Origin: a virus
Length of the DNA: 64,000 nucleotides
IMG/VR virus record: IMGVR_UViG_3300005613_000045
Span: 1-64,000 of that record
Reading direction: 5' to 3' (one strand)
In this document: in pieces, positions 1 to 64,000 of the stretch
Layout of the letters: each line of letters begins with the position of its first letter
Position numbering within the stretch: the stretch's first letter is position 1
Made by a program: the position numbers and the translations under genes
Notes under the pieces: generated by a model
Told to the model about the DNA's origin: nothing
Databases searched by the model: none
What the model saw: the letters and a program-made list of their open reading frames with translations, nothing else

Positions 1-82
1 CCCTTACTATAGTACCCTTAAAACGTCGCCAAACGTGTATTATGCAACATATCGAATATTCGATAGTATGAATACGATAATC

Positions 83-192
83 ACATACTCGCATGCACAC
101 ATACTCGCATGCACACATACTCGCATGCACACATACTCGCATGCACACATACTCGCATGCACACATACTCGCATGCACACATACTCGCATGC
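83..192. repeat. Tandem array of about 7 copies of a 16-bp unit (ACATACTCGCATGCAC)
   Basis: Head-to-tail identical units are directly visible at 83-98, 99-114 and onward; the last copy degenerates. The region is non-coding. Confidence 0.9.
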
Positions 193-249
193 TGTCTATA
201 ATGTATGATATACAGTATATGCAAACGATTATATTCTAGCTTGGAATAC

Positions 250-340
250 TTCGCATAACCATCGACTTCGCATAACCTATGGTTATGCGAAAAAAGAGCG
301 CAAACGCTCGTCCAAATGGTTATGCGAAAAGGTTATGCGA
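250..340. repeat. Cluster of 10-bp GGTTATGCGA motifs: three direct copies and two inverted copies (TCGCATAACC)
   Basis: TTCGCATAACC at 250-260 and 267-277; GGTTATGCGA at 280-289, 318-327 and 331-340. The arrangement is iteron-like. Confidence 0.8.
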
Positions 341-573
341 CATAAAATCGACTGTAGTGGTGTATGCTATGTACGACTGTCATCCCTCTCCTCTAGCTCA
401 TTACGAGTCGATCAATCAATCTATCTAACAATATCTACGAAAAACTCTCCATAACTATGCAACATCTCTACAAAAATGCAGCAAAAGTTGCAAAAACTTT
501 TTCCGCTTGCAGCGCCCACCTTCCCGCAGATTTCGTGTCTGCTAATCATCACTACCCCTGTGGGATCGGCAAG

Positions 574-619
574 GAGTCAGGACGAAATCAATAATGTACT
601 AGGACGAAAGACAACAATG
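574..619. repeat. Two imperfect 22-bp direct repeats (AGGACGAAAnCAAyAATGTACT) about 60 bp upstream of a consensus promoter
   Basis: aggacgaaatcaataatgtact followed by aggacgaaagacaacaatgtact; operator-like placement. Confidence 0.7.
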
Positions 620-676
620 TACTTGGATAGAAATCAGCGAGAATATTTTTTATCGACAAATTAGTCTAGATGAGTA

Positions 677-705
677 TTGACACGAGATAGTTTGTGTGCT
701 ATGAT
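677..705 (+). promoter_or_regulatory. sigma70-type promoter TTGACA-N17-TATGAT
   Basis: Exact -35 hexamer at 677-682, a 17-bp spacer, and TATGAT at 700-705. It lies upstream of the first rightward gene (ATG 784). Confidence 0.6.
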
Positions 706-783
706 ACCTGTGTGCTGAGGGAGACCAAAAGCAGACTCATAGTAGATCCTAATGAGAGCAAAGAAGAAAGGGGATAAAAGATT

Positions 784-1035
784 ATGGCGCTGGAATACGT
801 GGGCTGGAAAGCAATCTGTGATACCTGTGGTAAGGTCGAGTGGATTTCTGCAGGCACAGAAACAAGACCAGGACTTTTGGTGGAAGGGGCTTGTGGTGCT
901 ATTGATCATGGGTGGGGCTACCAATTTTTGACAGATATTCCTTTAGTTACAGATGGATATGCTCGCTGGTTATGCCCAAGTTGTTACAAGAAAGAAAATT
1001 TGTTTGGCAGGTTTGAGGTCGAAAAAGATGAGTAG
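784..1035 (+). CDS. Small Cys-rich protein (CxxC...CxxC zinc-ribbon-like)
   Basis: 83-aa ORF downstream of the promoter; contains CDTCG and CPSC pairs. Confidence 0.55.
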   Translation: MALEYVGWKAICDTCGKVEWISAGTETRPGLLVEGACGAIDHGWGYQFLTDIPLVTDGYARWLCPSCYKKENLFGRFEVEKDE

Positions 1036-1219
1036 ACGAGAGCAATGTGAAAAGATGTGGACTGCAGTAGAGCGTGCTCGTGTAGCAATGAAGGATGTAT
1101 CTTTGACAGGCAATAAGTATCTTGACGATCTTTATGATGATGCTGTTTGGGCACTTGAAATTCTTGAAGAAGATATTATATCTTTTGTTTACGAAGAGGA
1201 AGATAAGGATGTCAGATAA
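1028..1219 (+). CDS. Hypothetical small acidic protein (start refined to the ATG overlapping the upstream stop)
   Basis: ORF 953..1219; an internal ATG at 1028 overlaps the stop of the previous gene. Confidence 0.4.
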   Translation: MSRREQCEKMWTAVERARVAMKDVSLTGNKYLDDLYDDAVWALEILEEDIISFVYEEEDKDVR

Positions 1220-1361
1220 ACTATGTGCTTTGGTAAAGAAAATTAAACTAGCAGAAGAAGAACTTAAAGCTTGTATTGATCGAGCAAATAGAAACGAAAG
1301 TAAATGGGCAAAATGGATAGATCCACAAAAAGATAAACAAGTAAAAAAGAAAGATGAGTAA
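1209..1361 (+). CDS. Hypothetical small basic protein
   Basis: The ORF is 1122..1361; 1209 is the refined start, an internal ATG placed by overlap logic. Confidence 0.3.
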   Translation: MSDKLCALVKKIKLAEEELKACIDRANRNESKWAKWIDPQKDKQVKKKDE

Positions 1362-1741
1362 TGAATAGAGAAAAGCTAGTAGAGATACGAAAGCGTTGTA
1401 CGGGTGCTCGTAATGGAGCTTGTCAAACCTGTGACTGGATTGCTGGTGATTACATTTGTGAGACTTGTATTTCTGAGGATATGGATTACGTCTTAGCTCT
1501 GCTCGATGAGGCTGATGCGCGTAATGCAGAATTGCAAGCAAGCAGAGAGCGTGTGCGTTTAGCTCTTGTTACTTTAATGCACTTGGATGTTGGTGATAAT
1601 TTGGAAGACGCTATAGATACGCTGGAATATTTTGGACGTAATGATCTTGATCCAGAATGTCAGGCTGTTGCTAGAGTGTTTCGTGCCTTACTTCCTGACG
1701 ATCTAAAGAAAGAAGAAATTAAAAATGATAAAGCAAATTAA
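1361..1741 (+). CDS. Hypothetical protein with a Cys cluster (CTGARNGACQTC...CETC)
   Basis: 126-aa ORF; the start overlaps the upstream stop as TAATG. Confidence 0.55.
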   Translation: MNREKLVEIRKRCTGARNGACQTCDWIAGDYICETCISEDMDYVLALLDEADARNAELQASRERVRLALVTLMHLDVGDNLEDAIDTLEYFGRNDLDPECQAVARVFRALLPDDLKKEEIKNDKAN

Positions 1742-2303
1742 TCTTGTTAAAAGTATTTCTTTGGTAGGACTTTCTTCACCAATTATAATCAGATGTGAAT
1801 TAGAAGATGATTGGCTTGTAAGTGAGTTTGTTATAGATGTTCAATGGGCTAATCTTGCAACAAAAGATATTGATATGCTCTGCAGCAAACGTGGACATGT
1901 TGTTGATTGCGTTATTTATGGGCAGCGCAATTGTCATATACCAGCTAAAGGTGTGATGACAAATTTTTCGATTGATCTGCGTAATGTAGAGAATTCTTTT
2001 GTGTCAGCTTCAATTTCTTTTAAAGCACATCCGCTATTCGATAAGCTGGTTGCAGGATTCGAGAAAGAAGAAAAAGATATGGGTGAACAACCTGTGCTAC
2101 CTTGGCTTGTAAAGTTTATTGAATCTGTGTATTCAGAAACTACAGGAAAACTTATGTATGATCGACCAAGGTATGTGGTCGTGCTGACAAGAACTTTTAA
2201 TGATGCAAGTAGTCTTGCTCTAGATCATGCGATTGAAAAATTGAATAACGCAACGATTGAAAGTATCAGTCTGGTAGAGTGTGAGTATACTATTACGGAG
2301 TGA
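1725..2303 (+). CDS. Hypothetical protein
   Basis: 192-aa ORF, co-oriented and tightly packed with its neighbours. Confidence 0.6.
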   Translation: MIKQINLVKSISLVGLSSPIIIRCELEDDWLVSEFVIDVQWANLATKDIDMLCSKRGHVVDCVIYGQRNCHIPAKGVMTNFSIDLRNVENSFVSASISFKAHPLFDKLVAGFEKEEKDMGEQPVLPWLVKFIESVYSETTGKLMYDRPRYVVVLTRTFNDASSLALDHAIEKLNNATIESISLVECEYTITE

Positions 2304-2310
2304 GAATAAA

Positions 2311-2766
2311 ATGCTTGATTCTCATCTGGCTATAGAAAAGAAGAATGCTGTTAAGGATCTTTTAAATAAGCATGATTATAAGTCAGGAAAAATTATTTAT
2401 GACCTTGCTTTGAAAGAGTATCGTTCTAATTTTATTGTTGTGGAAGTACGTTTTCTTATTGCTGTATGTCCTACTTCTGATACTCCTTATCAAGAGTATC
2501 CATCTGGTACTAGATATAGTTTTGATTTTCAAGCTAGGATTGAAGAACATAGATTTGAATCAATTATATCAGATGGTACGGATGTTGAATACGCAGCAGA
2601 ACAAATCAGACGAACTGTAGGATTAAAGATTGCAGCGTTTTTTACAGACACAACCATAGAAAATCTGGAAACATTGGAACAACATTACATAATGCGAATG
2701 ATTCAGCTGGAGCGCGATCTACAAAACGCTTACACTGAACTGAGAGAATTGAAAAGGAGTTTTTAA
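2311..2766 (+). CDS. Hypothetical protein
   Basis: The ORF is 2281..2766; 2311 is the refined start, an ATG with a GGAGTGAG RBS after the upstream stop. Confidence 0.6.
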   Translation: MLDSHLAIEKKNAVKDLLNKHDYKSGKIIYDLALKEYRSNFIVVEVRFLIAVCPTSDTPYQEYPSGTRYSFDFQARIEEHRFESIISDGTDVEYAAEQIRRTVGLKIAAFFTDTTIENLETLEQHYIMRMIQLERDLQNAYTELRELKRSF

Positions 2767-2771
2767 GTATT

Positions 2772-3002
2772 ATGGCAATGATTACGCTACGCAAATATGA
2801 AGATGCGTTGGAAGATGTTGTAAAAGCATTTGATCTTATGGAATATCAGCAAAGAAAAGCTTTTACACCTGCGTTGGATAATTTGTTTTGGGCTATTACT
2901 TCGGATCTGTATGAGTTGAAGCAACGTTTAGAAGAAGAGATTGAGGCAGAGGAAGAAGATAGTCGTGAAGCAGAACTAGAGGATTATGACTACGAAGACT
3001 AG
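2772..3002 (+). CDS. Hypothetical small acidic protein
   Basis: 76-aa ORF. Confidence 0.5.
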   Translation: MAMITLRKYEDALEDVVKAFDLMEYQQRKAFTPALDNLFWAITSDLYELKQRLEEEIEAEEEDSREAELEDYDYED

Positions 3003-3576
3003 ATTTTGGGTTTCGATACTTTGTAGTATGCTAGTACTGTCTTTGTCTGCAACAGGCTACGCATTTATTAAACTAAATGCAGCAAATACTGCAAAGTTAC
3101 CCAGCATTCAAGAACAAGAACGAGGTTTGGTTTTTACTAAAGAGAATCAGCTTGTGCGTATATTGACTCCAGGACGATACAAGTTGCAAGCTAAAGAAGA
3201 TTATGTCAAGATAATTTCAATCGCAGACAGGTTCATTACTTTCCAAGATGATACCATAAGAACTGCAGAAGATATTCTTTATACCGTACAAGTTGTGTTG
3301 GTATATCATCGAGAAGATACAGAAGAAAGCTTGTTTGGACTTTGGAGAAGATACCCTGTAGAATCCACACAAGATTTTTTATTGGATGAATTGGTAGAAG
3401 ATATGTTAGCTGTTGCTGTAAAGCTGTCAGCAACAACGCTGACAGCCGAAGAAACTTTTTCAGCGGAAGGAATAAAAACTTTGAGTAGGCGTATTGATGA
3501 ACGACTCACCCCTGTGTTGGCTGCTCGTGGTTGTGTGTTGGTAAAAATAGAAATTAAAAATTTGTTTCAGGAGTAA
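2986..3576 (+). CDS. Membrane-anchored protein with an N-terminal signal/TM segment; possibly SPFH/band-7-like
   Basis: Hydrophobic N-terminus (FWVSILCSMLVLSLSATGYA). The domain call is weak. Confidence 0.55.
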   Translation: MTTKTRFWVSILCSMLVLSLSATGYAFIKLNAANTAKLPSIQEQERGLVFTKENQLVRILTPGRYKLQAKEDYVKIISIADRFITFQDDTIRTAEDILYTVQVVLVYHREDTEESLFGLWRRYPVESTQDFLLDELVEDMLAVAVKLSATTLTAEETFSAEGIKTLSRRIDERLTPVLAARGCVLVKIEIKNLFQE

Positions 3577-3588
3577 GGATACTACCTA

Positions 3589-3861
3589 ATGAAAACGAAA
3601 CGAGAACTATTGAATCAGGCAGCAAAGAGCTATGTGAATGATGCTCATTACGAACTTCCTGTAGTTGATATGTATATTGATGTGCATAGTCCTGTAACGA
3701 TCTCTATTCCTAGCTGTCCTATCTGTGGTAAAGCTCATGCTAACCTTGTCTGCATTCCTGTGAATCATCCACAGAAAGGATGGACACACGAAGTTCCTTG
3801 TCCTAATAGTCCTGATGATATTCTTTTGTTTTCTTTCGAACACGAGTGTCTTGATAGTTAG
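3589..3861 (+). CDS. Small Cys/His-rich protein
   Basis: 90-aa ORF with CPICGKAH...C...H...CPNSPDD, RBS-like AGGAG upstream. Confidence 0.5.
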   Translation: MKTKRELLNQAAKSYVNDAHYELPVVDMYIDVHSPVTISIPSCPICGKAHANLVCIPVNHPQKGWTHEVPCPNSPDDILLFSFEHECLDS

Positions 3862-3873
3862 GAGTGCTAAATA

Positions 3874-4119
3874 ATGTATGACTTGGAAGAAAGATATTCT
3901 CAATGTTTGATGGATCTTGATAAAGAAATAGAACAGCATATTAAATGTGATAAAATAATTTGGGGGCTGGAAACAGATCTTCAAATTACTTTAGATGATT
4001 TTTATGGTGTGCTCGACGCTTTAAAAGATTTAGTTTTTGAATTGTCTGATCCTAATTATTCTGAATCTGCTCAAGTTACTGCGTCAAAAATTCAGCACAT
4101 AATTTCATCGAATAGATAG
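3874..4119 (+). CDS. Hypothetical protein
   Basis: 81-aa ORF. Confidence 0.5.
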   Translation: MYDLEERYSQCLMDLDKEIEQHIKCDKIIWGLETDLQITLDDFYGVLDALKDLVFELSDPNYSESAQVTASKIQHIISSNR

Positions 4120-4130
4120 TCTATACTGAT

Positions 4131-4159
4131 TTGACAAAGAGTTTTGGTAGTGCTATATT
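4131..4159 (+). promoter_or_regulatory. sigma70-type promoter TTGACA-N17-TATATT
   Basis: Exact -35 at 4131-4136, 17-bp spacer, TATATT at 4154-4159. A GAGGAGGAG RBS and ATG 4187 follow. Confidence 0.6.
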
Positions 4160-4186
4160 ACTCGTATTCTAAGTGAGGAGGAGTTG

Positions 4187-4426
4187 ATGATAACTTACAA
4201 GCCAACGATGAATGAGGTTTATCGAGATGCGATGGATGATATTTATGATTTAGCTGATCTGTTAAGTGGGTTAGCTGTACACAGTAAAACAGAACATCGC
4301 ATTATTACCTTACGTTATGCACTTAAAAATTTAGAGTTTGTTTCTAGTTGCGTTAGAGAGTATCTTGAAGCTGCTACAGGAGAAACATTTAATGGACAGG
4401 ACAGTGAGGAAGAACTCGTCAGCTAA
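4187..4426 (+). CDS. Hypothetical protein
   Basis: The ORF is 4184..4426; 4187 is the ATG after the RBS. Confidence 0.5.
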   Translation: MITYKPTMNEVYRDAMDDIYDLADLLSGLAVHSKTEHRIITLRYALKNLEFVSSCVREYLEAATGETFNGQDSEEELVS

Positions 4427-4931
4427 TATATTTATTATTGTAGGTTTACTTTTTATAGTTTATCAAATACTAAAAACTTTTCTACTTGCGCCTATGACAT
4501 TAGTATCTGAACCAAGTATAGTAGAAGCAGAGATTGTTAATAATCTGGATGATTGGGAAGTAGGCGAACCACTTTGTGCGGAGATGATTACGCCTCAATC
4601 GCTTGGACCACGAGCAGGTGAAACAGTGCATGTTCCTGGTATAGGACCTGTGATTTGTGGAGAACACGCACAGGAGAGACATGGTGTGGAAGCTTTGCAA
4701 GCGCGTAGTGCGATTATGACAGGTGGTGGAAATAGGTACGACTGTGGAGATGGGCGTCAAAGAATTCTAAAACAATTGGGTCCTAAATCTGTAGCGATAA
4801 TGATTGTGGAACAGGGTGTGGAAGTAAGTTGTTTTATTAGCTCTAAAAGCTGGGAGAGGATGATGCGAGTGATTGCACGAGATGACTGTTCTCCTCCTCA
4901 AACACCTGAAGCTGGTATGGTTTTAAATTAG
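4392..4931 (+). CDS. Hypothetical protein with one N-terminal TM helix
   Basis: ORF 4338..4931. There is no start codon after the upstream stop until ATG 4494, so the start is taken as the internal ATG 4392. Confidence 0.45.
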   Translation: MDRTVRKNSSANIFIIVGLLFIVYQILKTFLLAPMTLVSEPSIVEAEIVNNLDDWEVGEPLCAEMITPQSLGPRAGETVHVPGIGPVICGEHAQERHGVEALQARSAIMTGGGNRYDCGDGRQRILKQLGPKSVAIMIVEQGVEVSCFISSKSWERMMRVIARDDCSPPQTPEAGMVLN

Positions 4932-4932
4932 A

Positions 4933-5154
4933 ATGGATAACAGAGAAAAGCTATTTATAGATGGTATAGAAATCAGAGAGCTTATGACTCCACAGCAAGC
5001 ACAGATTTATTTACGTTTGGATCGCCAAGCTCTCTACTATCTTATTGCAGAAAATAAAATTCCTTTCAGGATGTTCGAGAGTGAACGTAGATTTGTGCGC
5101 AGCGAACTAGATAATTGGCTTGAACGGTCTGTTAAACGAGGGGAGATCGGATAA
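4933..5154 (+). CDS. Excisionase/MerR-like HTH DNA-binding protein
   Basis: 73 aa; the segment TPQQAQIYLRLDRQALYYLIAENKIPF matches the HTH_17/excisionase-type motif pattern. Confidence 0.5.
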   Translation: MDNREKLFIDGIEIRELMTPQQAQIYLRLDRQALYYLIAENKIPFRMFESERRFVRSELDNWLERSVKRGEIG

Positions 5155-5637
5155 ATGTTTGTAGTTTATGCTTCTAATTTTATCAGTAATAATAGACCCA
5201 TCGCTGCTTTTTCTGAGGATGGTCCTGAACTGCAATCATTTTTAGAGATGACTGGATTAGATCAAGAAGATCATAGCGAAGTAGTTCAGGAACTTGTAGT
5301 AGATGAACTTAAAAATTATATGAGTCTTGGTCTTAAATTGTACATGGTAGAAACTGATGGAGAAGACTATTGGCGCATTGATGAACTTTCTGATACTCTT
5401 GATGAGTATATGTCATATGCTCCTGGAGAGTTTAAGCCTGTAGATAGTTATGAAGTTACTAACATTCTTGAAACATATTTTCTAGTAGGTTCTGTGTGGG
5501 CTATAGATAAAGAATACGCAGAAAAGAAGTTTCGCTGGATATTGGAAGAGATAAAGAAAAATAACAGGTGGGTTGACGGTTATATGTATCAATCTACTTG
5601 GCCCTATCAAAAGACTATTGGAGGAGATTTTGATTAA
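5155..5637 (+). CDS. Hypothetical protein
   Basis: 160-aa ORF. Confidence 0.6.
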   Translation: MFVVYASNFISNNRPIAAFSEDGPELQSFLEMTGLDQEDHSEVVQELVVDELKNYMSLGLKLYMVETDGEDYWRIDELSDTLDEYMSYAPGEFKPVDSYEVTNILETYFLVGSVWAIDKEYAEKKFRWILEEIKKNNRWVDGYMYQSTWPYQKTIGGDFD

Positions 5638-5884
5638 AGCTAACAAGTGGGTGATCTTTAAAGAGATTGCAATGGAACGAGAATGGCAGGATAAAAAGTA
5701 TGGTTCTTTGGAAGAGCGTAATCCTTCGGTTGATGAATGGGTAGATATTCTATCTGAAGAACTTGAAGAAGTTCTGTCTGCAAAAACTCTAGAAGATAAG
5801 CTTGAAGAACTTTTGCAGGTAGTTTCTGTAGGTGTAGCATGTCTTGAACAGCACGGAGTAATCAGGCGTAAAGAACTTCAATAA
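5573..5884 (+). CDS. Hypothetical protein, possibly a MazG-like all-alpha NTP pyrophosphohydrolase; the start is uncertain (TTG 5630 or ATG 5672 likely)
   Basis: Acidic EExxE-type motif (LSEELEEVLS). A GGAGGAG RBS lies at 5620-5626. Confidence 0.4.
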   Translation: MTVICINLLGPIKRLLEEILIKANKWVIFKEIAMEREWQDKKYGSLEERNPSVDEWVDILSEELEEVLSAKTLEDKLEELLQVVSVGVACLEQHGVIRRKELQ

Positions 5885-5896
5885 AGGAAGTAGATC

Positions 5897-6475
5897 ATGG
5901 CTTTGACAGAAGCACAGCAAGAACAAGCCAGGGAAATGTATTCGAATAATATTTCTGTGCGAGAGATTTGTTCAGCACTGGATACACCAGAAGGTGCGGT
6001 ATATGCTTTCTTTTCTTCTTCTAATCTTCCCTCTCTCAGGGAAGTAGCGAGGAAACAAGTACAAGATACAATTTATAAATTGTATCTTTCTGGACAAAAG
6101 CTTTCTTATAAAGAGATTGCAAAACTTGTAGGACGATCTTCTTCGCATGTATGCAGAGTAATTAAAAAATACGAGGCTGGAGAAGAGACACTTTCACCTG
6201 ATTCTGGTGTGGTTTTACCTGTAGTAAGAAAAAGTAAACAAGCCAGACTAAAAGAAAAAGTTCGTTGTTGTATGTGTGAATTGCTACAAAGTAAAACTAT
6301 AACGCTTAGTTATTCTTCTTTTTGCTTGTGTCACGAATGTCTTATGGCTGTGGTAAAATATCCTTATAAGGATTGGTCAGCCTATCTGACTGAAGATATG
6401 CTTAGAGAAGTGTTGGATGATCCTGTTTCTTTAAGAGCAGTAGAGTATTATAAGACACTACAACCTGTTCTATAA
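5897..6475 (+). CDS. HTH DNA-binding protein with a C-terminal Cys-rich region
   Basis: Two HTH-like segments (ISVREICSALD..., YKEIAKLVGRSSSHVCRVIKK) and a C-terminal CCMC...CLCHEC. Confidence 0.55.
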   Translation: MALTEAQQEQAREMYSNNISVREICSALDTPEGAVYAFFSSSNLPSLREVARKQVQDTIYKLYLSGQKLSYKEIAKLVGRSSSHVCRVIKKYEAGEETLSPDSGVVLPVVRKSKQARLKEKVRCCMCELLQSKTITLSYSSFCLCHECLMAVVKYPYKDWSAYLTEDMLREVLDDPVSLRAVEYYKTLQPVL

Positions 6476-6482
6476 TAATTAT

Positions 6483-6554
6483 GCTGGTATAACTTAATGG
6501 TAAAGTAACCACCTTGTAAGTGGTGGAGTGTAGGTTCAAGTCCTACTACCAGCT
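6483..6554 (+). tRNA. tRNA-Thr (anticodon UGU)
   Basis: Folded by hand: acceptor GCTGGTA/TACCAGC, D stem ACTT/AAGT, anticodon stem ACCAC/GTGGT with loop CTTGTAA, T arm GTAGG-TTCAAGT-CCTAC. No encoded CCA. Confidence 0.85.
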
Positions 6555-6702
6555 TATGCAAAAAGATGTAAGCCAAAATAAGATTATCCGTGTGGGACAC
6601 TCGCCCGTGTTCTGAAACTCGTGCAACATCTTTTTGCAGAACGCTAGACTTTTTATTTTAAGCCTGGGTTGCGCATAGGTTATCACGCAAAATGGAGCAC
6701 TC

Positions 6703-8415
6703 GTGAAAATAAAAAATATTTTATATTTGCTTATTGTTTTATTTTTAGTTTCTTGCCAAGCAACGCCTACACCTACTGCAGTTCGACAAACATCTTTGCC
6801 TCTACACAAAGCGATTCCTCCGAAGATTGGTCAGATGTTTGGTGTAACTCCTCCTAAAGATAGTATTTGGACAACTTGGGTTCCTTGGACAGATGTAGAA
6901 GCTTACGCAGGAGCTTTGTATAACTGGGATGCGGTAGATAAAAAACTAGCGTTAGCTGAGGAGTCTGAATCAACTGTGCAGTTCCAGATTCTTTTTTATA
7001 CCAGCGATATTAATTCGTCAGGTACAAAATATTTTATTAACTATACACCTTCTGGGTATGATAAAGGGTATGAGTTGACTAGCGGAAATCTGAGCGCAAC
7101 GATTCCTGCTTATGATAGCCAAGCATGGAGAAACGCTTACTGGAAAATGATTCAAGCTTTTGCAGAACGTTATGATAATGATCCTCGTCTTAATAGTTTT
7201 GTAATTGCCGTAGGCATAGATGGTGAAACACAGTGGATTAAAGACGCTGGAGCCGATTGGCAGGTAGAAGCTCGAAAGATTAGTGGACTGGAATACAGGT
7301 ACGGACAGTTTGTTTATCTCTCTATGGATCAGGCAGCAGGAGTATTTAACAACACTCGCTTGTTTTTGAATAATGCTCCTGGAGGAAATGCCCGTATAGA
7401 TCGCGCACGGTATGCTGCAGATCGAGGAATTGGTCTAAAGCATAGCGGAATGCTTCCTGATATTAATAGTGCTAAAGGTTATGGAGAGCAAATTGGTTCT
7501 TGGGATGCAATGAATGCGTTTCAAGGACAGACCCCCCTGTGGTGGGAAAGTGCTTATGGTTTGGGTGATGCAAGCACAAGATACTTTGGGTATTATGCTG
7601 GATTGACTTTTCATCCTGCAGCAATGGATGTTCATCCAGAGTGGATCACACAGATAGATCCTATCTTCAAGCTGTGGGTAGAAGATCATTTGGGTAAAAC
7701 AATTAGTACCACACCTAGTGTGTGGTGTGTTTTACGAGATAAAGAATATCCTAAAGTTATGTGGTCTAGTACAGAAGGTGTTAGCGGATGGCCAGGAAAC
7801 TTTAATTACTGGATGACTGTTGAAGGTGCGCAGATTGTAGAACGTAAAAATATTCCAGGAAATAATACAGCATGGCAAGCAAGGCAGGCTGGTTATATTA
7901 CTGAAGCCTCTGTGGATGTAAATGACAAGTTCACCAGAGAAAAATATTTTTTAAAGCTTATCCTTCAAACGACTGAGGATAGTTCTCTTACTGTAAGTTG
8001 GCATGGAAATTCTTATGAACTTCCTCTGGATCAAAGAGCTTTGAACTCTTGGGAAACTTTTATTATTCCTCTAGAAGATTTCACAGTGGACAGCGCAAAA
8101 GATATTGTGCTAGAAGGAAAAGCTTATGTACATCTGATCGAGGTGTATGGTGATAGTAATATTGTTATGCCAACAGTTACGGCACTTCCTACAACCACTG
8201 TGCGTCCTACGAATACAATCATTCCTACAAGCACCGTTATTCCAACTAGAACAATTATTCCTACAACAACCAGCATTGTAATTAAAACTACAACACCACG
8301 ACCTACTTCAACCAAAACAATTAAAGAAGATATGAGTGAGCTTAAGAAAAGAATTTATAATGAGTGGGGATTGCTTGTAGAATTTCAGCTTGTAGTAAAT
8401 ACAGATAGCCGCTAA
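6703..8415 (+). CDS. Secreted lipoprotein-like protein with a C-terminal Thr/Pro-rich linker; putative polysaccharide hydrolase
   Basis: GTG start with a GGAG RBS; signal peptide plus LVSC lipobox-like motif. The linker PTVTALPTTTVRPTNTIIPTSTVIPTRTIIPTTT is encoded at about 8160-8310. Enzymatic class not established. Confidence 0.65.
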   Translation: MKIKNILYLLIVLFLVSCQATPTPTAVRQTSLPLHKAIPPKIGQMFGVTPPKDSIWTTWVPWTDVEAYAGALYNWDAVDKKLALAEESESTVQFQILFYTSDINSSGTKYFINYTPSGYDKGYELTSGNLSATIPAYDSQAWRNAYWKMIQAFAERYDNDPRLNSFVIAVGIDGETQWIKDAGADWQVEARKISGLEYRYGQFVYLSMDQAAGVFNNTRLFLNNAPGGNARIDRARYAADRGIGLKHSGMLPDINSAKGYGEQIGSWDAMNAFQGQTPLWWESAYGLGDASTRYFGYYAGLTFHPAAMDVHPEWITQIDPIFKLWVEDHLGKTISTTPSVWCVLRDKEYPKVMWSSTEGVSGWPGNFNYWMTVEGAQIVERKNIPGNNTAWQARQAGYITEASVDVNDKFTREKYFLKLILQTTEDSSLTVSWHGNSYELPLDQRALNSWETFIIPLEDFTVDSAKDIVLEGKAYVHLIEVYGDSNIVMPTVTALPTTTVRPTNTIIPTSTVIPTRTIIPTTTSIVIKTTTPRPTSTKTIKEDMSELKKRIYNEWGLLVEFQLVVNTDSR

Positions 8416-8471
8416 TGTTGACAAATTATTGTAATTATATTAATCTATACTAAATAGTTGAGGAGAAGATA

Positions 8472-8924
8472 GTGACACAAATTATTCGTTTGGGTTATCC
8501 TTTTATGCAAAGACAAAGAATATCTAATCCTTATTCTGTAGAAAATAAACATGAAGGAGTAGATTTTGCAGCAGTAAAATCAGAAGACTATGCAGAGTTC
8601 TACGGTACACCTACTATTGCTACCCATGATGCGCAAATTCTTATCGGTTATTCTATTACGGGATATGGGTTATATGTTTATCTGAAATCTTTAGATGATC
8701 GTTTTGCTACACTTCATGCTCATTTATCAGAAACAATAGTTCCTGATCGAGAGATTGTTCATAAAGGAGATGTGGTCGGTTTGGTAGGTTGTACAGGAAA
8801 ATGTAAACCACCAGGAACACGAGGGACACACCTACATTTTGGATTCCGTACTCTTCCTGTGAGGACTAAATCTTATTGGGATTATGGGTATGTTGATCCT
8901 ATACCATTTATGGAGATGCTTTAA
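8472..8924 (+). CDS. M23-family (LytM-like) metalloendopeptidase, a candidate lysin
   Basis: GTG start with a GAGGAG RBS. HxxxD (HEGVD) and HxH (THLHFG) motifs are characteristic of peptidase M23. Confidence 0.7.
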   Translation: MTQIIRLGYPFMQRQRISNPYSVENKHEGVDFAAVKSEDYAEFYGTPTIATHDAQILIGYSITGYGLYVYLKSLDDRFATLHAHLSETIVPDREIVHKGDVVGLVGCTGKCKPPGTRGTHLHFGFRTLPVRTKSYWDYGYVDPIPFMEML

Positions 8925-9191
8925 ATGCTTGAATTCTCTTACGCTATTCGAGGAGAAGAGGAAGGGTGGGCAGAGAAAAAAGGGTTGATGCTAGAGAATC
9001 CTAGAGAATTGGCTAACAAGTCTGCAAGCTATGGTAGAGACATGTTTGTATTCTGGATGATAGAGCCAGATGGTAAGCTTCACTTTTATCGTTATCCAGA
9101 TATGATTAAAGATCTTCATTGGACAGGGCGAGAAGTTTTTCCTATTGATGCTTCTGATTTTATTAGTTGGGAGAAAGAATTATGTCAGTAA
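8925..9191 (+). CDS. Hypothetical protein
   Basis: 88-aa ORF; ATG overlaps the upstream stop. Confidence 0.5.
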   Translation: MLEFSYAIRGEEEGWAEKKGLMLENPRELANKSASYGRDMFVFWMIEPDGKLHFYRYPDMIKDLHWTGREVFPIDASDFISWEKELCQ

Positions 9192-10168
9192 AAAAGTTTG
9201 GTCCTTTTCTACAAAAGAATTCTACAAAAGTTTTTTTAAATGGTGCTCCTGTTGTTAAATTAATTGATCCTTCGATTCAAACAATCAAGGATGTTCGTGA
9301 TGCTATAGGGCCTAAGACACTTATTATTGTAAGAAAATTTTTTAAATCACAACCGCTGAAAGATCCTATTGGCGAAGCACAAAACTGGGGTAATATTTTT
9401 CTTCCCTACGTGACTTCGGGCTTGGATCGTAATGTTGTTTTTGAAGGATACAACGAAATCTCTGATGCAGACACAAGCGTACATGCAGTTTTTGAAGAAT
9501 ACAGACAAGCATTCTTACATCAATATGGCTATGGTGGAGTGTATGGTAATCATGGTGTAGGTAATCTTGATAACCGAAGTGCTCAACCATACGCTAAATT
9601 AGTTAGTAAATTTAATGATCGAGATTTTTTTGGTTGGCATTCTTATTGGGGAACAGATCAAACAGTTCTTAATCCTTGGCACACACTTCGCTGGACTCTT
9701 GTAGATATGCTTAAAGATGTTCCTGCTTTGGTTACAGAGTGTGGTAGAGATTTTGTTAAAGATATTAATCTGTCTCCTAGCTTGTGGGGAACACGAGGAT
9801 GGAGACTGGGAAAAATTTCTGAAGAGCAATACTATAACGAGTTTATGTCTTTTGGTGCTGCTTTGGATAGTTTCGATAATCTTGCAGGAGCAACAATATT
9901 TTTGGTTGGTCCTTGCGAAACACAGTGGGATAATTACCAATCCGAAAAATTATATCGCAGGATTAAAGAGAATCAAACAGAGAATTATTTTTATGTTTCG
10001 GATCAACCAATCCCCCCTGTGGATAGTCCTGAAGAACCTGACCACCCTATAGATCTGTTAGATCAGTTGTTTACTAAAACTTATAAGAATTTAACACAAA
10101 TCCAAAAACTCGTTGGTGAGGTAGAGGATGATGTAGAAAGTATGAGGAAGATGGTTTATGGGAAGTAA
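9182..10168 (+). CDS. Putative clan GH-A (GH5-like) glycoside hydrolase
   Basis: Start refined to ATG 9182. VVFEGYNEISD resembles the GH5 acid/base NEP signature and LVTECGRD resembles the nucleophile region. Read by eye only. Confidence 0.5.
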   Translation: MSVKKFGPFLQKNSTKVFLNGAPVVKLIDPSIQTIKDVRDAIGPKTLIIVRKFFKSQPLKDPIGEAQNWGNIFLPYVTSGLDRNVVFEGYNEISDADTSVHAVFEEYRQAFLHQYGYGGVYGNHGVGNLDNRSAQPYAKLVSKFNDRDFFGWHSYWGTDQTVLNPWHTLRWTLVDMLKDVPALVTECGRDFVKDINLSPSLWGTRGWRLGKISEEQYYNEFMSFGAALDSFDNLAGATIFLVGPCETQWDNYQSEKLYRRIKENQTENYFYVSDQPIPPVDSPEEPDHPIDLLDQLFTKTYKNLTQIQKLVGEVEDDVESMRKMVYGK

Positions 10169-10364
10169 TCAGACAAAATATTTTATTCGTTCTAAAGACA
10201 CAGGAATTTATCATCTAGTGAAAAACGAATTGAAAGGTGGTTTTCACCAAACCCTGTGTAATCTTATGGTACCACAAGTAGACACAGGAGATCCTCCAAC
10301 AGGCTATCGTCTGTGTCATCATTGCCAGGTTGTTCGAGATCGAGACGAACAACGAAGTAGTTGA
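10158..10364 (+). CDS. Small Cys/His protein
   Basis: 68-aa ORF with C...C and CHHC. Confidence 0.45.
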   Translation: MGSNQTKYFIRSKDTGIYHLVKNELKGGFHQTLCNLMVPQVDTGDPPTGYRLCHHCQVVRDRDEQRSS

Positions 10365-10443
10365 CAATTTATATTTAAAGCAGTAAAGTGTATTTACAAT
10401 AAAGATTATCCATCCTCCTTACGGTGTGTGGTTTCTCCCAGAT

Positions 10444-10484
10444 AAAGCCTGAGAGTCCTCTCCTCTCAGGCTTTGTCGTGTTTT
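10444..10484 (+). terminator. Rho-independent terminator
   Basis: 12-bp perfect stem AAAGCCTGAGAG/CTCTCAGGCTTT with a 7-nt loop, followed by GTCGTGTTTT. Confidence 0.7.
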
Positions 10485-10488
10485 ATAC

Positions 10489-10517
10489 TTGACACAGTTG
10501 GCGCATACTGATATGAT
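10489..10517 (+). promoter_or_regulatory. sigma70-type promoter TTGACA-N17-TATGAT
   Basis: Exact hexamers with a 17-bp spacer, immediately after the terminator. A GGAGGAG RBS and ATG 10559 follow. Confidence 0.65.
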
Positions 10518-10558
10518 GCAATTGTGATAAGTATACATAATCTTGGAGGAGATTTATA

Positions 10559-10942
10559 ATGTCTCAGACAAGCATCATCGAAGAAAAATATAAAGCTTGG
10601 TTAGGGACACCTCAAAGGCTTCGTCCAGCAGGACTGACAACGAAGAATCAGTTTGCTAAGAAATTTGATATAGACCCTGAAACGTTGGAACTCTGGCAAT
10701 TGCAACCTCGCTTTTGGGATGATGTCTTTGCTTCTGCTCGTAGTATTATTGGTTCTGAAATGTCTTCTATTATGGAAGCACTTTTGGAACGAGCGGAGGG
10801 TGGTAGCGTACAAGCTATCAAACTTTGTTTGGATCTATTGGGTGTGCATTCTGATAGTTTGGAATTGACTCACTCATTTAAGAATGATCAACTTGTACTT
10901 GTGTATGGTAACGCAGAAATTCCTAGCGAAGAAGAGGAGTAA
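10559..10942 (+). CDS. DNA-binding protein, candidate small terminase subunit
   Basis: 127 aa. It sits one small gene (10946..11353) upstream of the large terminase, is the first gene after the promoter, and has an acidic C-terminus. Confidence 0.4.
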   Translation: MSQTSIIEEKYKAWLGTPQRLRPAGLTTKNQFAKKFDIDPETLELWQLQPRFWDDVFASARSIIGSEMSSIMEALLERAEGGSVQAIKLCLDLLGVHSDSLELTHSFKNDQLVLVYGNAEIPSEEEE

Positions 10943-10945
10943 TTC

Positions 10946-11353
10946 ATGGAGAATTTGTTTACGATTGAAGATATGCTAAAGATTACTTGGGCTAGTCTTT
11001 CAAATCCTATCTCGCTCGCAATCTTTACTGTACTATTCATGCAACTGATTGGTAAGAATGTTATTGAACTGGGTCGTTATATTGTACTCAAGTTCGTAAT
11101 GAAGAAAGAAGTTGTTCCTGTATTGGATGGTTCAGAGGATTGGCCATTGCGAGGTGTGTTCTTTAATTTTGTGACTTATGCTTTTACTTTTGTATTGGCT
11201 AGGATGCAAGTTTCTGATACTTTCGCTGGGGGAGACGCTTTTGTGCTCTCTATTCTGGCTTCAACCTTCTCGATTGCTGTGTACGAAATTGTTAAGAACA
11301 TGCTTAAAATTGGGGGAGTGGAACTTATTACCAAGGGGTATAAGTGGCACTAA
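10946..11353 (+). CDS. Small integral membrane protein (3-4 TM helices)
   Basis: Hydrophobic segments ISLAIFTVLFMQLIG and YAFTFVLARM. Confidence 0.55.
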   Translation: MENLFTIEDMLKITWASLSNPISLAIFTVLFMQLIGKNVIELGRYIVLKFVMKKEVVPVLDGSEDWPLRGVFFNFVTYAFTFVLARMQVSDTFAGGDAFVLSILASTFSIAVYEIVKNMLKIGGVELITKGYKWH

Positions 11354-11358
11354 ACTAA

Positions 11359-12873
11359 ATGCCTAACTATTTTAAAGTTAGAAAAAATTTAGAGCCTTTT
11401 TTTAACTCCTATGCCCGTTTTTTACTGTTAGCTGGCGGCGTGGGTTCAGGCAAAACGGCATCAGGATCTGTGCTTGCTGTTAAAAAGATTGGGGAAGGTA
11501 AGGATGGTATTATAGTATCTCCTGACTTTCCCCAGCTTTCTCGTGCTACATGGCCAGAATTTATCAAATGGGCACCAATGTCTCGCTGTATCAATGCTCA
11601 CCTAGACCATCCATTCACACAGAAGAAGCAACTAAAATTTAATGTGAATGGTAAGATTGTTACCGTCTACTATGGTGGTATCGAAGATGAAGAAGGTTGG
11701 GCAGGTCCTAACGTAAACTGGGCATGGTTCGATGAAGGTGGTCGTAAGAGAACCAAGCGTGCTTTTGAAGTTCTCTCTGCTCGTATTCGTGTAGGCGATA
11801 ACCCCCAACTTTTTGTTACTACCACACCTGCAGGTACTTCACACTGGTTGTATGATATTTTTGTAAAGCAGGATTTTCCAGAAGAAGTATTACAAGCTCT
11901 AAAAGATTCTGGGTATGAAGGAAATCTTGCAGAATATATCCATGTAAAGACAGAAGAGAATAAAGAAAACCTCGATCCTTTCTATTATCTCTCTCTATCA
12001 AGTATGTATAGTGGTAAGGCAAAATCTCAGGAACTAGAAGGACAGTTTGTTTCGGCTGAGGGTGTGGTCTGGGAAAATCTGGACATGAACGAGGGTGGAA
12101 GAAACTGCACTGTGGATGCAGATTATGTTCCTGGAGTTCCTGTAGAATGGTGGGTGGACGACGGTTTTACTGAAGGACACCCTAGAGTTATGCTATTCGC
12201 TCAAGTAATTCCTCCTTACATTAATGTTTTTGATGAGCATATTAGTCTAGGAAAACTTCCAGAAATTTCTATTGCAGAAGCATTAGAAATGCCTTATAGT
12301 AAACCTACGATTGCTTATGTTGACTCGGCTGCTGCAGAATTAAGATCTCGTATTTGGCTTACAGATATTGATACAGTTTCGGCAACACACTCTGTAGAGG
12401 AAGGTATTAAACGTACATCATCCTGGATCTGTGATGCTAATTATGTAGGACATCTAAGATTTCATCCTCGTTGTACTTTCTCTCGTAAACAGATGCCTAA
12501 CTATTTTAGAGATCCTAAAACACAAAAGCCTATTAAAGATATGGATGACGTATCTGATGCAGTGCGTTACGGACTGTGGACAAAAGATAGAGAAACTATT
12601 TGGAATTCTATTACACCCAATTATACAAAATTGCTTATGGATCGTCGTGGTGTAGCAGATCAATTAGCAAAAGAAAAAGAAGAAGAACGTCTTCAACAAA
12701 TAGAAAATGATCCTTTGTCGCATTTATCTCCTTCTGGTATTATTACTCCAGAAGGACTCGATAAATTATACGCACAGCAGATAAGAGCTTCTAAAGCAGG
12801 ACATAACAGAAGGCAAGGTATGTATAATCCTACGATGGAAGATCTTATGAATCTTATGGAAGGTCGTTTATAA
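11359..12873 (+). CDS. terL: Terminase large subunit (ATPase plus nuclease)
   Basis: Walker A LLAGGVGSGKTASG and Walker B WAWFDEGG; 504 aa, typical size; sits before the portal. Confidence 0.85.
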   Translation: MPNYFKVRKNLEPFFNSYARFLLLAGGVGSGKTASGSVLAVKKIGEGKDGIIVSPDFPQLSRATWPEFIKWAPMSRCINAHLDHPFTQKKQLKFNVNGKIVTVYYGGIEDEEGWAGPNVNWAWFDEGGRKRTKRAFEVLSARIRVGDNPQLFVTTTPAGTSHWLYDIFVKQDFPEEVLQALKDSGYEGNLAEYIHVKTEENKENLDPFYYLSLSSMYSGKAKSQELEGQFVSAEGVVWENLDMNEGGRNCTVDADYVPGVPVEWWVDDGFTEGHPRVMLFAQVIPPYINVFDEHISLGKLPEISIAEALEMPYSKPTIAYVDSAAAELRSRIWLTDIDTVSATHSVEEGIKRTSSWICDANYVGHLRFHPRCTFSRKQMPNYFRDPKTQKPIKDMDDVSDAVRYGLWTKDRETIWNSITPNYTKLLMDRRGVADQLAKEKEEERLQQIENDPLSHLSPSGIITPEGLDKLYAQQIRASKAGHNRRQGMYNPTMEDLMNLMEGRL

Positions 12874-14244
12874 ATGCCACAAGATCCTGAAACTTTTACT
12901 TCGATGAGTGTCCAAGATAGAACCGAAACAGCGTTGATGCACGAATCTCCGCTGGTGTTCTATATGGCTGGGTTAGCTGATGGTGTACCTGCTTGGCCTT
13001 CTGTGGATCGAGACAAGTTTTTGGATAACATTTGGAAAGAAGAATCTCTTCTTTCTGGTGCTGTTTATTCTATGTGTGCAAAGGTAGGAGCGCTAGACTT
13101 TCGTTTAAAAGGACCACGAAACGCAGTTAAACGTAATAAGACAATGCTTCAAGGATCTGACCTGGGAAATGGTTGGATTCGTTTTGTTATGACCACCACA
13201 CTTGATATGCTCACACAAGATAATGGTGGATTTATCGAAGTGTTACGTCCTCCTGGTGCCTCTCCTGCAACATCTGCTGCAGGTATTGCTCATCTAGATT
13301 CACAAAAATGCACACTTACAGGTGATCCAGAATTCCCTGTTATTTATATTGACTCACATAACAGACAGCATTTGTTGGCTTGGTATCAGGTTATTTCTTT
13401 GGTTGATTTACCATCAGCACGAGAAGAACATCTGGGCAAAGGTTTTTGCGCAATAAGTCGCATCCTTCGTACAGCACAAATGATTCGTGATGTAGCACTC
13501 TACAAGCGTCAAAAGCTTTCTGGTAAAAGAGTTCCAGGTATTTTGTTTGTTAATGGTGCGCGGCGTAATGATGTTAAAGCAGCTATTACTCGCAGCATGA
13601 TTGAAGAATCCGAGAACTTGGATCGCACACTCTATACAGGACCTGTGATTGTGTCAGGTCAAGACTCTACCAGTAACGTAAGCGCACAGTTAGTAGAACT
13701 AGCCTCATTGCCTGATGGGTATAATGAAGACACTTTATTCAAGTGGTATATTACTTCACTTGCACTTGCCTTTGGTACAGATTATTCTGAGTTTGCTCCG
13801 CTTCCTGGTGGAGGATTAGGTTCTTCTTCTCAGATCGAAGGCATGGCTGCACGAGCACGAGGCAAAGGTCCTGGTATTATTCTACAGCAAATTGAATATG
13901 CGATGAATCATTATGTTCTTCCTAATACTGTGGAGTTTCAATTTGTTTCTTCTGACCCTTCTGCAGAAACACAGCGTATCGAACTTGCTCATGCACGCGC
14001 AAGAGAGCGTGCTTTGCGTGTAAACTCTGAAGAAATTACGCCTTTGCAAGCCTTACGATTGGCTGTTACTGAGGGCGATGCTCCAGAATCTTTTCTTCTT
14101 GAAGCAGAGAATCAATTACTCCCAGAAGAAGAAACTGATACAGAAGACAGCATTGAACGCATTATTCGTTCTGCTCAGGATCTGAATGAGTCTTATCAAA
14201 AGATTCAAAAAGTAATTGAGAGTAAGCATTATGTTGTTTCATAG
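12874..14244 (+). CDS. Portal protein (positional assignment)
   Basis: 456 aa, immediately after terL with ATG overlapping TAA; acidic C-terminus. Confidence 0.6.
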   Translation: MPQDPETFTSMSVQDRTETALMHESPLVFYMAGLADGVPAWPSVDRDKFLDNIWKEESLLSGAVYSMCAKVGALDFRLKGPRNAVKRNKTMLQGSDLGNGWIRFVMTTTLDMLTQDNGGFIEVLRPPGASPATSAAGIAHLDSQKCTLTGDPEFPVIYIDSHNRQHLLAWYQVISLVDLPSAREEHLGKGFCAISRILRTAQMIRDVALYKRQKLSGKRVPGILFVNGARRNDVKAAITRSMIEESENLDRTLYTGPVIVSGQDSTSNVSAQLVELASLPDGYNEDTLFKWYITSLALAFGTDYSEFAPLPGGGLGSSSQIEGMAARARGKGPGIILQQIEYAMNHYVLPNTVEFQFVSSDPSAETQRIELAHARARERALRVNSEEITPLQALRLAVTEGDAPESFLLEAENQLLPEEETDTEDSIERIIRSAQDLNESYQKIQKVIESKHYVVS

Positions 14245-14944
14245 AAAAGATCCTAAAGGCTTTGTCTATGTTTCCTCTCCTGAAAATCAAAGAGGATTTA
14301 TAGATGTTAATGCTTATATTGAAGGACAGAACCAAAATAAAATAGAAGCAGTTATAGAACAACTACAAACATATTTAACTACAGTAGCCGAAGATGTTGA
14401 AAAATTTTATAATTTTACTTGTAGAGCTTGGGAACACAAACCTAAATTTACTAGAACAATTGTTTCAGGACAAGATCTTCATGTAGCAGTTTATCTTGAT
14501 GAGCAGGCTAGTCAAGGAAAAACTAGAACAGGATTAAATCCTGCACAGCTTTATGCTCTAATTGAAACAGGAGCTAAGGCTCACCTTATCGAAGCAAAGA
14601 ATAAAGCTACTTATGAAGTTAGTTCTGCACAAGGAACGCTTGTAATGCGCAGAGCAAAACCCATGCTTGTTTTTAAATATCCTTATTCTTCTAGTTCAAT
14701 GGCTAATAGTTTTAATTCTGTGAAACATAGTGTAGGCGATAACTACGCTATAAAGCCTTCTGTAAATCATCCAGGTTTTGAGGGTAGAAATTATACAGAA
14801 AGAATTTCTAGCGTTGCTGAAACTGTTGTCGCTAGAGATGGACCAAAAATTATTGAGAAAACTTTATACGATCTTTCTGTTCGTGGTAAAATTTCTAACT
14901 TTGCTAGAGAATTAGGCAAACAAGCGGGTTCTTTATTTAAGTAG
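14216..14944 (+). CDS. Hypothetical head-morphogenesis protein; the start may be ATG 14231
   Basis: 242-aa ORF between portal and protease. Confidence 0.5.
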   Translation: MRVSIMLFHRKDPKGFVYVSSPENQRGFIDVNAYIEGQNQNKIEAVIEQLQTYLTTVAEDVEKFYNFTCRAWEHKPKFTRTIVSGQDLHVAVYLDEQASQGKTRTGLNPAQLYALIETGAKAHLIEAKNKATYEVSSAQGTLVMRRAKPMLVFKYPYSSSSMANSFNSVKHSVGDNYAIKPSVNHPGFEGRNYTERISSVAETVVARDGPKIIEKTLYDLSVRGKISNFARELGKQAGSLFK

Positions 14945-14958
14945 CTCAGGAGATCCTT

Positions 14959-16944
14959 ATGCCCTACACAATTAAACCTGTAGACGGAAAATTCTGTATA
15001 TACAAAGAAGATCCTAATGGTCAACCTATGGGAGAACCTTTGCATTGTCATCCTTCGCAAGAAGCGGCAGTCGCACAGATTGCAGCAATTATGGCGAGTG
15101 AAAGATTTCCTCGTAAGAAGGATAAGAAAGATGTTCTGCTTCCAGCAGAGCGAGATCTGTTTGCCGAAATAGATAAATTACCTGCTGTTTCTGCTGAACC
15201 ACCTGTGGTCCCTTCAGTAGAACCTGTGGTTAAAGTTACAATTACTCCTGAGTATCAGCAAGAAATTACAGAGTTGTGTGGTGTCTTTGCTTCTAAGTTA
15301 GGTTATGAAGTAGCAGTGGTAGATAAAGAAGATCAATCTTTTCTTACCATTAATCTTCCTCATAATGGTTTATTGACTACACCAATTAAAAAGAGTGAAG
15401 ATACAGCTAAACTATTTCCTAATGTTCTATTGGAGACAAGCATTCCTGTTACAGAGATGGTAATAGATTACGAACCTGCAAAAAAGTATCTTACTAAAAT
15501 GGTTTCAGAATCTGTGATTAAGGTTACTGTTGATCCTTCAGAAGATACTCGACAAGATTCTGAAGAAGATGAAGAAGGTTCTGAGACTTGCAAGTGTACA
15601 GAATGTGGTTATGAAGCTCCTCATAAAGGCGGAGAACCTTGTGTAAATAAGTATTGTCCTGAATGCGGAGCCAAGATGATGAATGGTAAAGCAGAGGACG
15701 AGAAGGAAAAGGTTACTCCTGTGAAAGAAGAACCTGATGATGAGGTAGTTGAATTGGGCCATCGTAAAACTACTGCAGAAATGTTTGATTCTGTAATTAA
15801 CTTTGTGCGTCAAGTTGTAGGGTTTACTGTCGCTACGAAGAACCGTACTCTAGATAATGATTTGGATAAGATTCTTACTCTCATTAAAGAGATGAAAGAA
15901 ACTAAACCAGTCTTATTTACGGTGAAGAGCGGCGTTGATAAATATAGGTGGGTAGCTATCTCTTCTTCTAACTATCAAGATCGTGATGGAGAAATAGTAC
16001 CTACGAAAGCTTTGGAAAAAGATGTTTTAAATAATCCGACAGACAGAGGAAAACTACTCTTCTGGCACGAGCCTTCCCTAGAGTTAGGTGAGTGTGATTT
16101 TGCTGTTGTCTCTGATGGTTTTCTTGTGGAATCTGGTTACTGGTACAATAATAATCTTGGGGTGGCTGCTCGCAAAGCTGTAGAGCAACGTAGTAGCTAT
16201 TATGGTATGAGTATCGGATTTCAAGCATACGTTCCAGATATTGAAGAAAAACAAGTTGTAGGTGATAAAAATGTAAAATCAGTATATAATACAATTAGAA
16301 CTGTTGAACGTTCTTTGTTACCTGCAAAATGGGCATCTAATTTGTTTACAGCTATACAGACGAAAGGACACGAGATAATGGACCCGACAAAGTTGGCTGA
16401 GTTTGAAGGAATGGTTGGTAAGGAACTAGCTTCTGCTGTACTTGAAAAGATTACAAACAGCAAGAAAGAAGCTGAAGCTGTGGGTGTTGTTTCTAAAGAA
16501 GTGACTGTAGAAAATCCTTCTCCTTTGGAAGTTATGATCAAGTCTCTTGCCGAGGCTGGTTATACTGAGGAGGCCGAAGCTCTTAAAGCTTCAAAGCCTG
16601 CGAAGAAAATGACTCCCGAAGAAGAGGAAGCTGCTAAGGAAGAAGAAGATAAGAAGAAACTTCCTCCTCAGTTTGCTAAGAAAGAGCAAGCTACTCCTGA
16701 CGAGTCAGCAACTCTTGCTACACTTCTTTCTACTTTGATGGAACAGCAAGCTAATCTCACAAAAGAGATTGGTGAACTTAAAGCAAGCCAATCCACGCAG
16801 CAGGGTTTGGTACGCCCCTCACAGACTGTTGATACCGTTGTAAAAGAGGGCACTATCACACCTGTGGTAGAAAAGTCTGCTGGTGATATTGTTCTCGATA
16901 GTATGACTCAATCTATGCTTAATCGTCTTAATGGAGGTGCGTAA
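14959..16944 (+). CDS. Prohead protease (HK97-like S78) fused to a scaffold-like acidic coiled-coil region; contains a zinc ribbon
   Basis: Central WHEP and GMSIGF motifs, proposed by eye as catalytic His/Ser, compatible with an HK97-type S78 prohead protease. Zinc ribbon CKCTECG...CPECG. C-terminal Glu/Lys/Ala-rich region. Sits before the capsid gene. Confidence 0.5.
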   Translation: MPYTIKPVDGKFCIYKEDPNGQPMGEPLHCHPSQEAAVAQIAAIMASERFPRKKDKKDVLLPAERDLFAEIDKLPAVSAEPPVVPSVEPVVKVTITPEYQQEITELCGVFASKLGYEVAVVDKEDQSFLTINLPHNGLLTTPIKKSEDTAKLFPNVLLETSIPVTEMVIDYEPAKKYLTKMVSESVIKVTVDPSEDTRQDSEEDEEGSETCKCTECGYEAPHKGGEPCVNKYCPECGAKMMNGKAEDEKEKVTPVKEEPDDEVVELGHRKTTAEMFDSVINFVRQVVGFTVATKNRTLDNDLDKILTLIKEMKETKPVLFTVKSGVDKYRWVAISSSNYQDRDGEIVPTKALEKDVLNNPTDRGKLLFWHEPSLELGECDFAVVSDGFLVESGYWYNNNLGVAARKAVEQRSSYYGMSIGFQAYVPDIEEKQVVGDKNVKSVYNTIRTVERSLLPAKWASNLFTAIQTKGHEIMDPTKLAEFEGMVGKELASAVLEKITNSKKEAEAVGVVSKEVTVENPSPLEVMIKSLAEAGYTEEAEALKASKPAKKMTPEEEEAAKEEEDKKKLPPQFAKKEQATPDESATLATLLSTLMEQQANLTKEIGELKASQSTQQGLVRPSQTVDTVVKEGTITPVVEKSAGDIVLDSMTQSMLNRLNGGA

Positions 16945-18398
16945 TGGAATCTGAAGTTTTGCTGCAACTAGCTAAAGCTGTTCAGGCTTTAGCTGATTCG
17001 AGTAGCACAAGCAAGAAAAAGTCTTTGACTGGTGTTGCTGACGCTCAGTTGATCTTTGGCCCTGGTGGTTTCTTTAGTAATTTTGGTATTGACAACACTG
17101 TTGTTAATGCTAGTCTTACTCCACGAGGTATGGGCGATCTCATTCCTGCGATGGGTACTAATGTTCTCTATCCTGTATTCCCTTATCTTACAGGGTTTGA
17201 GGAAGATGGTTCGGCAGAGCCTGCTGGTCCGTGTGATGACGCCCCTGGTGGTGTCATTGAAACTTGTCACCAGACTGCGGCCTTTGGTCGTGTAGCTCGT
17301 GGCTCTAAGGAGATGGAAGTCAACGATCTGATGCAGATTCTTAACGGCCATCTGACCACAGATCTGCGTCTGATGGGTGATGTTATCAATCCTGGTCATC
17401 AGCTTATGCCTCAGCAAGGCGTGAATCAGAACGATATGCTGAAGCAGGTTGTTCAGACTCAGATGGTGATTATCGCTATCGCTTTCCAGCGCTGGTTGAC
17501 TCGTCGTTTGTGGACTGGTAATCCTACCAATAATAACGTTGGTGGTGGTTATGCTGAGTTCCCTGGTTTGGATATTCTTATCTCGACCAACAAAGTTGAC
17601 GCCTTTACTGGTGTAGCTTGTCCTGCTCTGTACTCAGATATTAAAGACTTTGCCTTTAATTCTGTGGATAGTGGTACTCCTGACATCCTAAATCATATCA
17701 GTATGATGGAATACTACTTGCGTCATATCGCAGAGCGCACTAACCTTATGCCTGTTGATTGGGTTATCGCTATGCGTCCTGAGTTGTTCTTTGAGCTTAC
17801 GGCTGTGTGGCCTTGCAAGTATCTTACCTATCGTTGTGCTGACGCTGCTGGTGCTGATGTTACTGTTATGAACGATGACACCAATGTGCGTATGCGTGAT
17901 GAGATGCGTAATGGTAACTTCTTGCTGGTTAATGGTCGTAAAATTCCTGTTATCACTGATGATGGTATTTACGAAGATAACAACGAGACTGATGGTCGTT
18001 TGCTCCCTGGTGAATATGCTTCAGACATCTACTTCATTCCTGTGAAGGCTAAGGGTATGCCTGTTCTTTACTGGGAATATTTGGATTACACTGAGGGTGT
18101 TTCACAGGCTAACGCTGTTACTCAAGGCAAGGGTCAGTTCTGGGCTACTGATGGTGGTCGCTACCTGTGGGCTATGCAGAACCAGAACTACTGCTTCAAG
18201 ATTCAGGCTAAGATTCAGCCTCGCGTGATTCTTAAGACTCCGCAATTGGCTGGTCGTATTCAGAATGTGAAGTACAGTCCGTTGCAGCATCTCCGTAGTC
18301 CTTTCGAGGATTCGCCCTACTTTATGAAGGGTGGTAATGAGGAGTACACGAATAGTATTGCTACCCTCTACAGTGATTGGAATCTTCCTGTCACCTAG
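16944..18398 (+). CDS. Major capsid protein (positional; HK97-fold presumed)
   Basis: 484 aa directly after the protease/scaffold; strong GGAGGTG RBS. Codon usage is distinct, rich in CGT/CTG/GGT and suggesting high expression. A strong hairpin lies downstream. Confidence 0.6.
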   Translation: MESEVLLQLAKAVQALADSSSTSKKKSLTGVADAQLIFGPGGFFSNFGIDNTVVNASLTPRGMGDLIPAMGTNVLYPVFPYLTGFEEDGSAEPAGPCDDAPGGVIETCHQTAAFGRVARGSKEMEVNDLMQILNGHLTTDLRLMGDVINPGHQLMPQQGVNQNDMLKQVVQTQMVIIAIAFQRWLTRRLWTGNPTNNNVGGGYAEFPGLDILISTNKVDAFTGVACPALYSDIKDFAFNSVDSGTPDILNHISMMEYYLRHIAERTNLMPVDWVIAMRPELFFELTAVWPCKYLTYRCADAAGADVTVMNDDTNVRMRDEMRNGNFLLVNGRKIPVITDDGIYEDNNETDGRLLPGEYASDIYFIPVKAKGMPVLYWEYLDYTEGVSQANAVTQGKGQFWATDGGRYLWAMQNQNYCFKIQAKIQPRVILKTPQLAGRIQNVKYSPLQHLRSPFEDSPYFMKGGNEEYTNSIATLYSDWNLPVT

Positions 18399-18409
18399 AA
18401 AATAGCATA

Positions 18410-18441
18410 AAGAGTGTGCTCTCGAAAGAGAGCACACTCTT
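18410..18441 (+). terminator. Stem-loop terminator or RNA-stability hairpin after the capsid gene
   Basis: 14-bp perfect stem AAGAGTGTGCTCTC/GAGAGCACACTCTT with a GAAA tetraloop. The 3' tail is CTCAT..., not a strong U-tract. Confidence 0.55.
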
Positions 18442-18460
18442 CTCATAAAGGAGGGCATCT

Positions 18461-19159
18461 ATGATTTGGCCAGCGATCACTGTGATGATCATTACTTATA
18501 AACGTCCAACTGAAATTAGAAAAACAATTTCAGCACTCAAAGAAAAAATAAAATATCCTGGTAAAATTTTTTGGCATATCGCTGATGACGAGTCTGGAGA
18601 AAATTATATTCCAGATATTAAAAAAGATTTTCCAGAACTAAAAATTTCTGGTACGACTTGTCATCGAGGCGGATGGGGAAAAAATTTTAATACTGCTTTT
18701 CGTGAAGTTGCTACAGAATATATCTTTGTTTGTGAAGATGATTATGTGGCTATTCGTGAGATTGATCTGCAGACAGGTATTCTATTGATGAAGGAATTAC
18801 CTACTACGGGATTAATTCGTTATGATGGAATAGAGGGACACAAACTAAATTTGTTCCTTCGCTCTGTTAAAAGTGAAGAAACTTCAGAAACTATCCAGTT
18901 TGCTTTTATTGATAGGGATAGTCCTGATCTATATATTTATAGCAATCGTCCGCATTTAGTAAGTAAAGCTTTTCACAACAAGTATGGTTTATATCCTGAA
19001 GGTATATCTTTAGGAATAACTGAAGAAGCTTTTGCACATATCATTAAAGATAGAGTAGAAGATGAAATGGATCTAGCTATATTATCCACAGGAATTCCTA
19101 GAGCTTTCGATCATATAGGGCACAGCTATCAGCTTACAACTGAAGACATTTCAAAATAG
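18461..19159 (+). CDS. GT-A fold (GT2-like) glycosyltransferase
   Basis: N-terminal VMIITYKRP plus downstream acidic IADDE/CEDD motifs fit a GT2-type nucleotide-sugar-binding domain. Confidence 0.5.
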   Translation: MIWPAITVMIITYKRPTEIRKTISALKEKIKYPGKIFWHIADDESGENYIPDIKKDFPELKISGTTCHRGGWGKNFNTAFREVATEYIFVCEDDYVAIREIDLQTGILLMKELPTTGLIRYDGIEGHKLNLFLRSVKSEETSETIQFAFIDRDSPDLYIYSNRPHLVSKAFHNKYGLYPEGISLGITEEAFAHIIKDRVEDEMDLAILSTGIPRAFDHIGHSYQLTTEDISK

Positions 19160-19169
19160 GAGGAACACT

Positions 19170-19718
19170 GTGGATTATTCAGAACATCTTAGCAATACTT
19201 TTGGTTTTATTTCTTTAGAAGAATTAGAACTTTTAAAAAAGTTTATTTCGCAAAGCGATTCTAAAGCTGTTGTATTAGACTTGGGAACAGGTTCAGGTAC
19301 TACTCTGACAGCCGTACTAGAAGAAAGCCCACAAGCAAAAATTACAACTGTCGATAACAAACCTTCTTCTGCAGAAGGGCGTATGCACGAAGCAGGATTC
19401 TCTTGTGAGAATGTTTCTTTTGTTGTTGAAGATTCTCTTAAAGCTGCAGAATTTTGGGATACCCCTGTGGACTTTATTATTTTTGACCTTGATGTTCCTG
19501 ATAATACTTTAGAGGATCATATTAGGGCATGGGCTGCTCATCTTAAAGTTGGTGCATATTTTGCAATGCACGATTATGGTGAAAAATTTTCTTCTTGGGA
19601 AAACAAGAAAAATATTCTAGACAAATTTGCTCGTTATAATGGATTAAAATTGCAAGAACAGGTAGGATGTTTGGCTATCTTTAAAAAATATTCTACAAAA
19701 CGAGGACGTAAAAAGTAA
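19170..19718 (+). CDS. Class I SAM-dependent methyltransferase
   Basis: Motif I VVLDLGTGSGTT; GTG start with TAGGAGG RBS. Confidence 0.7.
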   Translation: MDYSEHLSNTFGFISLEELELLKKFISQSDSKAVVLDLGTGSGTTLTAVLEESPQAKITTVDNKPSSAEGRMHEAGFSCENVSFVVEDSLKAAEFWDTPVDFIIFDLDVPDNTLEDHIRAWAAHLKVGAYFAMHDYGEKFSSWENKKNILDKFARYNGLKLQEQVGCLAIFKKYSTKRGRKK

Positions 19719-20305
19719 TGTGCAACAGCTGGTGTATAGATTTTGTTAAAGCGTCTATGGAATATTGGCCAAAGCATCCTGATATTCTTGAAGTAGGTAG
19801 CCTCAATGTGAATGGGTCTCCTCGTGATGTGTGCCAAGGAAAATATAAGTCATACACAGGAGTAGATATTACTCCTGGATTCTGTGTCGATCAGGTTGTA
19901 TCTGTAGAAGATCTTCCTAATACTGACATTAAAAAAGCTGATGTTGTAATCTCTACAGAGATGCTAGAGCATGTACATGATTGGAAGATTGCTTTGTTCA
20001 ATCTTCTTTTTATGCTTAAAGACAATGGTGTTCTTGTACTTACAACTCGTAGTCCTGGGTTTGAATATCATCCTTACCCTGAAGATAATTGGCGTTTTGT
20101 GGTTAAAGATTTTGAACACTTGTTTGATAACTCTATCTTTCCCACATCTTTTAAACTTGTTCACGCTGAACCAGACCCAGATCTTCGCAACGGTGTTAGT
20201 TGTGGTGTAGGAATTATTGTTCAGAAAATTGGCTATGATTTAAAAATTATTCAAGAGCGGATTAATTCGTTCGACGCTTATAACATGCACACTCATAGAG
20301 GTTAA
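19718..20305 (+). CDS. Class I SAM-dependent methyltransferase (Methyltransf_11-like)
   Basis: ILEVGSLNVNG and ISTEMLEHVHDW motifs. Confidence 0.6.
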   Translation: MCNSWCIDFVKASMEYWPKHPDILEVGSLNVNGSPRDVCQGKYKSYTGVDITPGFCVDQVVSVEDLPNTDIKKADVVISTEMLEHVHDWKIALFNLLFMLKDNGVLVLTTRSPGFEYHPYPEDNWRFVVKDFEHLFDNSIFPTSFKLVHAEPDPDLRNGVSCGVGIIVQKIGYDLKIIQERINSFDAYNMHTHRG

Positions 20306-20312
20306 GAATATC

Positions 20313-20822
20313 ATGGATAACTACAAATTCGCTAAGGGTTGGCTTACTGCTGACGAACGTGAAACACTAAAACATTATGCAGAACTTGCTCAAACAGAGT
20401 CTAATCGTCCTCTTATTATTAATATTGGTGTAGAGTATGGTGCTTCACTGCACTGTTTTCGTGCGGGTTCTTTGCTCGCAGATATTGTTGGGGTCGATCT
20501 TGATGTTTCAAAACTTGATGGTGATCCACGAGCGGAGCTAATTGCAGGGGATTCGACAGACAAGAATACAGCAGATCAAGCAGGTGAAGCTTGTGATATT
20601 CTGTTTGTAGATGGTGGTCATGCTGCTGGAAATGTTACAGACGACATCCGCTTGTGGTCTCCTAAAGTAATTAAAGGTGGGATTATGCTGTTCCACGATT
20701 ATTCTCCTTTGGATATGCACAGTGGTGTTGTGCAGGCTGTGGATACGTGGTATTCTAAAAATAAAAAGAATTGGGAATTCATTGAACAAGTAGATACAAT
20801 ACGAGTTTATCTTAGGAAGTAA
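20313..20822 (+). CDS. Putative class I SAM-dependent methyltransferase (O-MTase/Methyltransf_24-like)
   Basis: LIINIGVEYGASL, ILFVDGGHA and LFHDY arrangement. Confidence 0.5.
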   Translation: MDNYKFAKGWLTADERETLKHYAELAQTESNRPLIINIGVEYGASLHCFRAGSLLADIVGVDLDVSKLDGDPRAELIAGDSTDKNTADQAGEACDILFVDGGHAAGNVTDDIRLWSPKVIKGGIMLFHDYSPLDMHSGVVQAVDTWYSKNKKNWEFIEQVDTIRVYLRK

Positions 20823-20850
20823 TCTAGTTCTCCTTTAAGGAGCTTCTAAC

Positions 20851-21747
20851 ATGACACGAAAAGTTAATGTTGGTCCTGCGGAACCTGTATATCTTACAAA
20901 CGCTAGTGATATTTCTATCAATACTGGAGACATCACGCTTGGTGATGTTGGCGTTACCAGCATTGGTAATGGTGTTGATGTCGCTCAGGGTGCCACAACA
21001 GACGCTGCTGCTAGTTCTTCGGTTGCAGAAGATACCACAGCACGAACTGGAATTGGACTGTGGAAGGGTATTAAAAATATCCTGATTCTGATCAATGCTA
21101 AATTTGGTTCGCTTGGTCAGAAAACAATGGCAGGTAGCGCCCCTGTGGTATTGGCTTCTGATCAGAGTGCGCTTGCTGTAGATGCCACAGGTCAAGGTGA
21201 TGTTCCTGTTACGCTTGATGGGGAAGAGGTTGTACTTGGTGCTGGCACTGCAGCAATTGGTAAACTTGCAGCCAATAGCGGTGTAGATATTGGTGATGTG
21301 GATGTAGCGAGTATTGCTGCAGGTGATAATAATATTGGTAACGTAGATCTTGCCAGTGCTATTCCATCAGGTACAAATCTTATTGGTAAAACGAGTGTTG
21401 GTCAAGATACTTCTACAATTTACAACGGCACTACAGCACTTACACCAAAGTTTGCTGCGATTAATGTGGCTTCAAGTGGTGATAATACAATTGTTGCAGC
21501 GGTTGTCGATAAAAAGATTCGTGTTTTGCAAGTTCTTTTAACCGCAGGAGCGGCTGTAAACGTGCGTTTTGAGGATGGTGCTGGTGGTACTGCATTGACA
21601 GGTATTATGGAAGTAGCTGCTAATGGTGGTTTTGTGCTTCCTTTTAGCCCTGTGGGTTGGTTTGAAACAGGTACGAATACTATTTTGAATCTTGAACTTA
21701 GTGCTGCTCAAAATGTTGATGGCATTATTGTTTACGTGGAGGTTTAA
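20851..21747 (+). CDS. Gly/Ala/Thr/Val-rich beta-type protein, a candidate virion surface or decoration protein
   Basis: 298 aa of low-complexity G/A/T/S/V/D-rich sequence. The strong RBS AAGGAG is embedded in a CTCCTTTAAGGAG palindrome. Confidence 0.5.
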   Translation: MTRKVNVGPAEPVYLTNASDISINTGDITLGDVGVTSIGNGVDVAQGATTDAAASSSVAEDTTARTGIGLWKGIKNILILINAKFGSLGQKTMAGSAPVVLASDQSALAVDATGQGDVPVTLDGEEVVLGAGTAAIGKLAANSGVDIGDVDVASIAAGDNNIGNVDLASAIPSGTNLIGKTSVGQDTSTIYNGTTALTPKFAAINVASSGDNTIVAAVVDKKIRVLQVLLTAGAAVNVRFEDGAGGTALTGIMEVAANGGFVLPFSPVGWFETGTNTILNLELSAAQNVDGIIVYVEV

Positions 21748-21749
21748 TA

Positions 21750-22298
21750 ATGAAAATTGTTAAAGTAAAAATTCGTCGCGGAGATCGTAGTAAGGGTGAA
21801 GATATGATGGTTTACCCTGCTGGATATAATGCTGAAGAGGTAGATAGTTATGGTTTCGGGCCTTCCGTACTCAATGGTACAGGTGGATACTCAGGCGGGA
21901 TTGGGCGGGGTTTTGCTGAGGAATCTTGTTTGATTGTTTTAGAAGACGAGGTAGCGGATCGCTATGCTCAAGATCCTGATATGGAAATTATTGATGAAGC
22001 TGCTGCAGATTCCCTTTCCGAGCAATGGCGTATAGCTAAACACGAAACAGAGATTGTAATTCGGGAGCCAGAAACTGTTCGCTATTTGCAAGATAAAAAA
22101 GCAAAAGGTGCAGAGCGTGTAGCGGATGGTAAGGGAGTTATTTCAGAATACACTCTTACTGCTGAAGAGTTAAAGATTCTTGATCCTGACGACCCGACAC
22201 CTGGGATCAATAAACGTCTTCGTCCTTATAAAATGGTTATTGAAGAAATGGGTCATACTCTAACTGCTAAAACTGGTGGACAAGCAAAAGGAGCGTAA
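21750..22298 (+). CDS. Hypothetical protein
   Basis: 182-aa ORF. Confidence 0.5.
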   Translation: MKIVKVKIRRGDRSKGEDMMVYPAGYNAEEVDSYGFGPSVLNGTGGYSGGIGRGFAEESCLIVLEDEVADRYAQDPDMEIIDEAAADSLSEQWRIAKHETEIVIREPETVRYLQDKKAKGAERVADGKGVISEYTLTAEELKILDPDDPTPGINKRLRPYKMVIEEMGHTLTAKTGGQAKGA

Positions 22299-22300
22299 AT

Positions 22301-22864
22301 ATGGCTCTTAAAGTTTATATAGCTTGCCCGAATAAAGGTAGTATAGATGCTCACACCGTGCTATGGCTGAGTCATGCCATAGCACAGCTTTCTAATAGTC
22401 TTGTGGTAGATTGTTTGCCTAGTCCTTATCCACTTCAGCAAGTAAGAAGTATGCAGCGCGAGAGGTTTTTAAAGAGTGATTGTACTCATATGTTCTTGCT
22501 GGATAGTGGTAAAGTTCCACAAGATCATACGATTCAGAAATTGCTTGAGCATGATAAAGATATTGTCGCAGCTCCACATCCTACTCGTATTGGATATGAG
22601 GTTGGACCAATGGTACTTGATCGTGTAGGTTCTGAGTATATGCAACATTATCCCTGGAAGGGTATGCAAGGACCGAATGTTGTAGTAGGATGTGGTGGTA
22701 TGCTCATTAAGAGAGAAGTTCTAGAGAAAGTTGGTCCTTTCTTTTGTCGCTATGATGATGCTGGATATGTTATTAAAACAGAAGATTTTGATTATTGTGA
22801 TCGTGCTCATAAATTAGGTTTTGAAGTCTGGGCAGATTTTAATCTAATACAGGAGCATTTTTAA
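22301..22864 (+). CDS. Putative GT-A fold glycosyltransferase
   Basis: C-terminal GCGGMLIKREV...TEDFDYCDRAHKLGFEV resembles the GT2 EDxDxxxRxxxxG region. Confidence 0.45.
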   Translation: MALKVYIACPNKGSIDAHTVLWLSHAIAQLSNSLVVDCLPSPYPLQQVRSMQRERFLKSDCTHMFLLDSGKVPQDHTIQKLLEHDKDIVAAPHPTRIGYEVGPMVLDRVGSEYMQHYPWKGMQGPNVVVGCGGMLIKREVLEKVGPFFCRYDDAGYVIKTEDFDYCDRAHKLGFEVWADFNLIQEHF

Positions 22865-23529
22865 TGACTTATAATGTTATAGGTTCTATTTTTCAAGACG
22901 ATAAAATATATAAATATGATGGATTTAGTTCTACTATTTTAACTTCTATTGCTACACCTGCAGAAGATTGTTATGATATTGGGCAACGTAATGATAATGT
23001 TTTATCTATTGATTATGTAACAGATAAGGTTTATGAGCTTGATGGTTTTACAACAACAATATTAAATAGTGTTGCTACAACAGAATTAACCAACACAGGT
23101 GTTACTTGGGATGGCTCAAATCTTATTGAAATGAATGTACAAACGGCTCGTTGCACAAAAGCTTCAGGTTTTTCTAATACTATTTCTGCTAGTTTTACTG
23201 CTCCTGTTACAAATCATTATGCAGTTGGCTGGGATGGAACTAATGCCCTTTCAACAAAAGCTGCAGGCGCTCCTCCTATTGTTTATCAATATACAGGATT
23301 CACAAGCTCTATTAAATCACAATTTAACGCCGCTGATTCTACTGTTCGGGGCATTGATATGGATGGAACAAATGTGCTAGTAGGTGTTAGTGGTAAAGTT
23401 GAAAAGCATGTAGGATTTACTTCTACTATTTCAAACTGTTTTAGTACAGGAGCAAACACAGCTTATATTATATGGTCTGATTTAGGTGCAGCAATTATAG
23501 CTAGAATGCTTTTAGGTGTTGGTGTTTAA
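22864..23529 (+). CDS. Protein built of about five ~43-aa internal repeats (GF[ST]x[ST]I ... DG[ST]N)
   Basis: Repeats are directly visible, e.g. YKYDGFSSTILTSIAT, YELDGFTTTILNSVAT, YQYTGFTSSIKSQFNA and KHVGFTSTISNCFST. Confidence 0.55.
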   Translation: MTYNVIGSIFQDDKIYKYDGFSSTILTSIATPAEDCYDIGQRNDNVLSIDYVTDKVYELDGFTTTILNSVATTELTNTGVTWDGSNLIEMNVQTARCTKASGFSNTISASFTAPVTNHYAVGWDGTNALSTKAAGAPPIVYQYTGFTSSIKSQFNAADSTVRGIDMDGTNVLVGVSGKVEKHVGFTSTISNCFSTGANTAYIIWSDLGAAIIARMLLGVGV

Positions 23530-23549
23530 TTTTCAATGAGGGCCAATCA

Positions 23550-25907
23550 ATGAAACTATTCCTTAATCCTCCTGCAAAGAAAAAAGAAAAGCTAGGTAGT
23601 GGTGTCGATGTTGTAGTTTATCAAATGACTAAACATCTACAAGAAATAGCTAATGTATTTCTTGTCCCTACTGTGGATGAAGCAGATATTTTTGCTACAC
23701 ATATTTCTGCTGAAGGATCTCGTCCTGCAGATGTTCTTCATTGTCATGGTCTCTATCCTACACAGGATAGAGAATCTGATAAATGGATGTGGAAAATTAA
23801 CCAGCTTGTTATCGAGTCTGCTAAGAAAGCTGTGTTGGTTACAGTTCCTTCTCCTTGGGTAGCTGAAATTTTTCAACGAGATATGGGATTCACACCAGAA
23901 ATTATTCCTCATGGTTTAGATTTAGCAGAGTGGAAACCTAGAACTCTAGGGCAAACACCTACTATTTTGTGGAATAAGAATAGAAATTCTGATGTCTGTA
24001 ATCCTGATCCTGTTAATGAGATCGCTGCTATAGCTAAGGATCTTTCTTTTGTATCTACCTTTGGTAAAGCTACACCTAACGTGAAAATTGTAGGCTCTAT
24101 GCCTCATCCACAAATGAAAGAGCTTTTATACCAAAGTGGGATTTATCTCGCTACAACAAAAGAAACTTTTGGTATAGGTATTCTTGAAGCTTTGATTTGT
24201 GGACTACCTGTGCTGGCTTGGAATTATGGTAATGCTCCTTACCTCGTACAGCATAAAGTCACAGGATATATTGCACAGCCTGGAGACTACCAAGATTCTG
24301 TTGCAGGCTTGCATTATATCACAGAGAATTGGGAAGAACTTTCCAAGAATGCTCAAGCTTACGCTAAAAGATTTTCTTGGAAAGAGGTTGCACTCCAATA
24401 TTTGCGTGTGTATGAAAAAGCCCTAGAAATTAAAGAAGAAGAAAAAGTAGGGCGTGTCAGCTTTGTTATGCCTTGTCATAATTATGGACAATGGGTAGGA
24501 GAAGCTATCCATTCTGTGCGTAATCAAACACGAGCAAACATTGAATGTATTGTTATTGATGATGGGTCCACAGATAACTCCTATGAAAAAGCTCTCGAAG
24601 CTGCAGGAGATGACCCACGAATTCGTGTGATTAAGCAAGAGAATCAAGGTGTAGCAGCTACAAGAAATCGTGGAGCAATGCTTGCTAAAGGTCCCTTCCT
24701 TTCTTTTTTGGATGCTGATGATAGACTGAGACCAGAATTTGTAGAGCGTCTTTTACCTGAACTTCAGGCAGATCGTTCTCTCGGTATCTCTTATGGTAAA
24801 CTAGCCATCATGGATAAGGATGGTAATACTACAGGACAAGCAAGAGATTGGCCAGAAGATTACTCCGCAGATAAGCAACTACAAAAGCAGAATAGAATTC
24901 CTGCTTGTTGTCTTATGCGCAAAGAAATCTTTTTACGCACAGGTGGGTTCAGACAGCATACAGCACCAACAGAAGACGCCGAACTGTGGGCACGCTTTGC
25001 ACTTATCGGATATAGAGGAAAGCTTTCTACAATTAAACCTGTGTATGATTACAGGTTGCATGGTAATAGTGCTTCTACAAGTTTGCAAGGTAAACCTGCG
25101 CCTGATTGGACAAGCTGGTTGGCTGCAGCTAATGGTGGAAAGGTTCCCTTCGCTGCAGAAGTTTCCAAAAAAGAAGCCTCACACCCTGTGTTAGATTATG
25201 ATCAACCTTTTATTTCTTTTATTATTCCTGTGGGTCCTGATCATGTTAAACATCTGCAGAGAGCTTTGGAATCAGTTGCTGGGCAGACATTACCTACATG
25301 GGAAGCTGTGGTTATTGATGATACAGATGAAGGTGATCTTAAAAAGCAAGGAAGTATTCCTTACGAGATTGCTTATCCTTGGGTAAGATGGGTAAGAAAT
25401 ACAAAGCTGCATAATGTGAGCGCTGCAAGAAACCAGGGGGCGGCTGTAGCTAGAGGAAAGTATCTTTGCTGCTTGGACGCTGACGATTATATCTATCGTG
25501 ACTTCATGGCAGGTATGAAGAACGTCTTGGACTATTGCGAAGGCGATGCACGTATTGTATACTCTGATTGGGTATCAATGCCTAATGGAGAAGTACATAA
25601 AGCGGAAAACTGGAACATTCAAAGACTTAAAGATCACGCTCTTTTCGCAGTTACTTTTGCAGTTCCTCGTTCAGCTTATTTTCAAGTGGGTGGTTTTGAT
25701 GAATCACTCGATCTCTGGGAAGATTGGGATTTTACAATCAAGCTTGCTCTTGCGGGATATGTAGGTATTCGTGTACCGAAACCTTTGTTTGCTTATTGTT
25801 ATGATACAGGAGAGCGGCGAGAGCAGAGCCTAGAAAATAAAGATAGATTGTTTAAAGCAATTCGAGGAGAATACGAAGCAGTTATTCCTGCAGCAAGGCG
25901 TGGTTGA
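23550..25907 (+). CDS. Three-domain glycosyltransferase: GT4/GT1-like (E-x7-E) plus two GT2 domains
   Basis: ETFGIGILEAL is the GT4 EX7E motif. First GT2 domain: VSFVMPCHNYGQW...VIDDGSTDNS...FLDADD. Second GT2 domain: ISFIIPVGPDH...VVIDDTDEG...CLDADD. 785 aa in total. Confidence 0.75.
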   Translation: MKLFLNPPAKKKEKLGSGVDVVVYQMTKHLQEIANVFLVPTVDEADIFATHISAEGSRPADVLHCHGLYPTQDRESDKWMWKINQLVIESAKKAVLVTVPSPWVAEIFQRDMGFTPEIIPHGLDLAEWKPRTLGQTPTILWNKNRNSDVCNPDPVNEIAAIAKDLSFVSTFGKATPNVKIVGSMPHPQMKELLYQSGIYLATTKETFGIGILEALICGLPVLAWNYGNAPYLVQHKVTGYIAQPGDYQDSVAGLHYITENWEELSKNAQAYAKRFSWKEVALQYLRVYEKALEIKEEEKVGRVSFVMPCHNYGQWVGEAIHSVRNQTRANIECIVIDDGSTDNSYEKALEAAGDDPRIRVIKQENQGVAATRNRGAMLAKGPFLSFLDADDRLRPEFVERLLPELQADRSLGISYGKLAIMDKDGNTTGQARDWPEDYSADKQLQKQNRIPACCLMRKEIFLRTGGFRQHTAPTEDAELWARFALIGYRGKLSTIKPVYDYRLHGNSASTSLQGKPAPDWTSWLAAANGGKVPFAAEVSKKEASHPVLDYDQPFISFIIPVGPDHVKHLQRALESVAGQTLPTWEAVVIDDTDEGDLKKQGSIPYEIAYPWVRWVRNTKLHNVSAARNQGAAVARGKYLCCLDADDYIYRDFMAGMKNVLDYCEGDARIVYSDWVSMPNGEVHKAENWNIQRLKDHALFAVTFAVPRSAYFQVGGFDESLDLWEDWDFTIKLALAGYVGIRVPKPLFAYCYDTGERREQSLENKDRLFKAIRGEYEAVIPAARRG

Positions 25908-25928
25908 GGAGGCAATAAACAAGCTGCC

Positions 25929-26198
25929 GTGAGCAGCGCTCCTCAGAAAGTTGTTCCTGCAACTTATGACAGCATCAGCCCCCCTGTGATTGCTGCTAAA
26001 GCTTCTGTAGAACGACGCTATGACATGGTTAAAATTCGTTATACTAGAAACATTTTAGGCATGAGGATTTTTCCTCTTCCTTCAAAACATAAATATCGCT
26101 TTGATGCTAGTCCTAGTAACAGAGAAAAAATTGTTCCAAGATATGATGCTGATGAATTGATGTCACGTTATCCTAATACCTTTGAGATTATAGAGTAG
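25929..26198 (+). CDS. Hypothetical protein
   Basis: 89-aa ORF. Confidence 0.45.
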   Translation: MSSAPQKVVPATYDSISPPVIAAKASVERRYDMVKIRYTRNILGMRIFPLPSKHKYRFDASPSNREKIVPRYDADELMSRYPNTFEIIE

Positions 26199-26205
26199 GT
26201 GCAGC

Positions 26206-27369
26206 ATGGCCAGAAGTGATTTTGAAACCTTACTTCCGCTAGATAGTTATGCAAGAATTATTGGTGTAGATCCAAGACATTTTAATCAAGTGTATTGTGA
26301 ATCTTTTCCTGATCGACGAGGAGAAGATCTAGTATGGTTTCAAGATCACTGGCCACAACCAGGAAGAGCTAGTCGAGATGATGTAGCTATTGCTATTGCA
26401 GAAGCAGAAGAACTTATTGCAGAAGTCTTAGGTTTCTATGTTGCTCCAAAATACACAGTCAATGAATCACACATATTTCCTGGATTAGTTTTTAAACCTT
26501 TAAGTTATAATCGAATTCATGTGGGTTTAGAGCATTTAAAGTATATTGCTGGTGGATGTAGAACAGTTGACTCTATCGAAGAGGGAGTAGATATTTCTTC
26601 TTCGTATGTTGATCTAGATGGTGATGGATGGGATGAACAAATTCTTTTCACTGTCACACACGCAGACGCAGCTTCTTGGCAAGCAGAAGAGATAGGTATT
26701 TTTCCTCCAGGAAGTGATACGGATATAACTAATCAGATTAGAGGATTGCGAATCTCTATCAGCGGGACAACTATTACAGTGCGAGGTCAATCAGCACAGT
26801 TTGTTATCCCCGAACTGTGGAATTCTTATCAAGGAATTAATGGTGATGATCCTACAGTCTTCTTACAGACTGTGGATGTACATAGGATTTATACAGCATC
26901 CTCAGAAGATTGCCCTCCTGTGAAGTTTGTTTATAGAGATGATTCTGTATATCCTCCACAAGCTTTTACTTACGGTATTCTAGAAGAAGTAATGCCAGAC
27001 AGAGGATTAGTAGAAACTATTCCTGCTACTTGGGATGGTACAACATGGACAATTAGCGCTGTTTCGTGTAGTATATTAAAAAAGCCAGAACGTATTATGT
27101 TAAATTATCTGAGTGGGCATCCTTTGCTAAGAGGAGAGGTTCACCCCAAACTCTCCCGCGCAATTGCTGCTTTAGCTACGGCTCGTCTAACTTCTCCTAT
27201 CACAGGAGGAGGTGAATCTGTTAATAAGATTTACTACGAATGGCAACGTCCAGCCATCGAAGCAAACTATGCTCAAAATGTATGCCCATTCGGAGATCGT
27301 CATGGGGCATGGATTGCTTGGCAGATCGTACATACAATGTTTGGTTCTTCAAATAGTTTTTCGCTTTAG
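26206..27369 (+). CDS. Hypothetical virion structural protein
   Basis: 387-aa ORF in the late block. Confidence 0.55.
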   Translation: MARSDFETLLPLDSYARIIGVDPRHFNQVYCESFPDRRGEDLVWFQDHWPQPGRASRDDVAIAIAEAEELIAEVLGFYVAPKYTVNESHIFPGLVFKPLSYNRIHVGLEHLKYIAGGCRTVDSIEEGVDISSSYVDLDGDGWDEQILFTVTHADAASWQAEEIGIFPPGSDTDITNQIRGLRISISGTTITVRGQSAQFVIPELWNSYQGINGDDPTVFLQTVDVHRIYTASSEDCPPVKFVYRDDSVYPPQAFTYGILEEVMPDRGLVETIPATWDGTTWTISAVSCSILKKPERIMLNYLSGHPLLRGEVHPKLSRAIAALATARLTSPITGGGESVNKIYYEWQRPAIEANYAQNVCPFGDRHGAWIAWQIVHTMFGSSNSFSL

Positions 27370-27377
27370 GAGGCACT

Positions 27378-36724: not shown

Positions 36725-38349
36725 TGGCAGAACTTCGTACCACTCAAGTAATCGCAGAAGTTGAACTTGGACCAGAGCTTCGCACAACACAGGTGGTTGC
36801 AGAAGTTGAGCTTGATTTAAATTTTCGCACTACTTCTATATCTCAATTTCTCCTAGAAATAGATTTTGGTCTGTCCGCAGGAGTATCTAGACTTTCGCAA
36901 TTTATGCTTGAAATAGATTCTGATTTTACTCCTGTCCTACCTGCATCTGTGTCGCAATTTCTGATAGAAATTGATGACACAGGAGTCGATACCACAAAAA
37001 CTCAAGATGATTTTAATTTACAGGCGCTTGTAGTAGACCCTACAACTACGAGTAGCTTCTTTACGCTTGCAGCCAAAGTAAAACCTACTTCTAAACACAG
37101 TGGGGTATTTAATTTACAAGCGTATGTAGAAGAAGCTACCAAAGAATTTTATCTTGCAGCCAAAGTTCGTAAAGAGATTCCTACAGTTACAGAATATTAC
37201 CCAGACTTTGAAGGTCCTTATGAAGTACGTTTGCTGGATCACGATCTCTCATTAGTTCGTGTACTTGAACGATTTGAGAGATTAGATTTTACTCGTGCTG
37301 TGAACGGTAAAAATTATAATGGGTATGGTTCTTTTACTTATACAGCAGCAGCAGATCTAACAAACATAGATGAGTTTACGCTGGATCGCATTATCGAAGT
37401 GCGTAGAATGTCTACCACATATGGTGCTGTACCTGTGTTTCAAGGACTTGTACGCTTTAAGAACATAACCATCAATGAAGACGATCATAAAAAATTATTC
37501 ATCTGTGCTGGTCCAGATCTTAGACACTTTATGAAGCGTCATATTATTATTCCTGATGAAGATCAAGCTTTCTTGTCTTTATCAGAACCTTTTGTTGACA
37601 TAATGCACGATATAGTTTTTCGTAACTGCAGCGTCTATACTGCAGGTACGAGACAAATGCCTGGGATTTTTCCAGGAACTTTTTCTGGTTATGGTATTCC
37701 TCTTAACCTAAACTTTAGATATTCTAAAGTGAGTGATGAGTTAGATAATCTAGCTAATGTTGCTGAAGGTGCTGATTGGGATGTCTTTATCTATAATAGC
37801 GCTCCAGATTATATAACCTTTGAAACTTTCTATCCGTTCAAAGGACGAGACAGGCGCACAAACACTGTGCAAGGTTGGCCAGAAATGGTTTGGTCTCTAG
37901 ACCGTGCCAATATTGTAGGACCTTCTTACACAGAGGATCGTGTGGATGAGGTTACTGTGACGTATGTTGCAGGAGAAGGGGTAGGAGTTGAACGCGCAAT
38001 AGTAGAACGGTATAATGTAGCAGATAGACAAAACGATTCGCCTTGGAATAGAGTAGAAGAATTCATTGATGCTAGTTCTGAAACATCAGAAGCAGTTCTA
38101 AAAGCTCAAGGTGATGCTAATAACGTTGAGCATGGTATGGTTAGAACATTCTCTGTACAAGCAGCGCAAAAAGAACTTTTAAGCTATGGAACGAAATGGA
38201 ATCTTGGGGATATTACCACAGGGGTGTTTGATTTAGGTGGTACTTTTGATATGCGTGTGGTAGAAGTTCGAGAGATTCTTGATCCTGGAGAAGGACATAT
38301 CGCTGTCTATCCTACGTTCTTTATCTATCCTAGACTGGAAGATTATTAA
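36724..38349 (+). CDS. Tail/baseplate protein with short N-terminal peptide repeats
   Basis: N-terminus carries ELRTTQV[IV]AEVEL twice and SQF[LM]LEID three times; 541 aa. Confidence 0.55.
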   Translation: MAELRTTQVIAEVELGPELRTTQVVAEVELDLNFRTTSISQFLLEIDFGLSAGVSRLSQFMLEIDSDFTPVLPASVSQFLIEIDDTGVDTTKTQDDFNLQALVVDPTTTSSFFTLAAKVKPTSKHSGVFNLQAYVEEATKEFYLAAKVRKEIPTVTEYYPDFEGPYEVRLLDHDLSLVRVLERFERLDFTRAVNGKNYNGYGSFTYTAAADLTNIDEFTLDRIIEVRRMSTTYGAVPVFQGLVRFKNITINEDDHKKLFICAGPDLRHFMKRHIIIPDEDQAFLSLSEPFVDIMHDIVFRNCSVYTAGTRQMPGIFPGTFSGYGIPLNLNFRYSKVSDELDNLANVAEGADWDVFIYNSAPDYITFETFYPFKGRDRRTNTVQGWPEMVWSLDRANIVGPSYTEDRVDEVTVTYVAGEGVGVERAIVERYNVADRQNDSPWNRVEEFIDASSETSEAVLKAQGDANNVEHGMVRTFSVQAAQKELLSYGTKWNLGDITTGVFDLGGTFDMRVVEVREILDPGEGHIAVYPTFFIYPRLEDY

Positions 38350-40838
38350 TGCCCAATAACGATCCTATGATTCGGCAAACAAAAAGAACAAGCACAATCC
38401 AACGAGGACTTGTTACTAAAGAAATTCCTTCAGTCAACCTGTGGAATGCTTCTGCTATAACTTTATCTCCTGGAGATGTTGTTATTCTTTCTGACACAGA
38501 TGAAAAATCTGTAGTAACTACAACAACTGCAGGTGCTGCGAATCCTTTGATCGTACTTATTGGTGCTGCTCCTGGTGAGCTTGTTAAATGTATTGTCCCT
38601 GGTTCTGGTGCTGCTGCCGCCTTGTGTGGTGGTGTAGCTATTGCTCCTGGGGATACTATTATTACGTCAACTTCCGCAACGTACGGTAAAAAATTAGAGA
38701 CTGAAGATGCTTCAGGATCTTTAGGTACTGCGATTTCAGCAAAAGCTGCAGGTGTTACTTCTCTAGTATCTGTTTTGCTACATGATAGCGTAGCACTTTA
38801 TAGTTCTGGTGGTGGGGGTAGTCCTGACCCCTCCACGATTGACCACAATTTGCTGTTAAATACACATAACCTTACAACAGATATAGATCATAACTTAATT
38901 ACAAATACGCATAATCTTACCACTGACATAGATCATAACTTAATTACAAATACACATAACCTTACAACAGATATAGATCATAACTTAATTACAAATACGC
39001 ATAATCTTACAACAGATATAGATCATAACTTAATTACAAATACGCATAATCTTACCACTGACATAGATCACAATCAACTAACAAACTATGAGGCAGATGA
39101 ACATGTTCCTCTTGATGATGCTGCAACAGATGATGCACATGTCTGGTCTGCAGAGCAAATTCAAGATGCTATTGATTTAACAGAACACAATACGCTAGGT
39201 GGTTTGCAGGGCGGTACAGCAGGAGAATACTTCCATCTTGCAGAAGATCAATATAATATACTTACTGATGGAGACGCAGTTGTAGATATTGCTGATGATC
39301 AACATGTTCATCAGCTTATACCTAATTCCATGACAATAAATGCCGTTAGTAGTATAAACGAACCAGCACTGTTAAATGTTCATCATTCTGGTGTAGGAAA
39401 TCCTACAGCTATTTTTGGGTCGCTCAGTACTTTATACACTGGTCCAGGAACTTTATTTATTGACAATAATAAAATAGGTATAGGTTATTATAATGATGCG
39501 GATGATGCTTCATTTTATTTAAATAATTCTGGTTATTTAGGGGGAATAAGTCGTTATCGTAACTTTATTATAGGAGATGGTAAAAACTCTCCGTTATCTT
39601 CTTGGAGTGGTTCTGGAGCTACTTTAGACCATGTAATTGAAATGTCAATTACTCCTCCAGCGATTGATCAAGTTCCTCTTACAATACAAGGACTAGCAGG
39701 ACAAACTGCAAACTTGCAGGAGTGGACTGACAGTACGCCAACAGCCCTAGCAAAAGTAGGGCCAGATGGTACCCTTACTACCCCAGCCATTGCTGGTGTG
39801 GGCAGTATAGGAAACGCAGGTCCTATAAGTATTCAGGCTGTGGGAGCCCCAGGGACAGAGGTAGTCTTCAATGAGCTCGGGGGAGACATAGATTTCAGAG
39901 TCGAGGGAGATACGGTATCAAATCTATTTTCTGTGGATGCGAGCACAGATAGGATTGGCATCGGTGTATCTACTCCTCAAGCGTTGCTTGATATAACTAA
40001 TACAGATACAGATCTTGTGGGTCTAGCCATCAATAGTAATTCTACAACACAACCTTATCTTTATATGAATGGACCTGCACCAGAAATTAGGTGGCGAGAT
40101 AGTGCCGCATCAGGAACTCCTCTTGCAAGGATGCTGGGGGATAGTGGTAATATGGTTTTTGAGTCTGATTCATCAGACGAGATAGCCGGTAGCTACATGG
40201 CTTTTACTATTGATGGCGCAGAAAAGATGAGGCTAGATGTCAATGGCAGAGTCGGTATTGGCACGGACGCGCCGAATGCCGATCTGGAGGTCATCGACTC
40301 AGGAGCGTCGGGCTTAAACGTTACCAAGTACACCACGACGGGCCAGGGCGCTTATAACGTCACTAGAACGGCAAGAGGCACAGAAGCGTCGCCAACCGCA
40401 TTGCAGAATGTTGACGCGCTTGGTTACTACTTGTTCAAGGGACATGACGGCGTCGGGTTTTACACCGGAGCCTATTTGCAAGCTGCAGCGTCTCAAACAT
40501 GGCAGGCTGGAAAGCATGGTACACAATACGAGTTCTTTGTCACGCGCAATGACACAACAGCTAATGTTAGTAGAATGCGTATCACAAATGATGGTCTCGT
40601 AAGTATAGGCAACTCGCTAACACCCGTTGCACAATTCCATGTCGATCAGGCAAACAATATAGCGGCTATTCCTGTGCTGATTCTCGATCAAGCAGATTTG
40701 AGCGAGGAGATGATTGAATTTGATACCACAGTAGGCGCTGGGTATCCCGTAGATACAGCAGCTATAGGGACTTATTACGGCAAAGTTCGTGTAAGTGTTA
40801 ATGGAACATTCAAGTACATACCATTATATAATTCGTAG
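38349..40838 (+). CDS. Tail fiber protein with 15-aa tandem repeats and a compositionally distinct C-terminal segment
   Basis: 829 aa; Gly/Ala-rich N-terminal part; (IDHNLITNTHNLTTD)x5; many G/S/T stretches; ends just before the holin-like genes. Confidence 0.65.
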   Translation: MPNNDPMIRQTKRTSTIQRGLVTKEIPSVNLWNASAITLSPGDVVILSDTDEKSVVTTTTAGAANPLIVLIGAAPGELVKCIVPGSGAAAALCGGVAIAPGDTIITSTSATYGKKLETEDASGSLGTAISAKAAGVTSLVSVLLHDSVALYSSGGGGSPDPSTIDHNLLLNTHNLTTDIDHNLITNTHNLTTDIDHNLITNTHNLTTDIDHNLITNTHNLTTDIDHNLITNTHNLTTDIDHNQLTNYEADEHVPLDDAATDDAHVWSAEQIQDAIDLTEHNTLGGLQGGTAGEYFHLAEDQYNILTDGDAVVDIADDQHVHQLIPNSMTINAVSSINEPALLNVHHSGVGNPTAIFGSLSTLYTGPGTLFIDNNKIGIGYYNDADDASFYLNNSGYLGGISRYRNFIIGDGKNSPLSSWSGSGATLDHVIEMSITPPAIDQVPLTIQGLAGQTANLQEWTDSTPTALAKVGPDGTLTTPAIAGVGSIGNAGPISIQAVGAPGTEVVFNELGGDIDFRVEGDTVSNLFSVDASTDRIGIGVSTPQALLDITNTDTDLVGLAINSNSTTQPYLYMNGPAPEIRWRDSAASGTPLARMLGDSGNMVFESDSSDEIAGSYMAFTIDGAEKMRLDVNGRVGIGTDAPNADLEVIDSGASGLNVTKYTTTGQGAYNVTRTARGTEASPTALQNVDALGYYLFKGHDGVGFYTGAYLQAAASQTWQAGKHGTQYEFFVTRNDTTANVSRMRITNDGLVSIGNSLTPVAQFHVDQANNIAAIPVLILDQADLSEEMIEFDTTVGAGYPVDTAAIGTYYGKVRVSVNGTFKYIPLYNS
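38838..39077 (+). repeat. 45-bp tandem repeat, about 5.3 copies, inside the tail fiber gene
   Basis: Units alternate between two near-synonymous DNA variants: ...aatacgcataatcttaccactgac versus ...aatacacataaccttacaacagat. Confidence 0.9.
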
Positions 40839-40846
40839 GAGGATTC

Positions 40847-41101
40847 ATGGATTTCATTCCTAGTGTACGACCTGTTCCTGATCATATCGGTGACATTAGT
40901 TTTATCATTACTAATTATTTAGATAACACAGAAACTCCTGATAGTGTGCAATATGAAGTGCAAGTTTTGCAAGCAGATGGTTCAATCTATAATATAGAAC
41001 AAGGTGATTTAATTCCTTATCTAACACAAGAACAGATTGTAATGCTTGTACAATTTGCAGATTCTATGCGGACATTAGCACAAGGATTAATTCCAGAATA
41101 A
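40847..41101 (+). CDS. Hypothetical protein
   Basis: 84-aa ORF with a GGAGGA RBS. Confidence 0.5.
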   Translation: MDFIPSVRPVPDHIGDISFIITNYLDNTETPDSVQYEVQVLQADGSIYNIEQGDLIPYLTQEQIVMLVQFADSMRTLAQGLIPE

Positions 41102-41119
41102 TTTTAGGAGGGCCGACCA

Positions 41120-41341
41120 ATGGATAAAATTGAATTGACTGAAGCAGAAGCAAAAATTGTTTTTACTCTGTATGAAACTAGGCAACAGGTAGTGGCAGAA
41201 CAGGATAGTATAATCTCTGCTTTGATAAAATTACTAGCAAAAAATTATGGGTTTTCTGAAGACGTTAATCTAAGTATTACTCAAACAGAGAATGGTAAAC
41301 TAGTATTAGAAAGTAAAGCTGATAAACAAAATGAAAAATAA
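41120..41341 (+). CDS. Hypothetical protein
   Basis: 73-aa ORF preceded by the AATTTTAGGAGGGCC motif. Confidence 0.5.
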   Translation: MDKIELTEAEAKIVFTLYETRQQVVAEQDSIISALIKLLAKNYGFSEDVNLSITQTENGKLVLESKADKQNEK

Positions 41342-41366
41342 AATTCATAAAAGAGTTTAAAAATTA

Positions 41367-41642
41367 ATGGCTGAATCAGAACTTCTTTTAAAAGGTATAG
41401 AATCTGGAAGTCTTGTTTTTGTAATTGTTCTTATGTATCTTGCCCTTCGCTATCTGCTTACAAAACTAGATAGAATAGATGCACTAGAAGATGCTGTAAT
41501 AACTATTACAAACACTCTCACAGAAAGACTTTCAGAACTTAATACATCATTAGCTATACTCACAGAGCAGAGTAGACGCTGCGAACAAGAGACAAGGGAG
41601 TCTATCAGACGAGTAGAAATTGAAATGAGAGGGAAGAACTAA
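41367..41642 (+). CDS. Small single-pass membrane protein (holin/antiholin-like)
   Basis: TM segment LVFVIVLMYLALRYLL followed by a charged coiled region. Confidence 0.45.
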   Translation: MAESELLLKGIESGSLVFVIVLMYLALRYLLTKLDRIDALEDAVITITNTLTERLSELNTSLAILTEQSRRCEQETRESIRRVEIEMRGKN

Positions 41643-41833
41643 TGACGGCACTATTGATTATTTTTCGTGTCGTTTTTGTTGTAACATCCGTTATGGGTTC
41701 TTCTTTCGCCATCTACATTCTAGCTTCTCGATACACCAGTGATGACGGAGCACAACGACTAGAAGAAGAAGTCTCAAAATTTTTGGCTGCCTACAGAAGT
41801 ATCGAAGGAGGACAGCCTAATGACAGACAATAA
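41642..41833 (+). CDS. Small membrane protein (holin-like)
   Basis: 63 aa with LLIIFRVVFVVTSVMGSSFAIYILA. Confidence 0.45.
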   Translation: MTALLIIFRVVFVVTSVMGSSFAIYILASRYTSDDGAQRLEEEVSKFLAAYRSIEGGQPNDRQ

Positions 41834-42176
41834 AAATATGTATGATTTAATAAGTGCGCTTACATTCTGGTTATCTGTTCCGCTTATCGTAGCTAATCTT
41901 ATTCTTGCTTGGAGATTTATCCGAGTATTGAAACAAAGAAAAAATATAGCGTCTGCTTTAATGTTTTTAATGATTATGTCCTTAACTTTTTCTACACTAT
42001 ATAAAGCTGTTATAAGTGTAGACATTATAGTTATTGAAGGTGCTATTATATTCTTATATAAAGAATATGAACCATTAATAGCTCTTAGCATTCGCTATAT
42101 TATAACAATCTTTCTGTATACTTTAATGTCTTTACGTCCTAAGAGCATCAGCATTAGACGTAAAACTGATAGATAG
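41820..42176 (+). CDS. Small 3-TM membrane protein (holin-like)
   Basis: 118 aa with three hydrophobic helices; last gene of the rightward block. Confidence 0.5.
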   Translation: MTDNKNMYDLISALTFWLSVPLIVANLILAWRFIRVLKQRKNIASALMFLMIMSLTFSTLYKAVISVDIIVIEGAIIFLYKEYEPLIALSIRYIITIFLYTLMSLRPKSISIRRKTDR

Positions 42177-42178
42177 TT

Positions 42179-43828
42179 TTAAATTTTATAGAGGGCCATA
42201 AGTTTTTCTGTAATATTTTTCTTGTATCTAGACAATTCTTGTACAAGAGCTTCTTTAAGAATAGCATCTGAAATCATTTGTTTTCTAGCTATTACATCTT
42301 CTACAGCAGCATCAATGGACTCTTTACAAATCAAATTGTAAATAGTTACAGGATTCTTTTGACCTATTCTATGCAGTCGTCCTTCTGCTTGATGCTGCTC
42401 TCTAGGATTCCAATGATGCTCGATAAAAATTGCCACAGAAGCAGCTTGCAGATTTAATCCTGTGCCTCCTGCTCCTAGCGTACAAAGTAAAACTTTACTA
42501 TCTCCAGAATCTAAACTATCCTTTGCTTCTTCTCTATCCTCGGCTTCGACATCCCCTGTGATAATCCCACAAGAAATATTTTCTTTTTTCAATCTCTGTT
42601 CTAGTGCAGCAATAGTTCCTTTGTACAAAGAGAACACAACAATTTGCTGATCTGTACCTGTGATAATATCCATCGCAGCATCCAACTTACCAGAAGAATC
42701 ATCAAAACCGATTGTGTGCGGTGTGCTCAGAATCTGTCTTAGTCTGGTAATGATTGCGATTTCAGCAAAGGCTTGTACTTCTTCTCCTGTTTCCGCTTGC
42801 GCTATAGCATTCAAAGCCATATCTTTATAATACTTTGCTTGTTTGATTGTCATTTCAACTTCAATATTGATCACAGTTTTATCTGGAATATCTATACTTA
42901 CATCCTGCTTTGTTCGTCTAAGCATCACAGGTGCAAGTTCTCTGCGCAGATATTCTTCATTACGTGTGCCTATAATTTTTCGTGATCCAAAATAATCTTC
43001 GACATAATCCACATACATCTCGAAGAAACGCCAATAAGAAGTAAATTTTTTAGGGTAAAGAATATTTAATAGAGACCATAGATCAGCAGTATTGTTTCCA
43101 ATAGGTGTACCTGTGAGCATGACAACATTAGCTGCTGCAAGGTTTTTTGCTTTCGCTACTGTTTTTGTTTTACGATTAGACATCATATGAGCTTCATCAT
43201 AAATGATCCAATCCCACTGAATACGGGGAAGATCATATGTTCTAAGATTATGATAGTTAAGAATGAACCAACCTTCTCGATATTCTTGTAGTTGCTTCTT
43301 TGCTTTCTTAGGTTCTGATACAACCACAGGTAGAGAATATTTAGACCATGTAGCAATCTCTTTAGCCCACTGCCATTTAACAGAATTAGGACAAACGATA
43401 AGAATATTTTTATGTCGTGGAGAAATGTCCGTAGCTAAAATAGTCTCTACCGTCTTACCTAACCCCATTTCGTCACCGAGAATACAGCGTGAAACAGATT
43501 TAATATACTGAACACCTACTCTTTGATAAGGTCGAAGCATCTTTTCTTTGGGATGATTTATTTGTACTTGCTTTGAGATAGTTTCTGCTAGAGTTCTTTC
43601 TGATTCAATCTGTTCTTCATACCACTCTTTGCTAAAATCGTCTGGTGTAATACCCAATTTCTCTACCAGAATTTCGTATAGTCTAGGTTCTGCGGGCATT
43701 GAAACAATACCATCATCCTGTGACACACCAGGAACTTTACCTAGCAAAGCCATTGTTTCAATTCTTTTTTCGTTATGCACAAGCAGTCTAGGAGTATAAC
43801 GCCCACCAGGATTGTAGTACGTGATCAT
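42179..43828 (-). CDS. SNF2/Rad54-family helicase
   Basis: Motif I LGDEMGLGKT, DEAH box IIYDEAHMMSN, LTGTPIGNN, and helicase-C motif QAEGRLHRIGQ. Confidence 0.85.
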   Translation of the reverse strand: MITYYNPGGRYTPRLLVHNEKRIETMALLGKVPGVSQDDGIVSMPAEPRLYEILVEKLGITPDDFSKEWYEEQIESERTLAETISKQVQINHPKEKMLRPYQRVGVQYIKSVSRCILGDEMGLGKTVETILATDISPRHKNILIVCPNSVKWQWAKEIATWSKYSLPVVVSEPKKAKKQLQEYREGWFILNYHNLRTYDLPRIQWDWIIYDEAHMMSNRKTKTVAKAKNLAAANVVMLTGTPIGNNTADLWSLLNILYPKKFTSYWRFFEMYVDYVEDYFGSRKIIGTRNEEYLRRELAPVMLRRTKQDVSIDIPDKTVINIEVEMTIKQAKYYKDMALNAIAQAETGEEVQAFAEIAIITRLRQILSTPHTIGFDDSSGKLDAAMDIITGTDQQIVVFSLYKGTIAALEQRLKKENISCGIITGDVEAEDREEAKDSLDSGDSKVLLCTLGAGGTGLNLQAASVAIFIEHHWNPREQHQAEGRLHRIGQKNPVTIYNLICKESIDAAVEDVIARKQMISDAILKEALVQELSRYKKNITEKLMALYKI

Positions 43829-44268
43829 TTTAAAAAGTCTGCTCCTTTTTTAGAAAGAATAAAAGCAAGAGCGTGTTTGCAGGCGTCCTGAATATGAGGA
43901 GAAGATCCACACATTTCTTGTTCAGATTGTGTAAGCACTAATCTTTTAATAAGTGAGGCGGGTTGAATGATCACAGGAGTATTTTGCTCCTGTGCTGCAT
44001 ATTTTATCACACCAATAACTTCTACAGGAAGCAATGCACTATGTGATAAAGCTTTAGCTTTTCCTGGGTAGAGTCCAAATCTTTCGCAGATAATAATGTC
44101 AGGAAGATACCTCATTCGGATCATGTGGGGAATATCATTCCAAAGTTCTACAGTTCCACAAAAAGAATCGTATTGATTATCTCTAAAATTTCTAAAGCTG
44201 TTGTCATAATCAGCACAAAACCAGCCTGTAGTTTCTCCTGGATCAAAAGCTAGAACTCTTTTTAACAC
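43825..44268 (-). CDS. RuvC-like Holliday junction resolvase
   Basis: Start refined to GTG 44268 with an AGGAGG RBS. VLAFDPGETTGW resembles the RuvC N-terminal catalytic Asp motif. Confidence 0.5.
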   Translation of the reverse strand: MLKRVLAFDPGETTGWFCADYDNSFRNFRDNQYDSFCGTVELWNDIPHMIRMRYLPDIIICERFGLYPGKAKALSHSALLPVEVIGVIKYAAQEQNTPVIIQPASLIKRLVLTQSEQEMCGSSPHIQDACKHALAFILSKKGADFLK

Positions 44269-44412
44269 GATTCCTCCTAGGAAAAGAAGAGAGAATAGTC
44301 GCGCCAACAACTATTCTCTCTAGCCTAAAACACGACTTTTGTTTATGGTCTAAATAATTTATCCTGGTGAGATAACTGTCATATTCCTATACATAAACAA
44401 AAGGCGCACAGT

Positions 44413-44496
44413 TGAGGTGGGAGGGATTTGAACCCTCATGGCGTTTCCGCCAGCGGCTTTTAAGGCCGCCATGTCTACCAATTCCATCACCACCCC
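44413..44496 (-). tRNA. tRNA-Leu (anticodon UAA), type II with a long variable arm
   Basis: Reverse complement folds as acceptor GGGGTGG/CCACCTC (one G-U pair), anticodon stem GCGGC/GCCGC with loop CTTAAAA, 15-nt variable arm, and T arm GAGGG-TTCAAAT-CCCTC. Confidence 0.85.
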
Positions 44497-44504
44497 GACT
44501 AATG

Positions 44505-44777
44505 TTAGATATAATCTATAGATGTTATCATTGCTGCTACAGCTTTTGGATCAAGCAACATAAAATTATCTGAAGATAAAGTTTTTCCGTTTGAAGTTCT
44601 TATTCCATCTTCGTCGTTGTTGTTTGAAAAAATAAAATTATCTAGTGTTATCCAAGCATTTTCTTCGGTGGTCGCAGTTAAAGCCACAACAAATCCGTCA
44701 TTAATAGGTTTTTTGGGGGAGAGATTATGACACCTAGACATGCCTGGCCAAGTAGTAAAAGTCCATAAAGTATCCAT
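44505..44777 (-). CDS. Hypothetical protein
   Basis: 90-aa ORF. Confidence 0.5.
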   Translation of the reverse strand: MDTLWTFTTWPGMSRCHNLSPKKPINDGFVVALTATTEENAWITLDNFIFSNNNDEDGIRTSNGKTLSSDNFMLLDPKAVAAMITSIDYI

Positions 44778-44780
44778 TAT

Positions 44781-47700
44781 TTAATCCTCTTCTACAATAA
44801 GAGAACCCCAACGATAACCACGTTCTGCTTCTACAGGAAAAGGAATCGTATCACCATAAAGTTCTGCCGCTGTGCCTTCCATACACTTGCTAAGTTCGTG
44901 TACTGCGTCCTCTGCATCTTCTTCAGGAACACAGGCTGTGATACTATCATGGACTGTCATGCGCACTGAGAGACCTAGTTTATCTAAGGCGATGATAGAC
45001 GCAAGTGTAGCATCACTAGCAGAGCTTTGGGGAATCATATTGATTGCCTGTCTGAAAATTTCTGATACTCGATAGCGATCATTCTTTACATAAACAAGCT
45101 CAGGAAATCTTCTCTTTCTACCAAGCAGAGATTCAACATACCCTTGTTCGAGTACAAGCTGCTTTACTTTCTCGTTATATTCTACCACCTTGGGCATTTT
45201 TGAAAAGAAAGCTGAAGCAATCTTGTGGACAATTTCAGGATCTACACCATGTGTACCGTCACGCTGTAGTTTATCCTCAGATGCTCCATAAAGCAAAGCA
45301 AAGTTAAAAGTTTTTGCAGAAGAGCGATTGGCTTTTGTATAGTCATCTCCCCAACCATCTCGTGCAGTTTCTCCGTGCAAGTCTCGTCCTTCTCGATAGC
45401 AATTAATCAGATAAGGATCTTGAGATAGTAGAGCAATTGTTCTATATTCGATTTGACTATTACAAGTAAATACACCGCAACTTAAAGCAAAATTATGTTG
45501 ATCATCTACAGTAATAGCTCGCATAGGTTGTAGACCCACAGGTTGAATATCTATAATTACATGATTTTTACCGCCCCTTCGTGCTGTGTCATAACATTCT
45601 CTAGAACAATATTTTTTAGTATTTCCTTTTGTAACATAACACTCTTTACCACAGATGGGACAAACTACGAAAGTTCCAGAACGTTTTCCGTAATTAGGAT
45701 TATTTTTTCCAACATACGAACGACGATTTTTAATTCCTTCTCTAAGATTGTTTAATCTTAATGTGTGATCTTGTTCAGCGTAATTTTGTTTACCGTGTTC
45801 AGACCAGTGTTTTTTAGCATTCACATATGTAAGATTATCTGGCAGATTATTTTGTCTATTTCCGTCTTTATGGTGTACATGCGTATTTTTATTACGTTTT
45901 CCAAACAAAGTTTCAGCTACAAGTATATGTTCTTTTATATAATCAGTTGCATGAGTAGTATATAAATGAACATAACCATTACGAGGATTAACGTACCTAT
46001 TAAAAGGAAGAAGACGATCTCCTATGGTCAGATTTTCTGTTGTTCGTTCTTCGATAGGATGATAGCGCCGACCTTTTCCTGTTTTTATTAACCACTTGTG
46101 ATCTTTAGAAGCAATAATAGATTCTCCATTATCTAACGTTATACGAAAACTCTCTAGCATTCCTACATTTACTTCTTTTGTTACCAAACCTGCGCACACT
46201 TTATGATCATCTACAGAATAAACACGCTCTCCAACATGAATATCTTTTAAAGGTTTGGCTCCTTCAAAAGTTTCTACAAGTGTTTCTGGATGAAGACAAA
46301 AATCGGCCTCTACAAAGACAGATCCTAAATCAGCAATAAACAAATTACGAATATCTGTTTTTGCCTCTTTATTCCTGCTAGGCTGGTTTTGTAGATTTGG
46401 CGTTGAGGATGACAGCCTTCCTGTGACTGTACCCGCAAGGTTAAAGCTTGTGTGTACTCTACCATCAGCAAGCATAGAGTTTTGTAGTCCTGTGACGTAT
46501 CGAGATGAGATAGTATAAGCTTCTCGATAATCCAGTAACATACGCACAAACTCGTGCTGATTTTCTAGCATAGATAGAACAGTCTTTGCATTTGTAGAAC
46601 GTCCATCTATCTCAGGCAAACCTAACTCATCAAAAAGAATATGCGATACTTGTTGTGGTGATCGTGGGTTAAATTCATGACCACAACATTGTTCCATTTG
46701 TTTATAAGCATCAAGAGCTTTTGATTCATACTTTGGAATAAGCGTTTGAAGAAGTTGCTGATCTAATAAAATACCCTTCGCTTCAGCATTAGAAAGCGCC
46801 AACACTCCAGGCATAAGAAGATTCTTATATATCCAAACCAACTTCTCTTGTGGTTTAAGCATCTTGTGCAGTTCCCACGTCATTACTCGCTGCCAATAAC
46901 CGTCATTTGCTGTATAAGTATGTAGCATTTGTGTAGGCATAGCAGAGTAATCAACATCTTTTCCTGTAAAAAACTCTTTCACAGGAGTATCCCAATCAGG
47001 AGCGCGAAACATAGCAGCACAAATTTCTTTAGCTCCATGCGTACCTTGTCGCTCATCAAGCAAGTAATGAGCAAGAAGCGTATCATACTTGAAATCAAGC
47101 GTAACACCCAATTGCAGACGAATAAAGTTGCGATCAAACTTTACGTTATGCCCAGACCAAGCTACTTGTGGACTTGCTTTTTTCAAAGCTTCTGCAAAAC
47201 CCTGTGAATAGATCACATGTTCTGGAATGAGATAAACTAACTCATCTTCACTTGGAGCCATTACAAGCAGAATAATTTTACCTGATACAGGATCAAGAGA
47301 ATTTGTTTCAATATCCAGAACACAGAAAGAATTTTGTTGTGCCTTACGCAATACCATATCATAATCTTCTGTGAGCACATACTTAACTTCTTCAGGATTC
47401 GGAGGACGCACATCAAAAATATCTGGATTCAGAATAGCATGTACATATTTTAGATCAGCCGTAATATCTGCAAGCAAACGATTGTTTTTCATAACAGCGC
47501 CTGGATGCACAGTAGGAATAACCTCTACTCGATAACTATCTCCATCTTTTACAGGGATGTCGATAGTTTTTCTGATGCCTCTGCGCTTAGTGATTCCAGG
47601 ACCCTTACCCAGCAGATTTTTTGTAGCCAGATTACCTAGCGTAAGCACAAGCTTTGGTTTAAGGGAAGCAATTTCATCCAGCAATCTGTCTTTACATAAT

Positions 47701-47999
47701 CCTGCTGCTTCTTCTTTTTGTTTTTCATCCTGACCAAAACACAAACAAGTATTGGTGAACCAATAGGAAGACAGATCTTCTAGGTGCAGAGTATCCCGCA
47801 GAATTTTAAAGCTATCAGCAGAGAATATTTTTCGATTGACAACCTCCTGTGTTGTTGGTCCTTCTCCAACGATCACAAGATCTGCGTGCTGCTGATTGTC
47901 TAGCTTACCCTGACCTCTAAGACCGATACGATTTTTAAAGGGACAATTTTCACAAGCTGCGAGAGGGTGTTTACGACTACTCATTTTGAATCTCTTCAA
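44781..47999 (-). CDS. Family A DNA polymerase with an N-terminal family-4 UDG-like domain, a 3'-5' exonuclease, and an intein in motif A
   Basis: UDG4-like: Cys cluster CENCP...CLC...C, GEGPT and HPGAV. Exonuclease I: VLDIETNSLD. Polymerase: NLQNQP; motif A split as VFVEADF|...|SQIEYRTIALLS; motif B RSSAKTFNFALLYG; motif C VHDSI. Confidence 0.9.
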   Translation of the reverse strand: MKRFKMSSRKHPLAACENCPFKNRIGLRGQGKLDNQQHADLVIVGEGPTTQEVVNRKIFSADSFKILRDTLHLEDLSSYWFTNTCLCFGQDEKQKEEAAGLCKDRLLDEIASLKPKLVLTLGNLATKNLLGKGPGITKRRGIRKTIDIPVKDGDSYRVEVIPTVHPGAVMKNNRLLADITADLKYVHAILNPDIFDVRPPNPEEVKYVLTEDYDMVLRKAQQNSFCVLDIETNSLDPVSGKIILLVMAPSEDELVYLIPEHVIYSQGFAEALKKASPQVAWSGHNVKFDRNFIRLQLGVTLDFKYDTLLAHYLLDERQGTHGAKEICAAMFRAPDWDTPVKEFFTGKDVDYSAMPTQMLHTYTANDGYWQRVMTWELHKMLKPQEKLVWIYKNLLMPGVLALSNAEAKGILLDQQLLQTLIPKYESKALDAYKQMEQCCGHEFNPRSPQQVSHILFDELGLPEIDGRSTNAKTVLSMLENQHEFVRMLLDYREAYTISSRYVTGLQNSMLADGRVHTSFNLAGTVTGRLSSSTPNLQNQPSRNKEAKTDIRNLFIADLGSVFVEADFCLHPETLVETFEGAKPLKDIHVGERVYSVDDHKVCAGLVTKEVNVGMLESFRITLDNGESIIASKDHKWLIKTGKGRRYHPIEERTTENLTIGDRLLPFNRYVNPRNGYVHLYTTHATDYIKEHILVAETLFGKRNKNTHVHHKDGNRQNNLPDNLTYVNAKKHWSEHGKQNYAEQDHTLRLNNLREGIKNRRSYVGKNNPNYGKRSGTFVVCPICGKECYVTKGNTKKYCSRECYDTARRGGKNHVIIDIQPVGLQPMRAITVDDQHNFALSCGVFTCNSQIEYRTIALLSQDPYLINCYREGRDLHGETARDGWGDDYTKANRSSAKTFNFALLYGASEDKLQRDGTHGVDPEIVHKIASAFFSKMPKVVEYNEKVKQLVLEQGYVESLLGRKRRFPELVYVKNDRYRVSEIFRQAINMIPQSSASDATLASIIALDKLGLSVRMTVHDSITACVPEEDAEDAVHELSKCMEGTAAELYGDTIPFPVEAERGYRWGSLIVEED
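45459..46298 (-). mobile_element. Intein (280 aa) with an HNH endonuclease domain, inserted in Pol A motif A
   Basis: Begins with Cys (CLHPETLV, block A-like) and has a block-B-like SKDHKWL. HNH motif is HVHHKDGNRQNN...H with a zinc ribbon CPICG...C..C. Ends ...VFTCN and is followed by Ser. The flanks reconstitute ADFSQIEYR, like ADYSQIELR. Confidence 0.75.
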
Positions 48000-48228
48000 G
48001 TGCTACTCTAAGATCTCGATTTTCTAGTTCTGCTTGACATAAATACTGCCATAGATCTATAAGTTCTTCTTTAGCGTCCTGGAAAACATTTCTACCGTTG
48101 TGTGTTTCTAGTGTAGTACCATATGTTTCGATGCCTCTACGTTCTGCATCATCAAGCATTCGATTAAACTCTTTACGAGCATAAGGTGTAACTCTGTCTT
48201 TTCCTGGTGTGGGATTTTCTTGTGGCAT
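47977..48228 (-). CDS. Hypothetical protein
   Basis: 83-aa ORF. Confidence 0.5.
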   Translation of the reverse strand: MPQENPTPGKDRVTPYARKEFNRMLDDAERRGIETYGTTLETHNGRNVFQDAKEELIDLWQYLCQAELENRDLRVALEEIQNE

Positions 48229-48240
48229 AGGAAGGCCCTC

Positions 48241-50793
48241 CTAATATAAAGATTTCACAGTAGCTACTGGTGTATTTATTTCTGCTCCCTTGAGTGTGAT
48301 ACCATACTTTGATACAAGTGTTTCATTCGTTAAGAAGTTAGGCACATTCAGACCAGCTTTAAAAGCGTTCTGCAATCTGATACCATACATCTGTAACTTG
48401 TTTCCTGGAGCAGTCTCTAGCAGCGTTAGCGGTACAACATAATTACTGTTATCTCTACTCCTCTCTGATAACTGTGATTGCATTGCTTGAGATTCCAGCA
48501 TTCCTTTTCCTCTGATTCTCCTTTCTCTAGCCCACCATTGATGTGCTGTAGTAAAATGAATCCAAAGAACATTACTATCTTTGGAATAGAAACAAATAAA
48601 AGGTACCTTTGTATTCTGAACATTGGCCACATAAGAGACAACATCTTCTACGAAATCATCCACCATTGTCCTTGACATTCCTGTGGTCAAACGCATGACG
48701 ACGAGATCAACACACTCCGAGAAATCATCCATTGACCATTTGATAGGTGCTACTTCATAAGCTTTAAAATGATCATTCAAAATGCGCATACCACAGGCTG
48801 TTACTGTGATATTATTTCTTACACGATCAGGAAGAGTGGTTGTAAATTCCTTCTGGGTTTTTGCAAATTCTTCTCTATATATTTCTAGAATATCTTCAGG
48901 TGTATATCGTAGAGTGTGCTGAATAAAACGACCAGCGAAAGCAGCAATATCATATTCTACTAATTCTTTATAAGCTCTGTGATGTACAGAACCCTCTCGT
49001 ACATCTTCAGGATGTAGATTGATAATAATAGAACGCTGTTTCAACGCTGGATCTGATAGGGCATCTTCACCATCAACAATCACAGGTGCTTCCAAAAGAT
49101 AAGTTTCTGTAGACTGATCGGCGTGTCCTCGGCTATCCATTCCTGTGTCATAGAGCATACGCAAGAGACCATGAAGATCTGATTTTGCGTCAATGGTTGA
49201 TTCTCGATACTCGCCAAAAGTTACAGGGAGTGCGTTTGTCTGTGAGAGTAGCATACGCAGAACGAATTTCGTGGTGCTGGATGAGTTGGTGTGAGCATCT
49301 GTGATTCCTAACAAACGCATAAGAACGTTATTAATAATAGAAGTTTTGCCTGATCCAAGCGTTCCAAAAATATTCAGGATAGGAAAACGAATTTCAGCCA
49401 AATGAAAAAGCTGCTTGACAGTTGCGGCAGCAAACCATCCCAGCATAGGAATAATCGCAGTTCTTTTATTCGTTAATCCTAAAAGAGGACTCATTGCTTT
49501 GAGCAATGCTTTATAATCGTCATCATCAGGGAACGTATACACAGTAGAAGGTACTGTATCGACACCCTCTCTTCGCCTATTTTTTCTATCAGCATATAGA
49601 TAAGGAGATTCTGAAGCTTCATAAGTGCGTGTAGCATCTATTGTAATTGTTTTAGTTACCCAGAAATTTTTATGTCTACCAACTACATAGGTGCTAACAG
49701 CATCAGTTACTTCGTTCTCTCTACATTTATCCATAAGATAGAGGAGATACTGCTTTGTTTCAAACTCGGAGCCAAGCCATTGCCATTCCATTGCGGTCAT
49801 GTATTTCATAAAACCTGTGAGAGAGGAGAAAGCAGAACGTGGAAGAATAACTCCTTCCCAGGTTTTGTCTTCTGTTTTAATGGTGCCAAGAAAAGCATCC
49901 TCGGCAGAGTCTTGACTACGCAAAAGTTTCTCAGGGATATAATTAAAAGTAGCTACTTGATGCTTACCTTTAGCACCGTCGTAAAAAAGCATACCATTAA
50001 CTTCAGTAAACTTTTGTGAGCTTTCAGCGTAAGAATCTTTTGCTTTAGCTAGATCAATATTTAGTAGACGATAATTATCTTCTCTCCATCGAGCACCAAT
50101 AGGATTTTGATCTGCAATAAGTTTAATTGTTTTATCTGATACACCAGCAGCAATAAGATTTCTAAGAACAAACCAGTCTCGTTCGCTTCTGGTTTTGAAT
50201 CCTACATCACTACCTGTTTTGATTGTCTCTAAACACTGTGAAGATACTCTAACCAGCGCAAGCAAATCATCTGGATCGTATCGTTTAGTAGGATCAGAAA
50301 CTTTGATCTCAACTTTTCTAATATTCCTGGCATCTTTACAATTGTGTGTATCAGGAATGCGAAGAATACGTTCTGGATCATGCACAGCATCAGAACCGAT
50401 GATAGACATGATACCTTTACATATTTTTTGGGAGATCGCTCCATCAACAGAACGTTCTAGCAACCAATAAATATGTAGACCATGACCACTGTTTACAACA
50501 TATGAGGGACGAACAGGAAAAGATTCAACACGATCTAAAAGAGTTTCTTCTGTGACATCGAAATTATTTATCCCATCAATATCAGCATATACACAGGTTA
50601 GTCGTGTGTATGCGTCATAATAATTTCGTTTTCTAGGAGCAACTCCAAAATACAAATCATATTGAAGATTGTTTTGTGCATACTCTCTAACTTCTTTAGG
50701 AGAATCAAAGAGCAATCTTTTTACTGGAGAAGATTTCTGAAAAACATAAATCTGTTCGTCTGGATGAAGACTCTCAAAAATAACATCCAGCAT
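48241..50793 (-). CDS. Primase-polymerase (prim-pol) N-terminal domain fused to a P-loop SF3/D5-like helicase
   Basis: N-terminus: YFGVAPRKR..VYADIDG and SGHGLHIYW. C-terminus: Walker A GTLGSGKTS and Walker B VIVDGED. RBS GGAGGA. Confidence 0.7.
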   Translation of the reverse strand: MLDVIFESLHPDEQIYVFQKSSPVKRLLFDSPKEVREYAQNNLQYDLYFGVAPRKRNYYDAYTRLTCVYADIDGINNFDVTEETLLDRVESFPVRPSYVVNSGHGLHIYWLLERSVDGAISQKICKGIMSIIGSDAVHDPERILRIPDTHNCKDARNIRKVEIKVSDPTKRYDPDDLLALVRVSSQCLETIKTGSDVGFKTRSERDWFVLRNLIAAGVSDKTIKLIADQNPIGARWREDNYRLLNIDLAKAKDSYAESSQKFTEVNGMLFYDGAKGKHQVATFNYIPEKLLRSQDSAEDAFLGTIKTEDKTWEGVILPRSAFSSLTGFMKYMTAMEWQWLGSEFETKQYLLYLMDKCRENEVTDAVSTYVVGRHKNFWVTKTITIDATRTYEASESPYLYADRKNRRREGVDTVPSTVYTFPDDDDYKALLKAMSPLLGLTNKRTAIIPMLGWFAAATVKQLFHLAEIRFPILNIFGTLGSGKTSIINNVLMRLLGITDAHTNSSSTTKFVLRMLLSQTNALPVTFGEYRESTIDAKSDLHGLLRMLYDTGMDSRGHADQSTETYLLEAPVIVDGEDALSDPALKQRSIIINLHPEDVREGSVHHRAYKELVEYDIAAFAGRFIQHTLRYTPEDILEIYREEFAKTQKEFTTTLPDRVRNNITVTACGMRILNDHFKAYEVAPIKWSMDDFSECVDLVVMRLTTGMSRTMVDDFVEDVVSYVANVQNTKVPFICFYSKDSNVLWIHFTTAHQWWARERRIRGKGMLESQAMQSQLSERSRDNSNYVVPLTLLETAPGNKLQMYGIRLQNAFKAGLNVPNFLTNETLVSKYGITLKGAEINTPVATVKSLY

Positions 50794-50821
50794 TAGGTAT
50801 CCTCCAAGGAGAAAGAACAGT

Positions 50822-50850
50822 GGGCATCACACAGATGCCCACTGTATTTT
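50822..50850 (-). terminator. Bidirectional-looking terminator hairpin between the 50864 gene and the primase gene
   Basis: 12-bp stem ACAGTGGGCATC/GATGCCCACTGT with a 5-nt loop; T-rich on both sides. Confidence 0.5.
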
Positions 50851-50863
50851 AATTACAGACTGG

Positions 50864-51319
50864 TTAGAGAAGACCACCACTTGAGGGACGCTGACTAGCT
50901 GAAGCAGCAGGCATGGATTCTCCTGAAGGACCTTCGCACTCGTCTACAGGGCAGGTACGCTTTACGTTTGTAGTAGGCTGACCATTATACATCGAAGGCG
51001 TAAGAACAACACCCACACGACGACCAATCAGATCATCATACTCAAAGCTAAAGTTCGGAGAGATAATGTCCTCTTCAGTATACTCTCCCGTAGCAAGCAG
51101 AAGCAGAGCTACTTGATACTTGGCAGCAGGCAGAACAATATTCTGCCAAGCCTTGCGACCTTCATAGCCTTGATGTACGCAATCATAAGTGACTTTCATC
51201 ATTGGCTTGTTGGTGTTTCTAGTAATAGTATCTTCAATAGATTCGATAGCCATCTCGTAGCTACCAGGAGCAAGCGGTTCGGGACGAAAATCGGAGGAAG
51301 AAAAATTAAACGTAGGCAT
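50864..51319 (-). CDS. Hypothetical protein, possibly ssDNA-binding (positional guess)
   Basis: 151 aa, preceded by a strong RBS and sitting between the recombinase ATPase and the primase. Confidence 0.4.
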   Translation of the reverse strand: MPTFNFSSSDFRPEPLAPGSYEMAIESIEDTITRNTNKPMMKVTYDCVHQGYEGRKAWQNIVLPAAKYQVALLLLATGEYTEEDIISPNFSFEYDDLIGRRVGVVLTPSMYNGQPTTNVKRTCPVDECEGPSGESMPAASASQRPSSGGLL

Positions 51320-51333
51320 TGTGTGTGGTTCCT

Positions 51334-52089
51334 TTACTGAGTTTTAATGTTGTCGAAACGATGTGACCAAGCGTTCCAAATCGCAGCCATAGTTGGATCA
51401 GAAAGCACAGCAGGAAACGATTTGGGAAGACGACTCTTTGCCCTGATCCTAGAAAAGGGCTGGGTTTGTAGTGTTCTTTTAGCTTCTTTAAGTTCTCCTT
51501 CCTTGACAGCTTTAAGATCGGCATCCAAGTATCCGACCAAATCAAAAAGTGGCGGCATCTTTTGTACTAATCGTCCTACCATAGCAGGCTCTCGATACAG
51601 ACCACCACTAATTTCATCCTTCTGTGCGCTCTCGCCGCAGGTGATGATAAGATTCAGTTTACGCTTTTGAATCGTAACACGCAAAAGTTGAAGCATGGTA
51701 TCGCTGACTACACCATAGTCCTGAATCTGGGGCATTCCAGACTCACGACCTTGATTAATAAGGTTCTCTCGCATCAGCAATGTCCACCAAGCAGAAGCAC
51801 TATCAATAATTACTGTTTTATACTTGGTCTCAGGATCTTTCATAATCGAAGACATTTGACGCATATCGTCCAGAGATTCCATTGTCCACAGATCTACCCT
51901 GGACCAGTTGGCCTTCAGCTTGTCACTGATACTACCTACACCATCCTCGAAATCTGCGTAGAATACAGGACACATTTCATCTACCAGCAGTGTAGTTCCT
52001 GCTAGATGTGTTTTACCTACACCTGTACCGCCGTAGATAAAGCACCTAAGCTTTCCTTCTGTGAGTTCCTTTTCAGTTACTTTAGGCAT
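51334..52089 (-). CDS. Sak4-like (AAA_24/RecA-fold) recombination ATPase
   Basis: Walker A YGGTGVGKT, Walker B-like VIIDSA; about 250 aa. Confidence 0.6.
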   Translation of the reverse strand: MPKVTEKELTEGKLRCFIYGGTGVGKTHLAGTTLLVDEMCPVFYADFEDGVGSISDKLKANWSRVDLWTMESLDDMRQMSSIMKDPETKYKTVIIDSASAWWTLLMRENLINQGRESGMPQIQDYGVVSDTMLQLLRVTIQKRKLNLIITCGESAQKDEISGGLYREPAMVGRLVQKMPPLFDLVGYLDADLKAVKEGELKEAKRTLQTQPFSRIRAKSRLPKSFPAVLSDPTMAAIWNAWSHRFDNIKTQ

Positions 52090-53165
52090 TAAGCAATTTC
52101 CCCCCTGTGATGTTTTTCTTTCTCGCAGTACAAAAGTTTATCATAAGTTACTACATCAGGTGTTTGTCCTTGCTCTCGCATAGTTTTACAGATAGGTTTA
52201 AAAGAACACATATTACAGGTCATAGGATGACCAGGACGAGGAATATTATAATGATCACACACAAGCATTTCTTGAGCACAAATGTCTACAAGTGCTGTAG
52301 ACCATTCCAAATGATTTTCTGTAGGTGCGTATGTGATCTGTTTATTATATCGTGAGTCGTTCAAAGTAGCTACAAATTCTAGATAGCTCGGATCGTTATC
52401 CAATCCTCTATCTCGCATAGCTTGCATGTACAAGCCTTGTGTTGTTCTCTGACTTTTATCTTTGGAGAGTGCTCCAGATTTTAAAACTCGTGGAGCCACA
52501 GGAGGAGTAGAAGATAGAATGTTCTGCATAATAGCAGGACGATTTTCGTTATCATCCAGCATTTCTATAAGAGAGCTTGGAATCTCGTCCTCGGTATGAA
52601 ATTCTGTAGTATCTGAACGTAGCATAGCTAGGTAGAAAGGAAGTTGCAGATCGAGAAAGAGACTATCATCATCAGGCATGTGACCATATACTTTATGATC
52701 TACAACATACAACATCTGATCTACTTTTACAAGCGCATCTACACGCCCTTTAATAGTATAACCAGACTTTTTATTACGGTGTTTAAAAGGAACCTCTACT
52801 GCTAATACATCCCAACGAAGTTTAGGAAGTACATCATCAATGAAATAGATTCCAATATCTACACCAGCATAAATAGCGGCGTTTATTGCCTGCAAATCTA
52901 GCTCACCAAACAAAGCTGCTTGTTTCTCTCGTGCTATAATTTCAGGAACCACACTTGTCATCACGAATTCTATGCAAACCTGTAACCTGACAGGAGCCAT
53001 ATTATACATGGCTTGCATAGCTTCTTCAATCATCGCATGAGCAACTTCACCACGAATCATAGACTTGGAGAAAGAACGTGGTCGTAACTTTCTTATATAG
53101 CCAAGATACCATTGAGTAGGACATGTTAGATAAGATTGAATACTTGAAGCAGATACAGAAAGCAT
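52089..53165 (-). CDS. PD-(D/E)xK nuclease of the Cas4/RecB family with an Fe-S cysteine cluster
   Basis: N-terminal Cys (YLTCP) plus C-terminal C-x5-C / CxxC cluster (CDHYNIPRPGHPMTCNMCSFKPIC); nuclease motif GRVDAL...YVVDHKVYG. Confidence 0.6.
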   Translation of the reverse strand: MLSVSASSIQSYLTCPTQWYLGYIRKLRPRSFSKSMIRGEVAHAMIEEAMQAMYNMAPVRLQVCIEFVMTSVVPEIIAREKQAALFGELDLQAINAAIYAGVDIGIYFIDDVLPKLRWDVLAVEVPFKHRNKKSGYTIKGRVDALVKVDQMLYVVDHKVYGHMPDDDSLFLDLQLPFYLAMLRSDTTEFHTEDEIPSSLIEMLDDNENRPAIMQNILSSTPPVAPRVLKSGALSKDKSQRTTQGLYMQAMRDRGLDNDPSYLEFVATLNDSRYNKQITYAPTENHLEWSTALVDICAQEMLVCDHYNIPRPGHPMTCNMCSFKPICKTMREQGQTPDVVTYDKLLYCEKEKHHRGEIA

Positions 53166-53182
53166 TTGGCCCTCCTTTTTAT

Positions 53183-53488
53183 TTAGAGAATGTTTTGCAA
53201 CTGCGAAACAAGCGTGCGCATCAAAGCTGTATTAAGTGTGTAGCGAACATCGCGGCTATCGTAAGTAGTTTTAATCAGCACACCTGCCTCAGAAAGACGC
53301 TTCAACTGTGGCCATGCTCCAAGATGCTTTTCAAGTTGCTCACAGATTTCATAGTGTGTCATGCCCACTTCACCTGCTTCAGAAACCATTTTAATAATTT
53401 CCCAGCGCAGCGGCAAGCCAAGCATTTTAAAAGCGTCGATCAAATTGTATTCAGTTACAGCAGTGTTAGTCATCTCTTGGTTATCCAT
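53183..53488 (-). CDS. Winged-helix transcriptional regulator
   Basis: 101 aa; LRWEIIKMVSEAGEVGMTHYEICEQL fits a wHTH (ArsR/MarR-like) fold. Confidence 0.5.
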   Translation of the reverse strand: MDNQEMTNTAVTEYNLIDAFKMLGLPLRWEIIKMVSEAGEVGMTHYEICEQLEKHLGAWPQLKRLSEAGVLIKTTYDSRDVRYTLNTALMRTLVSQLQNIL

Positions 53489-53492
53489 TGTT

Positions 53493-53927
53493 TTACCTCT
53501 TCATTCCTGTGAAAATTTCATTATACATTTTAGTTCCGCGAACCGCAGTAATACTTTTTCCTGTGAGTTCGTCTCGATAAACAAAGTATGGAGGACCACC
53601 TTCACTGTGATCTTCAAGAGACCATGCCCCAGGTTTAGGATCTTCTTGCAAGATGTTCATACTTTCTTTAAAAGACGCTAAATCTTCTTTACTCCATTGT
53701 GCAAACCCCACTTCCTTTTTTCTTTGTAGATCACTAGCTACTTTATCCTTAGAGCGTTGCAGTGTTTCTTTATAAGGCCTATCAACATAAATTGTTCTAG
53801 GATTATGCTGAATCATTCTTACCATAAGACCACAGGCGGCAAGAATAATCAGGATAAGCATACCAGAATCTTCCATTAAACTACTCTTCCAAACGTTTAG
53901 ATTCTTTATCCAACTCAATAAGATCAC
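53493..53927 (-). CDS. Membrane-anchored hypothetical protein
   Basis: TM segment MLILIILAACGLMV. Confidence 0.45.
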   Translation of the reverse strand: MILLSWIKNLNVWKSSLMEDSGMLILIILAACGLMVRMIQHNPRTIYVDRPYKETLQRSKDKVASDLQRKKEVGFAQWSKEDLASFKESMNILQEDPKPGAWSLEDHSEGGPPYFVYRDELTGKSITAVRGTKMYNEIFTGMKR

Positions 53928-54708
53928 GCATTAAAACAACCCAACGTTCTCTCAGATTTGTGGGTAGCAGTTGTTTGTTGAGAGTTATCTCTTCTTGCGC
54001 AGCATCAAGATCTTTTTCCAAGATGTATTCTAGTATAGCTCCGCGAGAAGCACCTGTGATCTCAGCAACCTCACTCAAAAAATCTGCTACATCATAAGGA
54101 ATTCTTACACTTTTCAGTTCCTCCCTTTTTCCAACTTCGACAACCTGTGCAACTTCTAGCGCAAGTTTATTAGCTGCTCGAATGATTTCATTCTGGGGGA
54201 ATCCTAACAATGTGTGCTCAACATAACTTACGATAGTCAAACGATCTTCTCTAGTCTCTGAAATAGCATCCAAGTAATTTTGAATACGCTTGTGAAGAGA
54301 TTTCTTTATCGTTACTACTTTTGTAAGCGGCCTTGTTTTTGCTGAACTATCTATGTTGAGTGCTTGTTCTTGAATCCAGGGAAAAATTTCTGGATTAGTT
54401 TTTAGCGTTACTAGATTGTCTTGGATGATGATAGTAGATATGATGTGCATTCTTGTTCTATAAGATGATGCCATATCTTTAACCCAAAGTTGCACCCATT
54501 TCGGTACGCCGAACGATCCCATTACTGTGAGATTTAGATCACTCAAGTAATCATAGGCTTCTACACTTTCTTCTGTAAGACTATTATTATGTTCACGAAA
54601 CAAATAATCTAGCAAAGCTGCTGGTCTAATCTGCAAAGTTGTACAGAGTTCTCTAAATTCTTTTGCAACTGTGGCTTCGCATAGAATGCGTCCTCTATTT
54701 TTTGACAT
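53881..54708 (-). CDS. Hypothetical protein (start refined to ATG 54708 with an AAAGGAG RBS)
   Basis: ORF 53881..54798; the internal ATG sits after the stop of the upstream gene. Confidence 0.5.
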   Translation of the reverse strand: MSKNRGRILCEATVAKEFRELCTTLQIRPAALLDYLFREHNNSLTEESVEAYDYLSDLNLTVMGSFGVPKWVQLWVKDMASSYRTRMHIISTIIIQDNLVTLKTNPEIFPWIQEQALNIDSSAKTRPLTKVVTIKKSLHKRIQNYLDAISETREDRLTIVSYVEHTLLGFPQNEIIRAANKLALEVAQVVEVGKREELKSVRIPYDVADFLSEVAEITGASRGAILEYILEKDLDAAQEEITLNKQLLPTNLRERWVVLMRDLIELDKESKRLEE

Positions 54709-54719
54709 GCTCACTCCTT

Positions 54720-55154
54720 TTAAATCTTTTGAAAATCTACTGCCTCGGAGTAATACCCATTCGATCCCCCATACCAGCGAATCGTAACTGCTCCCCAAAC
54801 AGTAGCCAGTTTATAAAATGTCCAAGTATAAGAATCAGAGGGATACTCTGGATGAGATGTTCCTTCAGGTGTTTCATCTTGATAAGAAATTTCTTCTGCT
54901 AATAGGATAGGTCCATGCCCAACAAGGTCATTAAGATCACCACAAATATCTTCGATATAAACATATTCGCAACACTCCTGAGTATGCCATAGTTTATATT
55001 GATCACCATTATCAACAGTAAAAATTATTTGTTCGTCATCATTAATAACTTCGACAGCAGTTAAAGTTTGTCCTTCTAGAATCTCGAATGAGTCCATTGT
55101 ATTTCTCCTCTCGAATAGTACAACTATTCTAGCATACATTTGTGATCGTGTCAA
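54720..55154 (-). CDS. Hypothetical protein
   Basis: 144-aa ORF. Confidence 0.5.
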   Translation of the reverse strand: MTRSQMYARIVVLFERRNTMDSFEILEGQTLTAVEVINDDEQIIFTVDNGDQYKLWHTQECCEYVYIEDICGDLNDLVGHGPILLAEEISYQDETPEGTSHPEYPSDSYTWTFYKLATVWGAVTIRWYGGSNGYYSEAVDFQKI

Positions 55155-55396
55155 GAAGCTTTCAGAGATATAACTGTTGCTGTAGAATCTTTCTTCACGC
55201 CCACCTTGTAAGATGTTACAATAAGTTCTTGATCCTCACACTCTTCCAGAGTATACTTACCTCCTACTACAGCACGCACAGCCTTCTCTGTGTCCTGCAT
55301 TCCTACAGTCTTGCAGACTTGAATGTTTCCCTCAGTATAAGAAGCAGCAGGACCAGTAACGAGCACTACACACACTTCGTTTTTTATTTTTGCCAT
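55151..55396 (-). CDS. Hypothetical protein
   Basis: 81-aa ORF. Confidence 0.45.
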   Translation of the reverse strand: MAKIKNEVCVVLVTGPAASYTEGNIQVCKTVGMQDTEKAVRAVVGGKYTLEECEDQELIVTSYKVGVKKDSTATVISLKAS

Positions 55397-55944
55397 ATAT
55401 TTTGTACTCGTTCAGGCATAATATCTAGAAGAGCATCTACAGAGTTCCCAATGTCTACGATTAAAGATTTCTCAGTGAGCATTCCACCAGCCGTAGCCAA
55501 CATTGAAACTGCCAGACGAATCATATAGTAAAGCATTTCTCTTGAAGGTATCTGTTTATTAGATTTATAAAAGATCTCTGTATTTTCAAACAGTTTCAAA
55601 CTATGCAGAGCAATTCCTCGTTGGGCTGTCTCGATATAATCATATCCCCAAGAAAGTAACACACCATAAGTAGCCATGTATACAACAATCTCTGCAAAAT
55701 CATCACAGAGTAGGTCTTCTTTAGGTAGAAGGATGTGAAGAATTTCGTGAGTCAGTGCATACATTCGATACTCTGTGTGTTGGTCAGCAGGAAGTACGAT
55801 TGATTTGAAAAGCTTTCCTGTATTCAAACCACCTGTGTCTTTTGGTAAAACTTTATAAATAATTTTGTATCCGAGCAGAGTAGCAATCTTTTTTAATTGT
55901 TCAAATAGCTCTACTTCTGGAATCCTGTTAACTGTTTTACTCAC
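55384..55944 (-). CDS. ImmA/IrrE-like (DUF955) HExxH metallopeptidase
   Basis: YALTHEILHILL matches the AHELGHxLLH zinc-binding motif. Confidence 0.5.
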   Translation of the reverse strand: MSKTVNRIPEVELFEQLKKIATLLGYKIIYKVLPKDTGGLNTGKLFKSIVLPADQHTEYRMYALTHEILHILLPKEDLLCDDFAEIVVYMATYGVLLSWGYDYIETAQRGIALHSLKLFENTEIFYKSNKQIPSREMLYYMIRLAVSMLATAGGMLTEKSLIVDIGNSVDALLDIMPERVQNIWQK

Positions 55945-56263
55945 TATACAAATCCTCCTGTTGGTTTAGAAAAACTCTGATCGCTAAAGCAATATCAGAT
56001 TGCTCAAGCAAATTTTCTGTAAGCACTTCATAGACTTCTTGCAAGAGATTCAAGCTGGAAGCTTTAAAGGTTTCATCCACAGCAAAAGGACTAACGAACC
56101 AAGAAATTCTAGGCTCTTGGGCAAGTACACTATCTACTGTTTCAAGAATAGCAACACTCTCAGGATATAATTCTACAACATCCAGCGCTTCTTCAGAAGA
56201 TTCTGCCAACACTAGGAATGTTTTCTGGTGTGTTTCATTATAGGCTACAACAAATTTGCTCAT
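55937..56263 (-). CDS. Hypothetical acidic protein
   Basis: 108-aa ORF. Confidence 0.5.
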   Translation of the reverse strand: MSKFVVAYNETHQKTFLVLAESSEEALDVVELYPESVAILETVDSVLAQEPRISWFVSPFAVDETFKASSLNLLQEVYEVLTENLLEQSDIALAIRVFLNQQEDLYSE

Positions 56264-56276
56264 GTTTCCTCTCCTA

Positions 56277-56314
56277 TAATAGAGAGCGCTACATAACTGT
56301 AGCGCTCTCTATTA
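56277..56314 (-). other. 17-bp perfect inverted repeat hairpin in an intergenic gap
   Basis: TAATAGAGAGCGCTACA ... TGTAGCGCTCTCTATTA with a 4-nt loop. Confidence 0.5.
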
Positions 56315-56331
56315 ACAATAAATTCTACTAT

Positions 56332-56604
56332 TTACAAAAGTTCTTTATCATAATCAGTTGTAATCTCTTGCGGCTGATCTTCATAAGGTTCATCAGGAAC
56401 CACACCTACAACACTAAAGATTGTTTCCTTTACCTTATAGATGCCGCGCAGTGCTGCGATCCAGGCTAGACAATCTTTTTCCATCGCATCAATATCACCA
56501 GCAGTGAGCATAAAAGCTTTTTGCTTTGTGTTAGAAACTACAGTAGCCAGGACTTTTTCATAGTGTGAAGTAAGTTGGTCGATAGGATTCATTTGAGTAG
56601 TCAT
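56332..56604 (-). CDS. Hypothetical protein
   Basis: 90-aa ORF. Confidence 0.5.
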   Translation of the reverse strand: MTTQMNPIDQLTSHYEKVLATVVSNTKQKAFMLTAGDIDAMEKDCLAWIAALRGIYKVKETIFSVVGVVPDEPYEDQPQEITTDYDKELL

Positions 56605-56607
56605 TGT

Positions 56608-57165
56608 TTAATCTTCCTCATCATCTGTGTGTGTAAAATTTTTAAGGTACAGTTCGATCTCGGAAATAATATCCTCTTCCTCTACGTCATAGTCTGGAAC
56701 TCCTTCTTGTATGTCTGAATCGTCAGTAAACATTATACGTGTCTCCTCATCAAAGTAGGATTCTGATGAGAGAAACTTTGGCTTTTCCTGTGGTGAAAGT
56801 AAAGCCAAAAGAATCCAAGTTTCTGCTGTCTGTTTTAGAAAACGAACATCATCACTAATCATTGTCTTAGTACACAGTATCACTTCACCATCTGTTTTAT
56901 AAGTAAAAGAATAGGCTAGGATATAAAGAATATAATCTTTTTCTATAACACTTTTTGTTATGGAAGCTGAAGGATGTTCTACAACTTTTCCTTGATAGAC
57001 CACTACTGCACGTAAATATTTGTCCTCTAGTTCGTGTCCATAATCAGTAAGCGCTGAATCAAAACTACTTCCTAATGTTTTTTCAATGCTGTGATTTACC
57101 CAAGAAATCTCTAGCATATATTCTCCTCTCCGATAAGTTTTACCATCTTGTCTGAGATAAAGCAT
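56608..57165 (-). CDS. Hypothetical protein
   Basis: 185-aa ORF with an acidic C-terminus. Confidence 0.5.
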   Translation of the reverse strand: MLYLRQDGKTYRRGEYMLEISWVNHSIEKTLGSSFDSALTDYGHELEDKYLRAVVVYQGKVVEHPSASITKSVIEKDYILYILAYSFTYKTDGEVILCTKTMISDDVRFLKQTAETWILLALLSPQEKPKFLSSESYFDEETRIMFTDDSDIQEGVPDYDVEEEDIISEIELYLKNFTHTDDEED

Positions 57166-57566
57166 TCATCAAACTTAGTCCTAGCCCAGCGAACTTTCAT
57201 ATCTTCAGTATTTCCGCGATAAGTCAAATCAAAAATCATCATAGATCTATATCTTTTAGTTTTCGCATCTTTAGATATTGCAGATCGCATTGCTTGATAC
57301 GCTGCTAAAGCTGTAGCATATTTCTGTTCTCGGAAATCATCATCCTTATAACCAAACAACCAGAGAGCAAATACAGGTGGTGAAGAAGTTATTGCTTGGT
57401 CATTGATAATTTCTTTCAACTTTTTATTATGATCTTCTTGCAAAAGATACTTTGCAACTGTGTTTGCTACCTCTACAATATCAAAGCGCACCAAGTTAGC
57501 TACTTTATTTGTAGAGAACAACGCTTGATGAATAAGCGCAGCCAAATCTTTTTGTTTTGTGTCCAT
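57111..57566 (-). CDS. Hypothetical protein
   Basis: 151-aa ORF with an AGGAGA RBS, downstream of a consensus promoter. Confidence 0.5.
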   Translation of the reverse strand: MDTKQKDLAALIHQALFSTNKVANLVRFDIVEVANTVAKYLLQEDHNKKLKEIINDQAITSSPPVFALWLFGYKDDDFREQKYATALAAYQAMRSAISKDAKTKRYRSMMIFDLTYRGNTEDMKVRWARTKFDECFISDKMVKLIGEENIC

Positions 57567-57592
57567 ACTTTCTCCTAGTAAATACTAAAACT

Positions 57593-57621
57593 ATAATAGC
57601 ATAATTTTTCGATGATGTCAA
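57593..57621 (-). promoter_or_regulatory. sigma70-type promoter TTGACA-N17-TATTAT on the minus strand
   Basis: The reverse complement reads TTGACA tcatcgaaaaattatgc TATTAT, about 27 bp upstream of ATG 57566. Confidence 0.55.
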
Positions 57622-57624
57622 TAA

Positions 57625-57954
57625 CTAAATCTCTGGTTCAGTATCCTTAATCAATGAGGACACCAACTCAATAGCACAGGATTTACAGATAGTCATAGCG
57701 ACTTGTTCTAGTGCTGGCTCTTTATCCCATCCTTTAGGATATTTTTCTTCGAGTTCGTCAAGCTGAATCGTACAGTGTAGAGGTTTTGTAGACACAGGTT
57801 GTGTGTTCAATAGAACAACCAACCATGCTTTTAGTTGGATAGAATTAGCTAAGGCAGACTGCACTTCCCAAATAATAAACGGTGCAATACTTTCGAGTTT
57901 ATCTTTTAGTATTTGTTTCATTCTGCTGAATTTCCTCGTAGTTCTTCTTCCCAC
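57625..57954 (-). CDS. Hypothetical protein
   Basis: 109-aa ORF. Confidence 0.5.
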   Translation of the reverse strand: MGRRTTRKFSRMKQILKDKLESIAPFIIWEVQSALANSIQLKAWLVVLLNTQPVSTKPLHCTIQLDELEEKYPKGWDKEPALEQVAMTICKSCAIELVSSLIKDTEPEI

Positions 57955-58367
57955 ACCAGCATTTCATCTGTAAGCAATTCGTCGCTGGCAAATCTCAATT
58001 GTTCCTCTGTGTAATTATCAAAGTATTCCTCATCAATATCTCCAGGACTAATCGAAAGCCAACCAACAATTTCTGAAAGCGATTGGTTAGAAGCAAAATC
58101 ATATAGAGGCGAAGGATAAAAATCATCACCAGAGAATAGTAGATCACCTTTATAATAGAAATTATAGGTGAGCTTCCACCTAGATTGAAACGTTCCTTTA
58201 CCATCAAGCACAGGTTTGCCAAGAGCGATAATAAAATCTCCTTGCCAATCCCAAGCAACAATATCCCTAAGCTGCATCACCTTCTTTCTATTGATATGGA
58301 TGTCTTGTCCTAGTTTAAACTTTTCAAGAAGTGTACGACCTTTAAAAGTTGTAGGATAATTACTCAT
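57918..58367 (-). CDS. Hypothetical protein (start refined to ATG 58367, an ATGA overlap with the upstream stop and an AAGGAG RBS)
   Basis: ORF 57918..58457; the N-terminal 30 codons overlap the upstream gene. Confidence 0.5.
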   Translation of the reverse strand: MSNYPTTFKGRTLLEKFKLGQDIHINRKKVMQLRDIVAWDWQGDFIIALGKPVLDGKGTFQSRWKLTYNFYYKGDLLFSGDDFYPSPLYDFASNQSLSEIVGWLSISPGDIDEEYFDNYTEEQLRFASDELLTDEMLVWEEELRGNSAE

Positions 58368-58860
58368 CTTCATCTCCTTCATCTTCCCAAGTGTAATCAT
58401 CTTCATCATCTGCTTCGTTATCAACATTACTATCTTTAAGCTCCTGCATATAATCAAGTAGTTTATCTATATTACTATAAGCGTAATTTCCTAGAATTTC
58501 TCCCCATACTGCATCGAAATTTTCTTGCTCATTCCAAGACAAATCTTGTTCTGCGTAATCAAACCAGTCTTGGAAGTAGTATCGAACACCAATAATATTC
58601 CTATCACTATCAAGCTCTACGATAAAACCATCAGCAGGACCACCCCAGGACAGTTGCACTTGTACAATAAAAACAGTATGAAAATTTACATCTTCCACAT
58701 TCCAAGCAGGTGCTTGAATATTGAGCACTCCTTCCATATAATTGTCATACAAATCTTCGTATTTTTTATAATCGTCATCATCTGCATGATCTACGATCTC
58801 GTTAATATCCTGCATTGCACTAGCCATATAATCTTGAATACGTTCTGCACAAGTTGCCAT
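58360..58860 (-). CDS. Hypothetical highly acidic protein
   Basis: 166 aa, D/E-rich. Confidence 0.5.
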   Translation of the reverse strand: MATCAERIQDYMASAMQDINEIVDHADDDDYKKYEDLYDNYMEGVLNIQAPAWNVEDVNFHTVFIVQVQLSWGGPADGFIVELDSDRNIIGVRYYFQDWFDYAEQDLSWNEQENFDAVWGEILGNYAYSNIDKLLDYMQELKDSNVDNEADDEDDYTWEDEGDEDE

Positions 58861-58864
58861 AATG

Positions 58865-58966
58865 TTAGCCCTTCTTTACTGTTACATAAATCATAGCTAC
58901 TAGAACAATTAAACTACAGTAGAGACTCTTACATATAATAAAAGTCATCATAATCTTTTCGCTCAT
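58865..58966 (-). CDS. Candidate 33-aa hydrophobic mini-protein (MSEKIMMTFIICKSLYCSLIVLVAMIYVTVKKG)
   Basis: Hand-translated from the 107-bp gap between thyX and the next gene; an AGGA sits 9-13 nt upstream. Confidence 0.3.
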   Translation of the reverse strand: MSEKIMMTFIICKSLYCSLIVLVAMIYVTVKKG

Positions 58967-58967
58967 T

Positions 58968-59744
58968 TTATTTCATCCTTTCCATATCACTTAAAAGTTG
59001 TGCGATCATAGAATCACTAGACTGATCCAATTTATTATACTCTACATAGGCTTGACCAAGTATAGGAAAAGCCAGCATAAACATTCCCAAACCTGCTACA
59101 GCATACGCTCTATGTTCTACCTGTGCATGTTTATCAAGACGTTTGTTCAACCAATTCATAAAGCTCCAAGCATTTACAGTCCAGATAAATTCTGTATACA
59201 TACTCACAGGAAGCATACCGCGAATTTCTTCCCTCCTCCATCTGTGTGATGCAAGCATGTGTTCGTATCTATCAATACTCATCTCTGTTTGAAGAATATA
59301 CTCTGCGTGTTCATGGGTTACTCGTTCATCTAGAGGATTCTGGTCGCTATCTACAACACTATAATCTCCTCGCCTGTGGAAACTTTTAATATATTCATCA
59401 ACACCAGGATTCCAGCGAGGAACATAGTAGCTACGTTCTGCGACTGTGTAGCGCAAACTTTTTTCGCAAAAAGTTCCTATCCTATGTCGCATCCACTGAC
59501 GTGCTACAAAAATTGGTAGCTTAACTTTCCAGCGCATAACAATATGTTCTAGTGGTGTGTTATGCCCAAGCTCTAAAAGTTTTTTAAGGAGCTTGATGTC
59601 TTGATTATCTCCTGTAACTTCTGTACCTGTACAAATTCTAGCTGCTTCTATAGCTACCATCTCTGAAAAATTTCCTTCCAGAGACATATAACCAGTGTGA
59701 TCGAGCACTTGTGCATACCGATCTTCAAGAAAATAAATGTGCAT
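58968..59744 (-). CDS. thyX: Flavin-dependent thymidylate synthase ThyX
   Basis: RHRx7S signature (WMRHRIGTFCEKS); overall ThyX-like sequence, 258 aa. Confidence 0.9.
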   Translation of the reverse strand: MHIYFLEDRYAQVLDHTGYMSLEGNFSEMVAIEAARICTGTEVTGDNQDIKLLKKLLELGHNTPLEHIVMRWKVKLPIFVARQWMRHRIGTFCEKSLRYTVAERSYYVPRWNPGVDEYIKSFHRRGDYSVVDSDQNPLDERVTHEHAEYILQTEMSIDRYEHMLASHRWRREEIRGMLPVSMYTEFIWTVNAWSFMNWLNKRLDKHAQVEHRAYAVAGLGMFMLAFPILGQAYVEYNKLDQSSDSMIAQLLSDMERMK

Positions 59745-59752
59745 ATTACTCC

Positions 59753-60475
59753 TTAGTGATGACTTGAATATTCATACTCATCGGTAGGAAATCCTTCGCT
59801 GTACAATCTGTGCTTAATCCATCCACCCTCCCAATTTTTATGTCCTTCAAAATTATTGTCTGGCTCATTCAGCAATGAGGAATAAAAGTAGAAACTATCT
59901 TGTGCTCCATCTTGAACTACATGCAAGACTACTCGTTGCCCATCAGAGCTATTTCGCATCACTCGCATTTCATCTTGAATACAACGCTTAAGTGTCGGCC
60001 ACCAAGGAGATTTTCTCATATGCTGCATATTTTCTTTTGTTTTATCTGTACTAAATACCAGACGAGTTCTTGGTTTGTGTAGACGAGCAAGTTCTTTAAT
60101 TTTTGTAGGCTCCATAGATACGTACTCATCATTCGGGCACATATTATAATCCATCCACGCAGCCAAGTGTTCTCCAGGAAATACTACAGTAATAATATCT
60201 CTGGTGCCTACTGTTGCTACATTAAAACCATGAGGAGAAATCCTAAACATCACCTTACAAATATCCTCGAAAGCTACAACTTTGGAATAATCTACTTCTC
60301 CTCTCAAATGGTTCTTAAACATCCTGAAAGTTTTATCTGAGTAAAAGTAAAAGCTCTCTGAATATTTTGCTCCTTTCACTTGAAAATTTATAATCGTATA
60401 CACAGGTGGTTGTTCACCTGTGTAACTAGTTGCCAAAAATCTACGTATTTTAAATGATTCAAGATTGCAGTTCAT
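59753..60475 (-). CDS. Hypothetical protein
   Basis: 240-aa ORF. Confidence 0.55.
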   Translation of the reverse strand: MNCNLESFKIRRFLATSYTGEQPPVYTIINFQVKGAKYSESFYFYSDKTFRMFKNHLRGEVDYSKVVAFEDICKVMFRISPHGFNVATVGTRDIITVVFPGEHLAAWMDYNMCPNDEYVSMEPTKIKELARLHKPRTRLVFSTDKTKENMQHMRKSPWWPTLKRCIQDEMRVMRNSSDGQRVVLHVVQDGAQDSFYFYSSLLNEPDNNFEGHKNWEGGWIKHRLYSEGFPTDEYEYSSHH

Positions 60476-60496
60476 ACTAACCTCCTGTAGTTCTCC

Positions 60497-61312
60497 TTAT
60501 ACCAACAAGCGACGTTCAAGATATTTCACCAACATCTTTACAACTTCTTTTGTAGTACTTTCTTTAAACATCATACCTTTCTCTTTATAATGATTAGGAA
60601 CATTAACATCTTCTGGGTTCGAGCACAGCATCATCATAGCAAGAATATCATCGTGAATAAGTATACCCATTGCATGTTCTTTCATAGCATTTGTTAGTAG
60701 ACTGGGTACATAATATTTTTCTTCGATGTGAGAGAGCAAATGATTATCTGCCGTAGTATCTCCTAGCGATTCTCCTTCTTGAGTATACATACTACAGAGC
60801 CAACAATCACCACCATCTGGAAGAGGAATTTTTTGATTTGCCAATTGCTTGGCAAACGCTTTAGCATACTTGCGAATATCTTTTTTCAATTGTGTTTGAT
60901 AATTAAACTTTTCAATACTCATACCCCCTGTGACTGTACCATCTGCATGAATTGTAAGACCATTTTCAAATACTGCTTTTCGATCTTCTTTATCCCAGCC
61001 TGTGCCAAGAAACCACATACCTTTATCAGCTACCAACCGATAAGGTTTAGGAAGAAACATATTCATACGACCTTTGGTCAGTGGAGTATGCCAACCACCA
61101 GAGTCAAGAATAATATCTCCATTATCCTTGAGCGTTACAATATCTGTGGTGTGCAAACGAATAACAATCGTGTGCTCATCCTCACGAATAACTCTGGTGT
61201 TATTCATAAAAGGTCGGTCTGTTTTATCCCTTCCTTTCAACAAATATTCTGCTGCACACTCGTAACCATAATCAGCGTTCCGGCCCTGTGTAAAATATCC
61301 ATTAGATGTCAT
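60497..61312 (-). CDS. Hypothetical protein
   Basis: 271-aa ORF. Confidence 0.55.
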   Translation of the reverse strand: MTSNGYFTQGRNADYGYECAAEYLLKGRDKTDRPFMNNTRVIREDEHTIVIRLHTTDIVTLKDNGDIILDSGGWHTPLTKGRMNMFLPKPYRLVADKGMWFLGTGWDKEDRKAVFENGLTIHADGTVTGGMSIEKFNYQTQLKKDIRKYAKAFAKQLANQKIPLPDGGDCWLCSMYTQEGESLGDTTADNHLLSHIEEKYYVPSLLTNAMKEHAMGILIHDDILAMMMLCSNPEDVNVPNHYKEKGMMFKESTTKEVVKMLVKYLERRLLV

Positions 61313-61313
61313 G

Positions 61314-62012
61314 TTATTTATTCTCCTTAATCAAATAGTCCACAGTATTTTTTGCTTCAGACAATGCAAACTCTTCACTGATAAAACCATAACCATCTGC
61401 TACACAATCATCATCATCCCATACATAATCCTCCTCTTCTTCTACACAAGGATAAATTTCATACTTGTAATATTCTCCTCTCAAATATCTATCATAAGTA
61501 TCTACCTCTTGCCTTAAATATTCTTCTCCTCTCTCGATAAGTTTCTTGGACAACTTCTTGCGCTTGAATTCTTTTTTCAAATCCTCATAGGTTATATAAA
61601 TAAATCCTATCTGTCCGCTATCCCAAGGATCACAGAAAGGATAGTGACCACTAGAAGTAGACATACTGATTCCATTGTGATCATAAAGATAAAGAGGAAG
61701 CACGAGCGCAACTTTATTAAACACTGCCATCAATTCTTCTAGCGTAGCACCCCAGTTATAACCAAGCTGATTTCCTTTTCTTTCGCAATAACGTTCAAGT
61801 TTATCATACAAATCTTCATGATTGTCAGCCAAGAAAAAATAGATAAAATTTTCTGGACTGTTGTGCTTATGCTTATCTCCTAGAATATATCTATTGTGCC
61901 AGCACATCATCGTTCCAAAGTTATCCCACTCTCTAGGCGACTCGTCTTGATACACTTCATCATAATTAACAACAATCATGTGACCTTTGTAAAATTCTTC
62001 TAGCAGACTCAT
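61314..62012 (-). CDS. Hypothetical protein (start moved to ATG 62012 with an AAGGAG RBS, because a terminator occupies the annotated N-terminus)
   Basis: ORF 61314..62096; a hairpin-plus-T-tract terminator lies at 62071-62112. Confidence 0.5.
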   Translation of the reverse strand: MSLLEEFYKGHMIVVNYDEVYQDESPREWDNFGTMMCWHNRYILGDKHKHNSPENFIYFFLADNHEDLYDKLERYCERKGNQLGYNWGATLEELMAVFNKVALVLPLYLYDHNGISMSTSSGHYPFCDPWDSGQIGFIYITYEDLKKEFKRKKLSKKLIERGEEYLRQEVDTYDRYLRGEYYKYEIYPCVEEEEDYVWDDDDCVADGYGFISEEFALSEAKNTVDYLIKENK

Positions 62013-62070
62013 TGCAAACTCCTTAATATATAATCTACAATTGGTTCCAGGTATGTGAGAAACAAACAAC

Positions 62071-62112
62071 CAAAGATAATTAAAACACCGAGACATCCTT
62101 CACGTCTCGGTG
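62071..62112 (-). terminator. Rho-independent terminator (minus strand)
   Basis: 11-bp stem AACACCGAGAC/GTCTCGGTGTT with a 9-nt loop, then TTTAATTATCTT on the minus strand. Confidence 0.6.
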
Positions 62113-62133
62113 TTTTCTTGGAGTAGTAGTAAT

Positions 62134-62559
62134 TCATTTAAAATTCAATTGCATAAACCAAGTTGTATCCATCACCACAGAGTTTTCAGAAAACCAGAGT
62201 TCTATAATCTCTCCATCCTTTTCTTTAACCAAAAGAGATTGAATGTCTTGTACTTTATATCCTGTAGAATGTACAAGGTCTGCAACATCTAAAGTATCAA
62301 TGACCAGTGTATAAGTATCAGCAAAACTTTGCGCTTGTCTTTCTGCCCCATCAAACGGAAGTATTGCGTATTCATCATCATCAATAATTCTTTGATACTC
62401 ATCAGGCAGTTGTCGCAAAGTTCTTACATAAGCCTCGCTTGTTACTTGTTGTTGTTCTCCTACAAGATCAAGATCAATCACTATAGCCTCTACATAATCT
62501 GTTTTAAAGTATACTTCATCAACCATACCACCAGAGACAACAATAATAATCTTTTCCAT
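62134..62559 (-). CDS. Hypothetical protein
   Basis: 141-aa ORF. Confidence 0.5.
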   Translation of the reverse strand: MEKIIIVVSGGMVDEVYFKTDYVEAIVIDLDLVGEQQQVTSEAYVRTLRQLPDEYQRIIDDDEYAILPFDGAERQAQSFADTYTLVIDTLDVADLVHSTGYKVQDIQSLLVKEKDGEIIELWFSENSVVMDTTWFMQLNFK

Positions 62560-62564
62560 GTTAG

Positions 62565-62936
62565 TTATTCTTTCCCCTCATTATAAAACTTGATTACTCT
62601 TTCTTGAATATTAGGATCAAGAGCAGTAAACATTTTTGCAAAATGTTCAGCACACATAATCGCTGCATCACGAGTAAGACAAAGATGTGTCAGTACAGTA
62701 TCCACATAACCATTCACATAAGAAATTCTAATCTTATAAATATAATTCTCCTGATTAAATATACTTTTTTCCTGAGTAACGAAGATCCAATAAGCCCAAC
62801 CTGTGTAAGGTTGTTCAATAAGCGTTGTCTCAAAATATTCCATCGTATCTTTACTAAAGAAATATCTACCTGCGTTTTTATTTGCTTTCTTTAATTTCTT
62901 GCATGAGTAATCTTTTCTTGGTTTAAGAAGATACAT
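62565..62936 (-). CDS. Hypothetical protein
   Basis: 123-aa ORF. Confidence 0.5.
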   Translation of the reverse strand: MYLLKPRKDYSCKKLKKANKNAGRYFFSKDTMEYFETTLIEQPYTGWAYWIFVTQEKSIFNQENYIYKIRISYVNGYVDTVLTHLCLTRDAAIMCAEHFAKMFTALDPNIQERVIKFYNEGKE

Positions 62937-62938
62937 TT

Positions 62939-63355
62939 TTACTTGTCTCCCAGATTCAGATTCAAAGTAATTGTAGGTTTTGATTCTTCTTCTTGTCCTA
63001 GTTCTGAAGGAACGAACAAAGATAATGCTGCATGTTTTGCTTCAAATTCTACATCTCCTGAATACATACAGAACGCATAAGATTGTTTATCTGTATCCTC
63101 TCGATAAACTACAGCATCATAATCATTCACAGGAATAACCCACAACCTAACACATTTTTGATTCTGCACAGGGATGCTGTAAGGTGAATTTCCAATCCTC
63201 AAATCTATACCTACTGAAATATACGGGCCTTGGTATACATCATAAGGTTTTAATTCACCTCCTACAGCTTTAGCAATTGCTAGATGGATATTCCACACAT
63301 CACCATTAGAATCTTTTCCAGTTTCAGGATTGATCCAAGACATTTCACCAGTCAT
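62939..63355 (-). CDS. Hypothetical protein
   Basis: 138-aa ORF. Confidence 0.5.
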   Translation of the reverse strand: MTGEMSWINPETGKDSNGDVWNIHLAIAKAVGGELKPYDVYQGPYISVGIDLRIGNSPYSIPVQNQKCVRLWVIPVNDYDAVVYREDTDKQSYAFCMYSGDVEFEAKHAALSLFVPSELGQEEESKPTITLNLNLGDK

Positions 63356-63357
63356 AA

Positions 63358-63630
63358 TTATTCTTGCTCCTCATCTTCTTGTTCTTCTAGTCTTAACAAT
63401 TCTTCTTTGCGCTCATCGAGATAAGCATACTCATCCTCTAAAAGTTCTTGACAATAAGAAAGAATCGTTTCCAAATCTTCTATATTATCTTGCAAATTCT
63501 GTGGAAAAAGTGCGTCAGGTCTTTGATAATATGCTCTAGCCATATCATCAAGACAACGTCCTGTATCACAAAGTATATCTGTGTAATGTTCACAATCTTC
63601 TAGCGAATTTAGTTCTAGTTCGTGTGCCAT
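63358..63630 (-). CDS. Hypothetical acidic protein
   Basis: 90-aa ORF. Confidence 0.5.
   Translation of the reverse strand: MAHELELNSLEDCEHYTDILCDTGRCLDDMARAYYQRPDALFPQNLQDNIEDLETILSYCQELLEDEYAYLDERKEELLRLEEQEDEEQE

Positions 63631-64000: not shown

Follow-up and report, generated by a model that had tools for sequence, protein, structure and literature searches.

Clustered short repeats are characteristic of several kinds of cis-acting site in phages and plasmids. Iteron origins with auxiliary banks of repeats are known from P1 (oriR/incA), F (oriS/incC), and phage P4, where the alpha primase-helicase binds ori and crr; in plasmids P1 and F, the arrays flank rep in an ori-rep-inc arrangement. 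In lactococcal phages (c2, 936, and P335 groups), origins with many direct and inverted repeats are located in the non-coding DNA that separates divergent promoters. In phage c2, the origin reportedly occupies the intergenic region between the divergent early and late promoters. Terminase recognition sites include lambda cosB (R3-I1-R2-R1), where gpNu1 binds R3-R1, the pacL and pacR boxes of SPP1, which are bound by G1P, and the hexamer repeats of P1 pac. Tandem-repeat centromeres are exemplified by parC of R1 (11 bp, 10 copies), parC of pSK41 (20 bp), and tubC of pBtoxis (12 bp, seven copies).

We analyzed 64,000 nucleotides of IMG/VR virus record IMGVR_UViG_3300005613_000045 (positions 1 to 64,000; hereafter, the window), which derive from a novel tailed phage without a close cultured relative. 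Megablast against the GenBank phages (INPHARED release) yielded no near-identical DNA, and TerL is at most 26% identical to that of any phage in this collection. The plus-strand genes extend from 784 to approximately 41.6 kb, starting with about 10 kb of small unknowns, followed by a TerS-like gene, TerL, and structural genes. The minus-strand genes, from 42.2 kb to beyond 64 kb, constitute a replication block encoding an SNF2 helicase, a family-A DNA polymerase, an 850-aa primase-like protein (48241-50793), SSB, Sak4, an exonuclease, and ThyX. The TerS-like protein (127 aa; 10559-10942, plus strand) matches Pfam HTH_Tnp_1_2 at 7.7e-5 and a PHROG small-terminase family at 1.1e-3, TerL (11359-12873, plus strand) is of the Terminase_6N/Terminase_3 type, and a double-HTH protein is encoded at 5897-6475 (HTH_23 at 8.7e-10). 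PDB sequence searches with the primase-like, HTH, and TerS-like proteins gave nothing useful.

Positions 1-783 form the sole large non-coding stretch in the 64 kb, with all remaining gaps below 200 bp. An initial annotation had placed here a gene-free stretch of about 780 bp that genes leave rightward from a consensus promoter, and both statements are borne out. The first called gene, encoding an 83-aa protein with Cys motifs, is located at 784-1035 on the plus strand and forms the right border of the region. A near-consensus sigma-70-type early promoter (TTGACA-17-TATGAT with TG extension, 11/12 matches) is found at 677-705 (plus strand), just downstream of a 22-23-bp direct repeat present in 2.5 copies (AGGACGAAA..AATGTACT; 579-636, plus strand). 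At the other side, the unique 81 bp preceding the repeats described below contain a perfect 14-bp palindrome, ATCGAATATTCGAT (51-64). Searches of the region against Rfam returned sub-threshold low-complexity matches only, with no family above noise. The region is well-documented but ordinary repeat-rich phage control DNA. We tentatively read it as a cis-acting platform for protein binding, quite possibly a replication origin, whose sites are specific to the lineage. The sequence evidence bearing on an origin, a packaging site, and an operator is weighed below.

Seven head-to-tail 16-mers, CACATACTCGCATGCA, fill positions 82-193 on the plus strand, six of them exact and the last with one mismatch. 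Tandem Repeats Finder reports the array at 82-192 (period 16, 6.9 copies, 100% matches), and a pattern search allowing up to three mismatches recovers seven copies at 82-193, compared to 0.41 expected. The annotated sevenfold array of 16 bp was therefore confirmed by the repeat searches, with its start moved by one base from 83 to 82. The array has a GC content of 50%, alternates between purine and pyrimidine in 96 of its 111 steps, and carries one GCATGC per unit, seven in total. Its units are contiguous, lacking the unique spacers between repeats that define a CRISPR array. A coding repeat was also considered and rejected, as this stretch has no ribosome-binding site and no called gene. The right edge of the array overlaps a weak promoter-like site (TGCACA-17-TATAAT; 174-202, plus strand), which is a consensus match only (10/12 matches).

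The second repeat system is built on the 10-mer GGTTATGCGA, which occurs exactly five times in 64 kb, always within 251-340, compared to a chance expectation of approximately 0.12 over the whole window. The exact copies, two inverted and three direct, lie at 251-260 and 268-277 on the minus strand and at 281-290, 318-327, and 331-340 on the plus strand, in agreement with the five direct and inverted 10-mers seen earlier. These sites are in fact 13-mers, arranged in nested fashion about a perfect palindrome of 25 bp. ACTTCGCATAACC, with the 10-mer motif on the minus strand, is present twice in direct orientation (248-260 and 265-277), followed on the plus strand by two copies of ATGGTTATGCGAA (279-291 and 316-328) and by AGGTTATGCGA (330-340), giving start-to-start spacings of 17, 13, 37, and 13 bp. 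The palindrome, TTCGCATAACC-TAT-GGTTATGCGAA (11+3+11), occupies 267-291 at the center of the cluster and is enclosed by an outer 13-bp inverted pair (250-262 with 316-328). A GC-rich hairpin, GAGCG-CAAA-CGCTC, is located at 296-309; on the minus strand, T6 comes directly after it, so that it resembles a terminator. As single-stranded DNA, positions 240-350 are predicted to fold at -29.1 kcal/mol (z = -8.45). A protelomerase target was discarded as an explanation, since the palindrome has an odd 3-nt center and no protelomerase-like family match was obtained.

The two repeat systems are separated by a 56-bp AT-rich spacer (194-249), with a GC content of 28.6% versus 39% for the genome. This spacer is a candidate melting region, of moderate AT-richness and without 13-mer-type unwinding repeats. 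The 16-mers and 13-mers have the core ACT(T)CGCAT in common, with ACTCGCATG included in the array unit and ACTTCGCATA in the 13-mer. Consequently, nine copies of TCGCAT share one orientation (89-268), and the three copies that follow have the opposite one (285-335).

Under the preferred reading as a replication origin, positions 1-783 would be the visible part of the main non-coding control region, where the rightward gene block starts, and the leftward replication block would be expected on its other side, by analogy with the relatives described below. The five 13-mers (consensus ATGGTTATGCGAA) would serve as putative sites of one sequence-specific DNA-binding protein, probably encoded by the phage. 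Such a protein, sitting on two and three opposed sites around the 25-bp palindrome, may act as dimers or as a higher oligomer, and duplex opening would likely take place in the 56-bp AT-rich stretch. The 16-mer array may represent an auxiliary set of sites that can expand and that have lower specificity for this protein, or a structural spacer, and would change fast by slippage. From this putative origin, the two arms of the genome would be copied outward.

Several features favor an origin. The short repeats are clustered at 82-340 and absent from the rest of the 64 kb, as in iteron origins, and are far beyond chance expectation, and they reside in the only large non-coding region of the 64 kb. 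The layout is origin-like, with an AT-rich stretch between the repeat sets and nested dyad symmetry in the cluster, and the phage has replication proteins of its own (polymerase, primase-like protein, SNF2 helicase, SSB, Sak4, and exonuclease). In addition, the cumulative GC skew increases up to 42 kb, starting at the left edge, and decreases beyond that point, which fits an origin at the skew minimum on the left and a terminus at the point of convergence. However, the skew tracks gene orientation exactly and is fully confounded with it, so that it cannot locate an origin by itself. Further points weigh against an origin: the AT-richness is moderate, inspection of the sequence by eye brought up no DnaA-box-like motif, and no initiator gene adjoins the repeats within the window. 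The genes to the right of the repeats are small unknowns without Rep-like matches, and the closest known replication genes lie at a distance of more than 40 kb.

The locus resembles the P1, F, and P4 origins in its short direct and inverted repeats beside an AT-rich stretch, in its second, related bank of repeats, and in the large primase-like protein that the phage encodes. It differs from these systems in having no recognizable Rep or alpha-type initiator next to the site and in the head-to-tail, perfect, and hypervariable units of its array. The period differs as well: 16 bp corresponds to 1.5 helical turns, out of phase compared to classical iteron origins of 17-22 bp, and the helical phasing of iteron origins (approximately 21-22 bp or multiples of 10.5 bp) is absent here. 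With the lactococcal phage origins, the region shares its extent of several hundred non-coding base pairs at a point of transcription divergence, its several repeat systems, its sigma-70 promoters, and its standing as the only large gap. Unlike in those phages, the origin is putative here, and the two unrelated lineages have no similarity in sequence or proteins.

The same phage was recovered from ENA sample ERZ27256772 as fragmented contigs that are 99.75-99.8% identical to the window; exact-protein look-ups gave matches in this one ENA sample only. Between the two strains, 16 of the 112 array positions differ, all by transitions, versus only 12 differences in the other approximately 11 kb compared. 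The changes form a block in which three to four array units of the ENA strain read CACATACTCACATATG or CACACACTCGCATATG, with TCGCATGCA replaced by TCACATATG in three or four units. The array of the ENA strain contains at least 7.6 units, and its contig stops inside the array. Positions 194-1645, including all 13-mers, are identical in both strains. Because 16 of the 112 array positions differ while 194-1645 is identical, the 16-mer array behaves as a hypervariable variable-number tandem repeat (VNTR), varying in unit number and sequence between close strains, and not as iterons under strict conservation. Given a background divergence of 0.1-0.2%, the fact that the 13-mers are identical is statistically uninformative. 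Elsewhere, the two strains differ in clusters, with seven differences in 24 bp (3163-3186) and sixteen in approximately 145 bp (55766-55909) amid identical sequence, which suggests local recombination patches or hypervariable spots. One ENA contig shows that the genome continues for at least 627 bp past position 64000, where it is still coding.

The variation between nearly identical strains argues against each array unit being a needed specific site of an origin. It also raises the possibility that the array is a functionless slippage minisatellite in non-essential spacer DNA and that the 13-mer cluster alone is functional. The excess of differences in the array would fit this, as would the appearance of the variant units as a homogenized block, the difference in copy number, and the otherwise perfect units, which imply recent expansion. 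We nevertheless regard a functionless array as distinctly unlikely, considering that its unit shares ACT(T)CGCAT with the 13-mers and that arrays with a 16-bp period, of unrelated sequence, recur at the equivalent place in two distant relatives.

These relatives are viral contigs that were found through TerL (50-66% identical TerL, syntenic structural genes). Their early regions are not conserved, and searches with early proteins of the window (192 aa, 570 aa, 260 aa, and gene 1) revealed no relatives in viral or metagenome collections. Closer relatives, in which the TerS-like protein is 70-98% identical, occur only on contigs of at most 5.6 kb that stop short of the region. Two further candidate contigs, L023 and L024, were rejected because they show no relationship with the window. 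The latter (IMGVR_UViG_3300028032_000009) ends in a 51-bp array of 6.6 copies (4-341) upstream of rightward genes, a further case of a viral contig breaking at such an array.

In the three relatives whose contigs could be followed to the start of the plus-strand block (L016, L022, and L025), a repeat-rich non-coding region separates a leftward from a rightward gene block. In L016, an 860-bp non-coding region follows the start of a minus-strand gene at approximately 1904 and contains six copies of a 36-bp motif interleaved with CTGTGCCTCGC-type units, including a 16-bp (better 32-bp) array of 7.9 units (2571-2696). Downstream of this array are TTGACA-16-TATGAT and, as the first gene, the TerS-like gene. 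L022, the contig of L010, has minus-strand genes at 1-990 and then roughly 2 kb of non-coding DNA rich in motifs. Two minus-strand genes (3081-4248) are flanked by an imperfect 16-bp array of 10.4 units (2878-3043), which hold the 14-bp palindrome TGTGCTATAGCACA, and by a perfect 16-bp array of 4.8 units (ATAATCTGTTAACCTG; 4311-4386). Further to the right, L022 has a TTGACA-17-TATGCT promoter, approximately five 10-bp repeats at about 4690-4740 (two exact copies according to Tandem Repeats Finder), and then plus-strand genes. In L025, the contig of L017, minus-strand genes extend to approximately 2576, and the subsequent, shorter non-coding region carries (GCGTGT) in 8.2 copies, TTGCGTCAACG in two, and GGTTTGAG in four. 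Each unit of the perfect L022 array also gives, on the strand that faces the neighboring 132-aa gene, a match resembling a promoter (TTAACA-16-GATTAT); one 16-bp unit can hold both hexamers of overlapping promoters.

The repeats of the relatives are unrelated in sequence to those of the window, and a 16-bp period is common to three of the four genomes (window, L016, and L022). A repeat-laden region at the divergence point is a trait of the lineage, with repeat sequences that are lineage-specific, as expected of cis sites that co-evolve with their binding protein. The recurrence of unrelated repeats at the same divergence point is consistent with the preferred origin reading, and so are the L022 arrays, which flank a small leftward unit of two genes, like the ori-rep-inc arrangement of the P1 and F plasmids. 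Pfam and PHROGs searches with the genes flanking the region in the relatives gave no matches.

In another explanation, the 13-mers and 16-mers would be operators of a phage regulator acting on divergent early promoters, with no direct role in replication or packaging. The perfect 25-bp palindrome is a classic target of dimeric helix-turn-helix proteins, a double-HTH protein is encoded in the window, and promoters are at hand, with the promoter-like site at the array edge and the strong promoter 340 bp downstream. In L022, the perfect array is located inside a 630-bp divergent promoter region, between the leftward two-gene unit and the rightward promoter, and all of its units give promoter-like matches. 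We nonetheless consider operators unlikely. At 340-430 bp upstream of the strong promoter, the cluster is too far away for simple occlusion, and the double-HTH protein is not conserved in the relatives. Moreover, the motifs are absent from the remainder of the 64 kb, including the second promoter of the early type that can be read from the sequence at about 10491-10519.

Alternatively, the region may be a packaging recognition site (pac, cosB, or DTR boundary) near a physical terminus close to position 1, with TerS binding the 13-mers. It has in common with known terminase sites the short sites in both orientations within approximately 100-200 bp, possibly near a genome end, and a TerS-like HTH protein is encoded. 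The opposed sites around a dyad are reminiscent of the cosB R sites, and no pac-like repeat motif is found in or around the TerS-like gene of the window itself. The window starts inside the approximately 1% of the genome that is non-coding, 784 bp before the first gene and with genes directed inward, as would be typical of records with mapped ends. The independent ENA assembly also ends here, inside the array; its contig ends carry little information, because that assembly is broken elsewhere too, with one contig ending in coding sequence.

Against packaging, and at variance with the known terminase sites, the TerS-like gene and TerL lie approximately 10 kb from the repeats in the window, in L010/L022, and in L017/L025. 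A repeat region at the small terminase gene, as is usual for cos and pac sites, is present only in L016, where it immediately precedes the TerS-like gene. The Terminase_6N/Terminase_3-type TerL gives no firm prediction of the end type. Furthermore, the assemblies of three relatives run through the region into leftward genes, although this is still compatible with DTR or cos ends. The initial annotation had called the region the left end; because it is internal to the contigs of these relatives, it is not necessarily a genome end, and the known boundary is that of the window. Taken together, a packaging function is possible but on the whole rather unlikely.

Head-to-tail arrays of short identical units are also typical of centromeres such as parC (R1 and pSK41) and tubC, and the L022 array units, 14-bp palindromes at a 16-bp period, are parS-like. 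The 16-mers could accordingly be imagined as a partition site (parC, parS, or tubC type) of a plasmid prophage, coated by a ParR-, ParB-, or TubR-like adaptor. This is highly improbable: the array sequence is not conserved between strains, and the genome looks virulent, with its own replisome and no sign of a lysogenic or plasmid lifestyle. Pfam and PHROGs searches with approximately 40 proteins from both arms, a subset of all ORFs, detected no ParA, ParM, TubZ, ParB/ParR, integrase, or repressor. Of the three functions offered in the initial annotation, an origin- or packaging-class cis site is supported by the uniqueness of the motifs and the analogous regions of the relatives, while the partition site is unlikely for want of a partition NTPase, adaptor, or integrase among the scanned proteins.

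A more speculative and, in our judgment, improbable scenario is that the fast-evolving arrays with a 16-bp period, unrelated in sequence and placed beside short inverted iterons at the divergence point, represent a new cis element in this lineage. They would then serve either as a landing pad with a periodicity of 1.5 turns, open to coating by a DNA-binding protein specific to the lineage, or as a decoy for a host factor. As a landing pad, they might seed a nucleoprotein filament involved in origin firing or in organizing the genome end. Seven GCATGC sites in a genome otherwise devoid of them would fit either a landing pad or a decoy.

All seven GCATGC sites of the window reside in the 16-mer array (82-193), and the variant units of the ENA strain lose them. 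Across window positions 800-64000, GCATGC is absent where 7.6 would be expected, and other 6-bp palindromes are strongly avoided as well, with no occurrences of GATATC (21.8 expected), ATCGAT (16.6), GCTAGC (11.2), GGATCC (8.8), CTCGAG (8.6), or ATGCAT (8.5). CCGG occurs three times, compared to 16.5 expected. This avoidance suggests a host rich in restriction systems.

The repeats were also sought in other collections. A 16-mer dimer pattern had no matches in viral, metagenome, and genome collections, a three-site 10-mer pattern had none in metagenomes, and a 23-mer had none in genomes. A two-site pattern matched nine unrelated viral contigs, which we regard as chance tandem repeats containing the 10-mer. 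An unrelated prophage-like contig, L009 (IMGVR_UViG_2524614875_000001), carries GGGTTATGCGAAT, an AT-rich hairpin, and ATTCGCATAACCC and ATTCGCATAACC 13 bp apart at 970-1035, which reproduces the motif, the inverted layout, and the 13-bp spacing of the window. This likeness is probably due to chance, since it was the pattern itself that picked out this contig, but a shared family of binding proteins could also account for it. A literature search for the motif strings retrieved unrelated primer matches only.

In this phage lineage, which has no cultured relative, the region stands out as the single obvious cis-acting control region. If an origin or packaging function is true, it would provide a handle for engineering replicons or packaging signals and would help to assign genome ends within the group. 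The 16-mer array, with its rapid change, would be a ready marker for strain typing.

Additional features were observed outside the control region. Directly 5' of the TerS-like gene, a terminator hairpin is followed by a TTGACA-17-TATGAT-type promoter (window 10441-10519), and the same order is found in relatives L010 (approximately 7840-7880), L017 (approximately 4690-4770), and L014 (approximately 5180-5310). From its sequence, this arrangement looks like a conserved start of a late or packaging operon. The family-A DNA polymerase ORF (44781-47999, minus strand; 1,072 aa) contains an HNH-endonuclease segment at approximately residues 636-808, between the polymerase matches, which may be a mobile insertion or an intein-like element. 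In the structural block, a 785-aa protein with glycosyltransferase matches (23550-25907, plus strand) is kept in L016, and an 829-aa ORF (38349-40838) has a 45-nt in-frame tandem repeat of approximately four copies that are 83-89% identical (38838-39085). Finally, the window encodes a tRNA-Thr(TGT) at 6483-6554 on the plus strand and a tRNA-Leu(TAA) at 44413-44496 on the minus strand.

Follow-up and report, generated by a model that had tools for sequence, protein, structure and literature searches.

Virus-encoded systems that glycosylate virion proteins have been described in both phages and giant viruses. [quoted passage not shown] 2023, as cited in PMC11600133 and PMC12619734). In the chlorovirus PBCV-1, capsid-protein glycans are built by A111/114R, with three GT domains, and A064R, with a GT-GT-methyltransferase architecture (PMC7826918), and the Megavirinae possess clade-specific glycosylation gene clusters for their capsid fibrils (PMC10117803). 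The cluster O cassette and the multidomain capsid GTs of the chloroviruses, the latter likened by description, are the closest precedents for the gene island reported here, to which they stand as analogues and not as homologues. The island spans positions 18461-25907 of a 64,000-nucleotide stretch of DNA from an uncultured tailed phage (the window; IMG/VR record IMGVR_UViG_3300005613_000045, positions 1 to 64,000).

The Corndog cassette (gp35-38) lies between the portal gp34 and the protease gp39, and its gp35 matches TylF/Methyltransf_24; cassettes of this type and the island alike combine soluble phage GTs with a Methyltransf_24/TylF-type methyltransferase (MT) inside the head-gene module. 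Nevertheless, the two are unrelated in sequence (BLASTP between the MTs gives E 0.81), and the host of the island phage is not identified as an actinobacterium. Moreover, the island occupies a slot after the major capsid protein (MCP), its core enzyme is a single three-domain fusion, it has three MTs instead of one, and in its relatives the slot holds a hypervariable cassette that resembles O-antigen loci and includes nucleotide-sugar genes. With PBCV-1 the island shares multidomain, soluble, lineage-conserved viral GTs for a core glycan, a role that is predicted in the case of the island. The glycan of PBCV-1 is carried by the MCP and capped by a sugar O-methyltransferase; however, PBCV-1 is a giant virus of eukaryotes, its MCP has a double jelly-roll and its glycans are N-linked, and its MT is fused to the GTs, whereas those of the island are separate genes. 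As in the Megavirinae, nucleotide-sugar and GT clusters differ among related viruses of the island lineage and are proposed to decorate virion appendages, but the former are giant amoeba viruses with clusters of 6-33 genes, and the island window is devoid of sugar-nucleotide genes. Bacterial O-antigen and capsule loci combine multidomain polymerising GTs with methyl chain terminators of the WbdA/WbdD type. The island resembles them in its GT4, GT2 and class-I MT domains and in strain-variable content around conserved flanks, but differs in being flanked by virion genes and in the absence from the window of an initiating phosphoglycosyl transferase, ABC transporter, Wzx/Wzy or ligase.

The island is a tightly packed run of genes on one strand, bounded by the putative capsid gene and the neck/tail genes (Table 1), with intergenic gaps of -1 to 62 nt, Shine-Dalgarno-like sequences before most starts and an ATGA overlap at two junctions. 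The ORF positions, common orientation and packing agree with the initial annotation, whose GT and MT family calls were also borne out by profile searches (Pfam matches for 18461, 19170, 19718, 20313 and 23550). It had, however, counted seven enzymes with four GTs and omitted the ORF at 21750; there are six enzyme ORFs, namely three GT ORFs with five GT domains and three class-I SAM methyltransferases. Three parts can be distinguished: sub-module A (18461-20822), with a GT2 and the three MTs; sub-module B (20851-23529), an appendage module of four genes coding for a decoration/fibre-like jelly-roll protein, the 21750 product, a small GT-A-like protein and a five-bladed propeller; and part C (23550-25907), the lineage-core GT4+GT2+GT2 fusion. 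No membrane segment was found in any island protein: no 19-residue hydropathy window exceeds 1.8, and the maximum falls in the GT4 Rossmann core. Judged from sequence comparisons, this arrangement is not the product of chance, because dozens of independent metagenomic contigs show this gene order as well.

Table 1. Features of the island and its flanks (positions in the window)
Position	Strand	Feature	Basis or remark
16944..18398	+	Putative major capsid protein, 484 aa; candidate glycan acceptor	Synteny
18410..18442	+	Stem-loop, perfect 14-bp stem	Between MCP stop and first island gene
18461..19159	+	GT2 (GT-A) glycosyltransferase, 232 aa	Glycos_transf_2 PF00535, E 2e-9, above gathering score
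19170..19718	+	Class-I SAM methyltransferase, 182 aa	Pfam Methyltransf_31/24/25, E 4e-9
19718..20305	+	Class-I SAM methyltransferase (Methyltransf_23/11), 195 aa	PF13489, E 7e-10; phrog_32762, E 8e-18
20313..20822	+	Class-I SAM methyltransferase (Methyltransf_24), 169 aa	PF13578, E 1.6e-12
20851..21747	+	Virion decoration/fibre-like protein, 298 aa	C-terminal jelly-roll; AF2 model and Foldseek
21750..22298	+	Protein without family, 182 aa	ORF list; homologues only
22301..22864	+	Probable small GT-A-like glycosyltransferase, 187 aa (weak call)	Sub-threshold profiles
22864..23529	+	Five-bladed beta-propeller protein, 221 aa	Five repeats and AF2 model
23550..25907	+	Three-domain glycosyltransferase, 785 aa	GT4 about 1-295, GT2 about 300-510, GT2 about 555-770
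25929..26198	+	Small conserved protein, 89 aa	Directly 3' of triple GT; no family match
26206..27369	+	Conserved protein, 387 aa; neck or head-completion by position	3' boundary of island
27378..28856	+	Putative major tail protein, 492 aa; second candidate acceptor	Precedes chaperone-like ORF and tape-measure protein

The triple GT (23550) matches the Pfam models Glycos_transf_1 (PF00534, E 3.5e-18) and Glycos_transf_2 (PF00535, E 5e-52, in two stretches), with chondroitin synthase as its best PDB match (E 1.5e-29). Its EX7E, DxD and ED motifs, spread over all three domains, reach at least 95% conservation across 39 sequences, which include homologues down to about 30% identity; no deposited phage was found to cover at least 80% of the protein. 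In NCBIfam and the PDB, the island GT domains come closest to polysaccharide enzymes, namely those of EPS, teichuronic acid, colanic acid and chondroitin. Such enzymes act on lipid- or glycan-linked acceptors, which counts against virion proteins as the acceptors.

In sub-module A, the GT2 protein displays a visible EDD motif and has homologues (43-51% identity) directly after the MCP in L002, L004 and L006. The first MT (19170; motif I VLDLGTGSG) gives sub-threshold NCBIfam matches only, to PrmC (1.8e-7) and to the NanM sugar O-methyltransferase (1.1e-5). L002 carries homologues of this MT (41% identity) and of the second (19718; 59%), such that the sub-module recurs there with the MTs and GT2 travelling as a block; the third (20313) has homologues at 50-55% identity in L002, L004 and L101 and shows a distant similarity to the 19170 homologue found in L002 (29% identity, E 5e-7).

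Sub-module B recurs as a block in L101. Its first product, 20851, combines a lineage-specific N-terminus with IGxVDV repeats and a C-terminal jelly-roll; AF2 models the last 100 or so residues of the protein with pLDDT >90. Its homologues number more than 2400 and vary at the N-terminus; they include examples in the head module of the unrelated podophage L009 and directly after the MCP in L101, and L002 has an ORF of 108 aa that shares the first 55 aa. Foldseek retrieved the KHP40 cement protein (7dou_4, E 2.5e-4) as the best PDB match, followed by the Pam1 capsid and HFTV1 turret chains; matches in BFVD include entries labelled 'virion structural protein'. The 20851 protein resembles phage cement/decoration proteins (KHP40 7dou, Pam1 7eel, HFTV1 turret 8qpg; E 2.5e-4 to 4e-3) in its C-terminal beta-sandwich fold and also in its position in the head module, but the scores are low (TM about 0.5 on the target, 13-17% identity) and 20851 possesses an additional long, low-confidence repeat region. 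The following ORF, 21750, recovered no Pfam, PHROG or NCBIfam family; it has 67 representative homologues of 95-185 aa, including one at the same position in L101 (60% identity). The proposal that 22301 is a GT can be retained in part: its GT-like matches comprise phrog_1574 (E 1.6e-8), an NCBIfam rhamnosyltransferase (E 2.5e-4), the phrog_2456 GT (E 0.006) and Glyco_tranf_2_3 (E 0.0025), but they are weak, the last being below gathering. The motif EDFDYCDRAHKLG in this protein is similar to one, ED...R....G, that both GT2 domains of 23550 conserve, and L101 carries a homologue (61% identity). The propeller protein 22864 (Ser+Thr 22%) has invariant GF and W residues in its five repeats and an all-beta AF2 model (pLDDT 89, pTM 0.86), retrieves generic WD40/YVTN propellers with Foldseek, and has homologues in structural regions of other phages and in L101. 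The models of 20851 and 22864 agree with the earlier description of the former as beta-type and the latter as five-repeat, and both proteins look structural rather than like pathway enzymes.

The placement of the island between capsid and tail genes stands on the tail side, where PHROGs recognise a tape-measure protein and Dit; on the head side 16944 matches no Pfam, PHROG or PDB profile. We call it the putative MCP by synteny, because it follows TerL (PF03237, phrog_2), a portal-sized ORF and a 661-aa ORF, has more than 1142 homologues, and shows the highest GC3 of the operon (0.427). The stem-loop downstream of it is likely to be an attenuator or mRNA-stability element: perfect GC-rich stems lie directly 3' of the MCP stop in most of the relatives among those listed, and the median MFE there is -31.9 versus -24.8 kcal/mol for coding controls. 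Beyond the triple GT, 25929 has homologues in L002, L003, L011, L013 and L101, and family searches with 26206 returned no match. The putative major tail protein 27378 has the second-highest GC3 (0.331), 18% Ser+Thr, and, at its C-terminal end, a beta-propeller region of BNR/Sortilin-like type (weak matches to BNR, PSII_BNR and Sortilin).

We surveyed 52 non-redundant relatives with MCPs 36-78% identical and at least 8 kb of sequence downstream of the MCP. A full-length homologue of the triple GT lies downstream of the MCP in 42 of them; where a 26206 homologue is also found downstream (28 relatives), the GT lies between the two in 27. Eight of the ten relatives devoid of a GT match in this flank still hold epimerase, DegT, GT2 or MT homologues downstream. 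One relative, L019, lacks the island, and the C-termini of its tail and 26206-like proteins show no obvious difference. The interval from MCP to triple GT is hypervariable, with epimerases, DegT aminotransferases, GT2s, MTs, sulfotransferases and sugar kinases, and glycan synthesis or tailoring accounts for most of its annotated ORFs. Among 241 slot ORFs, we counted Epimerase (33), Polysacc_synt_2 (24), GT2 (17), Methyltransf_24 (13, the commonest MT family), DegT (12), Methyltransf_23 (8), GHMP kinase (7) and Sulfotransfer_1 (6), besides UDP-Glc dehydrogenase, RMNT_CmcI, FkbM and APS kinase. Hence, the view of the initial annotation that three MTs in such a locus are unusual was overstated, the more so as the experimentally studied cluster O cassette also has a TylF/Methyltransf_24 O-methyltransferase. 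The slot in the relatives also gathers unrelated morons, such as DNA methylases, homing endonucleases (LAGLIDADG/intein elements) and IS605 OrfB.

We posit, with a probability of roughly 0.6, that the island is expressed late and acts in the cytoplasm to glycosylate the phage's own virions, with O-methyl decoration, host sugar donors and candidate acceptors among the virion proteins. A methylated virion glycan is the most likely reading of the in-silico evidence, since the triple GT keeps its place relative to the MCP and neck/tail genes in 42/52 relatives, the variable slot is filled with nucleotide-sugar and glycan-tailoring genes, and all island proteins are free of membrane segments. The initial annotation had proposed such a pathway with virion proteins or a surface polymer as targets; the same three observations uphold the former, and the latter is unlikely, as genes for export, a flippase or a polymerase are lacking. 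Its suggestion that the host provides the donors agrees with the absence of nucleotide-sugar genes among about 74 window ORFs scanned. The operon would be read through the hairpin following the highly expressed capsid gene, giving low enzyme levels. With NDP-sugars of the host, the triple GT would then build a short, conserved core; following CAZy convention, its GT4 domain would act as a retaining enzyme and each of its two GT2 domains as an inverting one. The accessory GTs might add branch or terminal sugars, which the MTs would subsequently O-methylate. The acceptors would be exposed parts of abundant virion proteins, namely the capsid protein, the major tail protein or both; in IMGVR_UViG_3300005613_000045, 20851 and 22864 are possible further acceptors, with 22301 as a dedicated GT. 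If this is true, the chemistry of the glycan coat would vary among related phages in a serotype-like manner.

The affinity of the GT2/GT4 domains to polysaccharide enzymes, together with the O-antigen-like cassettes of the relatives, could instead point to enzymes that divert the polysaccharide synthesis of the host at the inner membrane face (precursors of O-antigen, teichoic acid or EPS) and alter the cell surface; this could block superinfection or prevent progeny from sticking to debris. We consider this unlikely: the window encodes no membrane protein of such a pathway, and neither an exporter or transporter, a flippase, a polysaccharide-type polymerase nor the initiating and ligating enzymes were found in it; such genes are also absent from the top families in the relatives, and the position from MCP to neck genes is fixed in more than 40 phages. 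Lysogenic conversion is likewise unlikely, because no integrase was found in the window. Some or all of the three MTs might act on proteins (Lys, Arg or Gln of the virion) or another non-sugar substrate, leaving glycan-independent methyl marks. The best NCBIfam match of 19170 is indeed a PrmC-type glutamine methyltransferase, though far below cut-off, and PDB searches with the island MTs gave no sugar-MT match. According to PMC13445384, methylation of a tail protein matters for a mycobacteriophage, although the host encodes the enzyme in that case. Such a role is nonetheless improbable, given that the MTs move with the GT2 as a block in L002, that Methyltransf_24 prevails in the glycan slots beside RMNT_CmcI and FkbM types and recurs in the Corndog cassette, and that 19170 also matches NanM below threshold.

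Two further readings are far less probable than these. Base hypermodification through DNA glycosylation, evading restriction, might be envisaged, given that DNA is a frequent target of phage GTs (Pyle 2024, cited in PMC12619734) and that the slot contains DNA methylase genes in a few of the relatives. However, the window has no dCMP/dUMP hydroxymethylase, hmC/hmU or other base-modifying genes, and the island lies in the head module and not in the replication module (ThyX, PolA-UDG, SNF2, AAA_24, PD-(D/E)XK). To our knowledge, the amino-sugar, sulfate and kinase chemistry of the relatives is also unlike that of described DNA glycosylation systems. Equally remote is a recombination hot spot that merely collects unrelated morons with no common function: its mosaic content, the independent occurrence of sub-modules A and B, the mobile elements and DNA methylases in the slot, and the island-free L019 would fit this, but a single theme covers most annotated slot ORFs, and the triple GT is kept with its catalytic motifs intact across MCP identities of 36-78%.

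Nine genes on the + strand fill window 18461-25907, with intergenic gaps of -1 to 62 nt, Shine-Dalgarno-like sequences before most starts and ATGA overlaps at two junctions. As the initial annotation had placed it, this island lies inside the virion module, with genes for TerL, a portal-sized protein and the putative major capsid protein (MCP) upstream, and those for the tape-measure protein and Dit downstream (see table; ORFs are named by their start coordinate). The product of 16944 found no match in Pfam, PHROG or PDB profile searches; we call it the putative MCP from its position, its more than 1142 homologues and its GC3 of 0.427, the maximum of the operon, where most neighbours show 0.13-0.28 and the putative tail tube comes second at 0.331. 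PDB sequence searches with the 661-aa ORF and the tail protein likewise returned no match. The former, recognised by no profile, is probably a protease/scaffold fusion; it bears a zinc-ribbon-like CxxC...CxxC insert at residues ~202-256 (weak Zn_Tnp_IS91 and Zn_Ribbon matches) and a central region, approximately residues 319-478, conserved among relatives. Searches of INPHARED by DNA and by MCP protein found no similar phage, and a promoter scan of the island gave a site count not above that of shuffled sequences.

Features of the island, its flanks and other window genes discussed in the text
Feature	Position in window	Strand	Remarks
tRNA-Thr (TGT)	6483-6554	+	
TerL			upstream of island; PF03237; phrog_2, E 1e-26
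456-aa ORF			upstream of island; portal-sized
242-aa ORF			upstream of island
661-aa ORF	14959-16944		directly before MCP gene
Putative MCP	from 16944		upstream of island; 484 aa
Stem-loop	18410-18442		between MCP stop and first GT gene
18461	from 18461	+	sub-module A; GT2
19170	from 19170	+	sub-module A; MT
19718	from 19718	+	sub-module A; MT
20313	from 20313	+	sub-module A; MT
20851	from 20851	+	sub-module B; probably structural
21750	from 21750	+	sub-module B
22301	from 22301	+	sub-module B; weakly GT-A-like
22864	from 22864	+	sub-module B; beta-propeller
Core GT	from 23550	+	785 aa; GT4+GT2+GT2
89-aa ORF			downstream of island
387-aa ORF	from 26206		after the 89-aa ORF; 3' island boundary
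Putative major tail protein	27378-28856		downstream of island; 492 aa; weak BNR/Sortilin matches
Chaperone-sized ORF			downstream of island
Tape-measure protein			downstream of island; recognised by PHROGs
Dit			downstream of island; recognised by PHROGs
tRNA-Leu (TAA)	44413-44496	-	
Family A DNA polymerase	44781-47999	-	1071 aa

Profile searches bear out the glycosyltransferase (GT) and methyltransferase (MT) families proposed in the initial annotation, with five enzyme ORFs scoring above Pfam gathering and a sixth, 22301, matching weakly below it. Its tally of seven enzymes with four GTs has to be revised to six enzyme ORFs carrying five GT and three MT domains, and its list of island genes extended by the overlooked 21750 (182 aa, no family, 67 representative homologues). 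Protein 18461 (PF00535, E 2e-9, 38 bits against a cut-off of 23.3) displays an EDD motif. The three-domain protein 23550 combines a GT4 part (PF00534, E 3.5e-18, residues 176-274, 66 bits against a cut-off of 26.4), with a conserved E205-x7-E213 motif, and two GT2 stretches (PF00535, E 5e-52, 176.5 bits) with DAD at 388-390 and 643-645 and ED at 475-476 and 724-725; its best PDB match is chondroitin synthase (E 1.5e-29). Both proteins thus belong to GT2 by Pfam gathering score and an acidic DxD-type motif, and 23550 also to GT4/GT-B by gathering score and EX7E. Protein 22301 is weakly GT-A-like (Glyco_tranf_2_3, 18.3 bits against a cut-off of 27), with weak PHROGs and NCBIfam matches that also point to a GT and an ED.D...R....G-like motif; BLASTP against the GT2 domain of 23550 was not significant. 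As it always travels with sub-module B, it may be the dedicated GT of that block. All three MTs are class-I SAM enzymes by gathering score and Gly-rich motif I, namely 19170 (Methyltransf_31/24/25, 36.8, 37.3 and 32.3 bits; DLGTGSG), 19718 (Methyltransf_23/11, 39.4 bits; EVGS) and 20313 (Methyltransf_24, 48.6 bits; NIGVEYG). None of the island proteins has a membrane-like segment.

The products of 20851 and 22864 appear to be structural modules rather than enzymes. More than 2400 homologues of 20851 share a highly conserved C-terminal domain of ~110 aa, and their N-terminal parts are variable and repeat-rich (IGxVDV). AlphaFold models the C-terminus as a beta-sandwich (pLDDT above 90), with the KHP40 trimeric cement protein (E 2.5e-4), a capsid chain of cyanophage Pam1 and a turret chain of HFTV1 as best PDB neighbours, and BFVD neighbours that include entries titled 'virion structural protein'. 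Homologues lie directly 3' of the MCP gene in the related contig L101, and between the MCP and adaptor genes in L009, an unrelated SU10-like podophage. Fold and head-module position agree with a putative cement or decoration jelly-roll, at modest structure scores. The first 55 residues of 20851 recur, at 60% identity, in a 108-aa ORF that the relative L002 has in this slot, a pattern consistent with a lineage-specific anchor bearing an exchangeable distal domain. For 22864, the AF2 model (pLDDT 89.3, pTM 0.86) shows a five-bladed beta-propeller, a fold defined by repeated four-stranded blades closing a ring, and the few homologues are sited in structural regions of other phages. Foldseek recovered generic WD40/YVTN propellers, to E about 1e-8, and we dropped a tachylectin-like lectin as a candidate since no lectin-specific match was among them. 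Likewise discarded was the idea that the C-terminal extension of P0241 is a head-tail adaptor, which Pfam did not support; its neighbourhood includes a beta-helix protein and a portal.

Relatives were collected through MCP homologues, initially seven long contigs and then 80 IMG/VR loci found with an MCP profile; a single MCP sequence gave no match in IMG/VR. Of these, 52 non-redundant relatives extend at least 8 kb past the MCP gene. In 42 of them the three-domain GT has a full-length homologue on the same strand, downstream of the MCP, and in 27 of the 28 in which the 387-aa protein is detectable downstream, this GT lies between that protein and the MCP. The distance between the genes for the MCP and the 387-aa protein ranges from 1.0 to 9.3 kb. 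In eight of the 10 apparent exceptions, the 10-kb flank includes homologues of epimerases, DegT, GT2 or MTs, indicating that their islands probably run past 10 kb. The island is truly absent in one relative, L019, which implies that the system is dispensable for assembly. Across 39 aligned GT homologues, EX7E in the GT4 domain and DxD and ED in each GT2 domain show conservation of at least 95%, a pattern that would place all three activities under selection. Sub-module A is common to the window and L002, and sub-module B recurs as a unit in L101, where sub-module A is missing; hence, the window island is a mosaic of these two blocks and the three-domain GT, the last being common to all. Many GT homologues (L006, L008, L018, L027, L032, L043, L068, L087 and others) reach 850-1040 aa through an extra region absent from the 785-aa window protein. 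In L101, a Methyltransf_24 gene (1-419) whose product is 55% identical to that of 20313 lies several kb upstream of the terminase gene, and so such an MT can be encoded away from the island.

In 44 relatives, the intervals from the MCP to the core GT hold 241 ORFs in total, among which a Pfam census recovered NAD-dependent epimerase/dehydratases (33 ORFs), Polysacc_synt_2 (24), GT2 (17), Methyltransf_24 (13), DegT aminotransferases (12), Methyltransf_23 (8), GHMP kinases (7), sulfotransferases (6) and cytidylyltransferase-like proteins (3), with UDP-glucose dehydrogenase, RMNT_CmcI, FkbM, APS kinase, radical SAM and hexapeptide transferase occurring once each. By these profile matches, the slot has the genes predicted for a locus of glycan biosynthesis, and they vary in an O-antigen-like manner. 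The cassettes of more distant relatives (L059, L061, L063, L067, L068, L072, L089 and others) include cyclic-phosphate processing receiver (cREC_REC) domains in 8 of 120 ORFs and GHMP kinases in 7 of 120; together with the sulfotransferases and the lone APS kinase, these hint at phosphorylated or sulfated virion glycans. The same slot (alignments A4 and A5) also holds five N6/N4 DNA methylases, one C5 DNA methylase, LAGLIDADG/intein elements and an IS605 OrfB/Cas12f-like TNB gene, indicating that it doubles as a general insertion hot spot.

Such DNA methylases, homing endonucleases and the one IS605 OrfB in the slots of some relatives would suit a view of the island as a pure hot spot for morons, which is contradicted by the conserved core GT and its motifs and is thus highly improbable. 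Nor do we favour the remodelling of the host envelope: the head-module position is fixed, a Pfam scan of the ~74 window ORFs detected none of the export families looked for (phosphoglycosyl transferase, flippase, ABC transporter, polymerase, ligase), and with no membrane-like segments among the island proteins a cell-surface polysaccharide export pathway lacks its components, making this explanation unlikely. The glycosylation of DNA is likewise highly improbable; it would call for an acceptor-base enzyme and DNA GTs in a nucleotide-metabolism module, and the replication module of the window encodes SNF2, PolA with UDG and HNH, AAA_24, PD-(D/E)XK and ThyX, with no base hydroxymethylase found in the same scan. 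That scan also detected no integrase and no nucleotide-sugar enzyme, the latter in agreement with the initial annotation. Regarding the MTs in particular, their action on proteins finds a sub-threshold NCBIfam match to PrmC (E 1.8e-7) beside one to a NanM-type sugar O-MT (E 1.1e-5), and PDB searches were uninformative as to sugar versus protein, DNA or small-molecule substrates. We consider protein methylation improbable; it is the gene context that makes the three MTs candidate sugar O-methyltransferases.

Built by soluble enzymes in the late phase of infection, and with no exit from the cytoplasm, a glycan would be added to proteins assembled there, i.e. those of the virion, which is hence most plausibly its destination. 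The computational evidence in this way sides with the virion-glycan interpretation of the initial annotation, in which acceptor and chemistry are putative. The MCP and the 492-aa tail protein (18% Ser+Thr) are candidate acceptors, to which the window phage adds 20851 and 22864 (22% Ser+Thr). The tail protein is conserved in L002-L004, L007 and L101; its C-terminal region has weak BNR/Asp-box, PSII_BNR and Sortilin-Vps10-like matches, which suggest that this protein may display a beta-propeller along the tail. Comparison of the island-less L019 with GT-bearing relatives revealed no obvious C-terminal difference in the tail protein or the 26206-like protein.

A further-reaching possibility, to which we give a probability of about 0.45, is that a large uncultured siphovirus-like lineage, with more than 1100 metagenomic MCP homologues, uses a conserved three-domain GT in its head module and a hypervariable cassette of amino-sugar, sulfate, methyl and kinase chemistry to build distinct glycan coats or 'virion serotypes'. 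The window would represent a minimal variant that draws on host donors and diversifies through triple methylation and an added glycosylated appendage module. If true, the surfaces of phage particles would be under strong diversifying selection in nature, independent of animal immunity.

Phage-encoded virion glycosylation with methylation is a known concept, and in the literature found its experimental demonstration for tailed phages is confined to mycobacteriophages; the findings of Freeman 2023 are given here as relayed by papers citing that work. Glycans are noted at the C-termini of both capsid and tail-tube subunits of mycobacteriophages (PMC12619734), and virion glycosylation in these phages has been discussed in relation to antibody recognition. 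In Corndog, genes for gp35 (TylF/Methyltransf_24), gp37 (GT2-like) and gp38 (GT25) lie between those for the portal gp34 and the protease gp39 and capsid gp41; thus, the mycobacteriophage cassette, too, belongs to the head module and includes an MT of the family found in the window. The window resembles it in having phage GTs with MTs in the structural operon. However, the two show no sequence homology (BLASTP of 20313 against Corndog gp35, E 0.81). A tblastn search of 50,697 deposited phage records with the three-domain GT found none covering at least 80% of it, and neither the organism groups nor the 25 top records listed include a mycobacteriophage. The closest analogue, in architecture only, is found in the chloroviruses, where A111/114R, conserved in all of them, has three GT domains in one polypeptide, as in 23550, and A064R is a GT-GT-methyltransferase, both acting on the capsid-protein glycan (PMC7826918). 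In Megavirinae, in turn, the glycosylation clusters that serve virion fibrils differ by clade (PMC10117803). The window locus would work like these three systems, as an analogue rather than a recognised member of any by sequence.

In the collections and literature searched, what is new is an independent, widespread uncultured lineage with a conserved three-domain GT in one polypeptide and an O-antigen-like hypervariable cassette, together with the variant in the window phage, which is donor-free, rich in methylation and extended by an appendage module. This locus and its 40-plus syntenic relatives suggest that the glycosylation strategy arose independently. They further suggest that, in a lineage widespread in the environment, virion glycosylation is a core trait that diversifies and draws on much richer sugar chemistry. 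Confirmation would raise the question of what selects glycan diversity outside animals, with resistance to proteases or grazers, decoy avoidance and adhesion to polysaccharide matrices as candidates. It would also bear on the interpretation of capsid masses and surfaces in uncultured phages, and offer a compact soluble three-domain GT and small MTs for glycoengineering protein particles.

A perfect 14-bp GC-rich stem-loop separates the MCP stop from the first GT gene. GC-rich stems occur 3' of the MCP stop in most relatives inspected (L002-L043), conserved in position and not in sequence, and the 90 nt after the stop have a median MFE of -31.9 versus -24.8 kcal/mol in coding controls. This element is probably an attenuator or mRNA-stability element setting the ratio of MCP to downstream expression; attenuated read-through, with which the hairpin is consistent, would keep the enzymes low relative to the capsid protein.

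Genes for an M23 peptidase and an Amidase_2 protein suggest that the host is a bacterium. An assignment from GTDB MAGs was rejected as binning noise, as the eight MCP-family matches (L090-L097) are scattered across lineages, with labels of Altiarchaeales, Saccharibacteria (two), Paceibacterota, Methanothrix, Desulfuromonadales, Thiobacillus and Starkeya. Several of these contigs are 55-58 kb, about the size of a whole phage, and they are likely binning artefacts in MAGs containing phage contamination; CPR assignments recur among them. Elsewhere, the window has two tRNA genes and a family A DNA polymerase with an N-terminal domain of the uracil-DNA-glycosylase superfamily, a 3'-5' exonuclease domain and, in front of the polymerase domain, an inserted HNH endonuclease. 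TerL is enlarged in L004 (4206-5990, 594 aa) and L101 (2393-4795, 800 aa) versus 504 aa in the window, and the L004 protein displays a faint intein-splicing match.

Follow-up and report, generated by a model that had tools for sequence, protein, structure and literature searches.

A fused three-domain glycosyltransferase as the constant core of a variable glycan island behind the capsid gene of an uncultured siphophage

Why would a phage encode three glycosyltransferases in one polypeptide, what do they glycosylate, and does the protein end where its reading frame does? The window, that is, the whole stretch of 64,000 nucleotides analysed here, contains an ORF, named tri-GT, which the initial annotation described as a single 785-aa polypeptide with three glycosyltransferase (GT) domains. 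Its phage late-operon context and a fourth module behind an in-frame TGA were missed in that annotation. To our knowledge, experimental proof of phage virion glycosylation is limited to a few mycobacteriophages.

Domains of the tri-GT and gene organization of the locus

Sequence and structure modelling predict that the tri-GT is a soluble enzyme, with no transmembrane segment found, containing a retaining-type GT4 domain of GT-B fold followed by two inverting-type GT2 domains of GT-A fold (Table 1). Pfam shows Glycos_transf_1 (PF00534) at aa 176-274 (3.5e-18), two stretches of Glycos_transf_2 (5.4e-52), and Glyco_transf_4 at aa 57-126 (E 9.8e-06), the latter with 26.1 bits and therefore under its 28.5-bit cut-off. 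Domain 1 has the two-Rossmann fold, C-terminal EX7E and basic phosphate-binding residues of GT4-type GT-B enzymes, and domains 2 and 3 each have the Rossmann-like fold, DxD site and downstream acidic base of GT2-type GT-A enzymes. All motifs quoted in the initial annotation are present: ETFGIGILEAL (E205..E213), VIDDGSTDNS, FLDADD (D388-A-D390-D391), VVIDDTDEG and CLDADD (D643-A-D645-D646). Residues K143, R145, E205 and E213 of the GT4 domain, D338, D388, D390, D391, E475 and D476 of domain 2, and D591, D643, D645, D646, E724 and D725 of domain 3 are invariant among 38 full-length homologues (37-69% identity). In Foldseek searches with the AlphaFold2 model (pLDDT 92.5, pTM 0.92), the N-terminal domain matches the GT4 enzyme BshA (3mbo, 377 columns; also 6d9t), and both GT-A domains match K4CP, the E. 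coli K4 chondroitin polymerase, and PmHS2, the Pasteurella heparosan synthase. Domains 2 and 3 share 25% identity (E 2e-14); domain 2 matches residues 362-578 of K4CP (2z86, E 1.5e-29), and domain 3 alone matches the solved GT-A enzymes 3bcv (1.3e-8) and K4CP (4.5e-8). By conservation, model and fold matches there are thus three intact catalytic sites, and not only one, the outcome that the initial annotation had named as contrary to its reading.

Table 1. Features of the tri-GT locus, in window coordinates; counts over 91 refer to related loci
Feature	Position	Strand	Characteristics
Major capsid protein, 484 aa	16944..18398	+	HK97 fold; structure model and Foldseek
Hairpin, perfect 14 bp, GAAA loop	18410..18441	+	between capsid gene and first GT gene; dG -27.4 kcal/mol, z -6.15, no U tract
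Separate GT2, 232 aa	18461..19159	+	PF00535 at 2e-9; semi-conserved, homologue in 38/91 loci
Three SAM-dependent methyltransferase genes	19170-19718, 19718-20305, 20313-20822	+	Pfam Methyltransf_31/24/23/11
Four ORFs mostly specific to this phage	20851..23529	+	298 aa; 182 aa; GT-like 187 aa (22301-22864); 221-aa five-repeat
tri-GT ORF	23550..25907	+	ATG to TGA, 785 aa, predicted soluble; three GT domains
Domain 1, ~aa 1-295	23550..24434	+	GT-B fold, GT4-type; EX7E at E205/E213, plus K143/R145; PF00534, PF13692, PF13439
Domain 2, ~aa 300-525	24447..25124	+	GT-A fold, GT2; DD 337-338, DADD 388-391, ED 475-476; PF00535 at 304-461
Domain 3, ~aa 552-778	25203..25883	+	second GT-A/GT2; DD 590-591, DADD 643-646, ED 724-725; second PF00535 stretch, PF02709
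In-frame TGA ending the 785-aa ORF	25905..25907	+	candidate recoding site (Sec or read-through); TGA in 12/12 close lineages
Fourth module	25908..26198	+	basic linker and small beta-domain; tri-GT frame; listed as 89-aa ORF 25929..26198
Hairpin GCUGC-CGUGA-GCAGC	25923..25937	+	15 nt past TGA; conserved by covariation
Downstream frame: 387-aa protein and 492-aa protein	26206..28856	+	492-aa protein with C-terminal Ycf48/BNR beta-propeller; in 82/91 and 76/91 loci with full tri-GT, respectively

The window belongs to an uncultured siphophage, with genes encoding terminase, tape measure, tail proteins, PolA, SNF2 and ThyX, and the tri-GT is located inside its late structural operon. The HK97-fold capsid gene is upstream of the tri-GT, and the genes encoding the 387-aa and BNR propeller proteins are downstream, followed by the tape measure gene. 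The best 50 Foldseek matches listed for the capsid model are all phage capsids or encapsulins (prob 1.00), and the 492-aa family profile matches Ycf48 in the PDB (1.9e-12), where the 387-aa family profile shows no match. PHROGs and Pfam show no match for the 456-, 661-, 484-, 387-, 298-, 182-, 221- and 89-aa proteins, and PDB sequence searches with the 484-, 387-, 661-, 221- and 298-aa proteins gave no meaningful match. A capsid homologue is upstream in 76 of the 91 loci with full tri-GT. When 46 loci were anchored on the capsid instead, 36 show a tri-GT less than 10 kb away, nine have islands longer than 10 kb, and only one, L128, lacks the tri-GT. The capsid protein of L128 is otherwise ordinary, with no obvious differences, and no feature covarying with the presence of the tri-GT was found in the capsid, 387-aa and BNR proteins.

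At least 120 full-length homologues of the tri-GT were found, and the family is seen on 317 IMG/VR stretches (more than 120 protein clusters), its full-length members being confined to viral contigs or taxonomically incoherent MAG contigs. A metagenome scan with a single protein as query returned only three close relatives, and megablast with 10 kb gave no match in 50,697 phage records.

The glycan-synthesis island directly behind the capsid gene is hypervariable, and the tri-GT is the part of it that stays constant. In about 90 viral contigs related to the window, capsid gene and tri-GT are separated by a spacer of 17 bp to more than 9.3 kb (median 3.4 kb), and islands reach 11 or more genes. 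The genes in between differ from contig to contig and encode nucleotide-sugar enzymes, methyl-, acetyl- and sulfotransferases, and additional GT2s. The 386 island ORFs form 208 clusters, and their Pfam census contains epimerases/dehydratases, GDP-Man dehydratase, RmlD, Polysacc_synt_2, DegT, UDP-Glc dehydrogenase (in two of 150 cluster representatives scanned, and absent from this window), many methyltransferases, including rhamnosyl-O-MT/CmcI and FkbM types, sulfotransferases, GNATs and GT2s. Islands of relatives also show aminotransferases, sulfotransferases with APS kinase, acetyltransferases and, in one locus, a pyruvyltransferase. The spacer of the window contains one GT2, three methyltransferases, the GT-like ORF and three others. 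The methyltransferase trio recurs in the relative L001, and a short ORF of L001 is the only match of the 298-aa ORF; the 182-, 187- and 221-aa ORFs have no match among the 91 related loci. None of these four ORFs has relatives of known structure, and the 187-aa ORF shows weak matches to PF13641 and phrog_1574. The hairpin behind the capsid gene, which is followed by the SD-ATG of the first GT, is probably an attenuator or stabiliser, and would be compatible with a lower, catalytic-level expression of the island.

The suggestion of the initial annotation that the polypeptide could act without accessory proteins agrees with some relatives, in which the tri-GT directly follows the capsid gene and there are no other sugar genes, so that it is evidently able to work alone; it does not describe the window, where a GT2, a GT-like ORF and three methyltransferases are in the same operon.

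In-frame TGA, hairpin and fourth module

The translated tri-GT product may exceed 785 aa, because the single in-frame TGA precedes 96 open codons of the same frame, which encode the fourth module. This module is similar to the C-terminus of P0044 (E 9e-7). Most family members carry it as a fusion with the tri-GT, and the GT-less L128 carries it free-standing; a phmmer search with the 89-aa module against 1.84 billion representatives gave only six matches and is too insensitive to describe its distribution. The TGA aligns with the first Cys of a CxxC/CC/CxC motif in 83 fused homologues; the TGA clade has lost the second Cys. As in selenoprotein genes, therefore, an in-frame UGA is aligned with Cys and homologues containing the TGA are present in many other genomes. 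TGA accounts for six of the 60 stops in the window, and only that of the tri-GT shows a long open continuation. Reassignment of the genetic code (code 4 or 25) was rejected as an explanation, since five other genes stop at TGA with more stops soon after, and no ORF is interrupted under table 11.

Covariation of the hairpin downstream of the TGA scores 0.758, against 0.193 in shuffles (0/500), and the hairpin is absent at the corresponding position of the fused (Cys) relatives. The 16 sequences compared show stems of 4-11 bp, loops CGUGA, CGUGC, GUN, GGN or AGGC, and a UGA-to-loop spacing of 20-27 nt. [quoted passage not shown] All 16 sequences lie within this geometry, L006 only in a register like that of L002 (loop CGUGC), as its lowest-energy fold has a UCC loop. 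For the hairpin alone, the MFE is at the bSECIS threshold of -7.5 kcal/mol or lower in 13 of the 16, and weaker in the window (-6.3), L197 (-4.6) and L043 (-3.2); with 54 nt of context these three show -13.2, -7.6 and -7.1 kcal/mol, respectively. Rfam gives no match at the TGA junction, and tRNA-Thr and tRNA-Leu were the only tRNAs found in the window, with no tRNA-Sec.

The conserved TGA together with the covarying hairpin suggests selenocysteine insertion or read-through. An ordinary stop is a serious contender, if somewhat short of an even chance: a TGY-to-TGA mutation would have split the tri-GT and a small ORF, with the hairpin serving translational coupling or mRNA stability. TGA is one mutation from TGT or TGC, most lineages have a Shine-Dalgarno-like GAGG overlapping the stop, seven of the 16 sequences show an in-frame GUG in the loop, and loss of the second Cys of the motif also agrees with a plain stop. 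Against it, all 12 close lineages have TGA, despite its rarity among the stops of the genome, and the codons directly after it differ only at third positions among close relatives. A GUG start codon in the loop was rejected as a general explanation, since many lineages have GUA, GUU, GGU, GGC or GGA, none of them a start codon, at this position. Moreover, the hairpin starts 10-19 nt past the stop, outside the terminating ribosome, and therefore termination would not open it.

Recoding in its boldest form, with the TGA read as selenocysteine by way of the SECIS-like hairpin, would make the tri-GT of this clade a phage selenoprotein, an enzyme of about 880 aa and four modules with Sec in place of a universally conserved Cys at the junction of the docking module, and the core of an O-antigen-like, strain-variable virion glycan coat, methylated here and sulfated in relatives; this full combination is tentative and we regard it as rather doubtful. 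We know of no described bacteriophage selenoprotein. The terms phage or virus have no occurrence in a 2026 review of prokaryotic selenoproteomes (PMC13188914). The TGA and its SECIS-like hairpin offer a directly testable case of recoding in a phage gene, possibly with selenocysteine.

Acceptor of the glycan and alternative functions

On analogy with known systems, we propose, with a probability of roughly 0.55, that the tri-GT island glycosylates a virion protein in the cytoplasm, giving a phage-specific glycan coat; a virion protein is a likely acceptor, rather than a cell-wall polymer. We infer acceptor, order of action and products as follows. Late in infection, the GT4 domain would put a priming sugar on a virion protein in the cytoplasm, the capsid protein being the prime candidate, and the 387-aa protein, the BNR protein or the small C-terminal module the alternatives. 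The GT2 pair would extend the chain to a short core oligosaccharide, or to a repeating disaccharide if both domains alternate. Other island enzymes would then branch and decorate the glycan: the GT2, the GT-like ORF and the three methyltransferases in this phage, and a set including NDP-sugar dehydratases/epimerases, aminotransferases, sulfotransferases with APS kinase, and acetyltransferases in relatives. The outcome would be a glycan coat on the particle specific to each phage. As in virion-glycosylation systems, phage-encoded GTs are linked here to virion structural genes: the island shares an operon with the HK97 capsid gene, which it directly follows, and three of its genes encode methyltransferases.

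Remodelling of the host surface, as implied by the analogy drawn in the initial annotation, is improbable. Here the island would make or modify an envelope polysaccharide similar to O-antigen, capsule or teichoic acid, and superinfection exclusion could be one purpose. This reading would account for a gene content similar to O-antigen or capsule loci, for the matches of the GT2 domains to TarP, RmlT and GtrB-like families, and for the likeness of the tandem GT2 pair to capsule polymerases. The initial annotation had compared the polypeptide with polymerising multi-GT fusions; this likeness stands for the tandem GT2 pair, which resembles K4CP and PmHS2 over both domains, but its closest relatives are neither O-antigen or teichoic-acid polymerases nor WbbB and KpsC, which the initial annotation had proposed for comparison. 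The tri-GT is soluble by prediction, and the locus lacks the lipid-carrier initiating transferase and the flippase, polymerase or ABC exporter of O-antigen, capsule and teichoic-acid loci. By hydropathy, 332 of the 386 island ORFs show no hydrophobic segment and the maximum is four, with no polytopic Wzx/Wzy/WecA/ABC-type membrane proteins among them, nor in the top 25 of the Pfam census. The 64-kb window shows neither an integrase nor a lysogeny module, late expression close to lysis leaves little time for surface conversion, and the constant partner genes are those of the virion module.

Hypermodification of DNA, with the tri-GT and the island building glycans on a modified genome base to evade restriction, has a slim chance. 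DNA modification is a classical role of phage GTs, and glucosyl- or arabinosyl-hydroxymethyl pyrimidines are precedents for glycosylated phage DNA bases. Diverse DNA glycans are described (Pyle et al., 2024, as cited in PMC12619734). N6/N4 DNA methylases are present in a few islands, and seven of the best 120 tri-GT homologues contain a C-terminal helix-hairpin-helix domain (PF14520/PF12826), which could point to DNA binding and, like the circumstantial nature of the operon position, bears against a virion role. However, the ORFs scanned show ThyX only and no ThyA-like hydroxymethylase or base-modification gene, the genes are in the late structural operon behind the capsid gene and not in the replication arm, and sulfation, pyruvylation, amino-sugar synthesis and up to 11 or more genes exceed known DNA glycans.

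A self-priming carrier, in which the Cys pair of the fourth module (here the TGA-encoded residue) or its low-complexity linker would be glycosylated in cis, glycogenin-like or S-linked, and the beta-domain would dock the glycan on the particle, is similarly unlikely: the two-Cys motif directly follows the last GT2 in 83/83 fused homologues, before a disordered linker and the small beta-domain, the module forms free or tandem ORFs in L005, L128 and P0243, and the GT2 family includes an S-glycosyltransferase, SunS, but the TGA clade has lost the second Cys, and L128 keeps the module and its Cys motif with no tri-GT, so the motif would have a GT-independent role.

Glycosylation of the virion is thus the preferred reading. 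A large and widespread lineage of uncultured environmental siphophages shows a hypervariable glycan island behind the capsid gene, in which one fused tri-GT is the constant element. Should its glycans sit on the particle, selection would diversify phage surfaces as it does bacterial ones, in the manner of O-antigens, with consequences for adsorption, aggregation, grazing or immune recognition, and for phage engineering.

Comparison with known systems

According to three papers (PMC11600133, PMC12363180, PMC12619734), mycobacteriophages such as Che8, Corndog and Myrna glycosylate their own capsid and tail-tube subunits with phage-encoded GTs (Freeman et al., 2023, cited therein), and Cluster O phages show an O-methyltransferase gene followed by three tandem GT genes. 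The locus of the window likewise combines phage-encoded GTs with methyltransferases, and the proposed outcome is the same, a glycan shield on the particle. It differs in that one polypeptide combines the three GT activities, that the island is hypervariable, can reach 11 or more genes and brings sulfation and NDP-sugar pathways of its own, and that its hosts are environmental bacteria; glycosylation is here a prediction. The tri-GT gave 108 tblastn matches in the 50,697 phage records, all partial, of low identity and restricted to GTs, with none in Mycobacterium phages and, at tblastn sensitivity, no homology to Che8 gp110 or Corndog gp38; on these comparisons, the system is analogous to the mycobacteriophage enzymes and not a member of their family.

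Chlorovirus PBCV-1 encodes A064R, which contains two GT domains and a methyltransferase domain and builds capsid-protein glycans in the cytoplasm. This enzyme and the glycan clusters of giant viruses are also virus-encoded, with multi-domain enzymes and clade-specific gene clusters, but they belong to eukaryotic viruses, and their domain families and order differ from those of the tri-GT. Matches in BFVD include multi-GT proteins of giant viruses and uncultured Caudovirales, with 16% identity or less among the full-length multi-GT proteins (ranks 1-11) and low TM scores.

Bacterial selenoprotein genes with bSECIS (PMC13188914) are alike in the UGA aligned with Cys, the stem-loop 20-27 nt downstream and the G[G/U] in an apical loop of 3-5 nt. 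The tri-GT differs from them in being phage-encoded, in having lost the partner Cys, in showing no evident oxidoreductase fold, and in a minimal hairpin weaker than -7.5 kcal/mol in three of 16 sequences.

By sequence and by fold, K4CP (2z86) and PmHS2 (8vh7/8viw) match the tri-GT best across its two GT-A domains (Foldseek 513-576 columns; E 4e-27 for K4CP and 3e-21 for PmHS2). Like these bifunctional glycosaminoglycan polymerases, the tri-GT shows two tandem GT-A domains, each with a DxD site, in one chain predicted to be soluble. These polymerases share 16-20% identity with the tri-GT and orient their two domains differently (rmsd 15-19 Å), and the tri-GT has an extra N-terminal GT4 domain and a phage structural-operon context. 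Polymerases of this type transfer GlcA and HexNAc in alternation, which gives a polymer of repeating disaccharides; the window contains no UDP-GlcA supply genes. UDP-Glc dehydrogenase and epimerase are present in the islands of some relatives, and sulfotransferase and APS kinase in separate loci; beside a K4CP-like polymerase, these genes hint at sulfated, glycosaminoglycan-like viral glycans.

Domain architecture of the triple glycosyltransferase

The 785-aa triple glycosyltransferase (tri-GT) is a real feature of the window. The initial annotation had read three glycosyltransferase (GT) domains in it, and all the motifs it quoted are present in this ORF. Pfam shows Glycos_transf_1 at residues 176-274 (3.5e-18), a weak Glyco_transf_4 match, slightly below the cut-off, at residues 57-126 (9.8e-06), Glycos_transf_2 in two distinct stretches (5.4e-52) and Glyco_transf_7C at residues 693-744. 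The GT2 regions are paralogues that share 25% identity (E 2e-14), and the second alone matches the solved GT-A enzymes 3bcv (1.3e-8) and K4CP (4.5e-8). A search of 5.8 billion proteins gave more than 120 full-length homologues, which are 36-69% identical at a coverage of about 100%. When 38 of these are aligned, the GT-B domain shows invariant K143, R145, E205 and E213, the first GT2 domain D338, D388-A-D390-D391 and E475-D476, and the second D591, D643-A-D645-D646 and E724-D725. The AlphaFold2 model built on this alignment has a pLDDT of 92.5 and a pTM of 0.92, so the domains are predicted to pack in a defined way. Its best PDB fold matches in Foldseek are the chondroitin polymerase K4CP (E 4e-27) and the heparosan synthase PmHS2 (E 3e-21), in alignments of about 513-576 columns which span both GT-A domains, and the N-terminal domain resembles the GT4 enzyme BshA. 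A single intact site would have spoken against the proposal, and this is not what the tri-GT shows: it has three bona fide GT domains, and all three are catalytically intact. The protein is soluble.

Constant phage genes and the variable sugar island

The window is a tailed phage genome, with a leftward replication arm containing genes for an SNF2 helicase, a family-A polymerase, a PD-(D/E)XK nuclease, AAA_24 and ThyX. Megablast of 10 kb against 50,697 phage records found no close cultured relative. In the polymerase, a domain of the uracil-DNA-glycosylase superfamily lies at the N-terminus, and a 3'-5' exonuclease domain is also present. Residues 691-731 form an inserted HNH_3 endonuclease domain, which may be a homing element or an intein-like insertion. 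The 484-aa protein has no sequence match in Pfam or PDB, and only HK97-fold capsids and encapsulins are among the best 50 matches listed for its model (probability 1.00); it is the major capsid protein. The 661-aa protein matches nothing in the databases. Around residues 210-240 it has a four-Cys zinc-ribbon-like segment (CKCTEC...CPEC), and its long C-terminus is acidic and resembles a coiled coil; most likely it is a fusion of scaffold or protease.

Features of the window and of L128, a related viral locus
Feature	Coordinates	Strand	Remarks
tRNA-Thr (UGU)	6483-6554	+
Large terminase	11359-12873
661-aa protein	14959-16944		between portal-like and capsid genes
484-aa protein	16944-18398		directly upstream of sugar genes
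Hairpin behind capsid stop	18410-18441
221-aa ORF	22864-23529
tri-GT ORF	23550-25907	+	ATG to TGA, 785 aa (ORF listing)
TGA and hairpin junction	25905-25937
Fourth module	25929-26198		listed as 89-aa ORF; homology E 9e-7
492-aa BNR protein	27378-28856		between island and tape measure; conserved
Tape measure	29793-32669		minor tail and fibre proteins also present
tRNA-Leu (UAA)	44413-44496	-
Family-A DNA polymerase	44781-47999	-	1072 aa
L128 region	6985-12420		L128 coordinates; natural relative without tri-GT

The tri-GT lies in the late operon, close to the capsid gene. The gap between them in the window holds eight ORFs, which abut or overlap all along: a 232-aa GT2, three SAM methyltransferases, proteins of 298 and 182 aa, a GT-like protein of 187 aa and a 221-aa five-repeat protein. 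The latter, possibly a small beta-propeller, shows five repeats of about 40 aa, each with a (D)GF(S/T)(S/T)(T/S)I motif; it has no match in any library and is absent from 91 related loci. Right behind the capsid stop is a perfect 14-bp hairpin with a GAAA tetraloop (dG -27.4 kcal/mol, z -6.15) and no U tract, and the strong SD-ATG of the first GT is next. A hairpin between the capsid stop and the next SD-ATG stands at the usual site of an attenuator, which reduces downstream gene expression.

Contexts of six homologues and 79 IMG/VR loci were compared by script. Among 91 loci with a full-length tri-GT, 76 show a capsid homologue upstream, and downstream 82 show a homologue of the 387-aa protein and 76 one of the BNR protein. 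The spacer from the capsid stop to the start of the tri-GT measures 17 bp at its shortest, with no gene in it (L088, L052, L047 and L049), and more than 9.3 kb at its longest, with 11 or more genes; the median is 3.4 kb. In the reverse test, the tri-GT is found in 36 of the 46 loci that were anchored on the capsid gene and extend 10 kb past it. Nine show neither the tri-GT nor the 387-aa gene and have an island longer than 10 kb, two of them being demonstrably the same contigs as tri-GT loci. The remaining one, L128, lacks the tri-GT; its capsid gene is followed, in this order, by a 186-aa ORF whose small beta-domain carries a CGGCG motif, a hydrophobic ORF of 109 aa, the homologue of the 387-aa protein, an ORF of 146 aa and the BNR gene, so the virion module can do without the tri-GT. 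At its C-terminus the window's BNR protein has a beta-propeller of the Ycf48/BNR type (E 1.9e-12), and its N-terminal part of about 200 aa contains four conserved cysteines (C90, C101, C183 and C186). It may belong to the tail or decorate the particle, with a fold related to carbohydrates. Within the genome collection, the tri-GT at full length is found in no isolate genome and only in short MAG contigs of incoherent phyla, evidently mis-binned phage. Given the constant capsid/387-aa/BNR frame and this viral-type distribution, the tri-GT is a lineage-wide core gene of the phage structural module, with the variable island built around it.

At 35% identity, the 386 ORFs in between, whose products are soluble, group into 208 clusters. 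Two groups dominate a Pfam census of 150 cluster representatives: nucleotide-sugar enzymes (NAD epimerase/dehydratase, GDP-Man dehydratase, RmlD, Polysacc_synt_2, DegT aminotransferase, UDP-Glc dehydrogenase), and glycan tailoring enzymes, with many methyltransferases (including rhamnosyl-O-MT/CmcI and FkbM), Sulfotransfer_1/3, GNAT acetyltransferases, additional GT2s and TOD1/MUCI70. APS kinase and polysaccharide pyruvyl transferase are found in individual relatives' loci. L002 (3759-9490), L006 (2473-9492), L004 (756-9987), L244 and L245 show sulfotransferases with APS kinase, UDP-sugar dehydrogenase, epimerases, DegT aminotransferase and pyruvyl transferase adjoining the K4CP-like tri-GT, which hints at sulfated or acidic viral glycans. 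Genes for N6/N4 DNA methylases (4/150 representatives) and HNH endonucleases (3/150) are scattered through the islands, for example immediately 5' of the tri-GT in L002 and L006, and may be mobile elements adding to island turnover.

The in-frame TGA, its hairpin and the fourth module

Distant tri-GT homologues are 850-1200 aa long, with a C-terminal linker and small beta-domain (the fourth module) fused. In the window this module shares the tri-GT frame, and a single stop, TGA 25905-25907, lies between them. The stop is TGA in all 16 sequences of 12 lineages compared (45-97% identity; the window, L195-197, L001, L002/6, L036, L042, L043 and L244-249), while TGA accounts for six of the 60 stops in the window. 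The frame is open into the module in all 16, and among close relatives the codons just 3' of the TGA vary at third positions only. The TGA aligns with the first Cys (TGT/TGC) of a CxxC/CC/CxC motif universally conserved in 83 distinct fused relatives, as in ...EMG-TGA-GKG... versus ...(E/L)M(A/G)-C-x-x-C-G....

In every TGA-bearing sequence a hairpin starts 10-19 nt past the TGA, with stems unrelated in sequence and apical loops G[G/U]N; fused relatives show no consistent hairpin at the equivalent position. In an ungapped alignment of ten TGA-bearing sequences, pairing is kept in 49 of the 50 cells of the five core pairs, each of which shows 2-5 pair types, and the covariation score is 0.758, against 0.193 +/- 0.046 when shuffled (0/500) and 0.07-0.25 when slid. 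Programmed recoding of some sort, yielding a long isoform, is the somewhat favoured reading. Plain fission, with an ordinary TGA stop and an unrelated hairpin, is a tentative alternative that we consider less probable.

Candidate forms of such recoding are selenocysteine insertion and read-through; selenocysteine specifically we consider less likely than not. The bacterial SECIS consensus has a loop of 3-9 nt, a stem of 4-16 bp, a G in the first two loop positions, a distance of 16-37 nt from the UGA, Cys/Sec pairing and TGA-containing homologues (PMC13188914). Loop, stem, loop G, Cys/TGA pairing and TGA homologues largely fit, as does the TGA-to-loop spacing of 20-27 nt in the 16 sequences; the free-energy threshold of -7.5 kcal/mol is borderline in three of them. 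Unlike in bacterial selenoproteins, the partner Cys is lost in TGA-bearing sequences, except in L042 (U-G-C), and this loss, the lack of an evident redox fold in the candidate protein and the silence of Rfam at the junction count against selenocysteine. No tRNA-Sec is among the two tRNA genes of the window.

The small module is a free ORF in L128 and has extra tandem copies in the phages L005 and P0243, so it plays its own part, plausibly by docking to the particle. In L005 (12578-13035), L038-L041 and P0243, the copies carry an N-terminal MGCGC motif and are added as tandem free-standing ORFs directly 3' of the fused tri-GT; a 292-aa protein with three copies is also found in this set.

Proposed function and comparison with known systems

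We propose, with a probability of about 0.55 and partly by analogy, that the tri-GT glycosylates a virion protein, with chain extension and island decoration. The GT4 domain, of a retaining family, would prime the acceptor, and both GT2 domains, of an inverting family, would then lengthen the chain. Because the GT2 pair most resembles K4CP and PmHS2, alternation of the two to give a polymerised disaccharide repeat is a live possibility; the conservative alternative is a fixed trisaccharide core. The island enzymes would furnish unusual donors, add branches and decorate the glycan, and some relatives have no sugar enzyme other than the tri-GT. The most economical acceptor would be a virion protein that is produced when and where the tri-GT is. 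An unlikely rival acceptor is the fourth module, through self-glycosylation. Glycosylation of DNA, another unlikely rival, could be suggested by the HhH domains on seven of 120 homologues, but the ORFs scanned in the window include no gene of the hydroxymethylase type. A host-surface polysaccharide is likewise an unlikely product, as export and lipid-carrier genes are lacking (332 of 386 island ORFs have no hydrophobic segment, and none looks like Wzx, Wzy or WecA by hydropathy) and the 64-kb window has no lysogeny module.

Virion glycosylation by phage GTs is already known, and multi-domain GTs are known from giant viruses. They also occur in uncultured-phage proteomes; none is close to the tri-GT, the listed matches to full-length multi-GT proteins sharing no more than 16% identity. 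Reports on mycobacteriophages describe capsid and tail-tube subunits glycosylated by the phages' own GTs and, in Cluster O, three tandem GTs with an O-methyltransferase ahead of them (PMC11600133, PMC12363180, PMC12619734). By tblastn against 50,697 phage records, the tri-GT shows no sequence homology to these enzymes, and its system is therefore an analogue, not a member. New are the fused GT4-GT2-GT2 core, its fixed site behind the capsid gene throughout a large lineage of uncultured phages, an island around it that turns over in O-antigen-like fashion, sulfation genes included, and the conserved TGA/hairpin junction.

What the first reader, a model, noticed from the sequence alone, without database searches (positions are those of the whole stretch)
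40245..40520. Abrupt GC-rich patch (about 57% GC versus about 40% background) inside the tail fiber C-terminal region
The segment ggcacggacgcgccgaatgccgatctggaggtc...gcaagctgcagcgtctcaaacatggcaggctgg has clearly different base composition and codon choice from the rest of the gene and genome. Only in this patch do both antisense frames open into spurious ORFs. This is the signature of a horizontally acquired module, probably part of the receptor-binding domain, so it marks a candidate host-range determinant and recombination junction.
Basis: seen in the sequence. Interest (0 to 1): 0.55.

Follow-up and report, generated by a model that had tools for sequence, protein, structure and literature searches.

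The report
Foreign-codon cassette in phage tail fibre
A roughly 255-base stretch near the end of a phage tail-fibre gene uses the codon dialect of a much more GC-rich genome, which is the ordinary signature of a fibre segment swapped in from another virus and marks a plausible, untested, host-recognition cassette.

Summary
Window 40245-40520 is 56.2% GC against 39.0% overall, and it is the highest-GC 276-nt stretch of the whole 64 kb. The excess sits at synonymous sites: GC3 is 0.59-0.64 against 0.25 in the rest of the gene. CpG observed/expected is 1.27 against 0.66, and NCG codons are 13% against 1.8%. It is the worst codon-adapted stretch of 13,427 tested (z = -6.9).

The maximum-likelihood island is nt 40224-40478 (codons 626-710). 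It lies in the 829-aa tail-fibre gene 38349-40838 of an uncultured siphovirus. It is the strongest block of a mosaic C-terminal half.

At protein level the patch is the proximal "capping loop" plus most of the body of the last beta-helix module. [quoted passage not shown] In homologues this cassette is hypervariable (22% identity, 91-169 aa), while the final 64 aa are 74% identical. Homologues take the GC3 of their own genomes, so the composition is not intrinsic to the domain.

RNA structure, an antisense gene, a DGR, expression-linked codon bias and an assembly chimera were each tested and are not supported.

Most likely this is a recombinational import from a lineage of at least ~54-58% GC. 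No donor or breakpoint-bearing relative was found. It is an ordinary example of tail-fibre mosaicism.

The parts
36724..38349 (+). Upstream minor tail protein gene (Sipho_Gp37-like). It places the fibre gene in the distal-tail module.
   Evidence: Pfam PF14594 E = 2e-29. phrog_538 minor tail protein. Same synteny in L012, where a Sipho_Gp37 gene is followed by the homologue P0043.
38349..40838 (+). Tail-fibre gene, 829 aa, which contains the finding.
   Evidence: ORF. phrog_9942 tail fiber protein, aa 653-774. tblastn hits to annotated tail fibres of Synechococcus and Roseobacter phages. PDB relatives are trimeric fibres.
38364..38990 (+). N-terminal anchor region. It is the only part shared with the fibres of the nearest phage relatives.
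   Evidence: tblastn: L011 matches aa 6-214 at 38% and L010 matches aa 7-173 at 34%. Those loci were found through the Gp37-like protein at 46-49% identity. GC3 about 0.19, native-like.
38858..39070 (+). 45-nt tandem repeat, 4.7 copies, encoding HNLTTDIDHNLITNT units (shaft repeat).
   Evidence: TRF, 91% matches. Translation. Homologous repeats in P0001, P0003 and P0007.
39711..39962 (+). First raised-GC3 block (codons 455-538, GC3 0.43). The main compositional break of the gene is at its 5' edge.
   Evidence: Segmentation. Fisher p = 6e-6 against codons 1-454 and p = 0.0015 against codons 539-593. It overlaps the widely conserved motif at aa 486-552.
39951..39989 (+). Capping-loop motif 1 (RIGIGVSTPQALL, aa 535-547).
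   Evidence: Regex and translation. Motif definition in PMC10769870.
39963..40127 (+). Native-like low-GC3 block (codons 539-593, GC3 0.16) separating the two raised blocks.
   Evidence: Segmentation. Fisher p = 4e-8 against the island.
40224..40478 (+). The GC3 and codon-usage island (codons 626-710, GC3 0.64).
40248..40286 (+). Capping-loop motif 2 (RVGIGTDAPNADL, aa 634-646). It is the proximal cap of the last beta-helix module. Alignments of P0035, P0043 and P0051 begin here.
   Evidence: BLAST starts at aa 632/633. Aligned to the Bd3182 and Bd2133 cap sequences.
40293..40595 (+). Hypervariable cassette (aa 649-749): the body of an ARGT..SPTA-type beta-helix repeat module. The island covers its first ~62 codons.
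   Evidence: 22% mean identity to 7 homologues, with homologue lengths of 91-169 aa. Aligned to Bd2439 (8ol4) and Bd2133 (8ond) beta-helix domains. 7,187 representative proteins carry the module.
40596..40637 (+). Capping-loop motif 3 (LVSIGNSLTPVAQF, aa 750-763), the distal cap.
40644..40835 (+). Conserved C-terminal 64-aa domain (aa 766-829), with intermediate GC3 of about 0.35.
   Evidence: 70-77% identical to 7 homologues from contigs of 41-63% GC. Many further hits at 55-79%. No Pfam family.

Best explanation
The patch is a piece of foreign coding sequence inside the distal part of a siphovirus tail-fibre gene.

The fibre has four parts in order: a lineage-specific N-terminal anchor, a repeat shaft, beta-helix modules delimited by conserved "capping-loop" motifs (VGIGTxxPxxxL), and a conserved 64-aa C-terminal domain. 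The patch covers the proximal capping loop and about the first two thirds of the last beta-helix module.

Its codon usage (C/G-ending codons, CpG-rich, many NCG codons) is that of a genome of roughly 54-58% GC or more, whereas the phage is 39% GC. The most likely history (inferred) is recombination with a homologous fibre gene from a GC-richer phage or prophage, or conceivably a cellular fibre gene. The crossovers would lie in or near conserved module sequence. The event would be recent enough that the synonymous sites have not yet drifted to the phage's own bias.

The neighbouring blocks of intermediate GC3 (39711-39962 and 40479-40835), separated by a native-like block, indicate that the C-terminal half is a patchwork of several such events.

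In homologues this cassette is the hypervariable part. In the solved Bd3182, T5 and P22-type structures the surface between the two caps forms a ligand cleft. Replacing it is therefore expected (inferred, not shown) to alter what the fibre binds.
For: Shown:
- The patch is an extreme outlier, and the signal is synonymous-site specific.
- The block boundaries are sharp, with 0.16 next to 0.64.
- The composition is not intrinsic to the domain. Patch-equivalents in six homologue genes track their own contig GC: GC3 of 0.27 at 41% GC up to 0.77 at 63% GC.
- The regression GC3 = 2.06*GC - 0.55 (r = 0.99) puts GC3 of 0.57-0.64 at 54-58% genomic GC.
- The same sequence and both junctions occur in a separate metagenome contig, L001, at 99.4% identity and differing mainly by homopolymer indels.
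- The protein is mosaic. Phage relatives share only the N-terminal anchor. P0035, P0043 and P0051 align from aa 632/633 onward.
- Segment identities to homologues: cassette 22%, C-terminal domain 74%.
- There is sequence homology to solved beta-helix fibre domains: 8ond E = 3e-24 with a profile and 2.6e-5 with the single sequence, plus 8ol4, 8ojn and 8oml. Foldseek gives the same hits plus T5 4uw7/4uw8.
- Capping loops and the cleft are described in PMC10769870.
- There is precedent for swapping adhesin segments by recombination in or near conserved motifs: PMC3157838, citing Tetart et al. 1998.
- Some homologues (L013, L015) show their own GC3 steps at the same cassette, in both directions.
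Against: - No donor was found. The closest relative of the cassette is 48% identical among 1.84 billion representatives and 41-44% in the 5.8-billion-protein set.
- There are no DNA matches in viral contigs.
- No relative is similar on one side of a junction and different on the other.
- The junctions are located only to about +/-15 codons.
- The 3' edge falls inside the module, not at a capping loop.
- The identity of the patch to homologues does not correlate with their GC.
- The receptor-binding role is by analogy only. Bd2133, the best sequence match, lacks the cleft.
- The structural model is a monomer of moderate confidence (mean pLDDT 65).
Confidence: 0.7

Rival explanations
1. A single large import, not a small patch. 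The whole C-terminal half (from nt 39711) came in at once from a GC-rich donor. Later back-recombination with low-GC relatives, or uneven amelioration, left 40224-40478 as the least-eroded remnant.
For: The strongest single breakpoint of the gene is at codon 454/455, with GC3 0.19 before it and 0.41 after. All three raised blocks lie downstream of it. The phage relatives L010 and L011 share only the N-terminal anchor.
Against: A 55-codon block with fully native GC3 (0.16) sits between the raised blocks (p = 4e-8 and 0.0015). Amelioration does not produce sharp steps like that. The blocks also differ in CpG observed/expected (0.38, 1.27, 1.0), which suggests different sources.
Confidence: 0.15
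2. The sequence is native, and its composition is maintained by local selection or mutation bias. Candidates are codon choice tuned for expression or co-translational folding of the beta-helix, or a nucleic-acid-level signal.
For: One other gene (16944-18398) also has raised GC3 (0.43), so non-HGT codon heterogeneity does exist in this genome.
Against: That gene's bias is of a different kind. It has T at 68% of 4-fold sites, CpG observed/expected 0.67 and NCG 2.3%. The patch has C+G at 66% of 4-fold sites, CpG 1.27 and NCG 12.9%. Homologous modules in low-GC contigs show no such rise. RNA folding energy equals that of shuffles (z = 0.13). There is no Rfam match. The two phage tRNAs read A-ending codons.
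Confidence: 0.07
3. Metagenomic assembly chimera: reads of a GC-richer related phage were joined into this contig across conserved fibre motifs.
For: The window looks like an uncultured or metagenomic genome, with no match in GenBank phages. Conserved motifs flank the region.
Against: L001, a separately assembled contig from JGI sample 3300005346, spans 39540-41244 with both junctions at 99.4% identity, and its differences are sequencing-type indels. The reading frame and the domain alignment to homologues run continuously through both edges.
Confidence: 0.05
4. A hidden overlapping or antisense gene, or a diversity-generating retroelement (DGR) target, shapes the sequence.
For: Alternative-frame open stretches of 150-300 nt overlap the patch.
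Against: Such open stretches follow from the rarity of stop codons in GC-rich DNA. Longer ones exist elsewhere in the gene. They have no PHROG homology. The sense-frame protein has solved homologues. No second copy of the patch (a template repeat) exists anywhere in the 64 kb at word size 7.
Confidence: 0.02

Closest known systems
Bdellovibrio bacteriovorus MAT (mosaic adhesive trimeric) fibres: Bd2133, Bd2439, Bd3182, Bd1334 (PDB 8OND, 8OL4, 8OJN/8ONC, 8OML; Caulton et al. 2024, PMC10769870)
   Same: There is direct sequence homology of fibre aa 617-783 to the beta-helix domains, and these are the top Foldseek hits. The capping-loop motifs delimit the modules in the same way. These proteins are themselves described as chimeric, with exchanged C-termini.
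   Different: Those are cellular surface fibres of a predatory bacterium. This one is a phage tail fibre encoded next to a Sipho_Gp37-like gene. It has no S74 chaperone domain (no PF13884 hit). Its C-terminal 64-aa domain is unrelated to the solved MAT tips. Identity is low (about 20-30%).
[quoted passage not shown]
   Same: Structural match of the predicted model (Foldseek E about 2e-4, probability 1.0). It has a similar beta-helical distal fibre with a surface cleft, as noted in PMC10769870.
   Different: Only fold-level similarity (13-14% identity). T5 pb1 ends in a cleaved S74 intramolecular chaperone, which is absent here.
T-even gp37/gp38 adhesin mosaicism: hypervariable segments between conserved motifs, swapped by recombination (Trojet et al. 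2011, PMC3157838; Tetart et al. 1998, cited therein)
   Same: Same logic: variable specificity segments are flanked by conserved motifs, and exchanges occur within or near the conserved motifs.
   Different: Unrelated protein folds and motifs (glycine-rich motifs rather than capping loops). Here the exchange is inferred from codon usage alone, with no recombinant pairs available.
Horizontal transfer of tail-fibre gene segments among unrelated phages (P2/Mu/P1/lambda-type fibres; Haggard-Ljungquist et al. 1992 and Sandmeier 1994, cited from my own knowledge, not checked here)
   Same: C-terminal fibre parts move between otherwise unrelated phages, giving mosaic genes with local compositional anomalies.
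   Different: Different fibre families. In those cases donors and recipients are known, and here the donor is unsampled.
Diversity-generating retroelement variable regions in phage fibre C-termini (the Bordetella BPP-1 Mtd paradigm, from my own knowledge)
   Same: A localised anomalous stretch near the 3' end of a receptor-binding gene.
   Different: There is no template repeat in the window. The anomaly is a codon-usage shift, not adenine-specific variation.

Membership tests
Capping-loop beta-helix fibre module (MAT / T5 pb1-like distal fibre) | Sequence homology to solved beta-helix fibre domains | tested here: met
   Profile A2 against PDB: 8ond E = 3.4e-24, 8oml 3e-15, 8ojn 6e-10, 8ol4 2e-8. 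Single sequence: 8ond 2.6e-5, 8ol4 1.3e-4, with residue-level alignments over aa 617-783.
Capping-loop beta-helix fibre module (MAT / T5 pb1-like distal fibre) | Capping-loop motifs (VG.G..P...L) at both ends of the module | tested here: met
   Three motifs, at aa 535-547, 634-646 and 750-763. They align to the Bd3182 and Bd2133 loops. The motif is described in PMC10769870.
Capping-loop beta-helix fibre module (MAT / T5 pb1-like distal fibre) | Intertwined trimeric beta-helix fold | tested here: inconclusive
   The monomer AF2 model is all-beta in aa 617-766, with pLDDT 76-94 in parts and mean 65. Foldseek probability is 1.0 but TM is only 0.2-0.3. A trimer could not be modelled.
S74-type fibres (C-terminal Peptidase_S74 intramolecular chaperone) | PF13884 domain after the last beta-helix module | tested here: not met
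   No Pfam hit at E <= 0.1 on the full protein. The C-terminus is instead a conserved 64-aa domain without a Pfam family. It is therefore analogous to the NS74 type.
Horizontally acquired segment (compositional island) | Composition deviates significantly from the host genome | tested here: met
   Maximum of all windows for GC (z = 4.2) and for GC3. Codon-usage z = -6.9.
Horizontally acquired segment (compositional island) | The deviation lies at synonymous sites or dinucleotides, not in amino-acid content | tested here: met
   GC3 0.59-0.64 against 0.25, while GC1 and GC2 are nearly unchanged. CpG observed/expected 1.27 against 0.66.
Horizontally acquired segment (compositional island) | The composition is not an intrinsic property of the protein family | tested here: met
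   In six homologue genes the equivalent segment follows the GC of its own contig.
Horizontally acquired segment (compositional island) | An identifiable donor lineage, or phylogenetic incongruence across the junctions | tested here: inconclusive
   No relative above 48% identity for the cassette, and none bridging a junction, in any of the protein, viral, metagenome or genome collections.
Diversity-generating retroelement target | A template repeat nearly identical to the variable region | tested here: not met
   No second copy in the 64 kb (repeat finder; blastn at word size 7).
Diversity-generating retroelement target | A nearby reverse transcriptase | not tested
   The ORFs of the window were not all scanned. 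None of the 20 proteins scanned is a reverse transcriptase.

The most novel reading that the evidence does not exclude
The cassette was captured across a large host gap. The source would be a fibre gene of a phage, or a cellular MAT-like fibre, living in bacteria of roughly 55-60% GC, and the recipient is a 39% GC siphovirus. On this reading the ARGT..SPTA beta-helix repeat modules (7,187 representative proteins, unannotated in Pfam) form a common pool. The capping-loop motifs would act as universal recombination linkers between phages of unrelated hosts and cellular adhesins.
Probability: 0.15. Interest if true: 0.55.

Novelty: new member of a known kind. Interest (0 to 1): 0.3.

Why it matters
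Tail-fibre mosaicism is the textbook route by which phages change hosts, so finding another example is not surprising. This case is useful in three ways:
- It is an unusually clean one. A roughly 20-point GC gap is confined to about 85 codons.
- It pins a likely exchange onto a structurally defined unit: the cassette between the two capping loops of a beta-helix module that has solved relatives.
- It shows that this module family is very large, yet lacks a Pfam model.

For anyone engineering or predicting the host range of this phage group, aa 634-749 is the first segment to swap or mutate. The conserved last 64 aa are probably a structural or assembly element rather than the specificity determinant.

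Tried and rejected
- Megablast of the fibre gene against GenBank phages: no match.
- Exact-protein look-up of the fibre in the assembly index: not on record.
- First homologue search with the full protein: swamped by the HNLTTDIDHN repeat and the aa 500-550 motif, so it was uninformative for the patch.
- Search for breakpoint-bearing relatives, none found: viral contigs with the C-terminal module and with the Gp37-like neighbour, metagenome contigs, aa 272-632 against 5.8 billion proteins, and exact 24-38-mers in viral contigs.
- Genome scan with alignment A2 failed because it had no conserved stretch. With A3 it gave only 4 uncultured MAG contigs and no host clue.
- DGR hypothesis: no template repeat.
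- RNA-element hypothesis: folding z = 0.13, and there is no Rfam hit in the patch. The only sub-threshold hit lies elsewhere, at 41277-41329, E = 0.24.
- Antisense or overlapping-gene hypothesis: no homology, and the open frames are not unique to the patch.
- Expression-linked codon bias: rejected by comparison with gene 16944-18398.
- Phage-tRNA compensation: the two tRNAs read A-ending Thr and Leu codons, which is irrelevant to the patch.
- Correlating patch amino-acid identity with homologue GC to guess the donor: no trend.
- Nearest cultured phage through the DNA polymerase: only about 26% identity, so the phage group and host remain unknown.
Full report
**Observation.**
It is 56.2% GC in a window that averages 39.0%. 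Among all 63,725 overlapping 276-nt windows it is the maximum (mean 0.390, sd 0.041, z = 4.2). It lies in frame in ORF 38349-40838 (829 aa), and codon 633 begins at 40245.

Splitting by codon position shows that the excess is synonymous. GC1/GC2/GC3 is 0.565/0.533/0.587 in the patch and 0.526/0.439/0.252 in the rest of the gene. Over 60 ORFs of the window, the patch holds the highest GC3 of 13,067 in-frame 92-codon windows (mean 0.262, sd 0.075). It also holds the lowest score of 13,427 windows when codons are scored by the genome's own synonymous preferences (z = -6.9). CpG observed/expected is 1.27 against 0.66. NCG codons are 12.9% against 1.75%. Codons such as GGC, GTC, ACC, ACG and GCG, each 7-10% of their family in the genome, dominate in the patch.

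**Extent.**
Likelihood segmentation of GC3 along the gene puts the main break at codon 454/455 (nt 39711), with GC3 0.19 upstream and 0.41 downstream. A finer partition gives these blocks:

| Codons | nt | GC3 |
|---|---|---|
| 455-538 | 39711-39962 | 0.43 |
| 539-593 | 39963-40127 | 0.16 |
| 626-710 (594-710 at a lower penalty) | 40224-40478 | 0.64 |
| 711-829 | 40479-40835 | 0.35 |

The island is significant even inside the C-terminal half (0 of 300 permutations). By Fisher tests it differs from the rest of the fibre (p = 2e-12), from the adjoining low block (4e-8) and from the downstream block (1e-4). However, the patch is the strongest block of a compositional mosaic rather than a lone anomaly.

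Stop-free antisense stretches of 150-449 nt occur elsewhere in the gene, the longest at 38349-38797.

**What the gene is.**
- The upstream ORF is a Sipho_Gp37-like minor tail protein (PF14594, E = 2e-29).
- The fibre ORF hits PHROG 9942 "tail fiber protein" and annotated fibres of marine phages at 25-40% identity.
- The window also carries a terminase, a tape-measure protein, a family A DNA polymerase, a primase and a helicase.
- There is no close cultured relative; the polymerase is about 26% identical to the best hit.
- The nearest phage relatives found, L010 and L011, are 46-49% identical in the Gp37-like protein. They share only fibre aa 6-214, and L010 also shares the last ~70 aa. The fibre is therefore a mosaic at protein level.

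**What the patch encodes.**
A profile of the C-terminal 330 aa and its homologues matches the crystal structures of Bdellovibrio bacteriovorus MAT fibres: 8OND Bd2133 at E = 3e-24, plus 8OML, 8OJN and 8OL4. The single sequence aligns aa 617-783 to Bd2133 chain residues 6-171 and aa 650-759 to Bd2439.

A ColabFold model is all-beta here, with mean pLDDT 65 and 76-94 over much of aa 620-770. [quoted passage not shown]

Caulton et al. (PMC10769870) describe these regions as intertwined trimeric beta-helix modules whose edges carry "capping loops" with a conserved V-G-...-P-x-x-x-L motif. In Bd3182 the two loops bound a 30 x 15 Angstrom cleft comparable to the O-antigen site of the P22 tailspike. 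Bd2133 lacks the cleft.

The fibre studied here has three such motifs, at aa 535-547, 634-646 and 750-763. The patch is thus the proximal cap plus most of the body of the last module.

An exhaustive HMMER search shows that this ~120-aa unit (signature ARGT..SPTA ... W....GT...F.T ... RMRI..G.VGIGT) occurs in 7,187 representative proteins, often as 5-24 tandem copies. The best identity is only 48%. The preceding module of the same fibre (aa 535-633) is a different subtype, and only the cap is similar.

**Variable cassette between conserved flanks.**
In an alignment with seven homologues that cover the region, the segments compare as follows:

| Segment (aa) | Mean identity to homologues | Homologue lengths |
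|---|---|---|
| Proximal cap, 633-648 | 48% | 9-17 aa |
| Cassette, 649-749 | 22% | 91-169 aa |
| C-terminal domain, 766-829 | 74% (range 70-77%) | 64-65 aa |

Alignments of three short fibres (P0035, P0043, P0051) start exactly at aa 632/633. One of them, P0043, is encoded directly after a Sipho_Gp37 gene.

**Is the composition intrinsic to the domain?**
No. In six homologue genes the patch-equivalent segment has the GC3 of its own genome:

| Locus | Patch-equivalent GC3 | Contig GC |
|---|---|---|
| L004 | 0.27 | 41% |
| L015 | 0.46 | 42% |
| L013 | 0.32 | 48% |
| L014 | 0.52 | 48.5% |
| L012 | 0.51 | 57% |
| L002 | 0.77 | 63% |

L013 and L015 show modest steps of their own at the cassette, in opposite directions (p = 0.025 and 0.048). 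That fits recurrent exchange in this family. A regression of gene GC3 on contig GC (r = 0.99, seven points) places GC3 of 0.57-0.64 at about 54-58% genomic GC. This is a rough lower bound for the source.

**Rivals.**
- *Assembly chimera.* A separately assembled JGI contig (L001, sample 3300005346) covers 39540-41244 at 99.4% identity and includes both junctions. Its differences are mostly single-base homopolymer indels. The domain alignments also run through the edges without interruption.
- *RNA element.* The folding energy equals that of dinucleotide shuffles (z = 0.13), and no Rfam family matches.
- *Overlapping gene.* The alternative-frame ORFs have no PHROG homology and are expected in GC-rich DNA.
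- *DGR.* No second copy of the patch exists in the 64 kb.
- *Expression-linked bias.* The only other GC3-rich gene (16944-18398) prefers T at 68% of 4-fold sites, with genome-like CpG (0.67) and 2.3% NCG codons. That is qualitatively unlike the patch, which has C+G at 66% of 4-fold sites. The two phage tRNAs, Thr-UGU and Leu-UAA, do not serve GC-ending codons.
- *Single large import with uneven amelioration.* This remains possible, but it is hard to reconcile with the fully native 55-codon block between the raised blocks.

**What could not be shown.**
No donor and no relative bridging a junction was found. The searches covered 5.8 billion proteins, 1.84 billion representatives, viral contigs, metagenome contigs and species-representative genomes. 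The case for acquisition is therefore compositional plus architectural, not phylogenetic. The junctions are known only to about +/-15 codons. The 3' edge, near codon 710, lies inside the module rather than at a capping loop. A role in receptor binding is inferred from position, variability and homology.

**Verdict.**
The most likely explanation (about 0.7) is a recombinational import of a partial beta-helix cassette from a GC-richer fibre gene into a mosaic tail fibre. This is a well-known kind of event (PMC3157838 for T-even adhesins, PMC10769870 for MAT fibres). Here it happens to be unusually sharp and to fall on a structurally interpretable unit. Interest is modest, and the novelty class is a new member of a known kind.

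Noticed in passing
window 82-192: Perfect 16-nt tandem repeat CACATACTCGCATGCA, 6.9 copies, in an apparently non-coding stretch near the start of the window. It might be an origin, terminus or regulatory array.
   Followed up: no
window 38858-39070 (fibre aa ~164-240): 45-nt tandem repeat encoding HNLTTDIDHNLITNT about 5 times, with a histidine every 7 or 8 residues. The same repeat occurs at 72-85% identity in unrelated metagenomic fibre proteins (P0001, P0003, P0007). The regular His spacing is reminiscent of metal-binding HxH repeats in other fibres; that comparison is from my own knowledge and was not tested.
   Followed up: partly
window 16944-18398: Second codon-usage outlier of the window (GC3 0.43, local peaks at 0.55), but of a different kind: T at 68% of 4-fold sites, A-ending codons only 7%, and genome-like CpG. 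It has no Pfam or PHROG hit. Its position after the terminase and portal-like genes suggests a highly expressed head protein.
   Followed up: partly
window 39711-39962: A separate raised-GC3 block (0.43, CpG observed/expected only 0.38) in the same fibre. It overlaps a motif (aa 486-552) that is 55-66% identical in many unrelated fibre-like proteins. It is probably another exchanged piece from a different source.
   Followed up: partly
window 40644-40835: The last 64 aa of the fibre are 70-77% identical in fibres from contigs ranging from 41% to 63% GC, and they have no Pfam family. This is unusually conserved for a fibre tip, which suggests an assembly or trimerisation element rather than the specificity determinant.
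   Followed up: partly
window 44781-47999 (- strand): The family A DNA polymerase gene carries an HNH-endonuclease-like segment at about aa 636-808, between polymerase-homologous regions (PHROG hits). It could be an inserted homing-endonuclease or intein-like element.
   Followed up: no
L013:65-1027 and L015:3750-4922: Homologous fibre genes in other contigs have their own GC3 steps at the equivalent cassette: L013 0.32 against 0.48 and L015 0.46 against 0.32 (p = 0.025 and 0.048). This hints that compositional mosaicism at this cassette is recurrent.
   Followed up: partly
window 6483-6554 (+) and 44413-44496 (-): Two phage-encoded tRNAs, Thr(UGU) and Leu(UAA). Both match the phage's AT-rich codon preference.
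   Followed up: no
window 23550-25907 and 27378-28856: Within the structural gene block there is a 785-aa ORF with glycosyltransferase-like PHROG hits and a 492-aa ORF with weak BNR/Asp-box (sialidase-like repeat) Pfam hits. Both are unusual passengers among tail genes.
   Followed up: no
P0123-P0272 (hits): The ARGT..SPTA beta-helix repeat module is very widespread: 7,187 representative proteins, up to 24 copies per protein, in proteins up to 4,757 aa. Pfam-A (2025 copy) nevertheless gave no hit on this fibre, so the module appears to lack a curated family.
   Followed up: partly
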